Shown piece after piece: positions 1 to 64,000 of a DNA stretch of 64,000 nucleotides. Each line of letters starts with the position of its first letter. Within the stretch, counting starts at the first letter, position 1. Position numbers and translations under genes: made by a program. The stretch covers positions 1,280,001 to 1,344,000 of the forward strand of contig OY759316.1 in NCBI GenBank assembly GCA_963662275.1, in the 5' to 3' direction. The stretch is from Candidatus Cloacimonadales bacterium. GTDB lineage: Bacteria > Cloacimonadota > Cloacimonadia > Cloacimonadales > DAONDQ01. The notes under the pieces were generated by a model that was not told where the DNA came from, did not search any database, and worked only from the letters and a program-made list of their open reading frames with translations.

Positions 1-398
1 TTTTTGGCAAATTGCTTTGATGGCGGTAAACTGTAAGTTAATTTTACCGACGGGATTGTCTTGCCTAAATTATAGAAACAACCGAAATATTACAGGCAAT
101 TTGCTAAAATACTTGAAAACAATATCAGCCCATACACAAAAAGTCTGATCTCAAAGTGATTTGATAACTTCTGAAAAGAAAATCATCTCTTCCATTGGTA
201 AAAGACTCTGCTAAAATTGTAAAAATCCAATTCAACCCAAGAAATCTTCAAAAAGCAATTTCCAAATACATATTCAAAATCACCCTGCTACTTGAGCTTG
301 TTCAACAGCATATCCAATCATGTCTATGATGGGAAATGCTTATTATGTTATATCTACGGATGATGAATCATGAACTGAGCTATGCCAAAAGGAAGGTG

Positions 399-1490
399 AT
401 GATGGGGAAGCTCTTACTAATTGGTATTGTCGTGATTGGGGTTGTTTGTTCTACAGCTATTTTGAGTTCTAATGCTCAAACAACAAAATTACCGCAAGTG
501 GCAGTCAGTGAAATTTCCACAAAAGAGACGAAAAACCTGTCTAATTATGCTGTTCGGTATGCACTACAGTTTGCTGAATCTCAACATTTTCCAGCAAGAT
601 CGGGATTCACGAGGAAGCAGACTTTCAACAATTTTTTTTATCGCAATGGATATATTGATAGTATTCGTTATTCTTATGTGACTTCAAAACAAGCTTTTCA
701 AATTAAAACATATACTCGAACAACAGTCAATGGAAAGACTGCCAGCCGATGTACGATGGCTGGTATTAGTGGTATTAGCTCTATCGGTGGGAAAGGGAAC
801 CTGGCTCACTGGAGTTATGATTATAACTTTCTGGATTCATCTCCCAATGGGAACGATGGAACAGGTTTGAATGGTATCCGTTTTCAAAGCAATGGACTCA
901 ATAATGCAGCCGTATTCATCGATGGACGTAACGATTACGTAACCTACGAAGATAGCCCAACACTTGATATGCCCGTTAATTTCTCCTGGTCATTCTGGGG
1001 CAACTGGAACTCAGACCCCAATGGCTGGATTCCCTTTATGTGGAAAGCTTCCTTGCCAAATAATACTAGTTATTGGAATAAACCAAGTTATGGTTTGTGG
1101 ATCAAGAATGACTATCTCCACGCAGGTATTTTGACGCAAAACATGGAATGGATCGAAGCAATTTCTACAATGCAAGTGAAGCCCCAGGGTACCTGGCATC
1201 TTATGTGTATTACGTATAATGGTTTAACGCTCAAAATCTATTATGACGGTGTTGTTGTTGGAACTGCGACAGGCTCGGTCGGTGGTCCAATATACAATTC
1301 CACTGAAATAGTAAGTATTGCTAGGATATCCCAAGATGGCTCTTATATATATTTTAAAGGCAGGATGGATGAAATTGGTATGTATGATTTTGTATTTACA
1401 CAAGCACAGGTACTATCCATTTGGAATAGTCCGAATGGACTTCTTCCAACAACTACCGGTATTCCTGTTGTAGAATATGTCAAGGAGTAA
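399..1490 (+). CDS. LamG/concanavalin-like domain protein with N-terminal hydrophobic anchor
   Basis: Hydrophobic N-terminus (MMGKLLLIGIVVIGVV). C-terminal LamG signature (W-H-L-x-x-T-Y-N-G...Y-Y-D-G...F-K-G-R-M-D-E-I-G-M-Y). Start moved to ATG 399 after AAGGAAGG. Confidence 0.7.
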   Translation: MMGKLLLIGIVVIGVVCSTAILSSNAQTTKLPQVAVSEISTKETKNLSNYAVRYALQFAESQHFPARSGFTRKQTFNNFFYRNGYIDSIRYSYVTSKQAFQIKTYTRTTVNGKTASRCTMAGISGISSIGGKGNLAHWSYDYNFLDSSPNGNDGTGLNGIRFQSNGLNNAAVFIDGRNDYVTYEDSPTLDMPVNFSWSFWGNWNSDPNGWIPFMWKASLPNNTSYWNKPSYGLWIKNDYLHAGILTQNMEWIEAISTMQVKPQGTWHLMCITYNGLTLKIYYDGVVVGTATGSVGGPIYNSTEIVSIARISQDGSYIYFKGRMDEIGMYDFVFTQAQVLSIWNSPNGLLPTTTGIPVVEYVKE

Positions 1491-1951
1491 AGCAGAAAGA
1501 ATAGAGAAAAAAGAATTAGACTCTGTGGAAAAAAGTAGCAAAGGAATATTGGAGTCCAAATCGCCACCGTGACTTGTTGATTATCGATTAATTATATGCG
1601 ATACGGACTTCAGTATTCCGATTACCTAAACAATTGATTATTATCACTTAAAATTCGTTTATTCCCCTAATGCCGAAGTCCGCAATTCCTATGAATTGGT
1701 AGTAGTATGGTTGTTTTCGTAGGAATTTTGAACTCCGGCATGCTTGTCTGGACTTTTTTCTACAGATTCATAATGAAGCATTGAAATTGAAGAAAAGGTT
1801 GGAGTACCCTATTCTCTAGGTGTGCCAGGCGAATATTTGTCTCCTCCAGTACATATTAATGGTCATTTCAGCTAATCACACTATCTTATCCCATGTCGAC
1901 TTATGTAGTGACCAGAAACTTCATCAGATAATTCTAAAAAAGGAGAACAAT

Positions 1952-2101
1952 ATGTTATTAACGGTTGGTATCATTTTAATCGTGTTATGGTTACTGGGAG
2001 TAGTAACATCATATACATTGGGTGGTTTTATTCACATACTTTTGGTGATTGCTGTTATCGTCATTTTAATTCGAGTGATTAAAGGCCAAAAGGTGCTATG
2101 A
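1952..2101 (+). CDS. small membrane protein, lmo0937/DUF5670 family
   Basis: RBS AAGGAG then MLLTVGIILIVLWLLGVVTSYTLGGFIHILLVIAVIVILIRVIKG, the family-typical sequence. Confidence 0.85.
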   Translation: MLLTVGIILIVLWLLGVVTSYTLGGFIHILLVIAVIVILIRVIKGQKVL

Positions 2102-2236
2102 TCTCAAATCATCTATAGAAGATTTTGAGGAAAGAACAATAATTTGACAAGAGTAATACCATTTATGTAAATGGTTGCATCAGTTTGTCGTTCATGACTT
2201 TGTAGAGGAGAATCGCAAGTAATGTAGTTTTACATA

Positions 2237-4123
2237 TCATTTTGGTAATGAAAAATAGAATGTAGCTCCCTCATCAATATCTCCCTTAGCCCAGACCTTG
2301 CCTCCATGACGTAAAATAATACGCTGCACAATAGCCAAACCAACGCCTGTGCCTTCAAACTCCTGTGTGCTATGCAGACGCTGGAATATTCTAAAAAGCT
2401 TATCCATATACAGTTGATCAAAACCAGCGCCATTGTCTTTGACAGAAAAAATAATTTCGTTTTCTTGTTCAGCAGCATTCACTTCAATGATCGCCTGCTC
2501 TTTTTTTGATGAGTATTTTACGGCATTCGAAAGCAAGTGAAACCACACTTGACGAATTAGTTTCTCATCTCCAGTAACAATAGGCAATTTACTGACTTCG
2601 AAATCCATCCTCCCTGGATTTCCTGGACTGATAATTTCACGTGCAATAAATTGAACTATTACTTCCATATTTATCTTCGAAATTTGCATTGGTATTCTAC
2701 CGATACGTGAGAATGTAAGCAAGTTATCAATGAGTTTACTCATATCCTTGGTACTTTCCGTGATGATAGAGCAGAGATGCTTACCTTCAGTATCGAGAAT
2801 TGATTTATAATCCTCCTGGAGGATGTGCGTAAATCCATCAACCGCCCGAAGTGGTGTTTGAAGGTAATGGGCTATCGAAGATGCAAAGTCCTCCAGCTCT
2901 CTATTTGCAACTTCAAGTTCTGCTGTACGTTTTGCCACTTGTTCTTCGAGTTCAACAGTATAATTCTTCATATGATCGAACAAGAGTATTTCAGCCTTTT
3001 TCCGTTCTGTAATATCAAAAACTGTACCGATGATAGAAATAAGATTATCATCACTATCATATATGCCTTGAAAAGTAGATTGATAATAACCAATACTTTC
3101 ATCTGGACGAAGGAATTTTTGTTCATAACTTCCCTTTTCATGAGACTCCATTGCCTTCTTAATTAATTCCTGGTCACGTTCGTGGTCTTCTGCCCAAGGG
3201 GACAATGACATGATAGAATCAATTTGAGGCTTGAATTCCCTTGAATCAAGTCGAAAAATCTGATATACTTCATCTGACCAGGCAACATCCCCAGTTTGAA
3301 TATCCCAACTCCAATAACCCAATTGTGCCAATTGTTTAGCTTCACTGAGTTTTCTTTCACTTTCTCTTAATGCTTCTTCGGCTTTTCTTTGTTCTGTGAT
3401 ATCATTAATGCTGGAAAGAATACAGTTTCCGATGTTTAATTTGATCATTAAGGCTGAAAATAAAGTATTAATAATTTTACCGTCTTTCTTTCGGAATAAA
3501 TATTCTTTATTTTTTACCTCACAACCTGAATGAAGAATATTTATAACCTCCTGCCGATCACTTTCCTTTACCCACAATTTTAATCCGATGGAAGAATTGG
3601 TTAAAGCTTCTTCCTGTGTATATCCGATGATTGTGCAAAAAGTATCATTGATTTCGATGAATTTACCATCTTCAGCACGAGTAATGGTGATAGCATAGGG
3701 GGATGTCTGGAATGCCTTGGAAAATTTCTCCTCACTTTCTTTTAATGTTTCCTCAGCGCTTTTCATCTCTGTAATTTCCCTGGAAAGGATAAAAATTCCT
3801 TCGGGTACAGGCTGAATGCTTAGATCAAACCAATTCTTTGAACAATTAGGAAAAACATTATCACTTTCGAAATGATGTGCTACACGCTCTTCCATACAAT
3901 GCTGTAATATTTGAAATACTTCTGTTTGGTTAATTCCATGCCATACATCCATATATTTTTTACCTAGAATTTCTTCTCTGGACAAATGACTGTGAACGAG
4001 AGCAGCATTATTTACATACAGATATGTCCAGTCAAAACCAATGATTTGGCATCCTTCCATCAAACTATCAAATGTTGAACGAAAAAGCTCTTCACTTTTC
4101 TGAATATCATTTGATAAGTTCAT
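2237..4123 (-). CDS. multi-PAS sensor histidine kinase
   Basis: Three PAS/PAC repeats (REITEMK, NDITEQR, FDITERK), H-box (IAHYLQTPL), N/G1/F/G2 boxes (LLSNAVKY, DNGAGF, GTGVGLAIV). Confidence 0.9.
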   Translation of the reverse strand: MNLSNDIQKSEELFRSTFDSLMEGCQIIGFDWTYLYVNNAALVHSHLSREEILGKKYMDVWHGINQTEVFQILQHCMEERVAHHFESDNVFPNCSKNWFDLSIQPVPEGIFILSREITEMKSAEETLKESEEKFSKAFQTSPYAITITRAEDGKFIEINDTFCTIIGYTQEEALTNSSIGLKLWVKESDRQEVINILHSGCEVKNKEYLFRKKDGKIINTLFSALMIKLNIGNCILSSINDITEQRKAEEALRESERKLSEAKQLAQLGYWSWDIQTGDVAWSDEVYQIFRLDSREFKPQIDSIMSLSPWAEDHERDQELIKKAMESHEKGSYEQKFLRPDESIGYYQSTFQGIYDSDDNLISIIGTVFDITERKKAEILLFDHMKNYTVELEEQVAKRTAELEVANRELEDFASSIAHYLQTPLRAVDGFTHILQEDYKSILDTEGKHLCSIITESTKDMSKLIDNLLTFSRIGRIPMQISKINMEVIVQFIAREIISPGNPGRMDFEVSKLPIVTGDEKLIRQVWFHLLSNAVKYSSKKEQAIIEVNAAEQENEIIFSVKDNGAGFDQLYMDKLFRIFQRLHSTQEFEGTGVGLAIVQRIILRHGGKVWAKGDIDEGATFYFSLPK

Positions 4124-4437
4124 TGTAATACCCCCTGTGATTCAAAATATAATTATAATTTATATTATTTGAGGAATTATGCAAATTATGAAAGTTAATT
4201 TTTTATAACCAGTCATCTGTCTGAAACACTAGATAACCCAGTTACATCATTTATATTGCCATAGAGAAGTACCTATGCAAACGATCAGGATGTGTTTGTA
4301 ACTATTATCAGGATGCCATGTGGAAACAGCGAACACAAACATTTCATTACCCTTGATTTAATATCGCAATAAACAAGATTTTATTTGCTTGACAAGAATA
4401 CCCTCCTTTCTTTGATAACGCCACATTGTGAATATAC

Positions 4438-4513
4438 GGCGAGATAGCTCAGCCGGTAGAGCAGAGGCCTGAAAAGCCTTGTGTCCCCAGTTCAATTCTG
4501 GGTCTTGCCACCA
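4438..4513 (+). tRNA. tRNA-Phe(GAA)
   Basis: Cloverleaf: acceptor GGCGAGA/TCTTGCC, D arm GCTC/GAGC, anticodon loop CTGAAAA, T loop TTCAATT, encoded CCA. TTGACA upstream at 4389. Confidence 0.95.
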
Positions 4514-4519
4514 TAAATC

Positions 4520-4550
4520 AAAGGCACTCTTGCGAGTGCCTTTTTCTTTT
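4520..4550 (+). terminator. intrinsic terminator after tRNA-Phe
   Basis: AAAGGCACTC-TTGC-GAGTGCCTTT hairpin followed by a T-rich tract. Confidence 0.75.
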
Positions 4551-4577
4551 CAGTCCCATGACAGGAGAGATAAAAGC

Positions 4578-6122
4578 ATGTATCTATTGAAAAACCTGCA
4601 AATACCAGTACAAAAAGAACCTGATTTAAAACAATACATCTGCAGAAAGCTGGGTATTTCTGCAAATCAGCTCTTACATCAAGAAGTATTATTACGTTCA
4701 ATTGATGCAAGGCATCGTAACAGGCTTAACTTCAATTACACTCTTCTCATAGAAATAGGCGTACCAATTCCCTGCCATGTCGATTTACTGCCTAATCATG
4801 AAGAAATTCCTGACCAGGTTTCTCCTCACAATGTCACGGATATAAATCCTTTCATTATTGGCACTGGACCGGCTGGTCTATTTTGCGCCCTTGCTATGGT
4901 GAAACAGGGATTGCAACCCTATCTGTTTGATAGGGGAGATGATCTTAATGAAAGAAACAAGAAGGTACAAAACTTCTGGAAAACAGGTAAACTTGATCCT
5001 GAATCTAACGTACAGTTTGGTGAAGGTGGTGCAGGCACATTCTCAGATGGCAAATTAACTGCACGCAGCAGGTCACTATACAGCCGGCAAGTATATGAAC
5101 TTCTCATTCAATTCGGGGCAGATGAAAGTATCAAGTTCGAAGCTCTTCCTCATATTGGGACAGATGTTTTGAAAACAGTACTGTTAAATATTCGCAGTTA
5201 TCTTGAGGAAAAGGGATGTCGTTTCTTCTGGAATCACAAACTGGAACAAGCGATTATCGCTGATAACAAGGTTACTGAAGTTGTTATCAATGGTCAGAAG
5301 TACAAGCCTGAAATACTTGTTCTTGCCATTGGTAATGCAGCCCGTGATACATTTGAAATGCTGCATAAACACAGTATCCAAATGGAGGCAAAGGCATTTG
5401 CCGTCGGCGTCAGGATTGAGCATACACAGGATTTCATCAATGAAAGCTTCTACGGAGATAAAACAGATTTCTCCCTGACTGGTCCTGCCACCTATCGTCT
5501 CACAGCTAAATCAGGAAGGCGAGGTGTCTATAGTTTTTGCATGTGCCCCGGTGGTGATGTGATTTCCGCAGCTTCTGAAACGGGTATGCAGGTCACAAAC
5601 GGCATGAGTAACCATCGAAGAAATGGTCGATATGCCAATAGTGCGATTGTAACAACTGTCGATCAAAGTGATTTTGGAGATGGTGTTCTTGCAGGTATCA
5701 GGTTTCAAAGAATGATAGAAGCAAAGGCTTTTCGTCCTGACTATTCAGCACCTATCCAAAAGGCTTCTGATTTCTTACAGAATAAGATTACATCCGGCAA
5801 TATCTCAACATCTTATCGACCAGGCTTTAAAAGTGAAGAACTGAGTGTTTTATTCCCAAAAGATATTATCATTGCTTTAAAAGATGGCTTGAATACATTT
5901 AATAAGAAAGTCCAGGGTTTTTGCGAAAAGGGATTTCTAATCGCACCTGAAACACGAACCTCTTCACCTGTAAGAATTACCAGGGATTTATTGACAGGTT
6001 CTTCCGTTCATATTATTAATCTATATCCTATTGGCGAGGGATCAGGTTATGCCGGAGGAATCATCAGTAGCGCCGTGGATGGATATAAACTGGGACTGCG
6101 TTTAATATTTCGTAGCGCATGA
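4578..6122 (+). CDS. FAD-dependent oxidoreductase (uncharacterised dehydrogenase family)
   Basis: GTGPAG dinucleotide-binding motif, conserved SNVQFGEGGAGTFSDGKL, FCMCPGG, ETRTSSP, GEGSGYAGGI. Start at ATG 4578 after AGGAG. Confidence 0.85.
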   Translation: MYLLKNLQIPVQKEPDLKQYICRKLGISANQLLHQEVLLRSIDARHRNRLNFNYTLLIEIGVPIPCHVDLLPNHEEIPDQVSPHNVTDINPFIIGTGPAGLFCALAMVKQGLQPYLFDRGDDLNERNKKVQNFWKTGKLDPESNVQFGEGGAGTFSDGKLTARSRSLYSRQVYELLIQFGADESIKFEALPHIGTDVLKTVLLNIRSYLEEKGCRFFWNHKLEQAIIADNKVTEVVINGQKYKPEILVLAIGNAARDTFEMLHKHSIQMEAKAFAVGVRIEHTQDFINESFYGDKTDFSLTGPATYRLTAKSGRRGVYSFCMCPGGDVISAASETGMQVTNGMSNHRRNGRYANSAIVTTVDQSDFGDGVLAGIRFQRMIEAKAFRPDYSAPIQKASDFLQNKITSGNISTSYRPGFKSEELSVLFPKDIIIALKDGLNTFNKKVQGFCEKGFLIAPETRTSSPVRITRDLLTGSSVHIINLYPIGEGSGYAGGIISSAVDGYKLGLRLIFRSA

Positions 6123-6197
6123 CCTCCGGGCATGCATGATGTTGAAAAAGGCTGCCAGGGATGTCAGCCCCTAAACAGATTTAACCAAGAGATAATT

Positions 6198-7412
6198 ATG
6201 ATTCAAACAGATGTTTTGATAGTAGGCGGCGGACCTGCTGGTTTATCTGCTGCAAAATCTGCTGCACAGAAGGGTGTCTCTGTTTTGTTATTCGAAAAGA
6301 GTCGAGAGATTGGATATCCAGTGCATACGAGCGGTGGAAGTTGGATAAAGGAATTGAGAGAGCTAGGTATTCCAGAGAAGTTCATGAATCCAATTTCCAA
6401 AGTCGATTTCATTATTCGAGATGATAAAGCCACATTTGATTTTCCTGAACCTGTTTCATGCGTACTTGATATTCGGGGTCTTTACCAATTCCTTGCGCAG
6501 GAAGCAGCTTTGGAGGGAGCTATCATTCGAGTTAATTCACATGTTACTGAGCCTTTAATGGAGAATGATAAGATCATAGGGGTCAATGTAATCAGAAATG
6601 GTATTAAAGAGGAAGTCAGAGCCAAAGTCGTTATCGATGCCAGTGGATTTCATGGCGTATTAACGCGGAAGCTTGGTTTGATGGATGAAATCACCAGCTA
6701 TGGTTATGGTGCTGAATATGAACTCATTACTGATTCTTGGAAGCAGGATCATGTAGGTTTATTGTTTGGGTCTCAATTTGCTCCAAATGGCTACGGTTGG
6801 GTCTTTCCCTGTGGTGATCACAAGGTTAGAATAGGAACAGGTATCATCTATCCTGATGCTCAGAAGAGTCCCATCCAACTTTTGGATCATTTCATGGAAA
6901 GTGATGACGAAATTGCTCAGAGTTTACGACCATATAGTCTTATGGAAGTCCATCTTGGTTCAGTACCAAACTCCGGTACATTAAAACAGACATACACCGA
7001 TAATTTCCTTATCGCTGGCGATAGTGCAGGTCATGTTTCAGGTATTGCCGGCGAAGGCATCAGATATGCAATTGATATCGGAGGAATGGCAGGTAATGTG
7101 GCAGCAGATGCCGTGAAAAAGAGTAATACTTCAGCTTCGTTCCTGAAAACATTTGAAGCTTCATGGAAGAAAAAATACCAGACGAATTTCTACATTTCAA
7201 ATTTGATTAATCAAAGAATTAGGCAATTTACTGATAGTGAATGGACAGCGAGGATTAAATTACTGAAGCAAGTGGACAAGGAAATTGTCGTTTCCATGAT
7301 GAAAGGAAATTATGATATGAATCTTGTAGCGCTTGTTCTTCGCAAGAATCCTGAATTACTAGTTAGGAAATCTTTTGGGATTATCCGTAAAGCGATTGGA
7401 ATGAAGAAATAA
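6198..7412 (+). CDS. geranylgeranyl-reductase-family flavoprotein
   Basis: DVLIVGGGPAG Rossmann motif, VIDASG, GYGWVFP (YxWxFP), GDSAG...GEGI. Confidence 0.8.
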   Translation: MIQTDVLIVGGGPAGLSAAKSAAQKGVSVLLFEKSREIGYPVHTSGGSWIKELRELGIPEKFMNPISKVDFIIRDDKATFDFPEPVSCVLDIRGLYQFLAQEAALEGAIIRVNSHVTEPLMENDKIIGVNVIRNGIKEEVRAKVVIDASGFHGVLTRKLGLMDEITSYGYGAEYELITDSWKQDHVGLLFGSQFAPNGYGWVFPCGDHKVRIGTGIIYPDAQKSPIQLLDHFMESDDEIAQSLRPYSLMEVHLGSVPNSGTLKQTYTDNFLIAGDSAGHVSGIAGEGIRYAIDIGGMAGNVAADAVKKSNTSASFLKTFEASWKKKYQTNFYISNLINQRIRQFTDSEWTARIKLLKQVDKEIVVSMMKGNYDMNLVALVLRKNPELLVRKSFGIIRKAIGMKK

Positions 7413-7414
7413 CT

Positions 7415-7479
7415 TGTAGAGTAGGACGCCGATCCTGCTGAATGTAGAGTAGGATGCAGTTCATGCTGAATGTAAAGTA
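7415..7479 (+). repeat. 28-bp direct repeat, 2 copies plus a partial copy
   Basis: TGTAGAGTAGGA...TGCTGAA at 7415 and 7443, partial TGTAAAGTA at 7471. Confidence 0.65.
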
Positions 7480-7491
7480 TTAGGAAGTGAA

Positions 7492-10044
7492 ATGTCAGTG
7501 AAAAGAAATATCAGTGCCTTCATAGGTTCCTTTATTAGCATTGTTCTTCTCAGCATTGCCTTTTGGATCATACATGTAAAACTTAAACAATACCATTATC
7601 ATGAGATTGTATTTGCCATGCATAGCATTTCGAAAATCCACATACTCTGGGCATTGGGGTTAACCTTTGTAAGTTATTTTGTAATGACATTCTATGATTA
7701 TCTAGCTCTCCGTTACGTTAATTTCAAGCTATCCTATTCTAAAATATCCTTTTCCTCATTCATTGCCTATTCATTCAGCAATAGCATGGGGCATCCGCTG
7801 ATCACAGGAGCCGTCAGATACAGATTGTATTCTGCATGGGGATTGAGTGCCATTAATATAGCCAAAGTAGTGGCTTTTTGCACATTTACATTATGGCTGG
7901 GTTTTGTGTTTCTTGCCGGTTTATTCTTTTCGATAGCTCCCATGCATTTGCCTAGTAGTATTCACTTACCGTTTAATTCAATACGCATCATAGGTTTCCT
8001 ATTTCTAAGTATCGTCATCGGGTATTTTGGCTTAGTCTTTCTTAAGAGAATCAAGATTCCATTTAGGAAATGGAGTTTTGAGTTACCACGACCGCAAATT
8101 GCCATCAGCCAGCTCTTTGTATCTTCATTGGATTGGATATTTGCCGGTTCGGTATTATTCTTGCTGCTCCCCCAAGGGCATAGTATTCATTTCTTTACTT
8201 TCATGAGCTTCTATCTACTAGCCCAGGTAATTGCAATCATCAGTCAAGTCCCAGGGGGAATCGGGGTTTTTGAATCTTTAATGTTGCTGTTACTCGGTAA
8301 TGCTTTTACTCCAGCAACAACAATGGGAGTTTTGCTGGCAAATCGCATGATATATTATTTAATTCCTTTAGGATTTGGGTCATTGCTATTTGCCGGTAAT
8401 GAACTTGTTCGTCAACGCAAGCACTTGAAATATGTGATGAACCTCTATGATAAGTTGATTGCTCCACTAGCACCTCAATTATATGCGATTCTTGTCTTCC
8501 TGGGTGGCATTATCTTATTGTTTTCAACAGTGACACCTTCCGTGCATCATAGGTTAATGGCTTTGCAGGAAATTATTCCAGTTCCTGTGATTGAAATATC
8601 TCATTTCATGGGCAGTATCATTGGGATTACACTATTGTTCTTAGCGAGAGGATTACAAAAACGACTCGATTCTGCTTATTATCTGACGATTTTGATGATG
8701 CTAGCAGGCGTACTTGTTTCTTTGCTCAAGGGATTTGACTATGAAGAAGCATTGATATTAAGTGTCATGCTGCTTGTCTTGATTCCCAGTCATCGGCATT
8801 TTTATCGAAAATCATCATTACTTAACCAGCCATTTACACCGATGTGGATATTGTCAATATTCATCGCACTTTGTTGTACCGTATGGCTCGGATTCTTCTC
8901 TTTCAAGCATGTTCAATATGCAAAAGAGTTATGGTGGAGTTTCACTCTTCATGGAGATGCCCCCAGGTTCTTACGTGAATTAGTGGGGCTTGCCGGATTC
9001 CTGTTGATATTCAGTATTATTCGCATGATGCGTATTACATCTCCGAAAATTGATGAAACCCCTGATATGAATGCAGTCAAAGAAATACTAAAATCTTCAG
9101 ATAATACAAATTCTAACCTGGCTTTATTGGGAGATAAACGTTTCTTCTTTAACGAACAGAAAACAGCATTCATCATGTATGCGATTGAAGGAAGAAGTTG
9201 GATTGTCATGGGTGATCCTATTGGTGAAGAATCAGAAATCAAGGAATTAGCCTGGCAATTTAGAGAATATTGCGATAGAAATGGAGGGAGAACTGTTTTT
9301 TATGAAGTTGGAACCAAAAATCTCGACCATTTCCTGGATATGGGTTTAACTCTAACAAAAATAGGAGAAACTGCCAGAATCGATTTGAGCTTATTTGATT
9401 TGGAAGCTGCCGGACATAAAAGACATCGTAGAACGCTTAAAACTGTAGAATTAGATGGCTGTTCCTTCGAAATGGTTCCTGTTGATAAAGTATCGGATAT
9501 CATGCAAGACCTTCAAACAATATCTGATGCCTGGTTAGTTGCCAAGAATGCTCGTGAGAAAGGCTTTTCACTTGGCTATTTCAGCTCTGATTACATCAGG
9601 CAATTCCCTGTTGCTGTTGTGAAAAAAAATGAAGAGATCATTGCTTTTGCGAATATCTGGACGACAAATACTAAAAATGAAATGTCAATCGATTTAATGC
9701 GTTATATCCCTGGTAAAACTGATAGTGTTATGGAATATCTGTTCCTAAAGCTGATTATCTGGGGAAAGGAAAATGGATATCTATGGTTTGAACTTGGAAT
9801 GGCTCCTTTATCCGGGTTGTATAATCGATCGTTAGCACCTTTATGGCATCGGTTAGGCTCTTTGATATTCCAATTTGGCAATCCGGTATATAAACTGCAA
9901 GGGCTTAGAGCATACAAAGAGAAATTTGATCCAACCTGGGAGCCGATCTACATTGCCTCTCCGGGAGGACTGTCGTTACCTGAAATTTTGATAAACCTCT
10001 CTTCTTTGATCTCAAAAGGTTATAAACGCTATCTTAAAACTTAA
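7492..10044 (+). CDS. mprF: bifunctional aminoacyl-phosphatidylglycerol flippase/synthetase
   Basis: Multi-TM N-terminal part (SQVPGGIGVFE, LLKGFDYEEA) and C-terminal synthetase domain (LGDK, MGDPIG, EKGFSLG, SIDLMR, LGMAPLSG, GLRAYKEKF). Confidence 0.92.
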   Translation: MSVKRNISAFIGSFISIVLLSIAFWIIHVKLKQYHYHEIVFAMHSISKIHILWALGLTFVSYFVMTFYDYLALRYVNFKLSYSKISFSSFIAYSFSNSMGHPLITGAVRYRLYSAWGLSAINIAKVVAFCTFTLWLGFVFLAGLFFSIAPMHLPSSIHLPFNSIRIIGFLFLSIVIGYFGLVFLKRIKIPFRKWSFELPRPQIAISQLFVSSLDWIFAGSVLFLLLPQGHSIHFFTFMSFYLLAQVIAIISQVPGGIGVFESLMLLLLGNAFTPATTMGVLLANRMIYYLIPLGFGSLLFAGNELVRQRKHLKYVMNLYDKLIAPLAPQLYAILVFLGGIILLFSTVTPSVHHRLMALQEIIPVPVIEISHFMGSIIGITLLFLARGLQKRLDSAYYLTILMMLAGVLVSLLKGFDYEEALILSVMLLVLIPSHRHFYRKSSLLNQPFTPMWILSIFIALCCTVWLGFFSFKHVQYAKELWWSFTLHGDAPRFLRELVGLAGFLLIFSIIRMMRITSPKIDETPDMNAVKEILKSSDNTNSNLALLGDKRFFFNEQKTAFIMYAIEGRSWIVMGDPIGEESEIKELAWQFREYCDRNGGRTVFYEVGTKNLDHFLDMGLTLTKIGETARIDLSLFDLEAAGHKRHRRTLKTVELDGCSFEMVPVDKVSDIMQDLQTISDAWLVAKNAREKGFSLGYFSSDYIRQFPVAVVKKNEEIIAFANIWTTNTKNEMSIDLMRYIPGKTDSVMEYLFLKLIIWGKENGYLWFELGMAPLSGLYNRSLAPLWHRLGSLIFQFGNPVYKLQGLRAYKEKFDPTWEPIYIASPGGLSLPEILINLSSLISKGYKRYLKT

Positions 10045-10144
10045 ACCAGATGTAGGCATTCTGAAATAAGTGCTACAAATGCCACCCAAAATAGCGACAC
10101 ACAGTCTCCCATTAGATCTAACTCAATTGATAAGATTTCTGATA

Positions 10145-10906
10145 TTATGTTCGTACCTGCCAATCGTCAAATTGGAAGTCCAAGTCTACAAAGCCACACA
10201 TGATATAATTCTTAATTGCCACCGGATTGCTGGCATATAAGTAGAGATAATTATCGGATATTTGGTTGTGATAATCAACTAAGAAATGCATCAGTGATCT
10301 TCCATATCCCTTCCCGCGATATTTTACATGCGTAATGACATCATCGACCCGTGAATAGTGTTCCATGATCTTCAATGATGCTATTGTTACAGGTTTATCC
10401 TCTACAAAACCGACTAGTAAATGAAATGAGGGTAGTTTCAGATGCCTTTCAATGACCTTAACAGTCCATTCACCACCATCATCATCAGAGAAAATGATAG
10501 CATTCACATCGGGTGTAAGTTCATAAATTCTCTGAAATGTGATATTTTGGACGATCCTGACATCCGATGGTTTCTGCCATAAAAAATACTGATTCAAGTT
10601 CTGATAGGCAAGATGGAACTGATATTTATCAAAATAAGGTTGGAGAATATCCAGTTCTTTTGCCTGCATAGAGGCAAAAATACGTGGAATGATCTGTTTA
10701 CTACTGTAAAAGGATAGGATTTCCTGGAATGCATGATCTAAATCAGATGTTAAATCTGTGATTATGGCATGATTGCTGTCCCAGGAATCTTTATTATCAT
10801 CATTATAATAGAGTATCCCATAAGAATTGATGATAGAATCAGCAAAATCCTGTGGGAAATGAATCTCTTTATCAATGAGATCCTCCATATTAAACGATGG
10901 TTTCAT
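10145..10906 (-). CDS. GNAT family acetyltransferase
   Basis: C-terminal VITHVKYRGKGYG acetyl-CoA motif and NPVAIKNY. RBS GGAG. Confidence 0.8.
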   Translation of the reverse strand: MKPSFNMEDLIDKEIHFPQDFADSIINSYGILYYNDDNKDSWDSNHAIITDLTSDLDHAFQEILSFYSSKQIIPRIFASMQAKELDILQPYFDKYQFHLAYQNLNQYFLWQKPSDVRIVQNITFQRIYELTPDVNAIIFSDDDGGEWTVKVIERHLKLPSFHLLVGFVEDKPVTIASLKIMEHYSRVDDVITHVKYRGKGYGRSLMHFLVDYHNQISDNYLYLYASNPVAIKNYIMCGFVDLDFQFDDWQVRT

Positions 10907-11034
10907 TTATGCTCCAAAAGAATGTTACTATCAATTCAGATGACAGTTTAAGTACATGATCTGAATTTGTATCATTCTGCTATACTTTTATTATCGTCAA
11001 GAATTAAATGCAGAAACGATCAGACAGATCACAG

Positions 11035-12895
11035 GAGACTGTTCAAAATTAACCTCCATTTTACGCAGCCTTATTGGTAGTGACAGAGAAAAAGTGGTCT
11101 AAGTGCGACCAATCCACATTTTCTTGACATATGCGGGAGATATTTAAACTTGCTAAAAGTGATTCCTGACGCATGATTGGTTGACCTTTATCGACCAGTT
11201 CTTTGAACCAAAGCGAAAACACAAGGTTGCGGGTGGTTTCTTCAGATTTTAGTCCAAATCTACCGGATGTCACCTTCTTGATTTTGCGGTTCCAGCGTTC
11301 AGAGACATTGGAAGTCAAACCTTTGCTGAGGTGTCTCCAATCACTAATGATATTGCTTTTGATGTATTCGGCGGCGGTTGGGGGAGTAATAGCTGTCAGG
11401 CTTGCGATACCCTTTTTCCTTCCGCCCGCCGTTTCTCTTCGGAAAGCTTTCATAATCCTCTTCTTAAAGAACTTGTCCCTGTCTTCAGGGAGATGACATT
11501 GACTGATTCTTTTGAAGAGATTTCGTATCTTATGGAACTTACAGAGTTGGTAATGGACTTTTGGAAACACTGTTTTTCTTGCAACTGCTAACGATTTACT
11601 GCCATCACTGACAATCAGGGTTGGATCTTTCCTGTAGAGCTGTCTGAAGGTTCTGAAACATGCTTCGAATGATTCTTTCTTTGTGTCAGGATACAACTCA
11701 CAAAACAGAGGGATGTGAGTCACAAAATCAACAATACTGATGACATAGTACGGAATACCTTTGATCTTCACATATTTCTCATCAATGCTGATCTTTCCGC
11801 TCCACTTACCGATTGAGTTCAGAATCAGGCTCTGCAGGTCAGCGATTTCATGCCAGAGATTTGAGACTGTAGCTTTACAGGTGTTGAGCAGCAAAGCTAT
11901 CGTCTCGAAGTTCATACCGCTTCCAACCAGGTAATGTACCAGCAGACACAGGTTCTTGCGTTCCAGACTATGGAACGGCTTTGCATCGGCGGTTCTATGG
12001 GATGTATTGCCTTTAGCAGTCTTCATTTGTTCCAGGAGTCTGTCACAGATAACAGGTGTATTCTGCTGACCGGCAAGCAGTTTCAGCAGATGTACAGCAT
12101 CACCGCCTACTGTCTTTTTCAGAAGAAGCTTCTGAGCTTGCTTAACTACAGACAGAGAATTGACCTGAGAAGCATATTTGCAGAAAGTGGTATAGGACAT
12201 TTTAAAATCATGATGGCTGATGAACTCCTGATACATGACATTTAAAGGTAAAAGCAGGTTATTGATAACAAAATTCTCGATCTGAGGAATACACTCCAGC
12301 AGGTCAACTTTCCGGCTTAAATATGCCAGGATATCATGACCATGCTGCTCAAACTCTTGCCAGAAATTATGTACATTCCTGCGGTCTGCGTAGTTAAACA
12401 GATCAGCTATTTGCTGAAGTGTAAGGAGGTTGTCTCCGCCTATTCCTACTAATAAGCGTAGAAACGCTATTAAGAACTTGTGGTTTGATGTTGTCTCAGG
12501 CAAAGTGAATGAAAATGGTACGTTAATACTTACATGGTATTGGTTACTTTCATGACTAACACTTACCGCTTCTTGAATTGGAGTGTTTTTTTGTCATAAT
12601 ATCCTCCCTTTTGTTACCAGGTAACAAATGCCATTGAAGCTATAGCAAAAAACTTGTAAAGAACTATTTTATATGATTTTAACTACACATTTAGTCAGAA
12701 ACGGCTTCGAAACATTACTTATAATCGCGTGTTTTTCAATTTTAGTCAAAAAGCTTAACTTGTGATTTGGTGTCCTTAGCAGAGCTTATCTGTCAATTCT
12801 GGAAGGTATGTTAAATTATGACCGTTTCGACCACTTTTTTCAACTTGCTACTTTCTAACTTATTGAATATTATGAATAACTTCATGAACAGTCTC
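11035..12895 (-). mobile_element. insertion sequence, Mutator-like/IS256-related, 1861 bp
   Basis: Terminal IRs GAGACTGTTCA (11035-11045) and TGAACAGTCTC (12885-12895). Exact 8-bp direct repeat GATCACAG at 11027-11034 and 12896-12903. Encloses a DDE transposase. Confidence 0.9.
11061..12503 (-). CDS. DDE transposase
   Basis: ISIDEKYVKIKG (D1), LIVSDG (D2), QLCKFHK (Mutator/IS256 CxxH), TSNVSERWN (E). True start may be the out-of-frame ATG at 12597. Confidence 0.85.
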   Translation of the reverse strand: MPETTSNHKFLIAFLRLLVGIGGDNLLTLQQIADLFNYADRRNVHNFWQEFEQHGHDILAYLSRKVDLLECIPQIENFVINNLLLPLNVMYQEFISHHDFKMSYTTFCKYASQVNSLSVVKQAQKLLLKKTVGGDAVHLLKLLAGQQNTPVICDRLLEQMKTAKGNTSHRTADAKPFHSLERKNLCLLVHYLVGSGMNFETIALLLNTCKATVSNLWHEIADLQSLILNSIGKWSGKISIDEKYVKIKGIPYYVISIVDFVTHIPLFCELYPDTKKESFEACFRTFRQLYRKDPTLIVSDGSKSLAVARKTVFPKVHYQLCKFHKIRNLFKRISQCHLPEDRDKFFKKRIMKAFRRETAGGRKKGIASLTAITPPTAAEYIKSNIISDWRHLSKGLTSNVSERWNRKIKKVTSGRFGLKSEETTRNLVFSLWFKELVDKGQPIMRQESLLASLNISRICQENVDWSHLDHFFSVTTNKAA

Positions 12896-12973
12896 GATCA
12901 CAGAACAGAGACTGACAGCTTCTGCCTGCAAAACTTCTTGACACAGCACACGAGTCACAAACTGAATCCATCT

Positions 12974-14155
12974 ATGCGTATAATAGTAAAAAAATTCGGG
13001 GGAACTTCGGTTGGGAATATCGAGCGAATAAAGACGATAGCCCACGAAATTGCCCGTACAAAAAAACCAGATGACCAGATTGTTATCGTTGTTTCTGCTA
13101 TGGCAAAGACAACAGATGACCTGTTTCATTTAGCTTACGAAATTACCGAGCATCCTTCACGTCGTGAATTGGATATGTTACTGACTGCTGGAGAAAGGAT
13201 CAGCATGACTCTTCTATCCCTGGCTTTGCAGAAAGAGAAATTGCCCTCTATTTCGTTCACCGGTTCACAGAGTGGAATTCTCACGGATACTAAGCATGGT
13301 AATGCACGTATACTGAATGTCAGGGCATTTCGAATTAAGGAAGAGCTTTCTACAGGAAAGATTGTCATTGTTGCTGGATTCCAGGGTGTTTCCATGAATA
13401 AGGAGATCACGACTTTAGGCAGGGGAGGGTCGGATACAACCGCAGTTGCTTTGGCTTCCTACCTTCAAGCTGATAAATGCGAGATATTTACAGATGTCGA
13501 TGGCGTTTATACCGCTGATCCACGTATTGTTACAAATGCGAAGAAATTGACTAAAGTGTCCTACCAATTGATGCTTGCTTTGGCGAATAACGGTTCTAAA
13601 GTATTACATCCGAGAGCTGTGGAATTTGCCTGCGCATATAAAATACCCGTGGAAATCAAATCTTCCTTCACTTTTGAAGAAGGAACCTTAATAGCTGAGG
13701 ATATAAATATGGAAGAACGCGGAATTACTGCTATTGCACATAAGGAAAACCTGTGCAGATCACATCTTCGCTTTGCAGATCAAACCCAAATCATCCACTT
13801 TCTATCAAATTTGGGATTTGATATTTTCAATTACCAGGTTATTAATGACAAAGAGATGTATATTTCGGTGGAAGAGAAGTATCAGCATGATTTTCGCAAA
13901 TTACTGACTGATGCCGGGGTAGAGATTATAGATGTGGAAGCGCAACTGGGTTCTGTATCTATTGTCGGTGTAGGTATCAACTATGATTTGGAATTTGTGG
14001 CTAATGTGATGAAAGCCATGGATGATATTAAAGCTACTGTCCGTTTATTACAAAGAAATGACCTGGGTTTGATTCTTATCATTCCCTCAAATAAAGTAGC
14101 GGAGGCTGTTAACGTTCTTCACGAACGCCTGATGACCGAGGATTTGTTTGTTTAA
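12974..14155 (+). CDS. lysC: aspartate kinase
   Basis: VKKFGGTSV, VVSAM, RELDMLLTAGE, GFQG, TTLGRGGSDTTA, TDVDGVYTADP, KVLHPRAVE, C-terminal ACT region. Real start is ATG 12974 because the upstream ORF extension lies inside the IS. Confidence 0.93.
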   Translation: MRIIVKKFGGTSVGNIERIKTIAHEIARTKKPDDQIVIVVSAMAKTTDDLFHLAYEITEHPSRRELDMLLTAGERISMTLLSLALQKEKLPSISFTGSQSGILTDTKHGNARILNVRAFRIKEELSTGKIVIVAGFQGVSMNKEITTLGRGGSDTTAVALASYLQADKCEIFTDVDGVYTADPRIVTNAKKLTKVSYQLMLALANNGSKVLHPRAVEFACAYKIPVEIKSSFTFEEGTLIAEDINMEERGITAIAHKENLCRSHLRFADQTQIIHFLSNLGFDIFNYQVINDKEMYISVEEKYQHDFRKLLTDAGVEIIDVEAQLGSVSIVGVGINYDLEFVANVMKAMDDIKATVRLLQRNDLGLILIIPSNKVAEAVNVLHERLMTEDLFV

Positions 14156-14198
14156 CGGTTATGAATAACCGTCCACATAATAGATAGGAGTATTAATA

Positions 14199-16226
14199 AT
14201 GAGTAGAAAGATAGTTACCAGTGCACTTCCTTATGCGAATGGTAAATTACATATTGGTCATGTGGCAGGTGCATATTTGCCTGCTGATATATACGTGCGT
14301 TATCTTCGTCTTCAGAAGGAAGATGTGATCTATATATGCGGAACAGATGAACATGGTTCCCCGATATCCATCAAGGCAGAAGCAGAAGGTGTGACACCCC
14401 GAAATATCGTAGATAAATTCCACAAGAGCATTGAAGACAGCTTTATCGGTTTGGGAATTGACTTCGATAACTTTTCCGGAACTGCCCGACCGGAACATCA
14501 TGCTATTTCACAACAGTTTTTTACTGATCTCTTTGAAAATGATTACATCCTAACCAAGATAACCACACAGTTTTATTGTGAAAATGACAAACGCTTCCTG
14601 GCAGACCGTTATGTTGAGGGAATCTGCCCGCATTGCGGAGCAGATGGTGCTCGTGGTGATCAGTGTGATGCTTGTGGTAAGCTTATCGATACCATAACAC
14701 TGAAAGAGCCGAAGTGCAAGATATGCGGGCATACGCCAATTTTAAGGGATACTGAACATTGGTTTCTTGATCTTCCAAAGTTCACAGAGCGTTTGCAGCT
14801 TTGGTTAGAAAAGAAAACTGATTGGAAAGAGAATGTACTCAATTTCTCACTCGGAATGCTGAAGGAAGAATTAATACAACGGTCAATTACACGTGATATC
14901 GATTGGGGTGTTCCAGTTCCCTTACCGAATACCGAAGGTAAAGTACTTTACGTTTGGTTCGATGCGCCTATCGGTTATATTTCATCAACGGTGGAATGGG
15001 CAAAGAAGAAAGGTGAACCTGAACTTTGGAAAGACTACTGGCTGGCTCCTGATACAAAGCTCTATCATTTTATTGGCAAGGATAATATAACTTTCCATAC
15101 AATCATCTGGCCTGCTGTTCTGATGGGACAGAAGACCAAGTACGTTTTGCCATATCATGTACCAGCTAACGAATATCTTAATCTGGAAGGCAATAAAATA
15201 TCCACCAGCCGTAATTGGGCGATATGGGTGGAAGATTATCTGAAATACTTCGATGGTGATTATCTACGCTACGTACTGGCAGCCAATGCTCCTGAAAACA
15301 AAGATAGTGATTTCAGTTGGAAAGAATTCCAGGTTCGAGTGAACAGTGATTTGAACAATGTATTGGGTAATTTAGTGAATAGAGTTTTTACTTTCTGTCA
15401 AAAACAATTCGACAGCAATATATCTTATGTACCACATGTGAGTGAATTCAGTCAATCCACATTGTCCGAAGCTTATTCATTGGTGAATGAAATCAGGGAC
15501 TCATATGCGACTTTCCAAGTGCGTAAGGTTTGTCGTTTGGTCATGGATATTGCGCGTCTTGGTAACAAATATTTCGATGAAACCAAGCCTTGGGCTGAGA
15601 TAAAGAACAATAGAGACAAAGCTGCAGAGACAATGTTTGTTTGTGGTCAGTTAATTCACATTCTTTCTATTGTTTTCTATCCGATATTACCAAAGAGCAT
15701 GAAGAGACTGCGCAAGATGATGAATTTACTCGAAACACCTGACTGGTCAGAATTAGGCGGCTCTTTAAAAGAACCGATAGTAATCTGCTTAATTTCTCCT
15801 CTTTTCCGTAAGATAGAAGATTCAGAAATAGAGCAGCAACTTGAACTTCTCAAGGCTAATTCTGTGGCTGAACCAATCTGCGAAGAAGTGAAAGAGATCA
15901 AACCTGAGATTGAATATGAAGATTTTGAAAAGCTTGATCTTCGTGTGGTGCGTATCCTGGAAGCAGAGAAAGTGCCGAAAACTGATAAACTACTCCACTT
16001 GAAGGTTGATATCGGTGGTATGACCAAGGAGTTGATTGCAGGTATCCAAAAAGCGTACGAGCCGGAAGCAATCATAGGGAAGAAGGTTCTTATGCTTGTG
16101 AATCTTAAACCACGAACAATGCGCGGAATCACTTCACAGGGCATGATACTCTGTGCTGTCAAAGAAGATGGTTTAGCTCTTATGACGCCTGATTTCGATG
16201 TACCGGAGGGTACACCGGTATCATAA
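14199..16226 (+). CDS. metG: methionine--tRNA ligase
   Basis: ALPYANGKLHIGH, Zn knuckles, YVWFDAPIGY, KISTS, C-terminal tRNA-binding (Trbp111-like) domain. Confidence 0.97.
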   Translation: MSRKIVTSALPYANGKLHIGHVAGAYLPADIYVRYLRLQKEDVIYICGTDEHGSPISIKAEAEGVTPRNIVDKFHKSIEDSFIGLGIDFDNFSGTARPEHHAISQQFFTDLFENDYILTKITTQFYCENDKRFLADRYVEGICPHCGADGARGDQCDACGKLIDTITLKEPKCKICGHTPILRDTEHWFLDLPKFTERLQLWLEKKTDWKENVLNFSLGMLKEELIQRSITRDIDWGVPVPLPNTEGKVLYVWFDAPIGYISSTVEWAKKKGEPELWKDYWLAPDTKLYHFIGKDNITFHTIIWPAVLMGQKTKYVLPYHVPANEYLNLEGNKISTSRNWAIWVEDYLKYFDGDYLRYVLAANAPENKDSDFSWKEFQVRVNSDLNNVLGNLVNRVFTFCQKQFDSNISYVPHVSEFSQSTLSEAYSLVNEIRDSYATFQVRKVCRLVMDIARLGNKYFDETKPWAEIKNNRDKAAETMFVCGQLIHILSIVFYPILPKSMKRLRKMMNLLETPDWSELGGSLKEPIVICLISPLFRKIEDSEIEQQLELLKANSVAEPICEEVKEIKPEIEYEDFEKLDLRVVRILEAEKVPKTDKLLHLKVDIGGMTKELIAGIQKAYEPEAIIGKKVLMLVNLKPRTMRGITSQGMILCAVKEDGLALMTPDFDVPEGTPVS

Positions 16227-16254
16227 CAGCGATGGAAGTTATCTCAATCAATCC

Positions 16255-17706
16255 ATGAAATATATATTCACATTCTTCATGATTACGGGCTGTTTATCAT
16301 TGATGGCAGCCCATATTCATGATGGTGGTCTTTACTTGGATATCCTGATTAAATATGCCAGTCAAACAACGGTTTATGCTGATCATGAACTCAAGGTTGA
16401 ACAAATTTCATTACCCATTTCCTACACATTGATGCCGCCCATCAAAATATCTCTTACTCATTCAGAGGTGGATGATTACTATGCCTTCCTCATTAATACC
16501 ATACCTGTGGAACAGAATAATTCTCCAGATGAAACTAAAACTTTCAAAAAAGTGAGTAAGAATACCTGGGTAGATGGAAAGCTTCTGATTCGTGATTATT
16601 ATAAAATATACGATTCCAGGACATTCCAGACTCATGAAACTGCTGTGCAAATAGCAAAGGCAGAAAAGCGTTCTGTTAAGACCATCGAGAAACTTACTTA
16701 TCCGAATACCCAAGTATCAGTACGTGATCTTAGTGGTGAAGTGCATTATCTCGAATTACCTATACAAATTGTAGGGAAAGATGGTTTACACCTGGATGGA
16801 GAACCTGATGGCTATGCCGGAAACCTGCTAATTCAGCCTGCTGGTAAGGTACTGAGAATTCTGAATGATATTGAGCTTGAAGAATACCTGATGGGTGTGG
16901 TTCCTAATGAAATTGGTGACAATGCCCCCTTGGAAGCATTAAAAGCGCAAGCTGTAGCTGCACGTTCTGAAACAGTCTGTAATCTTTTATATAACAGGCA
17001 TATTGATGATAATGCAGATCTATGTAATACTACCCATTGCCAGGTATATAAAGGATATTTCAAACATCAGTCGAATATCGAAGAAGCTGTATTGGATACT
17101 GCCGGAGAAGTCATGATTTGCGATACCATTCTTGTAGATGCTGTCTATGGTAGTTCCTGCGGAGGAAGTACGGAAGAAAACCAGTATGCCTGGAAAGGGA
17201 AAGCTCTTCCATATTTGAAAAGTGTACCATGTGAGCCTGATGCCGCAGATTATGACCTCATGGATGATGATGACGCGATTAGATGGATAGACCAGAAATC
17301 AACGCTCTCTGATGGTGCAAGTTGGGAAAAACGGGCAACCTCCTGGGATAGAACGATCAGTCGTGAACAGCTTGAAAAGAATAGCGGTATTGCAGGCATT
17401 GAAAACATCATTGTCAAGAAGCGTGGAAAATCAGGCAGGATCATATTACTGGAAATACAGGGAAAAAATAACAGTATTATCCTGGATAATGAATATAAAA
17501 TACGGCAAGTCTTTGGTGGACTGCCAAGCTCCTGTTTTTATGTGACTGGTTCGGGGACATACTTCATAAAAGGCAAGGGATCAGGGCATGGGGTAGGCAT
17601 GTGCCAGGTTGGTGCATTGCGACGTGCCAGGGAAGGAATGTCCTACAAGGATATTCTACATTTTTATTATACGGATTGTGAAGTCTATACGGAATGGATG
17701 GAATGA
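16255..17706 (+). CDS. SpoIID/LytB domain protein
   Basis: LEEYLMGVVPNE, EALKAQAVAARS, CQVYKG, SSCGGSTE, GHGVGMCQVGA, ILHFYY. Signal-like N-terminus from ATG 16255. Confidence 0.9.
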   Translation: MKYIFTFFMITGCLSLMAAHIHDGGLYLDILIKYASQTTVYADHELKVEQISLPISYTLMPPIKISLTHSEVDDYYAFLINTIPVEQNNSPDETKTFKKVSKNTWVDGKLLIRDYYKIYDSRTFQTHETAVQIAKAEKRSVKTIEKLTYPNTQVSVRDLSGEVHYLELPIQIVGKDGLHLDGEPDGYAGNLLIQPAGKVLRILNDIELEEYLMGVVPNEIGDNAPLEALKAQAVAARSETVCNLLYNRHIDDNADLCNTTHCQVYKGYFKHQSNIEEAVLDTAGEVMICDTILVDAVYGSSCGGSTEENQYAWKGKALPYLKSVPCEPDAADYDLMDDDDAIRWIDQKSTLSDGASWEKRATSWDRTISREQLEKNSGIAGIENIIVKKRGKSGRIILLEIQGKNNSIILDNEYKIRQVFGGLPSSCFYVTGSGTYFIKGKGSGHGVGMCQVGALRRAREGMSYKDILHFYYTDCEVYTEWME

Positions 17707-17712
17707 GCATAA

Positions 17713-17747
17713 GGTAACAGGTAACAGGGAATAGGGAATAGGGAATA
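17713..17747 (+). repeat. short heptamer tandem (GGTAACA x2, GGGAATA x3)
   Basis: Read directly. Begins after TGA-GCATAA. Confidence 0.8.
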
Positions 17748-17775
17748 GATATAGAGGATCAGATGCCTGTCTGAA

Positions 17776-17813
17776 CTCCCCTCCCATTTGTAAAGGGAGG
17801 GGTCGGGGGAGAG
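17776..17813. repeat. GC-rich CCCCTCCC/GGGAGGGG palindromic repeat; relatives at ~25037-25071, 30850-30894 and 38169-38218
   Basis: CTCCCCTCCC-ATTTGTAAA-GGGAGGGG-TCGGGGGAGAG. The same layout recurs at four intergenic sites. Confidence 0.7.
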
Positions 17814-18088
17814 CTAGTTTATTTCCATATATACGAATTTACATGAAAGCGAGACTGTTCATTGGTTGATTTCGACGAAGGAGAAATTGTATCGAAATGC
17901 ACCGACGTTACACTTCAATAGCTAGGAATGTCGTCTCTTCAATATAAATTGCTCATCTCGATACGTTATTCAGTAGAATAACACTCGATATACGCAATTC
18001 ACTCGGAGAACTCAGCTTTCTTCCCCTGTAGCGAAAACTGAGTATCTGGAGTTCATTTGCCCTAATAAATTAAAATGCACTTTGCATA

Positions 18089-19507
18089 CTATCTCGTTAA
18101 AACAGCTTTGCGAATTTCCTTATATTTGCCAATCTCAAGCTGAACAAAGTAAATACCATGAGCAACCTTTGAACCGTTATCTGCTCTGCCATCCCAAGTT
18201 ACAGTGTACTCGCCAATTAGATACTTTTGTGAATTGACCAATGTCCTGACTAACTGCCCTTTTATGTTATAAACAGTCAGAGTGGTAGGGCTAGTCTCTG
18301 TTTGGTTAAACTTGATACTTGTAATTCCTTGGAATGGATTTGGGTAGCAGGTTAATATAGAAGGAATTGGAGGGATTATTGGATCATGAATAGATACTGG
18401 CGCGCTAATCTCAGTCAACCACATTACCTGTTGCTGCCAAGCTTCATAGGTTGGTCGACTAGCCCCTAAGACATAAATTGTATGAGTGTTGAAAGTGACA
18501 GCGTAGTTTGCACAAAACTGCGACATATACTGGTTGATTCGCCAATATACACTACCATTTGTATTATAAACTATTGTGCTAGCAAATCTCCCACCAGTGA
18601 AATTGGGGTCATCTCCAATCCTTGTTTGAGCGGCTACCAACAATTTGTGATTCCAAATCCTCATTCCATTAACTATCGTCACGCTATCTGGTCCGCTGAC
18701 ATTAATTGTAGCGTTCAAATGATAGCTTTCACCATCATCAATAATCACATCAATTATGCTGTTGCACCACGGATCCACTTGACGACCCTGGAGGAATATC
18801 GTATTGCCATCAATAGCAACTCGTGAGTCACTCATGTCAGGAATTTCATGCTCCCATATAATTTGAGGAACTCCGTTTACAATTTTGACTTTAGTTAGTT
18901 TGTTCCCCGTGTTATACACGACTCCCATCGGCATTCCATCAACACAATAGAAAACAGAATCAGTTGCTGCAAAGGCACTATGATCACCGCAACTGGATAA
19001 TCCAGAGGTTGGTATGTGCCAATAATTAATTACTTGCCCCGTAGTATAGTCCAGAAGTATTAAATCACTTCCCATACTGTAAGCTATTAGATATTGCTCA
19101 GCAGCAGTTATTGTAAAACCAATGCCCCCGGTTAGGTAGGGGGCTAGGCTTCTACTCCAAAGAACTTCATTCTGCTCCGATACAACTATAATGTCAGCTC
19201 CATCGGGATAGCATATATTACCGGACGGAGTTACTGCTAGTCCATGCCCATCCATGACTGTACCATTGTAAATGGTATTAATGTTTCTGATCCAATTAGA
19301 CTGCCTTGTTGTGAGATCAAATTGACAAAGAGATGCAGTTGGCAGAGTATTTCTGGTGTAGCCATAGCCATTACTGACAGCCAATTGGTTGGACTGAAGA
19401 GCGAAAGTCAATTGATTTGAATCAATAATTTCTGGCTCACCGTTTTGTGCCCACATTACTGCACTGAGCATGCATAAGGCAAATAAAGTTAAAAGAATTT
19501 GCTTCAT
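18089..19507 (-). CDS. secreted protein with FlgD-Ig/T9SS type-A-like C-terminal domain
   Basis: Signal peptide. C-terminus YPNPF...VYNIKGQLVRTL...WDG...GIYF. Confidence 0.8.
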   Translation of the reverse strand: MKQILLTLFALCMLSAVMWAQNGEPEIIDSNQLTFALQSNQLAVSNGYGYTRNTLPTASLCQFDLTTRQSNWIRNINTIYNGTVMDGHGLAVTPSGNICYPDGADIIVVSEQNEVLWSRSLAPYLTGGIGFTITAAEQYLIAYSMGSDLILLDYTTGQVINYWHIPTSGLSSCGDHSAFAATDSVFYCVDGMPMGVVYNTGNKLTKVKIVNGVPQIIWEHEIPDMSDSRVAIDGNTIFLQGRQVDPWCNSIIDVIIDDGESYHLNATINVSGPDSVTIVNGMRIWNHKLLVAAQTRIGDDPNFTGGRFASTIVYNTNGSVYWRINQYMSQFCANYAVTFNTHTIYVLGASRPTYEAWQQQVMWLTEISAPVSIHDPIIPPIPSILTCYPNPFQGITSIKFNQTETSPTTLTVYNIKGQLVRTLVNSQKYLIGEYTVTWDGRADNGSKVAHGIYFVQLEIGKYKEIRKAVLTR

Positions 19508-20098
19508 ATTCTTTCCTTTTTTGAATACTCAATTTATCGTTTGTATGACACAATAAGTCTAGTCTATTTCAAATACACATTTTTGATTACAATCAGCTAC
19601 TTGTTCTATATTTTATGCCATTTGTGTAAGTGCTTTCTGTCAATAACAAATTCTGTGGCATCCTAACGCAAGGGGATTTGATAAAATCCACATCAGTATG
19701 TTCCTATTATTCTGGATATGATATTTGAAAGGCAGATAAGTGATTTTAGAAAGTGGTGCTCTGGAGCAGGGAAATTACGAATTATGAATTGGAAGAGCAT
19801 AGCAGAGGCATTAGTATTTATGTAGAAAAAGAGAATATTTGTCAAGAAAAGATGCAGAATCCAGAGCCAAGATGTCGCTATCCATGAGTCCTAAATTCCT
19901 TTAGGTTTGAAGTTTGATTATTAGATTTCGACGGGAATTTTGGACTTCTGGACGCTCTTAAGTCGAAATCTTGAAATTGAATAAAGCAGGTTCTAATGCT
20001 GGGGATGAAAGGTCGGATATGAAGTCCACTTTCCCTTTTAATCAGTAATTAAGTATTAGTTGAGATCGGGAAAATGAACTCCAAATCCTAAGTTTTTT

Positions 20099-20614
20099 TT
20101 AACGTAAGTTGATTTTCAGGACTTTACCATCTGGATAGCGTAAATTCAAGTCATTACCACTCATACGGGCAATTGTAACCATCTTGCTGCCATCATCCAA
20201 TTTCCATTCCTTTGTTTCAGGAGTATAGATTAAAGCAACAGTATCTCCGGCATCTTTACCTTTCAATTCGATAATATCAAAGCGATTCTTTGTAACTGTG
20301 ATCTGATATTCCTTATCACCGCTCTTCACAATCTTCACTTCTTTCTGACCATCAGTCATAGCCATGGGATTTGTACCAGTCCAGAATTCAACTAAATTGA
20401 GTATGTAAAGATCGACAAACATTGCTGCTCCATAAACTGGAACTATTCCTAAGACCCAAAAGATAACATTGTTGAGATACTTGTTATCAGTTGCACTTTC
20501 ATTCCACTTATATACAGCTTTTGTTAAGGTAAAATTCCCCATACAGGCTGTGAACAGGAATGCCACTGCAATAATTGCAATGATCATGGTAAATGATTTG
20601 GTGTTTCTTTTCAT
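20099..20614 (-). CDS. DUF3332 family lipoprotein
   Basis: FTAC lipobox, GNFTLTKAVYKWN, LNLVEFWTGTNPMA. Start at ATG 20614 after GGAGG. Confidence 0.8.
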   Translation of the reverse strand: MKRNTKSFTMIIAIIAVAFLFTACMGNFTLTKAVYKWNESATDNKYLNNVIFWVLGIVPVYGAAMFVDLYILNLVEFWTGTNPMAMTDGQKEVKIVKSGDKEYQITVTKNRFDIIELKGKDAGDTVALIYTPETKEWKLDDGSKMVTIARMSGNDLNLRYPDGKVLKINLR

Positions 20615-20793
20615 AATTTCCTCCAATAGCGTTTGAGAAAAGATTAGAGATTTCGTAAAATATGCAAGTTATTTATTGTGATTTGCGAAAATAAACAGTT
20701 TTTATATGATAGATTTCTTTATTTTGTTTTTTCGCATTTAGAATGTTGACAATTTAAGTGATATTTTGGGATTTAGATTAAGAAGGAGCACTT

Positions 20794-21693
20794 ATGCCAA
20801 ACAAACTTATCAGAGGTATGGCTGGTCAGGAGACATTTCGTTTCTTTGCAGTGGATGCGACCAATGTTGTGCAGGATGCTGTGAATAAGCATCAATTGTC
20901 GGTTACTGCAACAGTCCTGTTTGGCAGGATGCTGATTGCCGGTTTGATGATGGGAAGCGATCTGAAAAATGAGACAGATTCCCTGACTTTGAAGATCAAT
21001 GGCGATGGAGCCATTGGCGGTGCACTTGTAGATTGCCGTTCTAATGGTCGTATTCGCGGATATGTATTCCATCCTGAAGTTGAACTTCCCCTCGAAGAAA
21101 ACTCAAAAAATATACAAGTAGGTAAAGCGGTGGGTTCAGGTATATTGACGATAATCAAGAAATTTGGAATCTCTGCCCCTTACCAAAGTGAAGTTGAACT
21201 CCAGACAGGTGAAGTGGCGGATGACCTGGCTTATTATTATGTGCAATCGGAACAGATTCCCACGGCTGTATCACTCGGTGTGCTTGTGAATCCGGATGCA
21301 ACAGTCAGACGTGCAGGCGGTTTTATGGTTCAAGCATTGCCAAATGCCCCCGAAGAAATGCTGGAACAACTGGAAACAAATATCAACAACATGCCTTATA
21401 TGTCTGATTTATTGGATATGGGGCTGACAATTGAAGAGATATGTGCAAAAGTGCTTTTCAAAAATATGGATCTTCAAATTACTGAAGAACAAGATGCTCA
21501 ATACTATTGTTCTTGCTCCAAGGATTCTTTTGCTCGGGGATTAAGCTTGCTTGATGTTTCAGACTTGGAAGAAATCAAATCTGAACCCGTGACGACTCAT
21601 TGCCGTTTTTGTAATAAAGAATACACTTTTTCCAGGCAGGAAGTCACAGATATCTTGGAAAAGAAGATACAAACAACTAAATTTAACAAATAA
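20794..21693 (+). CDS. hslO: Hsp33 redox-regulated chaperone
   Basis: DLAYYYVQSEQIPTAVSLGV, AGGFMVQALP, CxC and CxxC zinc motifs. Confidence 0.93.
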   Translation: MPNKLIRGMAGQETFRFFAVDATNVVQDAVNKHQLSVTATVLFGRMLIAGLMMGSDLKNETDSLTLKINGDGAIGGALVDCRSNGRIRGYVFHPEVELPLEENSKNIQVGKAVGSGILTIIKKFGISAPYQSEVELQTGEVADDLAYYYVQSEQIPTAVSLGVLVNPDATVRRAGGFMVQALPNAPEEMLEQLETNINNMPYMSDLLDMGLTIEEICAKVLFKNMDLQITEEQDAQYYCSCSKDSFARGLSLLDVSDLEEIKSEPVTTHCRFCNKEYTFSRQEVTDILEKKIQTTKFNK

Positions 21694-21710
21694 TATAAAT
21701 AGGAGGAATC

Positions 21711-22910
21711 ATGAAAAGAACCGTTGTTGTTGCTGCTAAACGCAGTCCAATCGGTAGTTTTGGTGGTGTTTTTAAGGAAGTTTCAGCCATTGAGTTATGT
21801 ACACAAGTAGTGAAAGCCATTCTACAGGAAACTGGAGTCAAACCGGAAATGATTGATGAAGTTATCATTGGTAATGTCTGTGGTGCTGGTTTAGGACAGA
21901 ACGTAGCACGCCAGGTAACAATCAAATCAGGATTACCTGTCTCCGTTTCTGCATATACTGTTAATAAAGTTTGTGGTTCAGGTATGAAGACAGTTGCTCT
22001 TGCTGCAAATATGATCGCTATGGGTGATGCTGATATCATCCTGGCTGGTGGAACAGAAAATATGAGTCAAATCCCGTATATCCTTCCCGATGCCCGCTGG
22101 GGTGCCAAAATGGGAGATAAGACAATGGTCGATCTGATGATCCGAGACGGACTCAGCGATATCTTTAATAATTATCATATGGGCTTGACAGCAGAGAATC
22201 TTGCAATCCAGTACAATATTACAAGGGAAGAGCAAGATGCTTTTGCTGCTGCTAGCCAGAATAAAACAGAGATCGCCATGATCTCCGGTCGTTTTAATGA
22301 GGAAATTGTACCTATCGTCATTCCGCAGCGTAAAGGTGATCCAATTATCGTTAAGACAGATGAATTCCCACGCAAAGGTACAACCATTGATGCCCTGGCA
22401 AAGCTTCGTCCTGCTTTCAAACCGGATGGCACAGTGACTGCCGGAAATGCTTCCGGTATCAACGACAGTGCCGCTATGCTTCTTCTCATGGGAGAAGATA
22501 AAGCAAAGGAATTGAACTTGGAACCTATCGCTTACCTGGTTTCAAGTGCTTCAGGTGGAGTTGATCCATCAGTAATGGGCTTCGGTCCTGTGCCTGCCAT
22601 CCAGAAAGCTCTTGATAAAGCCGGATGGAAGTTGCATGATGTGGAATTAGCTGAACTGAATGAAGCGTTTGCCTCACAATCGATTGCTGTGATAAAAGGA
22701 CTTGAGGAAGCTGGTTTAGGTAAGCTGGATGCGGATATTATCAATGTCAATGGTGGTGCTATTGCACTTGGTCATCCAATCGGAGCCAGTGGAACCCGGA
22801 TCATAGTTACTTTATTGCATGAAATGATGAAACAGGATAAGAAAAAAGGATTAGCTTCCCTTTGTATCGGCGGTGGTATGGGAATTGCTACAACTTGGGA
22901 AAGAAAATAA
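21711..22910 (+). CDS. acetyl-CoA C-acetyltransferase (thiolase)
   Basis: NKVCGSG, NEAFA, GHPIGASG, SLCIGGGMG. Confidence 0.95.
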   Translation: MKRTVVVAAKRSPIGSFGGVFKEVSAIELCTQVVKAILQETGVKPEMIDEVIIGNVCGAGLGQNVARQVTIKSGLPVSVSAYTVNKVCGSGMKTVALAANMIAMGDADIILAGGTENMSQIPYILPDARWGAKMGDKTMVDLMIRDGLSDIFNNYHMGLTAENLAIQYNITREEQDAFAAASQNKTEIAMISGRFNEEIVPIVIPQRKGDPIIVKTDEFPRKGTTIDALAKLRPAFKPDGTVTAGNASGINDSAAMLLLMGEDKAKELNLEPIAYLVSSASGGVDPSVMGFGPVPAIQKALDKAGWKLHDVELAELNEAFASQSIAVIKGLEEAGLGKLDADIINVNGGAIALGHPIGASGTRIIVTLLHEMMKQDKKKGLASLCIGGGMGIATTWERK

Positions 22911-22920
22911 GGAGTATCTT

Positions 22921-25016
<2,096 letters not shown>

Positions 25017-25141
25017 TACAGTCACGAAGTAACTTTTCCCCCCACTTTTGCAAAGAGGGGGATTAAGGGGGCGTTAGTTCTTCCTATAGTCTGAAATCGT
25101 CACTTTCATGTAAAGTTCATTCACAATAAAAAGGAGTCATC

Positions 25142-25621
25142 ATGAATAGAATCATACTGATATCAGTACTCATCATCGTGTGTAGTTTTGTATGGGCACA
25201 AGATTCTAAGTTTGGGGCAGGTATTATTTACTCAGACCCATCTGGAATTAATGCGAAATGCTGGTTAGATTCTAAATCAGCTCTTGATCTGTCACTTGCC
25301 TGGACTGAGGACAATCATATCCATAATACAGTGATTAGTGCTGATTACATTTGGCATACAAATTCTATCGATGATGGTAATGTGGCAAATCTTGTTGCAT
25401 ATTTAGGACTAGGTTTCCGGGCAGATTCTCATCCCGATGCGAATAATCAGAACAGTGATAATTCCTCTGTGAAACTGAGAACACCAATTGGATTTGATTT
25501 GCTATTCCATGACATTCCTATGGATTTATTCCTGGAATTTGTTCCCATGATGCAGTTTCAACCTGTCTCAGAAGCAGATTTCCGTATGGCTATTGGCATC
25601 AGGGTGTGGCCGTTCAGGTAG
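25142..25621 (+). CDS. small outer-membrane beta-barrel-like protein
   Basis: Signal peptide, GAGIIYSDPSGINAK, LRTPIG, LFLEFVP, aromatic C-terminus. Confidence 0.6.
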   Translation: MNRIILISVLIIVCSFVWAQDSKFGAGIIYSDPSGINAKCWLDSKSALDLSLAWTEDNHIHNTVISADYIWHTNSIDDGNVANLVAYLGLGFRADSHPDANNQNSDNSSVKLRTPIGFDLLFHDIPMDLFLEFVPMMQFQPVSEADFRMAIGIRVWPFR

Positions 25622-25628
25622 GGCAGAA

Positions 25629-25691
25629 GGTGCTAGGGGTTAGGTGTTAGGTGTTAGGTGCTAGGTGCTAGGTGCTAGGGGTTAGGTGTTA
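25629..25691 (+). repeat. heptamer array x9 (GGTGCTA/GGTGTTA/GGGGTTA)
   Basis: 63 bp = 9 units, preceded by GCAGAA. Confidence 0.95.
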
Positions 25692-25713
25692 GTGACAAGT
25701 ATAATTATCAGTA

Positions 25714-26076
25714 TTAAATATTGTTAAGCTTGATTCGCAATGTTGCTAGCATCTTGCTAATTTCATTTTGTAGATCAATGGAAGTTTTTGCTTGTCTTTC
25801 TGTAATGTATTGAAGACGAATTGCTAAAATGATTTGCGTTTCTGTTTCTGCCAGCGAGCCTTGTGCTATAGAAATGAAATGCAGATATTCAGCTTTGGAA
25901 TTCCTACCTTTACCTTCTGCTATATTGGATGGAATTGATACTACTGCTCTGCGAATTTGATTTGTAAGACAATACAATTCGTCATTTGGAAAATTCTTGC
26001 TCAATTGATATATTTCAACAGTTAAGTCCATTGATTTCTGCCATACAATCAAATCTTGATAACTTTTTACAATCAT
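25714..26076 (-). CDS. four-helix-bundle protein (23S rRNA IVP-like family)
   Basis: YQDLIVWQKSMDL, FPNDELYCLTNQIRRAVVSIPSNIAEG, IAQGSLAETETQ. RBS AGGAGG. Confidence 0.93.
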   Translation of the reverse strand: MIVKSYQDLIVWQKSMDLTVEIYQLSKNFPNDELYCLTNQIRRAVVSIPSNIAEGKGRNSKAEYLHFISIAQGSLAETETQIILAIRLQYITERQAKTSIDLQNEISKMLATLRIKLNNI

Positions 26077-26109
26077 CTTTCCCTCCTATTATTGTTTCCT
26101 AATCTTCAC

Positions 26110-26438
26110 TAACCCCTAACACCTAGCACCTAGCACCTAGCACCTAGCACCTAGCACCTAGCACCTAGCACCTAGCACCTAGCACCTAACACCTAGCACC
26201 TAGCACCTAACACCTAGCACCTAGCACCTAACACCTAGCACCTAGCACCTAACACCTAGCACCTAGCACCTAGCACCTAACACCTAGCACCTAACACCTA
26301 GCACCTAGCACCTAACACCTAGCACCTAGCACCTAACACCTAGCACCTAACACCTAACACCTAACACCTAACACCTAACACCTAACACCTAGCACCTAAC
26401 ACCTAGCACCTAGCACCTAACACCTAGCACCTAACACC
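26110..26438 (-). repeat. heptamer array x47 (TAGCACC/TAACACC on + strand)
   Basis: 329 bp = 47 units, ending in TTCTGC. Inverted relative to 25629-25691. Confidence 0.95.
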
Positions 26439-26443
26439 TTCTG

Positions 26444-27538
26444 CTATATAATCTCTTCCATCTTCAACTTAGAGTTAAATTCTTCCTCTTCCAATATTTC
26501 CATTTCTGCTAATGCTGCATCCAGGATGGCTACTCGTTCTTTGTAAGGAACGAAACCGCTCTTAAAGCCATTGATGATAATTCCTTTTATATCACGGTAG
26601 CTTAGACCCAATAATTCGATTGCCAGCATATACTCATCGGTTACAGTCGTATCGGAGACGGTACGATTATCAGTATTCAAAGTGACTCTTAAGCCATAAT
26701 CAAGATAGAAATCAACCGGATGCATCTGGATGGATTTCACTGCTTTTGTATGGAAATTACTTTTTAGACAGATTTCCATAGGAATACGATGATCATTCAC
26801 ATAATTCAGCAAGTCACCATCTTCAACCAGCCTGGTTCCATGTCCAAGACGATGTGTACCGCAATAATGAAGTGCCTGGTGGATACTGTCAGGTCCATAA
26901 GCTTCACCTGCATGGATAGTTATATTCAGGTTATTTTTCAGAGCGAGTTCAAAAGCATCACGATGTTCCTTCGCCGGATGATTATACTCAGCACCGGCAA
27001 GATCAAAACCAATGACACCACGATTCTTATAGGCAATTGCCAGTTCCGCAAGTTTCAGCGATGTAGCCGGATCCATGTTCCTGATACCGCATATAATGAC
27101 ACCTGTTTTTATATTGAAAACACGCTCTGCAGCTCGAAGACCTTCGATTACAGCATCTGAGATTTCTGTCAGTTTCATACCCTGGTTAGTATGCAGGATT
27201 GGAGAATAACGAACTTCCATATAGCGCACGTTTTCTTTCGCTGCATCTTCTGCCAGTTCATAGGCTGCACGATACAATCCTTCCCGGTTCTGCAGGACGA
27301 GATTCACGATATGGAAACCTTGAAGATATTCGTCCAAGCTTTCACAGGCTTCTGAACAACAGACGATCTTTGCCAATTTTTTGGGATCAGTTTCTGGAAG
27401 CTTGACATCGAATTTTTTAGCAAGGTCAATGATCGTGGCAATACGTACAGAACCATCCAGGTGAACATGCAGATCAACCTTAGGTAATTTTTCTATAAAT
27501 TCTCTTCTTAGTTTCATTTTTCCATCAATTTTTGTCAT
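26444..27538 (-). CDS. add: adenosine deaminase
   Basis: LPKVDLHVHLDGS, GFDLAGAE, TIHAGE, RLGHG, NTDN. Confidence 0.93.
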   Translation of the reverse strand: MTKIDGKMKLRREFIEKLPKVDLHVHLDGSVRIATIIDLAKKFDVKLPETDPKKLAKIVCCSEACESLDEYLQGFHIVNLVLQNREGLYRAAYELAEDAAKENVRYMEVRYSPILHTNQGMKLTEISDAVIEGLRAAERVFNIKTGVIICGIRNMDPATSLKLAELAIAYKNRGVIGFDLAGAEYNHPAKEHRDAFELALKNNLNITIHAGEAYGPDSIHQALHYCGTHRLGHGTRLVEDGDLLNYVNDHRIPMEICLKSNFHTKAVKSIQMHPVDFYLDYGLRVTLNTDNRTVSDTTVTDEYMLAIELLGLSYRDIKGIIINGFKSGFVPYKERVAILDAALAEMEILEEEEFNSKLKMEEII

Positions 27539-28098
27539 TTTTCACTCCATTTATTCATAAAGAATATGTTTTCTTTGGGTTTGCGTTTCCTGCTTCCGGC
27601 AAAAGAACTCACTGCCTTGGCATATAGTGTCTTCTTATCTTTAGGGTAACCGAAAGGACAGATTGCGATTACACGAATAGAATCAGGTATGTCAAGAAAA
27701 GCTTTTATGCTTGTTTCAGAAAATGCTCCCAGCCAACAGGAACCAACCCCGAAATTCCAGGAGGTAAGAACCATCTGCTGCAAGGCTATAGCTGTATCCA
27801 CTAGATAATAGGATTGTCCATTTAAGACCAAATCCTCCTTGGGTTCAGCACAGGCGATTACTACAAAGGCTGCATCCTTCATGAAGCTGTTCACTAAACC
27901 GATGAATCCGCAATGCAGCGGTAATTTCTGTATCAAAGCCCGATCTGTGATCACAAGAAAACGCCAGGGCTGCCGATTCTGGGTGGAAGGTGCCCACCTG
28001 CCTGCTTCCAATATCTGATCGATAATCTCCTGGGGTACAGGTTCAGTCGTAAAACTACGTACACTCTGACGAGAAAGAACGACATCCATAAATTCCAT
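27535..28098 (-). CDS. nitroreductase family protein
   Basis: RQSVRSF, APSTQNRQPWRF, GVGSCWLG, GYP. Confidence 0.9.
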   Translation of the reverse strand: MEFMDVVLSRQSVRSFTTEPVPQEIIDQILEAGRWAPSTQNRQPWRFLVITDRALIQKLPLHCGFIGLVNSFMKDAAFVVIACAEPKEDLVLNGQSYYLVDTAIALQQMVLTSWNFGVGSCWLGAFSETSIKAFLDIPDSIRVIAICPFGYPKDKKTLYAKAVSSFAGSRKRKPKENIFFMNKWSEK

Positions 28099-28313
28099 AT
28101 TTAATCCTTTTACAAAGATTCTGGAGTTCAAATGCCCTATGTTGAGTATAAATTATTCCACTGACTAAAAGGGCATGCGGACTTCAGAATCGATACTTTA
28201 TCAACTACTCTCCATTCATTCAAAATCAACTTCCAATATAAGTAAATGAAAAGAAGAAGTCAAAGAAAATCTATATCTTACTTGTATTGAGCAATATGGT
28301 TTCATCGCTATAT

Positions 28314-28381
28314 CATTACGGTAGCATTACGGTTTTTTACCGTAATGCTACCGTAATGCTACCGTATTGCTACCGTAATGC
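28314..28381. repeat. 11-bp repeat in inverted arrangement (about 2 copies facing 4 copies)
   Basis: CATTACGGTAGCATTACGGT, a T run, then TACCGTAATGC x4 (one variant). Confidence 0.85.
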
Positions 28382-28389
28382 TCTTATGT

Positions 28390-28487
28390 TGTAAATTAGC
28401 ACAAGCTGAAGACAGTGACTACCGACCGGTAGTAGTATCCTTCAGGTTACTGTAAAATTGCACAAGCTAAAGACAGTGACTACCGAC
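28390..28487. repeat. about 1.5 copies of the 61-bp REP-like element
   Basis: GCACAAGCTRAAGACAGTGACTACCGAC twice, around GGTAGTAGTATCCTTCAGGTTACTG. Confidence 0.85.
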
Positions 28488-28490
28488 GTG

Positions 28491-30824
28491 CTACTTCAGC
28501 ATCAGCATTTTCTTCGTTACACACTTATCTGTGGCGTTCAGACGATAGAAATAGACTCCGCTTGCGCAGGCTTTTCCATCTCCGTCTTTTCCATCCCAGA
28601 TAATTTTATGCAATTCCAACGGCATATTCTCATTGATCAATTGCCTTACTTTCTGCCCTCTGATATTATAGACAGACAAGGTCACATGGGATGACTTGGG
28701 AATACTGAAAGAAATCGTTGTACTTGGATTGAATGGATTGGGATAATTGTACAGAATTGTAGCGCCTACTTCAGGAGGTAATTCATCTTCATTCCCCACC
28801 GGTATCGATCCAAACTCATAACAGCCCATATCGATGCGGTTATTCCAGATACGGTAATTGCCTGCCAGATCTGAGATAGGCAACGCAAGTCCTGTAGTAT
28901 CCTGTGTACCGGAATCGATACAGAGAGAACCTGCTGCCAGCGAATAGCGTAACGGGTCATATTCGTCACCTCCCAGGAAACCGGGACTTGAGGAGATATT
29001 ATGATTCAAATAATAGACATGATTTGCAGTACTTGAGTTCAATATGCCGGTCTGCCCATTCTGAATACTGTTGTAGTCTAAAGTCAGATCTATATGTTCC
29101 CCATTATCAGGGACGGGAACATGTATTTCATAAGGTGTCTGATTAAGAAAGATTGAGTTCTGTATATGCGCTATCCCATATAGCTGCAAATTGTAATCAT
29201 GTCCAAAATTGTCAACAAAGTCGCAATTTGAGATATTAATATTTGCATTATTGGCAGCACCAAAGTTGATAATACCATTTTCCCCATTAATATTTGAAAA
29301 CAAAGTGTTATTAATGTTCATGGTAATTGGTTGGGCGGGATTATCAACACCGCCAAAAGCAATACACTGAGAATGACTGTCAGCCATAGCCATATGGTCA
29401 AATATGCAATTTTCAATGGATGTATCTGATAATTTTAACCAGATTAAAGGATGAGCCCAGGCACTGACATAAACTGCCGTTGACCTGCAGTTTGTGATCT
29501 TCCAGTTTTTCATCATTCCACTGAACTCTCCATAAATATTAACTACGCTGCCATCATTAAAGGTAACATTATCTATGATAAGACCATCGATAACACTATC
29601 TCGTAAAAAATCTAAAGAAATCAGGTCTGCTTGATACAGAGTTAAATTTTCAGCTTTAATATTTCGAAACGTAATTCGACTTCCTTCAGTACCCCCAATC
29701 AATTTACCATTCATTGAATCCACAAAAGATAAACTCACATCTGCTAGTGTATAATTGCTCTTATAACTTGTTGAAATATCTGTGACATAAATAGAGGAAA
29801 ACTGAGGATGATCCTCTCCAATGATGATTGTACTATCCATTCCTGCCCCAACCACATTCACCCAGCTTTTCATGGTAATGGGGAATATCTGCTGATTTGC
29901 CGTTAACGAAAAGGTTCCCGGCAATATGTGGACAGTCTTTGGATTCAGGCTATCCGCAGCTATGCGGTAGATAGCAGTATGAATTGTCTTTAATGCTGAC
30001 AGGGGAGATAAGCCATCATTCTCATCATTGCCTAAAGGTGACACATAAAGATCATGATTAATTTCTTGAGTAAAGGCGTTTAGGATATGTAAGTTCATGT
30101 AATTCTGATACCCATAATCATTGCAATTCTGAGCAAAATAATTACTTGGATTCAAGACTGTAAAAGTATCCAGGTAAATATCGATATCAGTCCTCGTTCT
30201 CCACACCAGGATATCCTGACTGCCACCGGCGATATTATTATAAATTGAGCAGCGGTTAACAGGATCGAAAGTAACCAAAGAACCTGAATTCGTAATCAGG
30301 ATCCCTCCTCCTCCTGCCAGGCAACGATTATGATAGATTTTAACTCCTGATAAAGTAACAGCAGATCCAGCGGTAATAATCCCGCCCCCCCCCAAAGCGA
30401 TATTATTGAATATTTTGCAGTTTTGAATTATAGCTGTAACATTAGGAGATATTCCTATTCCACCACCATTCCCATTGTTGAATCCATTAGTAAGGGAAAA
30501 TCCCCTAAACTCAATATCCTGGGTATTCGAGAATACTTTAAAGCATGTATATATTGCATTTCCATCTATAATAGTGGAATCAATGTAAGCCGGATTATTG
30601 GTGACTGCTTCCAGACTTTCCAAAGTCAAATTATTGGTACTGATAGAAACATTCTCCACGTACCTTCCGGGGTGAACCAGCACCACATCTCCACTGGCAG
30701 AGGCATCTATGGCAGATTGAATCGTGGTATATTGCTCTGAGCCATCAATATCTACAATGCGGGTAATTCCAAACAACAATCCTAATGAACAGATAAGGAA
30801 TATCAACAGCATCTTTTTTGACAT
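28491..30824 (-). CDS. secreted beta-helix/DUF1565-like protein with FlgD-Ig CTD (type B)
   Basis: Signal peptide, YTTIQSAIDAS..GD.V.V.PG.Y.E, HDLYVSPLGNDENDG..DSLNPKTVH, IDMGCYE, YPNPFNP CTD. Confidence 0.85.
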   Translation of the reverse strand: MSKKMLLIFLICSLGLLFGITRIVDIDGSEQYTTIQSAIDASASGDVVLVHPGRYVENVSISTNNLTLESLEAVTNNPAYIDSTIIDGNAIYTCFKVFSNTQDIEFRGFSLTNGFNNGNGGGIGISPNVTAIIQNCKIFNNIALGGGGIITAGSAVTLSGVKIYHNRCLAGGGGILITNSGSLVTFDPVNRCSIYNNIAGGSQDILVWRTRTDIDIYLDTFTVLNPSNYFAQNCNDYGYQNYMNLHILNAFTQEINHDLYVSPLGNDENDGLSPLSALKTIHTAIYRIAADSLNPKTVHILPGTFSLTANQQIFPITMKSWVNVVGAGMDSTIIIGEDHPQFSSIYVTDISTSYKSNYTLADVSLSFVDSMNGKLIGGTEGSRITFRNIKAENLTLYQADLISLDFLRDSVIDGLIIDNVTFNDGSVVNIYGEFSGMMKNWKITNCRSTAVYVSAWAHPLIWLKLSDTSIENCIFDHMAMADSHSQCIAFGGVDNPAQPITMNINNTLFSNINGENGIINFGAANNANINISNCDFVDNFGHDYNLQLYGIAHIQNSIFLNQTPYEIHVPVPDNGEHIDLTLDYNSIQNGQTGILNSSTANHVYYLNHNISSSPGFLGGDEYDPLRYSLAAGSLCIDSGTQDTTGLALPISDLAGNYRIWNNRIDMGCYEFGSIPVGNEDELPPEVGATILYNYPNPFNPSTTISFSIPKSSHVTLSVYNIRGQKVRQLINENMPLELHKIIWDGKDGDGKACASGVYFYRLNATDKCVTKKMLMLK

Positions 30825-30998
30825 ATCTTCTCCTGGATTACGATCTTTACCCCTGATCCCCTCCCTTTGGATAAAGGGAGGGGTAAGGGGAGAGTTTGAT
30901 TCATTTCTGAACCTGTGTATTATTTGTCATGGCTCCTCGCCTTCGCAAGGATGACAACTCAATGAACCAAATAAGAGGATAGACACATGGGTCTGTCC

Positions 30999-32468
30999 CT
31001 ACTTCAATAACATCATCTTATGAGTGATTGAAGTATCATTTGTGGTCATCTTATAGAGATACACTCCGCTTGCACATGAATTACCGGCTGTATCCTTTCC
31101 TTCCCAAATGACACTATGCAATCCTTTTGTAACAAAACCGCTTTGCAACGATTTAACCAACTGCCCCCTGATATTGTAGATATCTAGAGCTACCTTTGCA
31201 TCCTCTTTCAGATTATAGGATATTGTTGTTGTCGGATTAAAAGGGTTAGGGAAATTCTGATTTAGTGACGTAACTGCATTTACAGGTGCATTCATATCAC
31301 TGCCCTTTATACTTACCTGATAATATGGATATGCTGCATTTCCGTCAATAAATGATTTGTTAAGCTTACTGTTAGTTAGTCGAATTGACTTTAGTTCCTG
31401 AGGTTGATTCTTCGATTCGTAATAGAATACAAATTCCACGTTATCAGAAGTGATTGCTTCATCAATATCCAGATTGGCATTGAGTTGCACAAGACTATCT
31501 GTTACTACAACTGCGCCTTTGCAGATTGAATTCACGTAAAGACCGATTTCTTTCAGACTACTCATATTAACTTCTTTTAAATCCAGATAAACAGGAATGT
31601 AATCCAGTTTTGCAGGAAATTCAAAGTGCTTGGTCTCCGGTTTCTTGTCAGGGTTCGTTATACTCGGTGCCCCCCAATGGAAAGTACGGTTATTGCGAGT
31701 CGTTATGACAACCATATCTCCATAATTAAACGGGTAAATCTTGCTAGCACTAAGCCAAATATTATCATGAACGCGCGACATACACCAATCTTTCGTTTTG
31801 ACCATGATAACATTATTCCATATCGATGCTAAAGCAACCTGGGGCAGTGAACTATCCTTCAACGTATAGCCAATCCAATAATATTTATCAGGATCCTGAT
31901 CTAAAAACTTGTATCTATCTATAGCATGATCAAATATAGGATAGCAGCCAATATCAGAAGGCGTTCCATCAGAATCAAACATGATAGGGTCTCCGGCATC
32001 AATACAGGGAGATTTGACAGTTGCATTCCAGATGGGTTTATAATTGGTATCTAGTTGTGGATTAACATATTTGATTCCTGGATTGCTCAATGGATTCACC
32101 GTATAACCCACGATACTTGCTGAACCGCTTGCATTACGAAATATATTATAAGAAAGCTGAAGTTCAGAGGAAACGGGTGTGGAATAAAAAGAAAGTCCTT
32201 CATGATGGTTATCAAAGATATTGTTATGAATATCAGTATAACATTGATGTCCGCTGTCTTTCTGAATATAAACACCTTTGTAATTATTGGCAAAGGTATT
32301 ATTCCGCAATTTGATGGGGTTCAGTTCAGTTCCGCTGTTATGAAGACAAATACATGTGGAAGGGAAACCCTGGTTATTGTTTGGATTATACCAGTTATCC
32401 GTCAGAACGTTATTTGTGATTTCGACATTGTTTCTCCATATTTTATTATCATGTAGGGAGCAAGCTCC
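30999..32468 (-). pseudogene. 5'-truncated type A secreted protein with FlgD-Ig CTD
   Basis: Frame stays open upstream of TTG 32309 up to a TAG inside a palindrome (32469-32471). No signal peptide or RBS. Starts mid beta-helix and is homologous to the C-terminal part of the 1547-aa protein. Confidence 0.7.
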
Positions 32469-32493
32469 CTACATGAATTACGATGTAACATTC

Positions 32494-32852
32494 GGTAGTA
32501 GTATCCTTCAGATTACTTTCAAATCATCACTAAAGACAGTGACTACCGCCAGGTAGTAGTATCCTTCAGGTTACTGTAAAATAGCACAAGCTAAAGACAG
32601 TGACTACGGACCGGTAGTAGTATCCTTCAGGTTACTGTAAAATAGCACAAGCTGAAGACAGTGACTACGGACCGGTAGTAGTATCCTTCAGGTTACTGTA
32701 AAATAGCACAAGCTAAAGACAGTGACTACGGACCGGTAGTAGTATCCTTCAGGTTACTGTAAAATAGCACAAGCTAAAGACAGTGACTACCGCCAGGTAG
32801 TAGTATCCTTCAGGTTACTGTAAATTAACACAAGCTGAAGCAGTAGCCACCC
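32494..32852. repeat. tandem array of ~61-bp REP-like units (6 copies, first degenerate)
   Basis: GGTAGTAGTATCCTTCAGGTTACTGTAAAATAGCACAAGCTAAAGACAGTGACTAC starting at 32494, 32552, 32613, 32674, 32735 and 32796. Confidence 0.92.
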
Positions 32853-32912
32853 TTGTCCTCTACCACTTTTAATTTTTAATCTTTAATTTTTAATTGAAAT
32901 GAAGCTGCTGCT

Positions 32913-35324
32913 TCATTTCACCACCATCATCTTATGAACAGCCTGGTACTTTCCTGCATTGAGCTTCACGATGTAAACACCTGAACTAATCTCACGATTC
33001 TGGTCATTCTTGAGATTCCAGGCTGTGGAGTAAGGTACTTCTGTTTGACTGAAGCCTGTCTTATCTTTGGTTAAAGAACGCATATCATTCATACTGCTGG
33101 AAACTTCAATGGATTTGACAAGTTGCCCTCTGATATTGAAGATTTCTATCATAGGTGATTTAGTTGACTTCTCGGGTAAGCTGAATTCCAGGAACACGGC
33201 ATGTGATCTTGTACCATTCAGATAGACCGGATTCGGATAAGTTGTAAAGGACACTTCAGGGTCATATATCCCTTGAACATCATCATGATTGCCCACAGGC
33301 ACCGAACCAAACTCATAACAGCCCATATCGATTCTGCCATCCCATACCCGGTGATTACCGGCTAAGTCCATAACCGAAATATTCAAGCCGGTTGTATCCT
33401 GGAGACCTGCATTGATACAGGGTGAGCTTGAACTTAATTGATAATACGCAGGATCAGATATAGGAAGAGAGTTATTGAGCATACCTGCAAATAAGGGATT
33501 GCTGTTCAGCAGCAGGTTATTCTGCTGCACATATTCCAAATGATCAGCAGCCACAGTCCGATGCAATAATGTATTGCTGATCGTAGGATGGTACTGAACC
33601 TCATCGAAGGTCATAAAACTTACATCCCAGTACATATCAGGATTATAGAAGATACTATTTCGGATATCCGCTTCTCCATTGATTTGAACCGGACATGTAT
33701 CACTGCCCCTGTTGTTGGCAATGGTGCAGTTACTGATCTGCATTCTCTGGAAATTATTGTGCAGGGAAACCAGGGAGCTCGCCCAGGGATCATTGATCTC
33801 GGAGTAGTTATTAACGATCAGCATATTGGACATATCCAGGCTGTACGCAGACTCTTCTTCATTCACATTCTGATAAAAGAAGACATAGGTATTATCTGTC
33901 GTGCAATTTGAAATAATACTGTTACGGATTGTAACATCTGATTCCCAGATTTCAAATCCCACATTATTCCCATTGTATCCGTTAATCTGCATGTTATCAG
34001 CGATACAATTATTCATGATTAGATTATCAACATAGAGCATACGGAATGCCGTGTTACCGTCATCATTCACAGTCGAGTTATGTACCAGGATATTTTCTAA
34101 TACTATATCGCGACTATCTGAACCATCAATTCCATCTGTATAACCAGCATTTCCATCGAACTCCAAATCTCTAAAAATAGCACTATAAGTATTACTAAAT
34201 CCCACTGGCGCACCAGATTCAGGATATCCAACAAATTTGAGATTTCTGACCTCAATATCGTTTTTGTTGGCAACACCAATATAATATCTCAGAGCATTAT
34301 TCTCATCTAAAATCGTTGTTTCTGAACTATCGCCAATCAGTTTCATATGTGATTTTAATCTTAAAGGGAAAAACTGCTCATTTCCAGTGATTGAATATAT
34401 ACCGGGTGACAGGTGGATGGTTTTTGGATTTAGGCTATCCGGTTGAATGACTTGAATCGCATGATAAATAGTTTTAAAGGGATTATTTGATGAAAGACCT
34501 GAATTCGTGTCATCCCCACCCGGAGAAACGTAAAGATCATGGTTAATTAAGCTATAATAAGGGTGCTGAACAGTAATATGAACATTTGATGAAGAACTAA
34601 AGAAATAGCTGTCAGGTTCCGTTAGTTCAATACTGAAGATATCGAAATCTACATGTAATGTGTCCGGAACGTCTCTCATAAACACATCTCGATTCTTATT
34701 GTTGTAAATGCTATTAGGATGAGCAGAATCGAATTGTATAATGGAATTGCTGTTAGCCTCAATTGTCAATCCCCCTGCAAGATTAGTTCCAATGCAATTA
34801 CGAATGGAAGTATTGGACATATTAAATCCTGTTCCGTGAAAATAGACTCCCCCCCCCGGTGCTATACAATTCTGGACGATACAGTTGAGTATTGAAACAC
34901 TTGAATGATTGGTAATTTCAATACCTCCTCCCCATACGCCATCATTATCCGCATCATAATAATCAGGGATCAGATTCACCGGATCGTTATTAGTAAAAGT
35001 AAAACCATTGATCGTGACAGTTTCACCATTATCTATCTCGATACAGGAAGATACTGTGGTAGGATGGATAACAGTGTTATCGATTGTTTCCTGGGAAAGT
35101 GTGGTTGGGAACAAACTTTGCAGTGTGATGGATTTTCCGTTTGTTTCTAGTGCTTCTGAATAGACACCCGGATACACTTGAATAATATCTCCATTAACAG
35201 ATGCATCTATGGCAGACTGGATAGAAGTGTATTGGGTTGTTCCATCCAGATTTACGGTAAGGGTTGCAGCACTCAGCATTCCAACCATAAACACAAGCAA
35301 GATAAAGGAAATCCATTTAAACAT
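32913..35324 (-). CDS. secreted beta-helix/DUF1565-like protein with CTD (type B, duplicate 1)
   Basis: Signal peptide, type B motifs (IQSAIDAS, HDLYVSP, DSLNPKTIH, IDMGCYE), YPNP CTD. Confidence 0.85.
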   Translation of the reverse strand: MFKWISFILLVFMVGMLSAATLTVNLDGTTQYTSIQSAIDASVNGDIIQVYPGVYSEALETNGKSITLQSLFPTTLSQETIDNTVIHPTTVSSCIEIDNGETVTINGFTFTNNDPVNLIPDYYDADNDGVWGGGIEITNHSSVSILNCIVQNCIAPGGGVYFHGTGFNMSNTSIRNCIGTNLAGGLTIEANSNSIIQFDSAHPNSIYNNKNRDVFMRDVPDTLHVDFDIFSIELTEPDSYFFSSSSNVHITVQHPYYSLINHDLYVSPGGDDTNSGLSSNNPFKTIYHAIQVIQPDSLNPKTIHLSPGIYSITGNEQFFPLRLKSHMKLIGDSSETTILDENNALRYYIGVANKNDIEVRNLKFVGYPESGAPVGFSNTYSAIFRDLEFDGNAGYTDGIDGSDSRDIVLENILVHNSTVNDDGNTAFRMLYVDNLIMNNCIADNMQINGYNGNNVGFEIWESDVTIRNSIISNCTTDNTYVFFYQNVNEEESAYSLDMSNMLIVNNYSEINDPWASSLVSLHNNFQRMQISNCTIANNRGSDTCPVQINGEADIRNSIFYNPDMYWDVSFMTFDEVQYHPTISNTLLHRTVAADHLEYVQQNNLLLNSNPLFAGMLNNSLPISDPAYYQLSSSSPCINAGLQDTTGLNISVMDLAGNHRVWDGRIDMGCYEFGSVPVGNHDDVQGIYDPEVSFTTYPNPVYLNGTRSHAVFLEFSLPEKSTKSPMIEIFNIRGQLVKSIEVSSSMNDMRSLTKDKTGFSQTEVPYSTAWNLKNDQNREISSGVYIVKLNAGKYQAVHKMMVVK

Positions 35325-35389
35325 TGTTACTCCATTTTTTGATTAGGCAGGGAGCTTTCGCTCCCCACCTGAATTACGATGTAACATTC

Positions 35390-35629
35390 GGTAGTAGTAT
35401 CCTTCAGGTTACTGTAAAATAGCACAAGCTAAAGACAGTGACTACGGACCGGTAGTAGTATCCTTCAGGTTACTGTAAAATAGCACAAGCTAAAGACAGT
35501 GACTACGGACCGGTAGTAGTATCCTTCAGGTTACTGTAAAATAGCACAAGCTAAAGACAGTGACTACCGCCAGGTAGTAGTATCCTTCAGGTTACTGTAA
35601 ATTAACACAAGCTGAAGCAGTAGCCACCC
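35390..35629. repeat. tandem array of 61-bp REP-like units (4 copies)
   Basis: Units start at 35390, 35451, 35512 and 35573. Confidence 0.92.
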
Positions 35630-35689
35630 TTGTCCTCTACCACTTTTAATTTTTAATCTTTAATTTTTAATTGAAATGAAGCTGCTGCT

Positions 35690-38107
35690 TCATTTCACCA
35701 CCATCATCTTATGAACAGCCTGGTACTTTCCTGCATTGAGCTTCACGATGTAAACACCTGAACTAATCTCACGATTCTGGTCATTCTTGAGATTCCAGGC
35801 TGTGGAGTAAGGTACTTCTGTTTGACTGAAGCCTGTCTTATCTTTGGTTAAAGAACGCATATCATTCATACTGCTGGAAACTTCAATGGATTTGACAAGT
35901 TGCCCTCTGATATTGAAGATTTCTATCATAGGTGATTTAGTTGACTTCTCGGGTAAGCTGAATTCCAGGAACACGGCATGTGATCTTGTACCATTCAGAT
36001 AGACCGGATTCGGATAAGTGTATAGTGTAGCACCCACTTCAGCGGGTATTTCCTCTTCATCAATCCCCACAGGCATCGAACCAAATTCATAACAGCCCAT
36101 ATCGATTCTGCTATCCCATACCCGATGATTACCTGCTAAGTCCATAATCGGAATATTCAAGCCGGTTGTATCCTGGAGACCTGCATTGATGCAGGGAGAG
36201 CTTGAGCTTAATTGATAATAGGCAGGATCAGAGACAGTTAGAGTATCGCTGAATGCTCCTGCAAATAAGGGATTGCTGTTCAGGAGCAGGTTATTCTGCT
36301 GCACATATTCCAAATGATCAGCAGCCACAGTCCGATGCAATAATGTATTGCTGATCGTGGGATGGTACTGAACCTCATCGAAGGTCAAGAAACCTACATC
36401 CCAGTACATATCAGGATTATAGAAGATACTATTTCGGACATCTACTTCTCCATTAATTTCAATGGGGCATGTATCACTTCCCCTGTTGTTGGCAATCGTG
36501 CAGTTACTGATCTGCATTCTCTGGAAATTATTGTGCAGGGAAACCAGGGAGCTTGCCCAGGGGTCATTGATCTCGGAGAAGTTATTAACGATCAGCATAT
36601 TGGACATATCCAGGCTATATGCAGACTCTTCTTCATTCACATTCTGATAAAAAAGGACATAGGCATTATCTGTCGTGCAATTTGAGATAATACTATTGCG
36701 GATAGAAACATCTGATTCCCAGATTTCAAATCCCACATTATTCGCATTGTATCCGTTAATCTGCAAGTTATCAGCGATACAATTATTCATCACCAGATTA
36801 TCAACATACATCATGCGAAATGCCGTGTTACCGTCATCATTCACTGTCGAGTTATGTACCAGAATATTTTCCAATACAACATCGTGACTATCTGAACCAT
36901 CAATTCCATCTGTATTACCCGCATTCCCATCAAACTCCAGGTTTTTGAAGATTATATCATTAGATTCGTAAAAACCTGCAGGTGCTCCATATTCTGGATA
37001 GCCAACAAACCTTATATTACTTACTTCTACATTATTTTGATAACCAACTGTCAAATAATAGTATCTATTAGCATGATTCTCATCAAGTATAGTCGTTTGA
37101 GAACTATCTCCATTTAATCTTGTATTAGATTTTAAACGCAGCGGGAAAAACTGTTCATTCCCAAGAATTGAATAGATTCCTGCCGCCAAATGAATGGTTT
37201 TTGGATTCAGACTGTCAGACTGAATGATCTTTGTTGCATAGTGTATATTTCTTAATGGATCAGATTCAGTAAGTCCCGAATTGGCATCATTGCCATCGGG
37301 AGATACATAAAGGTCATGATTGACCAAGTTAAAATACGGATTATGTACATTGATATGAACATCTGGACAATCAATTACATAAAAGAAAAAATTGTCCGGT
37401 TGATTAAGAATGACACTGAATATGTTAAACGTGATTTGTAGAGTGTTCGGAACGTCTCTCATAAACACATCTCGATTCTTATTGTTGTATATACTATTAC
37501 GATGAACCGAGTCGAATTGTATAATGGAATTACTGTTAGCCTCGATTGTCAATCCCCCGGCAAGCTCAGTTCCAATGCAATTACGTATGGTAGTATTGGA
37601 CATATTAAATCCTGTCCCATCGAAATATATCCCACCACAAGGAGCTATACTGTTTTTAATCACGCAATTCAGTAAGAAAATACTGGATTGATCTGTTACT
37701 TCAACACACCCCCCAAAATAGCCATCCTGGTTCGCATCATAATATTCAGGGATCAGATTCACAGGATCGTTATTAGTGAAAGTAAAACCATTGATCGTGA
37801 CAGTTTCACCATGATCTATCTCGATACAGGAAGATACCGTTGAAGGATGGATAACAGTGTTGTCGATTGTTTCCTGGGAAAGTGTGGTTGGATACAAGCT
37901 TTGCAGAGTGATGGATTTCCCGTTTGTTTCAAGGGCTTCTGCATAGACTCCCGGATACACTTGTATAATATCTCCATTAACAGAAGCATCTATGGCAGAC
38001 TGGATCGTAGTATATGGAGCGCTTCCATCCAGATTTACGGTAAGGGTTGCAGCACTCAGCATACCAACCATACACACAAGCAAAATCAAGGAAATCCATT
38101 TAAACAT
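35690..38107 (-). CDS. secreted beta-helix/DUF1565-like protein with CTD (type B, duplicate 2)
   Basis: Paralog of 32913-35324 with the same C-terminal domain sequence. Confidence 0.85.
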   Translation of the reverse strand: MFKWISLILLVCMVGMLSAATLTVNLDGSAPYTTIQSAIDASVNGDIIQVYPGVYAEALETNGKSITLQSLYPTTLSQETIDNTVIHPSTVSSCIEIDHGETVTINGFTFTNNDPVNLIPEYYDANQDGYFGGCVEVTDQSSIFLLNCVIKNSIAPCGGIYFDGTGFNMSNTTIRNCIGTELAGGLTIEANSNSIIQFDSVHRNSIYNNKNRDVFMRDVPNTLQITFNIFSVILNQPDNFFFYVIDCPDVHINVHNPYFNLVNHDLYVSPDGNDANSGLTESDPLRNIHYATKIIQSDSLNPKTIHLAAGIYSILGNEQFFPLRLKSNTRLNGDSSQTTILDENHANRYYYLTVGYQNNVEVSNIRFVGYPEYGAPAGFYESNDIIFKNLEFDGNAGNTDGIDGSDSHDVVLENILVHNSTVNDDGNTAFRMMYVDNLVMNNCIADNLQINGYNANNVGFEIWESDVSIRNSIISNCTTDNAYVLFYQNVNEEESAYSLDMSNMLIVNNFSEINDPWASSLVSLHNNFQRMQISNCTIANNRGSDTCPIEINGEVDVRNSIFYNPDMYWDVGFLTFDEVQYHPTISNTLLHRTVAADHLEYVQQNNLLLNSNPLFAGAFSDTLTVSDPAYYQLSSSSPCINAGLQDTTGLNIPIMDLAGNHRVWDSRIDMGCYEFGSMPVGIDEEEIPAEVGATLYTYPNPVYLNGTRSHAVFLEFSLPEKSTKSPMIEIFNIRGQLVKSIEVSSSMNDMRSLTKDKTGFSQTEVPYSTAWNLKNDQNREISSGVYIVKLNAGKYQAVHKMMVVK

Positions 38108-38341
38108 TCTTACTCCATATTTTGATTAGGCAGGGAGCTTTCGCTCCCCACCTGGATTATAATCTGTACCCCCTTCTGATCTCCCTCCCTTTGGATAAAG
38201 GGAGGGGTCAGGGGAGAGTTTGATTCATTTATGAACCTATATATTATTTGGCATGGATTCTCGCATTCGCAAGAATGACAATAAGATGTACCGTATTGTC
38301 TGTCTAGAACCTAGCATCTAGCACCTTCTTCCATTTCTGCA

Positions 38342-41300
38342 TTACTTCATCAGTATCATTTTCTTCGTCAAGCTATTCTTATCAGCATTCAACCGGTAGA
38401 AGTAAACACCGGAGGAAACTTGATTACCGTTGTCATCTCTCCCATCCCATTTAGAGGAATAGAAGCCGGCAGCTTTTGTTTCATTTACCAATGTCCTGAC
38501 TTTTTGTCCTTTGATGTTAAACACATCTAATGTTACCTTAGATTCATTTACCAGAGAAAACCTGATAATAGTATCAGGATTGAAGGGATTGGGATAATTG
38601 CCCATCAAGGCAGTTACCATTGGTAACTGGGGATTATCTGCATCGGGATTATCCAATTTGATTTTGATGTAATTACCACTATGGTTTAACGATGCAAATT
38701 GCGTCGTATAGGTTCCGGTATGATTGTCCAATACCTGGTAGGTTGGATTAGCCTGGGAGCCGGATTTAATAGGAGACCAATACTTGAATTCGACAGTCTT
38801 GCCTTCCAAAACAGGATCATCCAGGATATAGGCTTTCAGTTGGATTTCCTCTCCTTTGATTTTTTCAGCGCCTTTGCACACACCATCGACATAAATAGCA
38901 ATTTCAGCGGGAGCTTTACCTTCTTCATAACCGGAAAGATCTAAATAGGCGAAGATAGGCAAGTAATCTATTTTTTCATTATAGACGAAATGCTCTGCTT
39001 TTTCTCGTTTGAAAATCGGAGAAATTGGGGGTTCAGGATTTTCTCCGCCCCAATGAAATTGCATATCAGAAGTTCCGATATATCTCACGGCAACCATTTC
39101 TCCGGGGTTGATTACAAATCCGCCTTCATGTCCTGCTGACATTGGTCCGATCCAAGTATCAGAGTATGTAAGCATGTTATTCGCATTTAAGACCAGCTCT
39201 CTTTCCATACACCATTCCTGGGATTTGATGGCAACGATATGGGGAAGAACAGATGTTAATGCAACAAAGGGATTCATGCTTTTATCGAGGAAATAGCCCA
39301 GCCAAACTTCCCGTTCCAGAACTCCTGTCTCCGGGTTAACTGTACATCCGTTTGCACCAGCTACCGGCGGCATTAATTCGAGAGAAGTTATAGGGTTTCC
39401 AGGATTACCTGGCTGGAAACCATCAAATTCTATTTGCTTTGTTTCCGGACCAGCATCCTGGCGTAATTTGATCTTATAGCCATATTGTGATCTGACGTGA
39501 TGATTGGGGTCAGAAAAATAAAATAAAGATGAGTTTAGTCCCCAAACAACTCTTCCACTTTCCGTATTATATAGCCATTGCAGATCTTCCATCGTACGAT
39601 ATTGATTACCAGATAGAAAGAGATCATTCTCTCTAAAGTTATTGAACACATTCGTGATATTATCAGCATATCGGGATGAATTTGGATAATCGATTGCTGG
39701 AATACTGACCCAATTCCAGACTTCACTTTTCTCCAGGGTGATCAAACCGTTTCTGTGACCTGTATTCCAGGGAGTGAGGGCACCGATATCGAAACGGGAA
39801 TGATCGGTATCTTCATCCCAGGGGAGATAATCCGAATGAAGGAGTGGATAAGGATCAGGGTCACCTGCATCGATGCAGATAGATTTTGTTGTGGCATTCC
39901 ATATGGGTCTAAAATCGGAGGAAAGTTGCGGATCGGTATAGATCATACCTGGATTGGCTGAAAGATTTGGTATATAGCCATTAACATCAATACCAGTCCC
40001 TCCTGCAGAGTAATGAAAAATATCATTATATGACATTTGAATTCTTTGCGAAGGAAAATTACTGAAGGAAATACCATAAGATAGGTTTTTTACTACATTA
40101 TTAGTAATTTTAACATATCCTTTAGGTTCATCGTTAGTAGTCCGCTCATTCTTTATTCCACATTGATTATGATCAATAGTATTGTTATGAACATATACAG
40201 GATGTGACGTTGTTCCACTATTCAGCAAATTTATGCTGTATACTGGATTTTCAGGATCCTCTTCATTTGAGTTTGAATAAATCAGATTGTAACAGATTTC
40301 CACATTTTCTGCGTTTACGCACTTGATTGTAGTAGACTGTTCAGAAAATTGTGCATGATTGTTATAAATAGTGCAGCCTGTGATTAATTTAGGAGATGAG
40401 CCTGTAATGTATATAGCTCCTTCATTACCTACATCGTTATCATGAATTTTACAATTTTGAATCGTTGTCATATCTGCCGCAACTGAATTAAGGAACAGGG
40501 CTCCCATATCGTCGGAAGTATGATTACCATATATTTCACAATCTCGTATAACTGAAGGGACATTAGAACTAAGAACAGTACCAACACCTGGAGAGCAGCA
40601 ATCAGTTAATATACAATTTTCTACAGTTGCCATTTCAATTGCACCAGATAGACTTATACCACGGTTGCAATTTTCATTAAAGCGAGTAACGGTTAGATTC
40701 CTAAGAGTGATATATGGAATATCAAAGCAATTAATGGCAGAATTGTTTAAGTCTCCGCCCTTAATTATAACACCATCTGATTCACCTTCCAAGGTAAGTG
40801 AAGGAATATGACCATCACTGTGTAAATACAATGTTCCCGGATATTCTCCCCGATAAACTTTAATTACAATTGGGCTGTTATCATAATCTGGTCCATTAAC
40901 AACTCCCCAAATGTAAGATAACGCATCATTAATTGTCTGAAAACTAACATTATTAGTTTGTCCTACTAATATGTTGCCATAAGAAAAAGGAAATAAAGAA
41001 ACATTCGCTGATGGAAATGAATTGATCGTTCCATGTGTTTCATTATAATCGAAATGGAAATGTTTAGTTGTTGGAATATAGCCGGATTTAATGAAAACAA
41101 GTTTTACATCTGCATCATTCATTAAAGTATAAGGAACTCTAAAGGTTCCATCAGATTGGACATGATCGCAATCAGATCCTAAGACTAATTCATAACTGCC
41201 AATATATGCTTTGATCGTAATGTTGCTATGATCAAAGTTCGATACACTTCCTGATATTATACTTGTTGCTCTGTTCATCGGGTTTGATGACCATTCTAAT

Positions 41301-42985
41301 ACTCTGGCAATAACATTACTCGCCGTAGCATTCGTATAATCATCATCTAAACCATGTTTCCAAAACCAGGAAGGATCGGATGAAGGTTGCTTGTACATTA
41401 CTTCATCAAAATAGGAGTGATCTTTTATGTATTCCTGTTTAGCTTCTGGAGTTGTGACATTAGAAGGGAAACTGAATGCATTATAATTGCTGATTAAAAA
41501 TTGGTTATCGATATTATTTGGATTTGAATTACTTGCCGGTTTTAAATAAAGAGCAGATCTTGTTGGAACGAGAACCGGATCATAATTGAGAGGAAATATG
41601 TCATCATCGGATTTGAAACCAAATGTTGAACCAGGCTGTTTATCATAATCTTCACCATGAGTAGTGTAAGAACCTACCATCAACCACCAGGAAATAATAT
41701 CATCATTACCATTTTCTACACCACTGAGTTCGAGACTTCCATTCGATATCGCAACACATTTAATATTATTTTGCTTGTAAGGAAATCCCGGTCTGGGGTT
41801 AGATAATGAATTTAAAACTACCGTTGAATGGTTTGACCAATGATCTTCCACGTTTATCTCAGAGAAAAATCTGTTACATTCATTAGTACCATCAATATAT
41901 GCTTGATTTGAATTTGAAGCTCCAGCATACTTATTTGTCCTGATCAACTGTTTAGCTGAATCTGAAGTTAGACCTTTTTTGAAAATATCAGTCGCTTTTA
42001 GTGCTTTATTTAAATCAGATCCAAGATGTGAGAAACCCGCATATCCGGCGGCTAATAAGTAACTATTCATATCTTCAACACTTTGTTGAAAATTAACATT
42101 CAGTGATGCTCCTCTTTGTGGACTATCGATCGCAATATATTCAGAACAAAAATGCTGGATATTATGTTCTTCAGCAAACGCTAAGGCGTATCTGGATAAA
42201 ATACCTCCTAATGAAAATCCGGCTACTATTGTGCCTTCAATCATCGCATTTGGGTAGCTATCAGTAATATGATTGTGGACATATTGTATTGCCTGAAGAG
42301 TTGACATTGCATTCAGTCTAGCGTCTCTACGGCTATCCCTAAACATGAGCATATATATATCTTTTGAGTTTAAATCAAGATTAGGATCTGCAGCAAGCAC
42401 GTCGTTTAAATGAGTTGTCCAATATTCAAAACGGCTGTGGTTATTAACGGGATCATCACCATCGACAAATAGAACAGGCTGATTAACCCCTATTGCTGTT
42501 ACTCTATTTTGAAAATGGTACAGCATATCTCCGTTTTGATTCTGAAAAACACACCAGGGAGGAAGAACAGTAAATTGAAGCCTTTCTTCTTCTGGAAAAT
42601 CCATTGTATCAACTAAAGTTGCTCCGCTAGCAGTTAACCAAACACCAAATTCAATAGTATGCTTTCCATAACTTAAATTGGTTAAAGTACAAATTTGATA
42701 AAGATCATCATGCCCAATAACAATACTATAGGTTTCAGTATCACCACCATCAACACGGATTTTTACAATAAAATGATTAGTTGCCCCTATCGAGGGTTTT
42801 CCGATTCTAAATGGCACATCAGTCGTCGAAGTCCAAGAATTAACATACTTATTATAACTACATATTCCTAAACAATCAGTTCCATCTAGATTTACGTCCA
42901 AGTTGTAATAATTAGTTGCATTATATGTTCCCTCAGGGGGATAAACGAGATCGACAAGATTTGGGGCTTTGATAATGTTCTGCAA
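38342..42985 (-). CDS. large secreted protein: alpha/beta-hydrolase-like + beta-helix + type A domain + FlgD-Ig CTD; signal peptide out of frame
   Basis: GFSLGG nucleophile elbow with IDSPQRGA, FQTINDAL beta-helix start, YPNPFNP CTD. A signal peptide starts at ATG 43040 in another frame. Confidence 0.75.
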   Translation of the reverse strand: MQNIIKAPNLVDLVYPPEGTYNATNYYNLDVNLDGTDCLGICSYNKYVNSWTSTTDVPFRIGKPSIGATNHFIVKIRVDGGDTETYSIVIGHDDLYQICTLTNLSYGKHTIEFGVWLTASGATLVDTMDFPEEERLQFTVLPPWCVFQNQNGDMLYHFQNRVTAIGVNQPVLFVDGDDPVNNHSRFEYWTTHLNDVLAADPNLDLNSKDIYMLMFRDSRRDARLNAMSTLQAIQYVHNHITDSYPNAMIEGTIVAGFSLGGILSRYALAFAEEHNIQHFCSEYIAIDSPQRGASLNVNFQQSVEDMNSYLLAAGYAGFSHLGSDLNKALKATDIFKKGLTSDSAKQLIRTNKYAGASNSNQAYIDGTNECNRFFSEINVEDHWSNHSTVVLNSLSNPRPGFPYKQNNIKCVAISNGSLELSGVENGNDDIISWWLMVGSYTTHGEDYDKQPGSTFGFKSDDDIFPLNYDPVLVPTRSALYLKPASNSNPNNIDNQFLISNYNAFSFPSNVTTPEAKQEYIKDHSYFDEVMYKQPSSDPSWFWKHGLDDDYTNATASNVIARVLEWSSNPMNRATSIISGSVSNFDHSNITIKAYIGSYELVLGSDCDHVQSDGTFRVPYTLMNDADVKLVFIKSGYIPTTKHFHFDYNETHGTINSFPSANVSLFPFSYGNILVGQTNNVSFQTINDALSYIWGVVNGPDYDNSPIVIKVYRGEYPGTLYLHSDGHIPSLTLEGESDGVIIKGGDLNNSAINCFDIPYITLRNLTVTRFNENCNRGISLSGAIEMATVENCILTDCCSPGVGTVLSSNVPSVIRDCEIYGNHTSDDMGALFLNSVAADMTTIQNCKIHDNDVGNEGAIYITGSSPKLITGCTIYNNHAQFSEQSTTIKCVNAENVEICYNLIYSNSNEEDPENPVYSINLLNSGTTSHPVYVHNNTIDHNQCGIKNERTTNDEPKGYVKITNNVVKNLSYGISFSNFPSQRIQMSYNDIFHYSAGGTGIDVNGYIPNLSANPGMIYTDPQLSSDFRPIWNATTKSICIDAGDPDPYPLLHSDYLPWDEDTDHSRFDIGALTPWNTGHRNGLITLEKSEVWNWVSIPAIDYPNSSRYADNITNVFNNFRENDLFLSGNQYRTMEDLQWLYNTESGRVVWGLNSSLFYFSDPNHHVRSQYGYKIKLRQDAGPETKQIEFDGFQPGNPGNPITSLELMPPVAGANGCTVNPETGVLEREVWLGYFLDKSMNPFVALTSVLPHIVAIKSQEWCMERELVLNANNMLTYSDTWIGPMSAGHEGGFVINPGEMVAVRYIGTSDMQFHWGGENPEPPISPIFKREKAEHFVYNEKIDYLPIFAYLDLSGYEEGKAPAEIAIYVDGVCKGAEKIKGEEIQLKAYILDDPVLEGKTVEFKYWSPIKSGSQANPTYQVLDNHTGTYTTQFASLNHSGNYIKIKLDNPDADNPQLPMVTALMGNYPNPFNPDTIIRFSLVNESKVTLDVFNIKGQKVRTLVNETKAAGFYSSKWDGRDDNGNQVSSGVYFYRLNADKNSLTKKMILMK

Positions 42986-43582
42986 ATAAAGTTGAAAAGC
43001 AGATTAGATAAAAGACAAGGAATATGAATAGATATTTCATTTTTACTCCTACTGTTACGCATTAGGTTAGTAATCACAAGGTCATCTTTTAAATGATCGT
43101 TTACTATCGAAGTTCAGAATTTCAAGACACAATTTCCCTACTCATAATATAAGTGCAGGATAATCGGAAAGTTGGTGGACAGATTATAGATAACTGAATC
43201 ATTGGTGAGAAGATAAAGAGTTCAATTGGAAATTAACAACTGCAGCGATTACGATTTTAATTCATTATAGACATTCTTGCGCTGTAATTTATACAAACTT
43301 GATAACCGTGTCTGATTTATATAATTAGCTGCAATAAATCAGATAACAAATTCGATATGAAAAGTAATAGCAACAGCGTCCAAAATTATCTGAAAGAATA
43401 TATCATATGTTATATTTCTCTTGCCGATTTTCAGGTATAAAAACAAATGACATTTGGAATATGAATAATAATTTCAATAAAAACACGGTTAGAGACTTTT
43501 TTTCTTGCCTATTTTAGCAGAATAATCCATGTTTGAATCATAAATAAATCATGATATAAGAATTGAAATTCGAGGAGGAAAT

Positions 43583-44197
43583 ATGTTGAACAAATCTACT
43601 CTAGCAAGTCTATTGCTTCTACTGGTTATCCTGTTCCTTTGTGCCTGTGCCGGTAATACACGTACCGTACAAAGAACAGCAACCGATACTACAGTTGACC
43701 TTAGCGGTCGGTGGAATGATGTGGATTCTCGTTTAGTGGCTGAAGAAATGGTGAAAGATGTGACAATACGTCCCTGGTTAACAGATTTCGTAGCTAAAAA
43801 AGGTGCAAAGCCTGTGGTGATTGTAGGTACGATCAGGAATCTTTCAGAAGAGCATATTGAGACCGGAGCTTTCCAGAGCGATATTGAACGTGAATTGATT
43901 AATGGCGGGAATGTGAAGTTTGTGGCAAGTAAAGGAGATCGTGGAGAAGTTCGTTCCGAGAAAACGGATCAGCAATCCAATGCCTCAGAAGAAACCGCCA
44001 AGCGTCTTGCCCAGGAAGTGGGAGCAGATTTCATGTTGCAGGGATCAATTAAGACGATCACAGATGCTGTCGAAGGCAAACAGGTCAAATTTTACCAGGT
44101 AGATCTGCAACTCATCAACGTTGAATCCAGTGAAAAAGTATGGCTGGGAACGAAGAAGATCAAGAAGGTCATTACTCAATCCAATAAAAAGTGGTAA
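43583..44197 (+). CDS. LpoB-family lipoprotein
   Basis: Lipobox-like Cys, DLSGRWNDVD, IRNLSEEHIET, GADFMLQGSI, KVWLGTKKIKK. Confidence 0.8.
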   Translation: MLNKSTLASLLLLLVILFLCACAGNTRTVQRTATDTTVDLSGRWNDVDSRLVAEEMVKDVTIRPWLTDFVAKKGAKPVVIVGTIRNLSEEHIETGAFQSDIERELINGGNVKFVASKGDRGEVRSEKTDQQSNASEETAKRLAQEVGADFMLQGSIKTITDAVEGKQVKFYQVDLQLINVESSEKVWLGTKKIKKVITQSNKKW

Positions 44198-44270
44198 AAA
44201 GTCGATTTACGATTTCCAGATTTGAACTGACTCTAGAGTCTTCATAATAACGTCTCATGGGAGGATTTTC

Positions 44271-45656
44271 ATGCAGTTGAAACAGCGTCACATTGTCATT
44301 ATCTTCTTCATTATCATCAGTATGGGATTGGTTGGTTGTGCAAACATGATGACTTCAACTTCTCAATATAAAGGGACAGATCAGAAGCTTTCTTCTCAGG
44401 ATTATAATGCTGCAATCAGTCAAATTGAAGCAGCTAAGGATAAGCAATATAAGCAGAAGGACAGAGTTCTCTATTATCTTGATTTGGGAATGCTGTATCA
44501 TTATGCGCATCAATATGAAAAAAGCAATGAGTTATTGACCCTGGCAGAAAATGATATGCAGGATCTATATACGAAAAGCATATCAAAAGCAGCCCTATCT
44601 CTCTTACTGAACGATAATGCCATGGATTATTTTGGAGAGGATTATGAGGACATTTATGTCAATGTATTCAAGGCATTAAATTATCTTGAACTTGATAAAT
44701 ATGACGATTCGTTCGTAGAAATACGTCGGATTAATTTGAAGCTGGGTATGTTAGAGGATAAATATCAGAAATATGCTACAGAAATGAATAAATCATCTGA
44801 TAAGAAGTCCGAATTCAAGACGGGGCAGATCAAGTTCAATAATGATGCACTCGGTAGATATTTAAGTATGCTTCTCTATCGAACCGAAGGAAAACTGGAT
44901 GATGCGAGAATAGATTATGGTAAAATTCAGGATGCATTTGAATTGCAAAAGAATATCTATAATTTCCAGCAGCCTGATCTTTCCCAGGAATTAAGTAGTA
45001 CTAACGGACTCGTGAAAGTGGATGTTTTAAGTTTTGTTGGTAAGTCACCCAAAAAAGAAAAGTATGATCTATATATCACTACTCATAAAGATTATGTAAC
45101 GATTACCGGTGTAACGCGACCTGAATTCTTCCAGGCTTCTATTGCTATTCCAGTGGAAGAGGGATATCATTTTAAGTTTTCAGTACCCTATATATCACCA
45201 AATATATCAGTGATCGGTAAAGTAAAAATTGTTGTTGATGAGGGTGAATCCTTTGAACTGGCTAAGCTCGAAGATATTAACAATGTAGCTACAGAGACTT
45301 TCAAAGTGAAAGAACCTTTGATTTATCTGAAGAGTCTCACGCGTTCTGTTGTCAAAGGTGTAATAGCTGAGAAACAGAAAGCAAAGATGGAAGCCAATAA
45401 TCCTGGGATAAAAGGGAAATTGTTGAGTTTAGCCACCGATGTCGGTGTTGATTTAACAGAAAATGCTGATGTCAGAATTTCACGTTTCTTTCCTGGTAAA
45501 GCACTTATCGGAGAGTTGAACCTGACTCCCGGTAAACATATATTCAAAGTGAATTACTACGATCTGAACGGAGTTGTTCTTTATACTGAAAACCTGGGAG
45601 AGAAAGATATCCAGCCTAATGGATTGAATTTAATTGAAACCGTTTATCTGCGGTGA
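44271..45656 (+). CDS. uncharacterised TPR-like lipoprotein (COG3014-like)
   Basis: LVGC lipobox, LYYLDLGML, YFGEDYE, ADVR. Typical neighbour of LpoB-family genes. Confidence 0.7.
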   Translation: MQLKQRHIVIIFFIIISMGLVGCANMMTSTSQYKGTDQKLSSQDYNAAISQIEAAKDKQYKQKDRVLYYLDLGMLYHYAHQYEKSNELLTLAENDMQDLYTKSISKAALSLLLNDNAMDYFGEDYEDIYVNVFKALNYLELDKYDDSFVEIRRINLKLGMLEDKYQKYATEMNKSSDKKSEFKTGQIKFNNDALGRYLSMLLYRTEGKLDDARIDYGKIQDAFELQKNIYNFQQPDLSQELSSTNGLVKVDVLSFVGKSPKKEKYDLYITTHKDYVTITGVTRPEFFQASIAIPVEEGYHFKFSVPYISPNISVIGKVKIVVDEGESFELAKLEDINNVATETFKVKEPLIYLKSLTRSVVKGVIAEKQKAKMEANNPGIKGKLLSLATDVGVDLTENADVRISRFFPGKALIGELNLTPGKHIFKVNYYDLNGVVLYTENLGEKDIQPNGLNLIETVYLR

Positions 45657-45664
45657 GGTGAATT

Positions 45665-46690
45665 ATGAAAAAAATACTGATTATCCTATTGATTTTATTA
45701 GCTCTTTCTGTTATCTGCCTGGCAAAGAAAAGCAATGTTATGCAAAAACCAGCTTGGGTAGATGATCCTAAATCTGAGTATCCTGAGACTGTTTATCTTT
45801 CTTCAGTCGGTTCAGGATCGGGACGCCAGGAAGCACAAAACACAGCGATGGGAAATCTTGCCCGTATCTTTGAAGCGAATGTTAAATCGACAAGTGAGTA
45901 TAATGAAAGATACAAGGAACTGATAACAGATCAGAAGTGTTCATCCGAATCAGCCACAGAACTCAATAAAAGTACGACAGTCAGTGCTGATCAGAAACTT
46001 TTGAATATGGAAATAGGACCTTCCTGGACTGATGATCTTGGTCAGGTCTATACCATTGCTTACATCAATCGGCAAAAGACAGCCGATATTTATTCTCAAA
46101 AAATCGATGAAAATGATAAACGCATCAAGTATTTTATGGATCAGCAACTTCTTACAAAAGATCCTAAAAGCATCTATGCTAATTTAAGCGCAGCAGCAGT
46201 GATTGGAGAGGCTAACCAAATCCTTTTAGATCAGCTTGCGATCATTTCTCCGGATGATAGAGAAATGACGAAGCTTAGTTATGGTTGTCCTGTCATTATG
46301 AAAAGCTTATCTGATGCTGCAAGTCTGATTCATTTCAATGTAAATATAGAAAATGATGATAGAAATAAAATCACGGCTCAGTTTACAAGCTTGCTCAGTG
46401 ATATGGGATTCGGTTTAAATCCTGAGAATGCTATTCAAATCAACGGTAATGTACTATTTGAGGAGGTTGATCTGCAAGCTTCCCAGAAATTCATACGTTA
46501 TACCTTGAATGTCGATGTGAAAGATGCGAACGGAATCTCACTCTTTACAATGACCGATATAGGAAGAGAAGGACATATTAATTACCCGGAAGCACGCGCA
46601 AGGGCTGTAAGAACGATAACAGGAAAGATTCAGAATGACTTCAAAAAAAGATTGGTAGGTTATTTTGATGGTCTTGTTCAAAAAAAATAG
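45665..46690 (+). CDS. LPP20-family-like exported protein
   Basis: Signal peptide, KPAWV..P..YL..VG.G...A...A...LA..F motif. Confidence 0.65.
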   Translation: MKKILIILLILLALSVICLAKKSNVMQKPAWVDDPKSEYPETVYLSSVGSGSGRQEAQNTAMGNLARIFEANVKSTSEYNERYKELITDQKCSSESATELNKSTTVSADQKLLNMEIGPSWTDDLGQVYTIAYINRQKTADIYSQKIDENDKRIKYFMDQQLLTKDPKSIYANLSAAAVIGEANQILLDQLAIISPDDREMTKLSYGCPVIMKSLSDAASLIHFNVNIENDDRNKITAQFTSLLSDMGFGLNPENAIQINGNVLFEEVDLQASQKFIRYTLNVDVKDANGISLFTMTDIGREGHINYPEARARAVRTITGKIQNDFKKRLVGYFDGLVQKK

Positions 46691-46805
46691 TGTTACTACA
46701 GCATTCTATTTTTTACAGCTTTTATGAATAGATTTATGTGTGCATTTAGTAAGATAGAAATATACTTTAGTATAAGAAACTAACCACTAACGTCAAGAGG
46801 GAAAA

Positions 46806-48830
46806 ATGGCTGACTATTTTCTTGAAACTCATCACCATGAATGGATATTAACCAATACAAAAGGTGGCTATGCACTTGGAACTGGCAATTTGGTAAACCA
46901 GAGAAAGTATCACGGATTACTGATAGCAAGTGATTACAATTTCCAGCGAAGACATTTGGTCTCAGGGATCGAAGAATTGGTTGAATGGCGGGGTGATTCA
47001 TTCTACTTGGATAGCAATAACTACAGTAATTGCATCTTTCCAGAAGGTTTCCTGCATCTTGTCAAATCCTGGCTAAGACCATATCCGGTCTTTTTGTATT
47101 CATCTTTACCGCATAATGATGATATCCTGGTTCGTAAGGAAATCATGATGAGTGAGAAATCCAATACAGTCATGATTAAATATACGAATCTGGGCAGTCA
47201 TAAATTGCATCTTTGCTTGCGTCCGAAATTCACGATGTGTAATCATCATCAAATTAACTCACCCGGAACCTTACAGGTTGATGACTTTGAGCATAATTCT
47301 CTTCCAGCATTGCGGGGTACACATTTTAAAACATTACGAAGATCTAACTTCATCGAAGTCTATGGAGCAATTTCTCAGGGTGAAGTGACGCAGAATACCG
47401 TTCATTATCGTAATGTATTCTATCCCTGGGAAGTGATGTCAGGTTATGCCGGTGAAGGTGATCAGATTGCATTTTGGGAAATAGGTTTTGATTTGGGAGT
47501 AAATGAAACGAATTATATTCTTTTCTCTGATGAACCGATCACTGATCTGACAAATACTATTAAATCAATCCGTAATCGATATCTGACGCTTCCCCTACCG
47601 ATAGACTATCCTGAGAAATCCCTAGAGGGACTTTTGATGGATCAGCTTGATTATTATGATAACCAGATGTTCGATTATGATCAGTATATGAAAGTGTTGA
47701 AGTTTACTTTAAGTGATTTTCTAGTGAATGATGACATCGTTGCTGGATATCCCTGGTTTGGAGCTTGGGGTCGAGATACGATGGTTACGATCAACGCATT
47801 TCTTCACTCACCTGATATGATCGACTTTTGTGAACAGATTCTCATAAAGTACAGCCAGCATATCCAGGATGGCAGAATTCCTAATATGTTCCCGGAATCA
47901 GGTTTGGAAGGAAATTACGATTCAATCGATGCCACATTTTGGTATGTTATTCTCTTAAACAAACTTGGTAAATATAAAAAGAACGATGAATTGTGGAAAA
48001 AACTGATTCAAATAGCTGAAGAAATATTCACTGGAATTATGAATCATACAGGAGAACTATTTGTGATTCGAACTGATGGCTTAATATCCTTGAATCATAA
48101 TTTTGCTTATGCAACCTGGATGGATGCTCGTAAGAATAATATCTGCATTACTCCTCGTGATGGGGCACCTGTGGAAATCAATGCTTTATGGTATAATGCA
48201 ATTTGCAGTTATGAGGAAATGTTAAACGTTCATAATCAAACTTCAAAGAAAAAGCACAAAGCTCTTCCAGGCTTACTAGAAATTCGTGATAAAATCCCAA
48301 CTTCTTTCCAAAAATTCTGGGTTGAGGATTATCTGGCTGATCGTCTGATTGGAGATGAACCAATACTGGAATTCAGACCGAATTCCTTAATTGCAGTTGC
48401 ATTACCAAAAATGCTAATCACTCAGAAGCAGGCACAACAGCTATTTGAAAAAGCAAAAAATGAATTGTATACTCCTTATGGAATCCGTACTTTAACTCCG
48501 AAAGATTTCAGGTTTCATAAAAAATACTACGGAAATCAAACTGAACGCGATCTGGCATATCATCAAGGGTCAGTATGGGCTTGGTTGCTTGGACCTTATT
48601 GCGGTGTCTATCTGAAAGCTTACAAAAGTATTAAATCAGATGCAGAGATGAAATTAGAAATCAATTCTATGATTGCAACCTTTAGAACGAGTTTCATGAA
48701 AGGACATATTGCATCCATTGCTGAAGTATGGGATGGTGAAGCACCTCATTTTCCTAAAGGTGCTCCAGCCCAGGCATGGAGTGTTGCTGCCCTGTACAAT
48801 ATAGAAACGTATCTCCAGACATTGGAGTAA
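46806..48830 (+). CDS. glycogen debranching enzyme (amylo-alpha-1,6-glucosidase, GH133-like)
   Basis: EWILTNTKGGYA, RKYHGLL, AGYPWFGAWGRDT, TWMDA, VEINALWYNA, YHQGSVWAW, QAWSVA. Confidence 0.9.
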   Translation: MADYFLETHHHEWILTNTKGGYALGTGNLVNQRKYHGLLIASDYNFQRRHLVSGIEELVEWRGDSFYLDSNNYSNCIFPEGFLHLVKSWLRPYPVFLYSSLPHNDDILVRKEIMMSEKSNTVMIKYTNLGSHKLHLCLRPKFTMCNHHQINSPGTLQVDDFEHNSLPALRGTHFKTLRRSNFIEVYGAISQGEVTQNTVHYRNVFYPWEVMSGYAGEGDQIAFWEIGFDLGVNETNYILFSDEPITDLTNTIKSIRNRYLTLPLPIDYPEKSLEGLLMDQLDYYDNQMFDYDQYMKVLKFTLSDFLVNDDIVAGYPWFGAWGRDTMVTINAFLHSPDMIDFCEQILIKYSQHIQDGRIPNMFPESGLEGNYDSIDATFWYVILLNKLGKYKKNDELWKKLIQIAEEIFTGIMNHTGELFVIRTDGLISLNHNFAYATWMDARKNNICITPRDGAPVEINALWYNAICSYEEMLNVHNQTSKKKHKALPGLLEIRDKIPTSFQKFWVEDYLADRLIGDEPILEFRPNSLIAVALPKMLITQKQAQQLFEKAKNELYTPYGIRTLTPKDFRFHKKYYGNQTERDLAYHQGSVWAWLLGPYCGVYLKAYKSIKSDAEMKLEINSMIATFRTSFMKGHIASIAEVWDGEAPHFPKGAPAQAWSVAALYNIETYLQTLE

Positions 48831-48838
48831 GAGGAAAA

Positions 48839-50155
48839 ATGAAAATATTAATGTTCACATGGGAATTTCCGCCACTAATCTCTGGCGGTATGGGAATGGC
48901 ATGTTATGGTATGATAAAATCCCTTCTGAAATTGGGTGTGGAAGTTGATCTTGTTCTTCCAACAAAGGAATTGGTTTATTTTCCTTTAGTTCAAGTTGAA
49001 GATGTCGATCTTCTACCTGTAGTTTACATTGACCCGGTTAGGCAAAAGGAATTTTCACAGATTCAATTTGTCACAATCCAGGAAAAAATGGAATACATGG
49101 GTATGACTGTTCATCCGGAAACCTATCTCCAAATGGCAGAGATCCAGAATTTCCGTGCAATGAAAACCTTCACTACTGAAGAGCATATTGAGACTGTGGA
49201 AAAGGAGAAAGTGTGGCAAGATGTAGCACTGCATTTAATTGGAGATGAAGACCTTTTTCAGAAAGTACAAGAATTTACCTTTAGAGCAGAAAAGATCGCG
49301 AAAGCACTTAAATATGATGTGATTCACTGTCACGACTGGTTGACCTATCCTGCAGGTATGATTGCCAAAAATATTAGTGAAAAACCTCTTGTTGTTCATA
49401 TTCATGCAACCGAATTCGATCGTTCCGGAGGTACCGGAGATGAACGTATTCATAAAATTGAACATGCAGGTATGCTATATGCTGATCGGGTGATAGCAGT
49501 ATCAAAATATACTTCCCAGATGATCATGTCTCGTTATCGCGTCGATACATTGAAGATACGTATCATACATAATGCTTATACCATAGATGATGAAGTTGAC
49601 TACAAGCGGAGGAGATTATTCACAGGACCTACAATCCTGTTCCTGGGACGTATAACATTGCAAAAGGGTCCAGATTATTTTCTCGAGGTGGCGGAACGAG
49701 TTTTACAATCACATCCCGAAGCCAGGTTCATTATGGCTGGTTCAGGTGATATGGCGCGTAAGATGCTCCGTAAATCTGCATCCATGCGCTTAAAGAACAG
49801 ATTTCTTTTTGCTGGTTTCCTGAATCGTGAACAAGTAGAAAAGATACTGAGCGCTTCAGATATCTATATGTTACCCTCTGTATCAGAACCTTTTGGTATT
49901 GCTCCCCTGGAAGCAATGGCTTATGAAGTGACAGCCATTATCTCCAGGCAAGCAGGTGTTGCTGAAGTAGTGAATAACGCCTTTAAAATAGATTTTTGGG
50001 ATATTGACCGCATGACAGAAACTCTTAATTATCTATTGGATAATCCCGATGTTTGTGAAGAGATGGGACGAAAGGGTAAAATCGAAGTACATCAGATCGA
50101 ATGGGATGCAGCAGCCGTGAAAATCAATAAAGTGTATTCGGAATTAGTAAAATAA
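48839..50155 (+). CDS. GT4 glycosyltransferase (glycogen-synthase-like)
   Basis: WEFPPLISGGMG, HCHDW, HATEFDR, PSVSEPFGIAPLEAM. Start at ATG 48839 after GAGG. Confidence 0.9.
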   Translation: MKILMFTWEFPPLISGGMGMACYGMIKSLLKLGVEVDLVLPTKELVYFPLVQVEDVDLLPVVYIDPVRQKEFSQIQFVTIQEKMEYMGMTVHPETYLQMAEIQNFRAMKTFTTEEHIETVEKEKVWQDVALHLIGDEDLFQKVQEFTFRAEKIAKALKYDVIHCHDWLTYPAGMIAKNISEKPLVVHIHATEFDRSGGTGDERIHKIEHAGMLYADRVIAVSKYTSQMIMSRYRVDTLKIRIIHNAYTIDDEVDYKRRRLFTGPTILFLGRITLQKGPDYFLEVAERVLQSHPEARFIMAGSGDMARKMLRKSASMRLKNRFLFAGFLNREQVEKILSASDIYMLPSVSEPFGIAPLEAMAYEVTAIISRQAGVAEVVNNAFKIDFWDIDRMTETLNYLLDNPDVCEEMGRKGKIEVHQIEWDAAAVKINKVYSELVK

Positions 50156-50176
50156 CTAAACCATTGGAGTGTTTCA

Positions 50177-51373
50177 ATGCTTAATTTTGTGTTCTATTTC
50201 CAGGTTCATCAGCCTTATCGATTAAGGCATATTAATGTACTTGATATTGGTTCGGGTCAGGATTATTTCAATGATGATCTGAATAAAATGGTGATGAAGA
50301 AAGTTGCTGAAAAATGTTATCTACCAACAAACGCTTTAATGCTGAAACTAATCGAACGCTATTATCCTCATTTTAAGATATCTTATTCCATTACAGGTGT
50401 GGCTATCGAACAGTTTAAAAAGTATACTCCTGAAGTATTGGATTCTTTTAAAAGATTAGCCGAGACAGGATGTGTGGAATTTCTTGGAGAAACATATTTC
50501 CATTCCCTGGCATATCTCTATGATACCAATGAATTCCTGGATCAGGTTAATATGCATCGTGATCTCATGAAATCTGAATTTAATATGGATACGGTAACTT
50601 TCAGAAATACGGAACTGATCTACCAAGATAGGTTATCTGATCTAATCTATGAAGTCGAAGGATATAAAACGATCCTCACTGAAGGTGTGGATCGGATCAT
50701 GAAGTGGAGAAAACCACTTTATGCATATAAGAACTATACGAAAACGCTGAATCTTCTCTGTAAATATTATAAAATGGCTGATGACATAGCTTTTAGGTTT
50801 TCCAACAAAGGCTGGGAAGAATTTCCTCTTACCGTTGATAAATATGTGAATTGGGTAAATCAATTAACCTTAAGTGAAGAGAAAGATAGAAATCTGTTTC
50901 TAAATCTCTTCATGGATTATGAAACTTTTGGTGAGCATCAATGGGCAGAAACCGGGATATTTCAGTTTATGGAAAAACTGCCAGAAATGGTATTGGAACT
51001 CCCACATTTAGGCTTCATCTTCCCCAAACAAGTATCTGAATTTGCAAATTATCAGCAGGAAGCTTTATCTATTCCTGATCCGATTTCCTGGGCAGATGAA
51101 CAACGTGACCTTTCTGCCTGGCTGGAAAATGATATGCAGAAAAATGCCATAGAAACTTTATACGAGTTATTCTTGAAAATCAAACAGAAGGGTGATGAGA
51201 GTTTGTTACGGCAAGCTCGATTATTAAGTACATCTGACCATTTCTATTATATGTGTACAAAATACTTCCAGGATGGAGATGTACACAAGTATTTCTCACC
51301 CTATGATTCCCCTGATCAGGCATATATTTATTTCGTCAATGCCTTGGCGGATTTGGAAGAAAGGCTCAAATAG
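50177..51373 (+). CDS. GH57 alpha-amylase-like hydrolase
   Basis: FQVHQPYRL, ETYFHSL, FRNTELIY, DYETFGEH, TSDHFYYM. Confidence 0.9.
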   Translation: MLNFVFYFQVHQPYRLRHINVLDIGSGQDYFNDDLNKMVMKKVAEKCYLPTNALMLKLIERYYPHFKISYSITGVAIEQFKKYTPEVLDSFKRLAETGCVEFLGETYFHSLAYLYDTNEFLDQVNMHRDLMKSEFNMDTVTFRNTELIYQDRLSDLIYEVEGYKTILTEGVDRIMKWRKPLYAYKNYTKTLNLLCKYYKMADDIAFRFSNKGWEEFPLTVDKYVNWVNQLTLSEEKDRNLFLNLFMDYETFGEHQWAETGIFQFMEKLPEMVLELPHLGFIFPKQVSEFANYQQEALSIPDPISWADEQRDLSAWLENDMQKNAIETLYELFLKIKQKGDESLLRQARLLSTSDHFYYMCTKYFQDGDVHKYFSPYDSPDQAYIYFVNALADLEERLK

Positions 51374-52810
51374 ATGCAAAGAAACTCGCATGCAAGAGTC
51401 ATGATCCTGGAAGACGATCGTTATCTATCTGCTCAATTAAGACAGATCATTGAAAGTAACGGTTATATGGTTAAAGTCTACTTTGAAAGTGAAGGATTCA
51501 TCAATGACTATCCGGAGTTTAATCCTGAGGTGATCCTGCTTGATATCAATTTAGCCAATAGTGTTCATGATGGTATCTGGGTAATGAGATACTTGCGTGC
51601 AGAGTATGAAACAACTTCCAAGATCATCGTGATTTCAGGTGAGGCAAGTTCATTACAAGTGAATGAAATTCGCAGACTTGGTGCATATACTTTTATGGAG
51701 AAAGGGGCAAATTTTAACTTAAATCAATTACTCTTGAATGTAGAGAATGGGGTTCAACTTAGGGGAAAGGAAAATGAAAACCTGAATCTACAATTCGAAA
51801 ATCTGAATCTGAAGAAACAGCTCATTAAACGTTATCCTTTCATCGGTGAATGTGACCTGATTCAAGAGGCTCGTGAAAAGATGGAGAAATTTGCCAAAGC
51901 GGATGAAGATATTCTCATTTTTGGAGAAACAGGTACGGGAAAGGAAATAGCAGCTCATTATTATTATCAGAATTCACCAAGGTTTGCAAAAACATTCCAT
52001 ACAGTGAACTGCAGTGCTTTGACTGAAACGCTGATCGAATCTGAATTATTCGGACATGTGAAAGGATCGTTTACCGGTGCTGATCGTAACAAGATAGGCT
52101 TTTTTGAAAGATGTGATAATGGAATTCTATTTCTGGATGAAATTAGCAATTTGAGCGTACTTTCCCAATCCAAAATCTTACGTGCGATTGAGTATAATGA
52201 AATCCAAGTCGTAGGCGGACCAACCAGGAAAGTAGATACAAGACTAATCTTTGCCTCTAACCAAAAGCTTGAAACAATGATTAGTGAAGGAAATTTCAGA
52301 CAGGATCTATACTACAGGGTTGAGGGGAATGTCATCAATTTACCTGCTCTTCGTGATAGGGGAGATGATGTAATTGTATTAATGCAATTCTTCATTGATA
52401 TGTATGCCCAAAAATATCCGATTCCAATTCGGCTAGATCTTCATGCAATAAAAAATGAATTACTGAAATACCCGTGGCCTGGTAATATCAGAGAATTGAG
52501 AAACTTCTGCAAGCATATTATGATTAATGAAAACCAATTAGACAATAAGATCATAGCAAAATACCTGGTATTAAAAAATCTTAACTACCGTGCCAGTTCA
52601 ACAGACCAATTTCAAAAGTATCTGGATATGGAAACAATCAGGGATGGTGTTGCAGCATTTGAAAAAGATTACCTGATTTATCATCTGCAACGTAACGAAT
52701 GGAAGATCAATGAGACTGCCTCCAGTGTTGGTCTTGAAAGAACGACACTCTATAAAAAAATGAAGCAGTATCAGATATCAAAAGAAGATTCCAGTAACCT
52801 ATACAAATGA
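51374..52810 (+). CDS. NtrC-family response regulator / enhancer-binding protein
   Basis: Receiver domain (LEDD, LLDI), GETGTGKE, ESELFGH, GSFTGA, LFLDE, FRQDLYYR, WPGNIREL, Fis-type HTH. Confidence 0.9.
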   Translation: MQRNSHARVMILEDDRYLSAQLRQIIESNGYMVKVYFESEGFINDYPEFNPEVILLDINLANSVHDGIWVMRYLRAEYETTSKIIVISGEASSLQVNEIRRLGAYTFMEKGANFNLNQLLLNVENGVQLRGKENENLNLQFENLNLKKQLIKRYPFIGECDLIQEAREKMEKFAKADEDILIFGETGTGKEIAAHYYYQNSPRFAKTFHTVNCSALTETLIESELFGHVKGSFTGADRNKIGFFERCDNGILFLDEISNLSVLSQSKILRAIEYNEIQVVGGPTRKVDTRLIFASNQKLETMISEGNFRQDLYYRVEGNVINLPALRDRGDDVIVLMQFFIDMYAQKYPIPIRLDLHAIKNELLKYPWPGNIRELRNFCKHIMINENQLDNKIIAKYLVLKNLNYRASSTDQFQKYLDMETIRDGVAAFEKDYLIYHLQRNEWKINETASSVGLERTTLYKKMKQYQISKEDSSNLYK

Positions 52811-53697
52811 AAAACAATCTAACACTCAAGATACTTGCGGTTATCCTGACGATTTTTATTTGGATTCAAGCGATGTTACTTAAGCATCAGAGTACGGATA
52901 TCAATCTTCCTGTCAAATTAACGAATGTTCCTGAACAGATAGCTTTCAAACATCCCATCATTCAATCTGTACGCTTTCATGTTGCGGGTAGGGGAATCGA
53001 TATTCTTTTGTTAAAACTTTCTCACACCTACTTGGAAATAGATGCACAAGATCTCAAATCCAAAAATAATATTATTCCTTTGAACAAATACAAGATCAAT
53101 CTCCCAAGATATATCTCTCTTACTGAGATAAGACCTGTTAGCAATGATCTTATCCAATTTGAAACGGATATTCTAGCAAAGAAAACGGTTCCTATCGTTC
53201 TTCAATTTTCATCTTTGGAAGTGGAAAATAAGTTTAGGCAAATTTCTTTAGAGCAGAATACCAGTTTTGCTGAAATATCTGGTCCACAAAGCAGTATTGA
53301 TAAAATCAGGGAAATACAGACCAAGCCAATATTAATGGATATGCTAACAGGCTCAGCATTCAAAATCGACCTGATCAGTCCTTCTAAATCAGTTGTGCTA
53401 ACCCAGCGTTCGCTTCAGTTATTACCTGGAAAAATGGAGTATACGACTCGAACTATTTCCATGATTCCTATCCAGTCTTCAAATAGCCAAGTCACAATGA
53501 TACCTGCCTGGGTCTCGGTTAAACTCCAGGGAGCAAAATCTGATATTGATCAGGTTATGGTTAGTGATATTCATGCAAGTATTAAAACGGATGGAGTTAA
53601 GAATAATCAAAGGGTTCCCGTAGAGGTTACGCTGACGAAGCCTGTACACCTGGTTGAATTTACTCCTCAAGAAGTTCGAATACAAAAGAATGACTGA
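52807..53697 (+). CDS. YbbR/CdaR-like protein
   Basis: N-terminal NLTLKILAVILTIFIW anchor followed by repeated beta-rich YbbR-like segments. Confidence 0.65.
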   Translation: MKNNLTLKILAVILTIFIWIQAMLLKHQSTDINLPVKLTNVPEQIAFKHPIIQSVRFHVAGRGIDILLLKLSHTYLEIDAQDLKSKNNIIPLNKYKINLPRYISLTEIRPVSNDLIQFETDILAKKTVPIVLQFSSLEVENKFRQISLEQNTSFAEISGPQSSIDKIREIQTKPILMDMLTGSAFKIDLISPSKSVVLTQRSLQLLPGKMEYTTRTISMIPIQSSNSQVTMIPAWVSVKLQGAKSDIDQVMVSDIHASIKTDGVKNNQRVPVEVTLTKPVHLVEFTPQEVRIQKND

Positions 53698-54709
53698 TCC
53701 AATCAAGATTTTAGCAATTGAAACATCCTGTGATGATACTTCTATTGCCATCGTAAATACTGATTATAAAGTCTATGTTAATTTGGTTTCTTCTCAAGTG
53801 GAACATAATCTCTATGGTGGGGTGGTTCCTGAACTAGCATCTAGGCTGCATATGAAAAATGTAATGACCTTGACTCAGTCTGCATTAATCAAATCCGGCT
53901 GTACTTTCCAAGATATCTCTGCGATTGCTGTTTCTGTGAATCCAGGGCTGATTGGGAGCTTGTTAGTTGGTCTATCTTTTGCCAAGAGTCTTGCTTATTC
54001 ATTAGGAATCCCTTTGATAACAGTGAATCACATGCTGGGTCATGTCTTTGCTGCTAAATTGGAAAATCCTCACTTAAAACCTCCTTATCTTGCATTAGTT
54101 GTCTCCGGTGGACATACTGAACTGGTTCATTTCACTACAGAAGCCGATTTTAAAATCATTAGTAAAACAAAGGACGATGCAGCCGGAGAAGCTTTTGATA
54201 AGGCAGCGAAACTCTTAAGGTTAGGTTATCCCGGTGGACCTGTAATTGATAAACTATCCTTAACCGGTGATCCTGATTTTATTCGGTTCCCTCGAGGATT
54301 AAATCAGAAAAAAGATTATAATTTTAGTTTTAGTGGTTTGAAAACTTCAATCATGACCTACATTTCGAAGCAGGAGTTAAGTTTTATAGATCAACATAAA
54401 GCTGATATAGCAGCTTCGGTTCAAATGGCAATCATCGATGTCCTGGTCAGGAAAACCATTGGCTATGCCAGGGAATCAGGACTAAAACAAATCATAGTTG
54501 TGGGTGGTGTATCTGCAAACACGACGCTGCGTAGGCTAATGTCTCAACATGCTGATAGATTTCATATTCGTACAGTCTATCCTCGTTTTGAATATTGTAT
54601 GGATAATGCAGCAATGATAGCGGCTGCTGCTGTTGGAAAATGGGAGAGAAATGAATTTGCAGATTTAACTGCAAATGCCTTTTCAACAAAAGGACTTCGG
54701 TATTTATAA
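53690..54709 (+). CDS. tsaD: tRNA threonylcarbamoyltransferase
   Basis: LAIETSCDDT, GGVVPELASRLH, VNHMLGH, VSGGHT, DDAAGEAFDK, DNAAMIA. Confidence 0.96.
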   Translation: MTDPIKILAIETSCDDTSIAIVNTDYKVYVNLVSSQVEHNLYGGVVPELASRLHMKNVMTLTQSALIKSGCTFQDISAIAVSVNPGLIGSLLVGLSFAKSLAYSLGIPLITVNHMLGHVFAAKLENPHLKPPYLALVVSGGHTELVHFTTEADFKIISKTKDDAAGEAFDKAAKLLRLGYPGGPVIDKLSLTGDPDFIRFPRGLNQKKDYNFSFSGLKTSIMTYISKQELSFIDQHKADIAASVQMAIIDVLVRKTIGYARESGLKQIIVVGGVSANTTLRRLMSQHADRFHIRTVYPRFEYCMDNAAMIAAAAVGKWERNEFADLTANAFSTKGLRYL

Positions 54710-54834
54710 AAAAGCATGTTTAATCGTATTATTTCTAATAAATTATGACCAAATTGAGTATATTGTCTTTAAGATAATTCTTGACGATAATAACTGTCAG
54801 CGAATACAAGCTCATGTTTAAAGGTTGGTGGTCC

Positions 54835-55551
54835 ATGAAAAAAGTATCTATCTTGGTCATCATCATGCTTGTTCTTATTTTGCTTTGCGGGTGTAGTCTC
54901 GTTAAACGTATTAAGAACGGTAGTGATAAAGAAGTAAAACGAACGGAAGTATATATGCTTCCAAATTGTGATCATCATTTAACAATGATCTTTAATGAGT
55001 TATTGAAGAATTTTGTCTGTAGAGATGATATCTACATTAATCTGAAAGATATCAAAGGCAGAGAACGTGGATCATTTGCCATGGATAAACATATATATAT
55101 GGAATCCCTGGAAATAAATGGTATTTCTACAGCTCTTAATGAAGTGTTTTATTTTGAACCTAAGGATTTTGGTGCCAGTGTTAGACCTTTCCGTCTGACC
55201 CAGGTGAAAAGGGACTGCAAAGTCTATGAATTCGAATATGGTAAGAAAGATATCACGTCTGATTCAGTTGCATTAACGATTAGATATACAATCAATCCCT
55301 TAGATGATTTTGATTTTTGTAAAATTTCAAAAGGATCTTTTAAACTAAATGGTAATTATGTGTGGTTTCCGAATAATCTTGCTGATTCTGTGAATGTGAA
55401 CCTGGAAGTCATTACATCAGCATCTTATACCGTGATGATGAATAATAAATTGCTGCCTTTTGTTTCGAATTCTTCTTATTTAAAGATATACCAGGCAGTT
55501 ATTAAAGATAATTTTAAACCTCTCACTCTTATCGGTGAGAAGAGACGCTAA
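54835..55551 (+). CDS. hypothetical lipoprotein
   Basis: MKKVSILVIIMLVLILLCGC lipobox-type N-terminus. No family recognised. Confidence 0.6.
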   Translation: MKKVSILVIIMLVLILLCGCSLVKRIKNGSDKEVKRTEVYMLPNCDHHLTMIFNELLKNFVCRDDIYINLKDIKGRERGSFAMDKHIYMESLEINGISTALNEVFYFEPKDFGASVRPFRLTQVKRDCKVYEFEYGKKDITSDSVALTIRYTINPLDDFDFCKISKGSFKLNGNYVWFPNNLADSVNVNLEVITSASYTVMMNNKLLPFVSNSSYLKIYQAVIKDNFKPLTLIGEKRR

Positions 55552-55621
55552 AGTAGCTCAGTGGTAGAGCAGCTGATTCGTAATCAGCAGGTCGGGGGTT
55601 CAAATCCCCCCTTTAGCTCCA
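55547..55621 (+). tRNA. tRNA-Thr(CGT)
   Basis: Acceptor GCTAAAG/CTTTAGC, anticodon arm GCTGA-TTCGTAA-TCAGC, T arm GGGGG-TTCAAAT-CCCCC, encoded CCA. Confidence 0.95.
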
Positions 55622-55629
55622 TTGAAATT

Positions 55630-55655
55630 ACCCATAGCTTGCCTATGGGTTTTTT
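55630..55655 (+). terminator. intrinsic terminator after tRNA-Thr
   Basis: ACCCATAG-CTTGC-CTATGGGT followed by TTTTT. Confidence 0.75.
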
Positions 55656-55672
55656 AGTATGAGGAGATACAA

Positions 55673-56659
55673 TTGAAAGAATATAGTGCCATTGCCCTCT
55701 TTTCAGGCGGTTTGGACAGCATGTTATGTGTGTTATATATGCGCAAACTGGGGTACAAAGTGACTCCCATCTTCTTCAAATCACTTTTCTTTTCAGAAGC
55801 CAGGGCAACTGCCTCAGCAAAGTCAGCCGGATTTGATATAGAAGTAATCGATATCAGTGATGAACATCTGGAAATGCTGAAGTATCCAAAATATGGCTAC
55901 GGTAAACAATTGAATCCTTGTGTGGATTGTCATGGACTGATGTTTAAGAAAGCCGGAGAAATGCTTAAAAAGTATAATGCTGACTTCATCATTTCCGGAG
56001 AAGTGTTGGGTCAAAGACCCATGTCCCAGAGAATGGACTCTATGAATGCTGTCCGTAAGCTTAGCGAAGTAAAGGACGTGATCATCAGACCTCTCTGCCA
56101 GCAACTCTTACCCGATACTCTCCCCATTAAGGAAGGCTGGGTCAATAAAAATGAAATGCTATGCTTTTCTGGACGTGGTAGAAAGAATCAGATCAAGCTC
56201 GCTGCAGAATTAGGTCTTGAAGAATGGCAGGCACCCGCGGGTGGCTGTTCTTTGACTGACAAGAACATGGTGAAAAGACTCTTGGATTTGATTCATCATG
56301 ATCAATTGGAAAGGAATCACATCAAGTATCTGCAAATTGGGCGTCATTTCCGCCTGACACCGAAAACAACCATGATCATGGGGCGTGATGAAGGGGAGAA
56401 TACAATCTTATTTGAAATGCTGGGTGATGATATTTATCTCTGGAACACTGAAATTGCCGGACCTCTCTCTGTCATTGTAGCTAATGAAGAAATTACCCAA
56501 GAGCTATTGAAGTTAGCTGCTTCCCTTACGCTAGGCTATAACAAGCACTTGGATGATGAAAATGGAACGATACAGTATGGAAACAAGGACAGTATGATCG
56601 GTTCCCTGGATGTCACTGCACTCAGTCCTGATATGATAAAGCAATATCGGATTCAATGA
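55673..56659 (+). CDS. PP-loop tRNA thiolation-type protein (ThiI/MnmA-like, DUF814-type C-terminus)
   Basis: SGGLDS PP-loop, NPCVDCH, GEVLGQRPMSQ, PAGGC, GRHFRL. Confidence 0.8.
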   Translation: MKEYSAIALFSGGLDSMLCVLYMRKLGYKVTPIFFKSLFFSEARATASAKSAGFDIEVIDISDEHLEMLKYPKYGYGKQLNPCVDCHGLMFKKAGEMLKKYNADFIISGEVLGQRPMSQRMDSMNAVRKLSEVKDVIIRPLCQQLLPDTLPIKEGWVNKNEMLCFSGRGRKNQIKLAAELGLEEWQAPAGGCSLTDKNMVKRLLDLIHHDQLERNHIKYLQIGRHFRLTPKTTMIMGRDEGENTILFEMLGDDIYLWNTEIAGPLSVIVANEEITQELLKLAASLTLGYNKHLDDENGTIQYGNKDSMIGSLDVTALSPDMIKQYRIQ

Positions 56660-56670
56660 AGGAGTTCACG

Positions 56671-57309
56671 ATGAAGTATGAAACGCATATATTATTAAAA
56701 GATTATGAAACGAACACTTATCTGTGCTGGGATGAAGTATCTCTTGAAGCTTTTCTTATTGATCCTGCTGCCCCTTCACAGCCTCTTTGGAACGAGATTA
56801 TGAAAAAAGGACTCACATTGAAATATATCATTACTACCCATGGACATGCTGATCATATTGGTGGTAATGAATTCTTTCGTGATCAGTCTGGTGCGATCCT
56901 GGCGATTCATTCAGAGGAAGCGGATCACTTTGTTAATGCGGATAAGAATTTGTCGGCATATGCAGGTCTAAGTATCATATCTCCCAAGGCTGACCTGATT
57001 TTATTGGCTGGAGATGTTCTCAAATTAGGTGAGAAAACATTCGAGGTCATTCATACACCTGGACATACTGAAGGTGGTATCTGTTTATTTGGGGAAGGAC
57101 TTCTATTCAGCGGAGACACTTTATTCCAGGAGGATGTTGGAAGAACAGATTTACCCGGTGGAAGCAGTTCAAAATTACGAAATTCGATTCAAAATGTTCT
57201 TTTCCTTCTCCCTGAAGAAACTATCGTTTTACCCGGTCATGGTCCTTCAACCACAATTGGTGAGGAAAAAGTAGGTAATTTATACTTCGGACTTGCAGCT
57301 CGCTTATAG
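56671..57309 (+). CDS. metallo-beta-lactamase-fold hydrolase (glyoxalase II-like)
   Basis: THGHADHIGG, HTPGHT, SGDTLF, GRTDLPGG, PGHG. Confidence 0.9.
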   Translation: MKYETHILLKDYETNTYLCWDEVSLEAFLIDPAAPSQPLWNEIMKKGLTLKYIITTHGHADHIGGNEFFRDQSGAILAIHSEEADHFVNADKNLSAYAGLSIISPKADLILLAGDVLKLGEKTFEVIHTPGHTEGGICLFGEGLLFSGDTLFQEDVGRTDLPGGSSSKLRNSIQNVLFLLPEETIVLPGHGPSTTIGEEKVGNLYFGLAARL

Positions 57310-57388
57310 CTTGTAGGGGTCAGCATCAGCAGACCCATTCCTCCCTTCAGATGAAGGCAGGGTACGGTTACTGAGCGTAGTCGAAGTA

Positions 57389-58060
57389 TTAGCTTGCGCT
57401 GTATGTCTGTCGGTAGTCGCTGTCTTTAGCTTGCGCTGTTTGTTTGTCGGTGGGCGCTGTCTTTAGCTTGCGCTGTTTGTCTGTCGGTAGGCGCTGTCTT
57501 TAGCTTGCGCTGTTTGTCTGTCGGTAGGCGCTGTCTTTAGCTTGCGCTATTTGTCAGTCGGTAGTCGCTGTCTTTAGCTTGCGCTATTTGTCAGTCGGTA
57601 GTCGCTGTCTTTAGCTTGCGCTATTTGTCAGTCGGTAGTCGCTGTCTTTAGCTTGCGCTGTTTGTCTGTCGGTAGGCGCTGTCTTTAGCTTGCGCTATTT
57701 GTCTGTCGGTAGTCGCTGTCTTTAGCTTGCGCTGTTTGTTTGTCGGTGGGCGCTGTCTTTAGCTTGCGCTGTTTGTCTGTCGGTAGGCGCTGTCTTTAGC
57801 TTGCGCTGTTTGTCTGTCGGTAGGCGCTGTCTTTAGCTTGCGCTATTTGTCAGTCGGTAGTCGCTGTCTTTAGCTTGCGCTATTTGTCAGTCGGTAGTCG
57901 CTGTCTTTAGCTTGCGCTATTTGTCAGTCGGTAGTCGCTGTCTTTAGCTTGCGCTGTTTGTCTGTCGGTAGGCGCTGTCTTTAGCTTGCGCTGTTTGTCA
58001 GTCGGTAGGCGCTGTCTTTAGCTTGCGCTTTTACGATAACCTGAAGGATACCACTACCGC
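57389..58060. repeat. 37-bp tandem array (17 full units plus a partial unit), ending in the other arm of the REP-like element
   Basis: TTAGCTTGCGCT(G/A)TTTGTC(T/A)GTCGGTAG(G/T)CGCTGTCT with exact period 37 from 57389 to 58018, then TAACCTGAAGGATACCACTACC. Confidence 0.95.
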
Positions 58061-58083
58061 AACCCCTACAATGGAGGAAAAGG

Positions 58084-59625
58084 ATGTTTCATCATGAATT
58101 GATCCTGATCTTGGATTTCGGGTCACAATACACGCAACTGATAGCCAAGACCATTCGCAGCCTGCATATTTACTGTGAGATCGTTCCCTATAATATCAGT
58201 TATGAATCTACTCTGGAAAAGAACCCATATGCTTTGATTCTTTCAGGCAGTCCCTCTAGTGTGACGCATCAAGATGCTCCCATACCAGATATCAATATCC
58301 TGAAACTCCCTATCCCTATCCTGGGTATCTGTTATGGAATGCAGCTCTTATCTCATTTGGGTGGAGCAAAGGTAGAATCTGCTGACAAGAAGGAATATGG
58401 CTTTGCTGAATTCCATCCGGATATGGCGAATCCCTTATTTGATAACTTATCTGAAAAAGAGATAGTCTGGATGAGTCACGGTGACAGTGTAATTGAACTG
58501 GCAGAAGGTTATAGACTAATTGGGGAAAGCGAAAATACCCCTATTGCTGCAATCGCACATATTGAAAAACCAATCTTCGGCTTGCAGTTTCATCCTGAAG
58601 TTGTCCATACAAGGAATGGAAAGCAAATCATATCCAATTTCTTTATCAATATTGCAAAATGTTCCTGCGATTGGACTTCAATTTCTTTTATCGATAGCTC
58701 AGTGCAAAAAATACGTGAGCAGGTAGGGGAGAAGAAGGTTATTCTTGGTCTCAGCGGAGGAGTGGATTCTTCCGTTGCAGCCAGTTTGTTATATAAAGCC
58801 ATAGGGAATCAACTGATCCCCGTCTTTGTTGATACTGGTCTTTTAAGGAAAAATGAAGCACAGGATGTGATAGATATCTTCATGCATGGATTTGGACTAC
58901 CCCTGGATGTTGTGTATGCCGGAAATATGTTTTTGGAGCGTTTGAAGGGAATTACTGATCCGGAGTTGAAAAGAAAGATCATTGGACAGACATTCATAGA
59001 AATCTTCGAACGGGAAGCAGGCAAATACCAGGACATCTCTTTCCTGGCTCAGGGTACTCTTTACCCTGATGTGATTGAGAGTGTTTCCTTCAAAGGACCG
59101 TCTGCCACGATCAAAACCCATCATAATGTAGGCGGATTACCGGATATTATGAAACTTCAGCTTGTCGAACCGCTTCGCGAATTATTCAAGGATGAAGTCC
59201 GTGCTGTAGGCAGGGAGTTAGGTTTACCGGAACTATTGATCAAACGCCACCCTTTCCCCGGACCGGGTTTAGCCGTGAGAATCCTCAGTGATATTACACC
59301 TGAGAAAGTCACCTTACTCCAGGAAATAGATTATATCTTTATCTCTGAATTATTAGAACAAAACCTCTACGATTCCATCTGGCAGGCATTTGCCGTATTA
59401 CTCCCTGTGCAATCGGTCGGTGTCATGGGGGATGAACGCACCTACGAATATGTGTGCGGTTTACGTGCTGTGAACAGTTCCGACGGTATGACAGCCGATT
59501 GGACAGAACTGCCGTATTCTTTCCTCAAACGCGTTTCCAATCGTATCATCAATGAAGTGAAAGGTGTGAATCGGGTCGTTTATGATATCAGCTCCAAACC
59601 TCCGGCTACCATCGAATGGGAGTAA
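58084..59625 (+). CDS. guaA: GMP synthase (glutamine-hydrolysing)
   Basis: [50 protein letters not shown]. Confidence 0.97.
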
Positions 59626-59750
59626 GCAGAGAATCAAAAATTATGAATTGCAGAGTAGGGGTTTGCGGTAGTAAACCCGTCTGATTAATAAGTCCGAACC
59701 AAGATAAGAACATGATATAAGATATGTACCAGCCACAATCAATTTCTTCG

Positions 59751-62093
59751 CTATTTCACTTTTATCATCTTTTTAGTATAGCTGTGCCCCGGTTTATCCA
59801 CTTTGCAGAAATAGACACCCGAGGCGGTCGATTTGCCGTTATCATCCAAACCATTCCAGGTGAGTTGAATCGTACCGGCACACATTTTACCCGCTGCGAG
59901 TGTTTTGACCTGCTGCCCGCGGATATTATAGATATTGATTACGATATCATCAGGTGCAGGTAAATCAAATTCTATCTTTGTGCTTTCCCGGAAAGGGTTA
60001 GGATAAATCCTGATATTGGATACATCCGCAATAGGTGTTGTATCATCATGAACATCTACAGAACCGTATTCATAACAGCCCATATCTACACCATTCCCAT
60101 GAACCCGCGGAGCGCCGTTCAGATCATAGGGATACAACCCGCCCGGTACATCAGTTGTCCCTGCATCGATACAGGGAGAACCGAAGGCTAGTTCATATGG
60201 TTTTTCAGTATTATCTGAATTGAATAAAGGCAATTCATTAATATTCCCTTCCTGCCAATAAATAGTTCCCCACCAGTCTTCATTGAAAACTCCATCAATT
60301 CCATCTTTCACATTACAGTGATTAAAAGCCACGTGATTAACAGGGGGATTTGGTTCAAACGGATGCAGCAGAAATACCTGGTGAGATGTATCATTAGCAA
60401 AAATACAGTTCCAGAAGTTCACAGAGTCCGCACAAATCTGCACTGCTGCACTGGGGCTTTCGTTATCAGCAAATGTACAATTAATGATATCATAAGGTCC
60501 TTTTCCAGAGAAAATAATTGGTCTGCCTTTATATAGTGCATCCGAATATGTACTTTGGTTATCTGTGAAAAGGCAGTTTTCGATGCGATATCTAGGAAAA
60601 TCAAACTGAGTACTTGTTAAAACAACAGAAGCCCCTCCGTATTGTGTGTTATCAGAATTGTTCTGAAAAATGCAATTTCTAATCTGAGCGTTACGTGAAG
60701 CATCAATTCGCAAAGCGCCTCCCTGATCCCAATCGACCTGGAATGCCTGGTTATTCCTGAAAGTAGAGTTTTCAAGATTGGCTTCAGCAACTTCGTTTAG
60801 CATTATGCCTGAAATTCCTTCCAAACCATTATTATTTGAAATAGTTATACTTTTGAATTTGCATACTTCTATACAACCCAATGAAATTGCAGGGACCATT
60901 TTTGAAGTGCAGTTTTCTATTTTTATGTTCTCAAAATAGATATCTGTTGAAAATGCACCACTAATTGCTGCTCTATAGCTTTCGTGTTCAAAATTAGCGA
61001 AACTTAAGTTTTTGAAAACAAAATTGACTATGCCTCTTGGAATGCAGAGCATAGGATAATGGCTATTACCATTGATAATTGTGTTTTCTAGCGACTGTCC
61101 TATCACTTTAACATATGATTTTGCGCTTAATGGTAATTTCTGGTTGTTTGTTACCATGGAATACATCCCATTTGCGATATGTACAGTTTTGGGATTAAGG
61201 CTATCACTGGCTATATTATGCAATGCCCACGCTATAGTTTTCAATGGAGATGCTGAAGTAAGTCCATCGTTATGATCATCACCATCAGTTGCCACGTAGA
61301 AATCATGATTGACAGGTGTTAATAGGGCATGATGGATGTCAAAATTATACAAATAGATATCTTCGATGAAGTTGACTTGTGTTTCCGCATAGTATCTATC
61401 CGGATTTATGACTGTGAAAGTATCCACTATCACATTAACAGTCATTGGTAAATCACAGCTTAAAATGTCAGTTCCCTGCCCTGAATAATTGTTATAGATA
61501 CTGCATCGCTCATTCGCATCCATTGTAAAACCAATTTCATCACCTTGAAGACAAATACCACCGCCACCTGCTGTGGCGAGATTATTAAAAAGTGAAGTCC
61601 CTTTCAGACTTACACTTCCACGCCAAACAAATAATCCGCCTCCAAACTCTGTTTCATTAGCGAATATTCGACAATCTTCAATTGATAACGTGCTATAATA
61701 TCCAATAAGAATGCCTCCTCCGTCATCGAAGTAATAGCAATGTTCCCCTGACCCATTGGTAATGGAGAAGCCGATTATTCTCGCGGAAGTTTCTCCGCTC
61801 ATCACACGTACACAACAGCCCATTCGTTGACCGTCAATAATTGTAGTCCCGATATAGACACGATCATTTGTCGTGAACTTCAGACTGGCAACTGTAATGT
61901 TTTTGCCGTTAAAATCAATGTTCTCCAAATACCTGCCCGGATGGACAAGTACCAAGTCACCATTATTAGAGGCATTGATGGCTGCCTGGATGGTTGGATA
62001 ATTCCCCAGCCCATCCTGTCTGACTGTGATCGTAATTGCACTTAGTGATACTATTGAGAGCGTAACAATGATCAGCAGCATGAATTTTAACAT
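59751..62093 (-). CDS. secreted beta-helix/DUF1565-like protein with FlgD-Ig CTD (type B)
   Basis: Signal peptide, YPTIQAAINAS, HDFYVATDGDD..DG..DSLNPKTVH, VDMGCYE, YPNPF CTD. Confidence 0.85.
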   Translation of the reverse strand: MLKFMLLIIVTLSIVSLSAITITVRQDGLGNYPTIQAAINASNNGDLVLVHPGRYLENIDFNGKNITVASLKFTTNDRVYIGTTIIDGQRMGCCVRVMSGETSARIIGFSITNGSGEHCYYFDDGGGILIGYYSTLSIEDCRIFANETEFGGGLFVWRGSVSLKGTSLFNNLATAGGGGICLQGDEIGFTMDANERCSIYNNYSGQGTDILSCDLPMTVNVIVDTFTVINPDRYYAETQVNFIEDIYLYNFDIHHALLTPVNHDFYVATDGDDHNDGLTSASPLKTIAWALHNIASDSLNPKTVHIANGMYSMVTNNQKLPLSAKSYVKVIGQSLENTIINGNSHYPMLCIPRGIVNFVFKNLSFANFEHESYRAAISGAFSTDIYFENIKIENCTSKMVPAISLGCIEVCKFKSITISNNNGLEGISGIMLNEVAEANLENSTFRNNQAFQVDWDQGGALRIDASRNAQIRNCIFQNNSDNTQYGGASVVLTSTQFDFPRYRIENCLFTDNQSTYSDALYKGRPIIFSGKGPYDIINCTFADNESPSAAVQICADSVNFWNCIFANDTSHQVFLLHPFEPNPPVNHVAFNHCNVKDGIDGVFNEDWWGTIYWQEGNINELPLFNSDNTEKPYELAFGSPCIDAGTTDVPGGLYPYDLNGAPRVHGNGVDMGCYEYGSVDVHDDTTPIADVSNIRIYPNPFRESTKIEFDLPAPDDIVINIYNIRGQQVKTLAAGKMCAGTIQLTWNGLDDNGKSTASGVYFCKVDKPGHSYTKKMIKVK

Positions 62094-62269
62094 CTTTTCT
62101 CCAGGATTATCAGGCAGAGAGTCCAGCTCTCTGCCTGCATCATGTTTTGTCTCTTTACTTCTGTTTATATTGATACACGTTTTAGGATATTAAGTAACTT
62201 TTATCAGGTGTTAGAGATGAATCATCGCCTTCGCAAGGATGACAGTGCTGTTATTCTGATCTTCTGCCC

Positions 62270-62612
62270 CAGCACCTGGCACCTAGCACCTAGCACCTAG
62301 CACCTAACACCTAACACCTAGCACCTAGCACCTGGCACCTAGCACCTGGCACCTAACACCTAACACCTAGCACCTAACACCTAACACCTAGCACCTAACA
62401 CCTAACACCTAGCACCTAACACCTAACACCTAGCACCTAACACCTAACACCTAGCACCTAACACCTAACACCTAACACCTAACACCTAGCACCTAACACC
62501 TAGCACCTAGCACCTAACACCTAGCACCTAGCACCTAACACCTAACACCTAGCACCTAACACCTGGCACCTAGCACCTAGCACCTGGCACCTAGCACCTG
62601 ACACCTAGCACC
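62270..62612 (-). repeat. heptamer array x49 (TAGCACC/TAACACC/TGGCACC on + strand)
   Basis: 343 bp = 49 units, ending in TTCTGC. Confidence 0.95.
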
Positions 62613-62621
62613 TTCTGCAAC

Positions 62622-64000
62622 CTATTTCAGCAGCATCAGCTTTTCCATGACCTGGTGTTCAGCAGTCTGCAAGCGGGCAAAATAAATACTGCTGCTCACT
62701 GCTTCACCATTTTCATTATTGCCGTCCCATTTGATTTTGTGAGAACCTTCAGTTTGCCAGCCATCCCACAAATTTTTTACCAGTTGTCCCTTCACATTAT
62801 AAATCTGCAGGGAAGACGAACCGGCTTTAACAGTATTGTACTCAATGACAGTACTGGGATTGAAAGGATTGGGATAACAGGTCATTCGTATCGGTACTTC
62901 TGTAGCAGGTGTCATGAATGATAGCTCGGTGCTGGCATAGAGGTAATCATCACCCTTATGAAGCTTCAGAGGCGACTGTGTAATGACCCTGGTTTGAGGA
63001 TCATAGACGTAGGCTGTGGAAATGTGCTGCAGTCCGGCTTTCGATTCATAGTATTTGACAATTTCCAGTTCCGTGTCTTCCGGAAGATCAAGGACATAAG
63101 CATTGATTTCCATCAGCGTATCATCAACAACCGAAGCTCCTTTGCAGACACCGTCCGCATAGACAGCGACCTCTTTCAAGCCGGTTTCTGCTCCGAGAGC
63201 GATAAAGACCGGCAGATAATCCGCTTTCTCATCGAAGGTGAAATATTCCGGTATTTCCCTGACTACATGAGGTATTGGTCTAATCCGATTCCAGATAAAA
63301 CTCGGAACTTCATTATAGCATTTAATGATTGCCATATCACCATAATTGAACTGTCTTTTTCCGCTGGAAATCATCCAGCCGTCTTTAGTTCTTGCCATAA
63401 ACCAGGTTTGGGTTTGAATCGAATACACATTTGCCCAGATGGAAGCCAGGGCTTTTTCCGGGGACTGGGATTCCGGCAGAAAATAGCCAACCCAGTTTTC
63501 AATGCGGTTGCCATACAGGTGAAGCGGTGTATCCGGTGAACATCTCGGTGCTGTGATCGAAAGCTCAGAATAATCTGCGGGTGTTGTAATCAGAGCTTTG
63601 TATCCCTGGGGAGAAGTGAGTATATGTAACTGATTTGTCCATTGAGAACCATCCCAATAGTAATAGTTCTGGGTTCCCACTACACTCCATTCTTCATGAC
63701 CAAGAACACTTGTGTTGGCAAGATGTTCCATGACATTTCCAATCTGAGGATTCGTGTCATAGACATCCAGGACGGGATAACAGAGCCAGGTCCAGCCATG
63801 ATGGATGGAATCAGTACCGTAGAACTTGTAGTTGCGTGTTTCCTGGGATACAGGTAATGCTCCCATATCACTACGGGTATTATCAGCATCAGGAAGTTCA
63901 GGATCACCCGCATCAATGCATGGGCTTTTACAGTTTGGTTCCCAGGTTAGCGAGAAGTCATCAGCCTCCAGGTTCTTAAACCCGGGATCAAGATTAATAG
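62622..64000 (-). CDS. type A secreted protein with FlgD-Ig CTD (5' end outside the window)
   Basis: Frame is open to the window edge (...KSPCIDAGDP...DMGA). Shares WxGY, YGDM, KxDYxP, CKGA motifs with the other type A proteins. Confidence 0.8.
   Translation of the reverse strand, partial: INLDPGFKNLEADDFSLTWEPNCKSPCIDAGDPELPDADNTRSDMGALPVSQETRNYKFYGTDSIHHGWTWLCYPVLDVYDTNPQIGNVMEHLANTSVLGHEEWSVVGTQNYYYWDGSQWTNQLHILTSPQGYKALITTPADYSELSITAPRCSPDTPLHLYGNRIENWVGYFLPESQSPEKALASIWANVYSIQTQTWFMARTKDGWMISSGKRQFNYGDMAIIKCYNEVPSFIWNRIRPIPHVVREIPEYFTFDEKADYLPVFIALGAETGLKEVAVYADGVCKGASVVDDTLMEINAYVLDLPEDTELEIVKYYESKAGLQHISTAYVYDPQTRVITQSPLKLHKGDDYLYASTELSFMTPATEVPIRMTCYPNPFNPSTVIEYNTVKAGSSSLQIYNVKGQLVKNLWDGWQTEGSHKIKWDGNNENGEAVSSSIYFARLQTAEHQVMEKLMLLK

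Follow-up and report, generated by a model that had tools for sequence, protein, structure and literature searches.

A PF05635-family gene enclosed by inverted heptamer arrays in a Cloacimonadales genome, and the same layout in relatives across bacteria

In the genome of a Cloacimonadales bacterium, a gene of the PF05635 family lies between two inverted arrays of a tandem 7-nt unit. This heptamer-armed layout is the normal state of the sampled branch of the family across bacteria. The arms keep their period of 7 and their complementarity while the heptamer itself changes, and the gene and its arms are gained or lost as one. With moderate confidence, we regard the element as a self-contained cassette of the intervening-sequence (IVS) type, in which a PF05635 gene with a ribosome-binding site (RBS) is enclosed by inverted heptamer arrays and is probably co-transcribed and cut by RNase III. 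Throughout, the window means the whole stretch of 64,000 nucleotides that was analysed.

The window locus and its protein

The features of the locus, together with a third array found elsewhere in the window, are as follows.

26446-26444, minus strand: stop codon TAG of add; its G doubles as the first base of the cap
26439..26444, minus strand: outer cap GCAGAA of the upstream arm; the same cap opens the short array in its plus-strand reading and the third array
26110..26438, minus strand: upstream arm of 47 tandem heptamers, 46 GGTGYTA and then one GGGGTTA
26106..26109, minus strand: inner cap GTGA, complementary to TCAC at 25692-25695
26077..26105, minus strand: leader with the RBS AGGAGGG at 26081-26087, 4 nt ahead of the ATG
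25714..26076, minus strand: 120-aa four-helix-bundle gene (PF05635 / TIGR02436), ATG at 26076, TAA at 25716-25714
25692..25695, minus strand: inner cap TCAC
25629..25691, minus strand: downstream arm of 9 tandem heptamers (TARCACC and two TAACCCC), the reverse complement of the upstream units
25623..25628, minus strand: outer cap TTCTGC, 1 nt from the stop of the convergent open reading frame (ORF)
25142-25621, plus strand: convergent ORF of 159 aa, stop codon TAG at 25619-25621
62262..62618, minus strand: related gene-less array, GCAGAA, 49 GGTGYYA units (62270-62612), then GGGCAGAA

The minus-strand order given in the initial annotation is confirmed, and the cassette takes up all the DNA between two convergent host genes, from stop codon to stop codon. 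TRF reported a period of 7 for both arms, with 46.4 copies (92% matches) upstream and 9.3 copies downstream. A two-unit heptamer pattern, allowing at most one mismatch, matched 102 times in the window; 100 shuffles gave a mean of 0.02, and none reached 102. The C/T position of the upstream arm shows a 21-nt higher-order pattern. All three reading frames are closed in this arm because TAG returns every 7 nt. No sigma-70-like site was found on the minus strand between the array and the ATG.

The outer (GCAGAA/TTCTGC) and inner (GTGA/TCAC) caps are complementary, as had been claimed. A repeat search paired 25623-25692 with 26375-26444 over 70 nt at 91% complementarity, and many further sliding registers of 65–68 nt are 89–94% complementary. 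In the computed RNA fold of 25600-26460 (minus strand), the outermost register pairs with its caps included; the minimum free energy (MFE) is -287.9 kcal/mol (z = -3.8), and none of 20 shuffles folds as well. Arm complementarity and the computed fold agree with the predicted stem of about 70 bp in sliding registers. The GGGGTTA variant had been placed near the inner ends of the arrays. It closes the long array, whereas the short array has it twice, second from the outer end and second from the inner end. The label of a beta-barrel gene, which had been given to the neighbour, is unverified because that gene has no Pfam or NCBIfam match at E<=0.01.

The protein matches PF05635 at E = 3.2e-42 (143.5 bits, cut-off 33.8), with residues 7-111 covering profile positions 1-105 of 106. 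It also matches TIGR02436 at E = 4.5e-39 (133 bits, cut-off 24) and NF008911 at 146.3 bits (cut-off 137). To our knowledge, structures have been solved for PF05635/TIGR02436, and the function is not known. The family is large: at least 7990 of 8000 scored candidates match at E<=1e-3. The gene is single-copy within the 64-kb window, and two paralogues (P0002, P0012), with identities of 85% and 66%, share the 4.38-Mb contig with the cassette. Among solved structures, the protein matches PDB 2GSC (E = 1.8e-23) and 2RLD (E = 6.6e-11), each with five chains, and Xcc0516 is described as a homopentamer in the relevant part of PMC4990558. By homology to 2GSC and 2RLD, the window protein may form a homopentameric four-helix-bundle ring. 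The family motif is GxxRxxxSxxxNxxE (PMC3936711); the protein has R43, S47, N51 and E54, none of which varies among 25 close relatives, and the first position of the motif is Q40, not G. The most conserved motif among close relatives is S-[IV]-P-S-N-I-A-E-G, and orthologous relatives are under purifying selection, with dN/dS values of 0.06 and 0.22-0.32. The protein matched 0 families of the PADLOC defence library at E<=0.01 and no transposase family in Pfam or NCBIfam, and a tblastn search of phage sequences at E<=1e-5 gave no match.

The third array has 49 copies at period 7 in TRF, and its cap GCAGAA is identical to that of the cassette. It begins 3 nt past the TAG stop (62622-62624) of the upstream gene, and a lone inverted unit, CTAACACCT on the minus strand, lies at 62207-62215, about 56 nt beyond it. 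A tblastn search found no PF05635-family gene beside this array. The heptamer that it shares with the cassette links the two loci, a link absent from the initial annotation. In the window, the 14-mer ATATAGCAGAAGGT is common to the gene and an array boundary, and none of about 4870 random 40-nt stretches shares as much with the gene. At other loci, an origin of the array boundaries from motif DNA of the gene itself was rejected, with 1 of 86 boundaries compared with 24 of 1525 in the null set.

The layout among relatives

The sample consisted of the best 80 of 601 confirmed matches to the window protein (46-62% identity, about 12 phyla), and the sampled loci represent one branch of PF05635, not the whole family. 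The source lineage is absent among the matches listed, the best of which has 62% identity. An inverted repeat was counted at a score of at least 16, and 77 genes were testable. A flanking inverted repeat was present in 43 of these 77 relatives and in 8 of 760 random placements. Real ORFs, used as a further control, carried inverted flanks in 13 of 776 crude genes and in 8 of 285 genes of 80-200 aa. When the same arms were compared in direct orientation, the score was reached in just 8 of 77. Enrichment of inverted heptamer flanks around family members, a check proposed beforehand, is therefore found, and a separate set of plasmid-borne genes from named isolates has the layout in 6 of 8 cases. 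The other 34 of 77 relatives fell below the threshold; a few of them, such as L043, have direct rather than inverted arrays.

The period of the upstream arm is 7 in 41 of 44 cases. Under strict detection (period 7 or 14), arrays were found in 27 of 80 flanks of 300 nt on either side of the gene and in 46 of 3349 background tiles, which is an enrichment of about 25-fold beside family genes. The arrays have a median length of about 4.5 units, 32 nt on the upstream side and 31 nt on the downstream side, and the spacers have medians of 62.5 and 54 nt. In 62 of 74 loci, the upstream neighbour points in the same direction as the family gene. Host operons of the cassettes include fab, sdh, nrd and cas; cassettes were found between cas6 and cas4 and between cmr2 and cmr3, and one lies antisense within an nrd operon. 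The locus from a CPR genome (L026) is not within an rRNA gene. The sample also holds two GxxExxY-type genes, one with inverted 8-nt repeats and one without. A full-text literature search found no published statement of a general rule of gene plus arms.

The heptamer varies between loci, and the two arms of each locus remain complementary. Despite these differences, 1323 of 1473 aligned arm positions are Watson-Crick pairs. In four Bacteroidota, the cassettes that lie between sdhA and sdhB are orthologous and have different heptamers, with the opposite arm matching each time, and the same is true of orthologous cassettes upstream of guaA in two Betaproteobacteria. Two cassettes in a single fab operon (L028) also differ in their heptamers. 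The arms are not equivalent in composition: the upstream arm has more G than C in 36 loci, more C than G in 4 and equal numbers in 4. Upstream arms have more stop-closed frames than downstream arms in 17 loci, fewer in 5 and as many in 22 (p = 0.014). All three frames are closed in 19 of 44 upstream arms and none in 6, and at some loci the adjoining genes run on into the arrays, which are then translated as their tails. Among arm mismatches, G·U/U·G pairs number 36 and A·C/C·A pairs 46 (binomial p = 0.32; 14 loci compared with 17). Since G·U does not exceed A·C, the wobble signature of selection on sense RNA is absent, and homogenisation of the arms at the DNA level fits this result equally well.

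Gene and arrays were present or absent together in five comparisons of filled and empty sites from other lineages, with flank identities of 92% and 98.8% in two of the five pairs. Picosynechococcus PCC 7003 and PCC 7002 form a natural filled/empty pair at cmr2-cmr3. The initial annotation had spoken of a self-contained cassette. Array-free empty sites exist for these five other cassettes, and the term is therefore a fair description. No target-site duplication was found in the five pairs; the entire spacer, and even the ends of neighbouring genes, were replaced rather than interrupted. The five pairs thus lack the combination of target-site duplication and clean empty site by which a MITE-like element is recognised. 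When a cassette-free counterpart of the nrd site of Nostoc edaphicum was sought at near identity, just the record itself came back.

Known systems and competing explanations

Among the closest known counterparts are the intervening sequences of 23S rRNA genes in Leptospira and Coxiella, whose ORF belongs to the same protein family (S23p / PF05635) and lies within stem-forming terminal inverted repeats. The initial annotation had named such elements as the place where the family was first found, and the relevant passages of PMC4990558 agree that its members lie in stem-enclosed 23S rRNA inserts which RNase III excises. According to the same passages, the Coxiella element has an RNase III-cut terminal stem of 28 bp and two to three tandem GACAGAT heptamers before the S23p ORF; their number is strain-variable, and the enzyme makes its 5' cut at the first of them. 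The window cassette likewise encloses its ORF between terminal inverted repeats (70-nt arms, 91%, paired in the MFE fold). The rRNA elements, however, sit in a helix of 23S rRNA, whereas the window cassette lies between add and another protein gene. Rfam gave two tRNAs and no rRNA in the window at gathering scores, no rRNA at E<=1 in 25400-26700, and no family in or around the cassette. The arms are also of another kind, a stem of 28 bp in Coxiella and tandem arrays of 47 and 9 units in the window. While the Coxiella ORF is reported to be decaying and probably untranslated (PMC4990558, in part), the RBS of the window ORF is strong, and purifying selection acts on the relatives of this ORF.

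The likeness to Avd, the accessory protein of diversity-generating retroelements (DGRs), also holds, and homology is seen at the HMM level. The four-helix bundle is homologous (DivGenRetAVD, E = 2.7e-9; bAvd, E = 2.5e-6; PHROG 3206, E = 3.3e-11), but the window protein stays below the cut-offs of the Avd profiles, with 37.3 vs 80 bits for DivGenRetAVD and 28.4 vs 40 bits for bAvd. No reverse transcriptase domain was found among the 40 window ORFs of at least 90 aa. On both counts, the protein does not qualify as the Avd of a DGR, and in the portions of the DGR literature consulted, heptamer arms such as those of the window cassette are not reported.

Intergenic heptamer repeats form a further point of comparison. 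The relevant parts of PMC4679880 and PMC4692102 describe STRR in cyanobacteria, TAACTGA in Beggiatoaceae, Cyanobacteria and Bacteroidetes, and GGGAATC in Xanthomonas. Like the window arrays, these are tandem 7-nt spacer units near the 3' end of the upstream ORF, often within operons; the head-to-tail arrangement that defines STRR is seen in all three window arrays (46.4, 9.3 and 49 copies in TRF). The third array (62270-62612) is of the same solo kind. The cassette arrays, unlike the published repeats, are linked to a single gene family and are gained and lost along with it. The term 'S23' is absent from both texts; PMC4679880 has neither 'four helix' nor 'intervening', and PMC4692102 has neither 'bundle' nor 'xcc0516'.

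REP/RAYT and Correia-type elements are small spacer units with hairpin-capable inverted ends that are co-transcribed with their neighbours, and Correia-type elements are processed in mRNA. The scan that found the cassettes caught RAYT-like genes flanked by palindromes as well. These elements have a fixed palindrome, whereas the arms of the cassettes are tandem heptamers of variable sequence, and no transposase or target-site duplication was found.

The arrays could instead act at the level of DNA, as terminal inverted repeats or single-strand hairpins for moving or copying in the manner of MITEs or REP/RAYT, with the protein as cargo or accessory and the complementarity arising through template switching. 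We consider this a real but lesser possibility. It would accommodate the lack of G·U excess over A·C between arms and the varying presence of cassettes among close relatives. It also agrees with the recurrence of cap and heptamer at the second, gene-less window site and with two near-identical gene-less hairpins of inverted GAATAGA heptamers at L003. Solo arrays are nearer to the cassette heptamer of their own locus than to those of other loci (mean 4.88 vs 4.48 of 7 positions; 3 of 1000 permutations reach the observed value), inverted GGGAATC pairs are noted for Xanthomonas in part of PMC4692102 (70 in Xcc), and the scan also caught Y1-transposase genes flanked by REP-like palindromes at the sampled loci. 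However, the replaced spacers without target-site duplication do not look like such movement, and no transposase family was matched by the 120-aa protein. The two L028 cassettes of one genome differ in their heptamers, which makes it unlikely that one sequence-specific transposase is at work. A symmetric DNA hairpin would not need the G-rich arm to lie upstream, as it does in 36 of 44 loci, and orthologues are kept across Bacteroidota families under purifying selection.

Another idea, which we regard as improbable, is that the arrays are mainly a binding platform for the encoded protein. A pentameric ring would sit on about five heptamers of its own RNA or DNA, either to regulate its own synthesis or to build a protein-repeat complex. 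This would loosely resemble type III toxin-antitoxin systems, in which the protein binds repeat RNA encoded beside its gene. The median of about 4.5 units, the five chains of 2GSC and 2RLD and the homopentamer described for Xcc0516 (PMC4990558, in part) fit this idea, although the window arrays themselves have 47 and 9 units, not 5. Avd is described as a positively charged pentamer that binds RNA stem-loops in the relevant part of 10.1101/2023.10.23.563531. Heptamers are common to some cross-phylum pairs (e.g., L013/L048 and L002/L029), and 37 of 44 dominant heptamers contain the dinucleotide AG. The more similar two proteins are, the more similar their heptamers tend to be (Spearman 0.20; 0 of 500 permutations reach it), but the correlation is weak and could be co-inheritance alone because related loci share labels. 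Moreover, the S-[IV]-P-S-N-I-A-E-G motif is invariant while the heptamers vary, and the PADLOC library contains no match. That the arrays are ordinary slippage-prone simple repeats or G-quadruplex repeats, flanking the gene by chance, is very hard to credit. In many bacterial genomes, the most frequent long simple repeats are reported to be heptamers (parts of PMC4679880 and PMC4692102), solo arrays are present in ordinary spacers of the sampled loci, and the 21-nt pattern of the long window array suggests growth by slippage. Nevertheless, this reading is already contradicted by the controls: the enrichment is about 25-fold beside family genes, inverted pairing is far above all controls, and the outer and inner caps are complementary too. 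GGG occurs in just 7 of 44 dominant heptamers (GG in 21 of 44), so three-tetrad quadruplexes cannot be the common principle.

Proposed mechanism and significance

Returning to the IVS-type cassette, we consider that it most likely works like the intervening sequences of 23S rRNA, by co-transcription, arm pairing and cleavage by RNase III. No promoter is evident within the cassette, and transcription would run into it from add. In the transcript, the 9-unit arm could pair with any 9 of the 47 upstream units, giving a duplex of about 65–70 bp, and RNase III would cut this duplex as it does in the homologous cassettes within 23S rRNA. The cut would part the cassette RNA from the host message, and we propose that insertion would for this reason do little harm. 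A tandem arm would still pair after any slippage. We also propose that, because a 7-nt unit passes through all frames, the upstream TAGs may end translation from whichever gene precedes. Homology to the pentameric rings of Xcc0516 and Avd makes it probable that the protein binds nucleic acid, and its target may be the repeat stem of its own cassette.

A broader view can be put forward only tentatively. PF05635 genes with inverted heptamer arms might form an unrecognised, domain-wide class of cassettes in operon spacers and rRNA genes, with a ring protein that recognises or maintains the stem, and their spread and decay into gene-less hairpins and solo arrays might explain much of the excess of heptanucleotide repeats.

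The recurrence of this layout in many phyla suggests a type of gene cassette that is widespread and has not been described before. Heptamer arrays probably break short-read assemblies; the longest contig is below 3 kb in 81 of 120 listed close homologues, a figure that stands without a baseline. Three observations are joined here, namely the ORF-bearing intervening sequences of rRNA, the abundant intergenic heptamer repeats and the occurrence of the family within CRISPR-cas loci, inside which it is scattered (PMC3936711) and where its presence looks like ordinary cassette insertion. A family of unknown function is thereby tied to a fixed nucleic-acid architecture, in which inverted, covarying 7-nt arrays travel with the gene inside operons, and this architecture makes the function of PF05635/TIGR02436 open to concrete experiments.

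Anatomy of the window cassette and its protein

On the minus strand, the spacer between add (PF00962, E = 2.6e-96 in a profile search) and a convergent 159-aa ORF is composed as follows.

26446-26444, minus strand: TAG stop codon of add, whose G also opens a GCAGAA cap
26438-26110, minus strand: upstream arm of 47 tandem heptamers, 46 GGTGYTA and a last GGGGTTA
Directly after the long array, minus strand: GTGA
4 nt 5' of the ATG, minus strand: AGGAGGG, in a leader
26076-25714, minus strand: 120-aa ORF
18 nt downstream of the 120-aa ORF, minus strand: TCAC
25691-25629, minus strand: downstream arm of nine TARCACC/TAACCCC units
25628-25623, minus strand: outer cap TTCTGC
One base past TTCTGC: stop codon of the convergent 159-aa ORF

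The array and caps reach from one stop codon to the other, so the cassette occupies the entire spacer. The sequence coordinates confirm the order, inverted arrays and caps described around the 120-aa gene in the initial annotation. The two-unit heptamer pattern matched 102 times in the window against 0.02 expected, and none of 100 shuffles had as many. Over a length of 70 nt the arms show 91% complementarity, with numerous sliding registers, and their inverted-arm score is 55 by the local-alignment scoring applied to the relatives. The computed RNA fold (-287.9 kcal/mol, z = -3.8) pairs the outer register, caps included, and none of 20 shuffles folded equally well. No terminator-like site turned up, and a scan covering promoters of sigma-70 type found none in the stretch from the long array to the ATG.

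The exact 14-mer ATATAGCAGAAGGT occurs both at the outer edge of the long array (26431-26452) and at about 25907-25924, where the gene encodes its conserved motif N-I-A-E-G. Among about 4870 random stretches of 40 nt, none matched the gene to such an extent; the effect was absent from the other loci in which it was sought.

The 120-aa protein belongs to PF05635 (E = 3.2e-42) and TIGR02436 (E = 4.5e-39), exceeding the curated cut-offs of both. It matches two solved structures whose depositions contain five chains apiece: that of Xcc0516 (2GSC, E = 1.8e-23), and 2RLD (E = 6.6e-11). The protein is homologous to Avd of diversity-generating retroelements (DGRs), yet it scores under the Avd family cut-offs, and no reverse transcriptase domain was found in the 40 window ORFs of at least 90 aa. 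These encode housekeeping proteins, type-IX-secreted surface proteins and one Mutator-family transposase (PF10551, PF00872; 11064-12503), the window's only recognisable mobile-element gene. Rfam matches in the window are limited to two tRNAs. Candidatus Cloacimonadota is the source of the closest named homologues among the matches listed, and two paralogues (85% and 66% identical) have there the same longest contig as the query, of 4,378,784 bp.

Other repeats also occur in the window. The same 61-nt tandem repeat is found at 32493-32844 (5.8 copies) and 35389-35621 (3.8 copies), each array being followed by (TTTTAAT)x4 and lying just 3' of a paralogous beta-helix gene (32916-35324 and 35693-38107, minus strand). 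A 37-nt tandem repeat (57389-58029; 17.3 copies, 95% identity) fills the spacer directly upstream of guaA (58084-59622).

Inverted heptamer arms across the family

Genomes were scanned with an alignment of 25 close homologues. The best 80 of 601 confirmed relatives (46-62% identity), which we take to cover about 12 phyla, represent the PF05635 branch nearest the query; the sample includes neither DGR-linked Avd genes nor copies inside rRNA, and one relative (L026) checked for a location inside an rRNA gene does not lie in one. For each gene, the 400-nt upstream flank was aligned locally with the reverse complement of the 400-nt downstream flank, and the best alignment gave the score. A score of at least 16 was reached in inverted orientation by 43 of 77 family genes, 34 falling under the threshold, and in direct orientation by 8 of 77. 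Random placements of equal length reached it in 8/760 cases, crude real genes in 13/776 and real genes of 80-200 aa in 8/285. The enrichment of inverted heptamer flanks around family members, suggested as a test in the initial annotation, was thus borne out against both random placements and real genes, and these scored controls exclude chance or plain slippage as the origin of the layout. The eight positive small-gene controls include a divergent PF05635 gene (in the Pyrinomonadaceae locus L028), three Y1-transposase-like genes with flanking palindromes, one GxxExxY-like gene and one ORF between two copies of a gene-less heptamer hairpin.

The best period is 7 in 41 of 44 arms, the window included; two arms are too short for scoring and one has period 8. 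By strict tandem detection, arrays of period 7 or 14 occur in 27/80 upstream and 27/80 downstream flanks against 46/3349 background tiles, and account for 46 of the 61 background arrays detected across all periods. The arrays have a median length of 32 nt on the upstream and 31 nt on the downstream side, with outliers in the window (47 units) and in Anabaena sp. 90 (an upstream array of about 290 nt). Other arrangements include direct rather than inverted GGGACTA/GGGATTA arrays of about 150 nt around one family gene (L043, 9805-10518), a mixed arrangement (L041) and period-8 arms (L040, L085). In an independent plasmid set of eight genes from named isolates, six score at least 16; the seventh scores 14.5 with visible repeats, and the eighth adjoins an ISL3 transposase and retains the downstream array alone.

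The longest contig is shorter than 3 kb for 81 of 120 close homologues among the matches listed, a count that has no metagenome-protein baseline; assembly breaks at the flanking arrays would fit. In locus L013, a GxxExxY-like small gene (8106-8585) lies within inverted repeats of the 8-nt unit GCNGAGAC, in the spacer that holds a PF05635 cassette in the related genome L038. Similar arms may be used by other small gene families (one of two GxxExxY-like genes sampled has them).

The heptamer varies by locus (AATAGGG, AGTGGTT, AGCCAGT, ACAGTGG, CTGGTTT and others), and despite this, of 1473 positions aligned between the arms, 1323 form Watson-Crick pairs. Cassettes at the sdhA-sdhB site of four Bacteroidota, and upstream of guaA in two Betaproteobacteria, have different heptamers with the opposite arm matching in each. 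The Pyrinomonadaceae fab operon holds two cassettes with unlike heptamers (L028, 8323-8760 and 9930-10405; fabH-fabD and acpP-fabF sites); its fabD frame starts at an ATG overlapping the cassette gene stop (ATGA) and continues through the downstream array. Together with a weak correlation between protein and heptamer similarity (Spearman 0.20; 0 of 500 permutations as high), which may reflect co-inheritance alone because related loci share labels, these cases show that the arms change together. The arms are also strand-asymmetric. On its sense strand, G outnumbers C in the upstream arm of 36 loci, C outnumbers G in 4 and the two are equal in 4. Compared with its downstream counterpart, the upstream arm has more frames closed by stops in 17 loci, fewer in 5 and as many in 22 (p = 0.014). 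AG occurs in 37/44 dominant heptamers and TAG in 21/44.

Gain, loss and gene-less arrays

Three filled/empty pairs (L049/L076, L013/L038 and L040/L061) emerged from synteny between the loci. Two closer pairs, from the plasmid collection, are Anabaena sp. 90 and Dolichospermum UHCC 0315A (cas6-cas4 site, flanks 98.8% identical) and Picosynechococcus PCC 7003 and PCC 7002 (cmr2-cmr3 site, flanks 92% identical). Arrays are absent from all five empty sites; therefore, gene and arms are gained or lost together, which supports the earlier proposal of a self-contained cassette from sites of other cassettes. No target-site duplication was found in the five pairs. The exchange takes in the entire spacer and also either the final codons of the upstream gene or the initial codons of the downstream one: in Anabaena sp. 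90, cas4 begins at a new ATG and the downstream array is translated, and in L013 the upstream array codes for the tail of the upstream gene. The upstream neighbour is co-oriented with the cassette in 62/74 loci and both neighbours in 47/71, so the setting is usually a string of co-oriented genes; one cassette, between nrdB and nrdA, is antisense. Purifying selection acts on orthologous copies (dN/dS 0.06 for L033/L042, 0.22-0.32 for three Bacteroidota). The cassette gene at 10001-10360 of L049 is interrupted in frame by a TAA where the conserved G-S-L-x-E lies, and some copies are therefore decaying.

The window contains a second site with the heptamer, in the region 62207-62618, with no family gene near it.

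62270-62612, minus strand: gene-less array of 49 units, heptamer identical to that of the cassette

It carries the same GCAGAA cap, 3 nt past the TAG stop of a gene reading into it, and on the plus strand it lies between TTCTGCCC (left) and TTCTGC (right). One lone inverted unit, CTAACACCT, which follows after about 56 nt when the minus strand is read, may be the leftover of a vanished downstream arm, and the region may be a cassette whose gene was lost. All three window arrays, in their G-rich sense, start 0-3 nt past a TAG stop codon. Locus L003 contains two near-identical gene-less hairpins (2488-2577 and 3142-3238) of inverted GAATAGA heptamers with a loop of about 45 nt, a miniature, cargo-free counterpart of the cassette arms.

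Possible working of the cassette and earlier reports

A tandem 7-nt arm keeps its pairing after slippage, whatever the register. Each 7-nt unit moves the frame by one, so one stop codon per unit shuts all three frames. Register-independent pairing and three-frame closure against ribosomes from the neighbouring gene would favour such arms. In the favoured model, transcription would enter the cassette by read-through from the upstream gene, the arms would pair in the transcript, and RNase III would cleave the duplex, freeing the cassette RNA with little harm to the host message. This RNA-level model is favoured because of the precedent in the founding context of the family, the 23S rRNA intervening sequences excised by RNase III, and because Avd, reported to be a positively charged pentamer, binds RNA stem-loops (10.1101/2023.10.23.563531). 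A pentameric ring might bind about five heptamers, an idea that agrees with the median array length. In Coxiella, two or three tandem GACAGAT heptamers, their number varying by strain, are reported 5' of the ORF, with the 5' cut at the first (PMC4990558).

Selection at the RNA level gave no signal between the arms (36 G·U/U·G against 46 A·C/C·A mismatches, p = 0.32), and a DNA-level mechanism therefore stays a serious rival. Hairpin-mediated movement or copying, with arms homogenised by template switching, would agree with the hairpin copies in L003, with the second capped array in the window and with the finding that solo arrays resemble the heptamer of the cassette in their own locus, whereas the missing target duplication, the unlike heptamers inside one genome and the strand asymmetry of the arms speak against it. 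The G-quadruplex is not a general principle, because just 7 of 44 dominant heptamers have GGG. Xanthomonas inverted GGGAATC pairs and Nostoc GGGGAYT repeats are treated as quadruplex repeats in PMC4692102, which does not contain the terms 'S23', 'bundle' or 'xcc0516'.

TAACTGA repeats are known in Beggiatoaceae, Cyanobacteria and Bacteroidetes (PMC4679880), in a text from which the terms 'four helix', 'S23' and 'intervening' are all absent. The family itself is on record inside cas loci (PMC3936711) and in rRNA insertions of CPR bacteria. In the full-text literature, subscription journals and database family descriptions aside, no paper was found that ties PF05635 generally to inverted heptamer arrays; an earlier notice of the link could conceivably exist. 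The reading of the window locus as a cassette is supported, and it is apparently one case of a general architecture that had not been described before.
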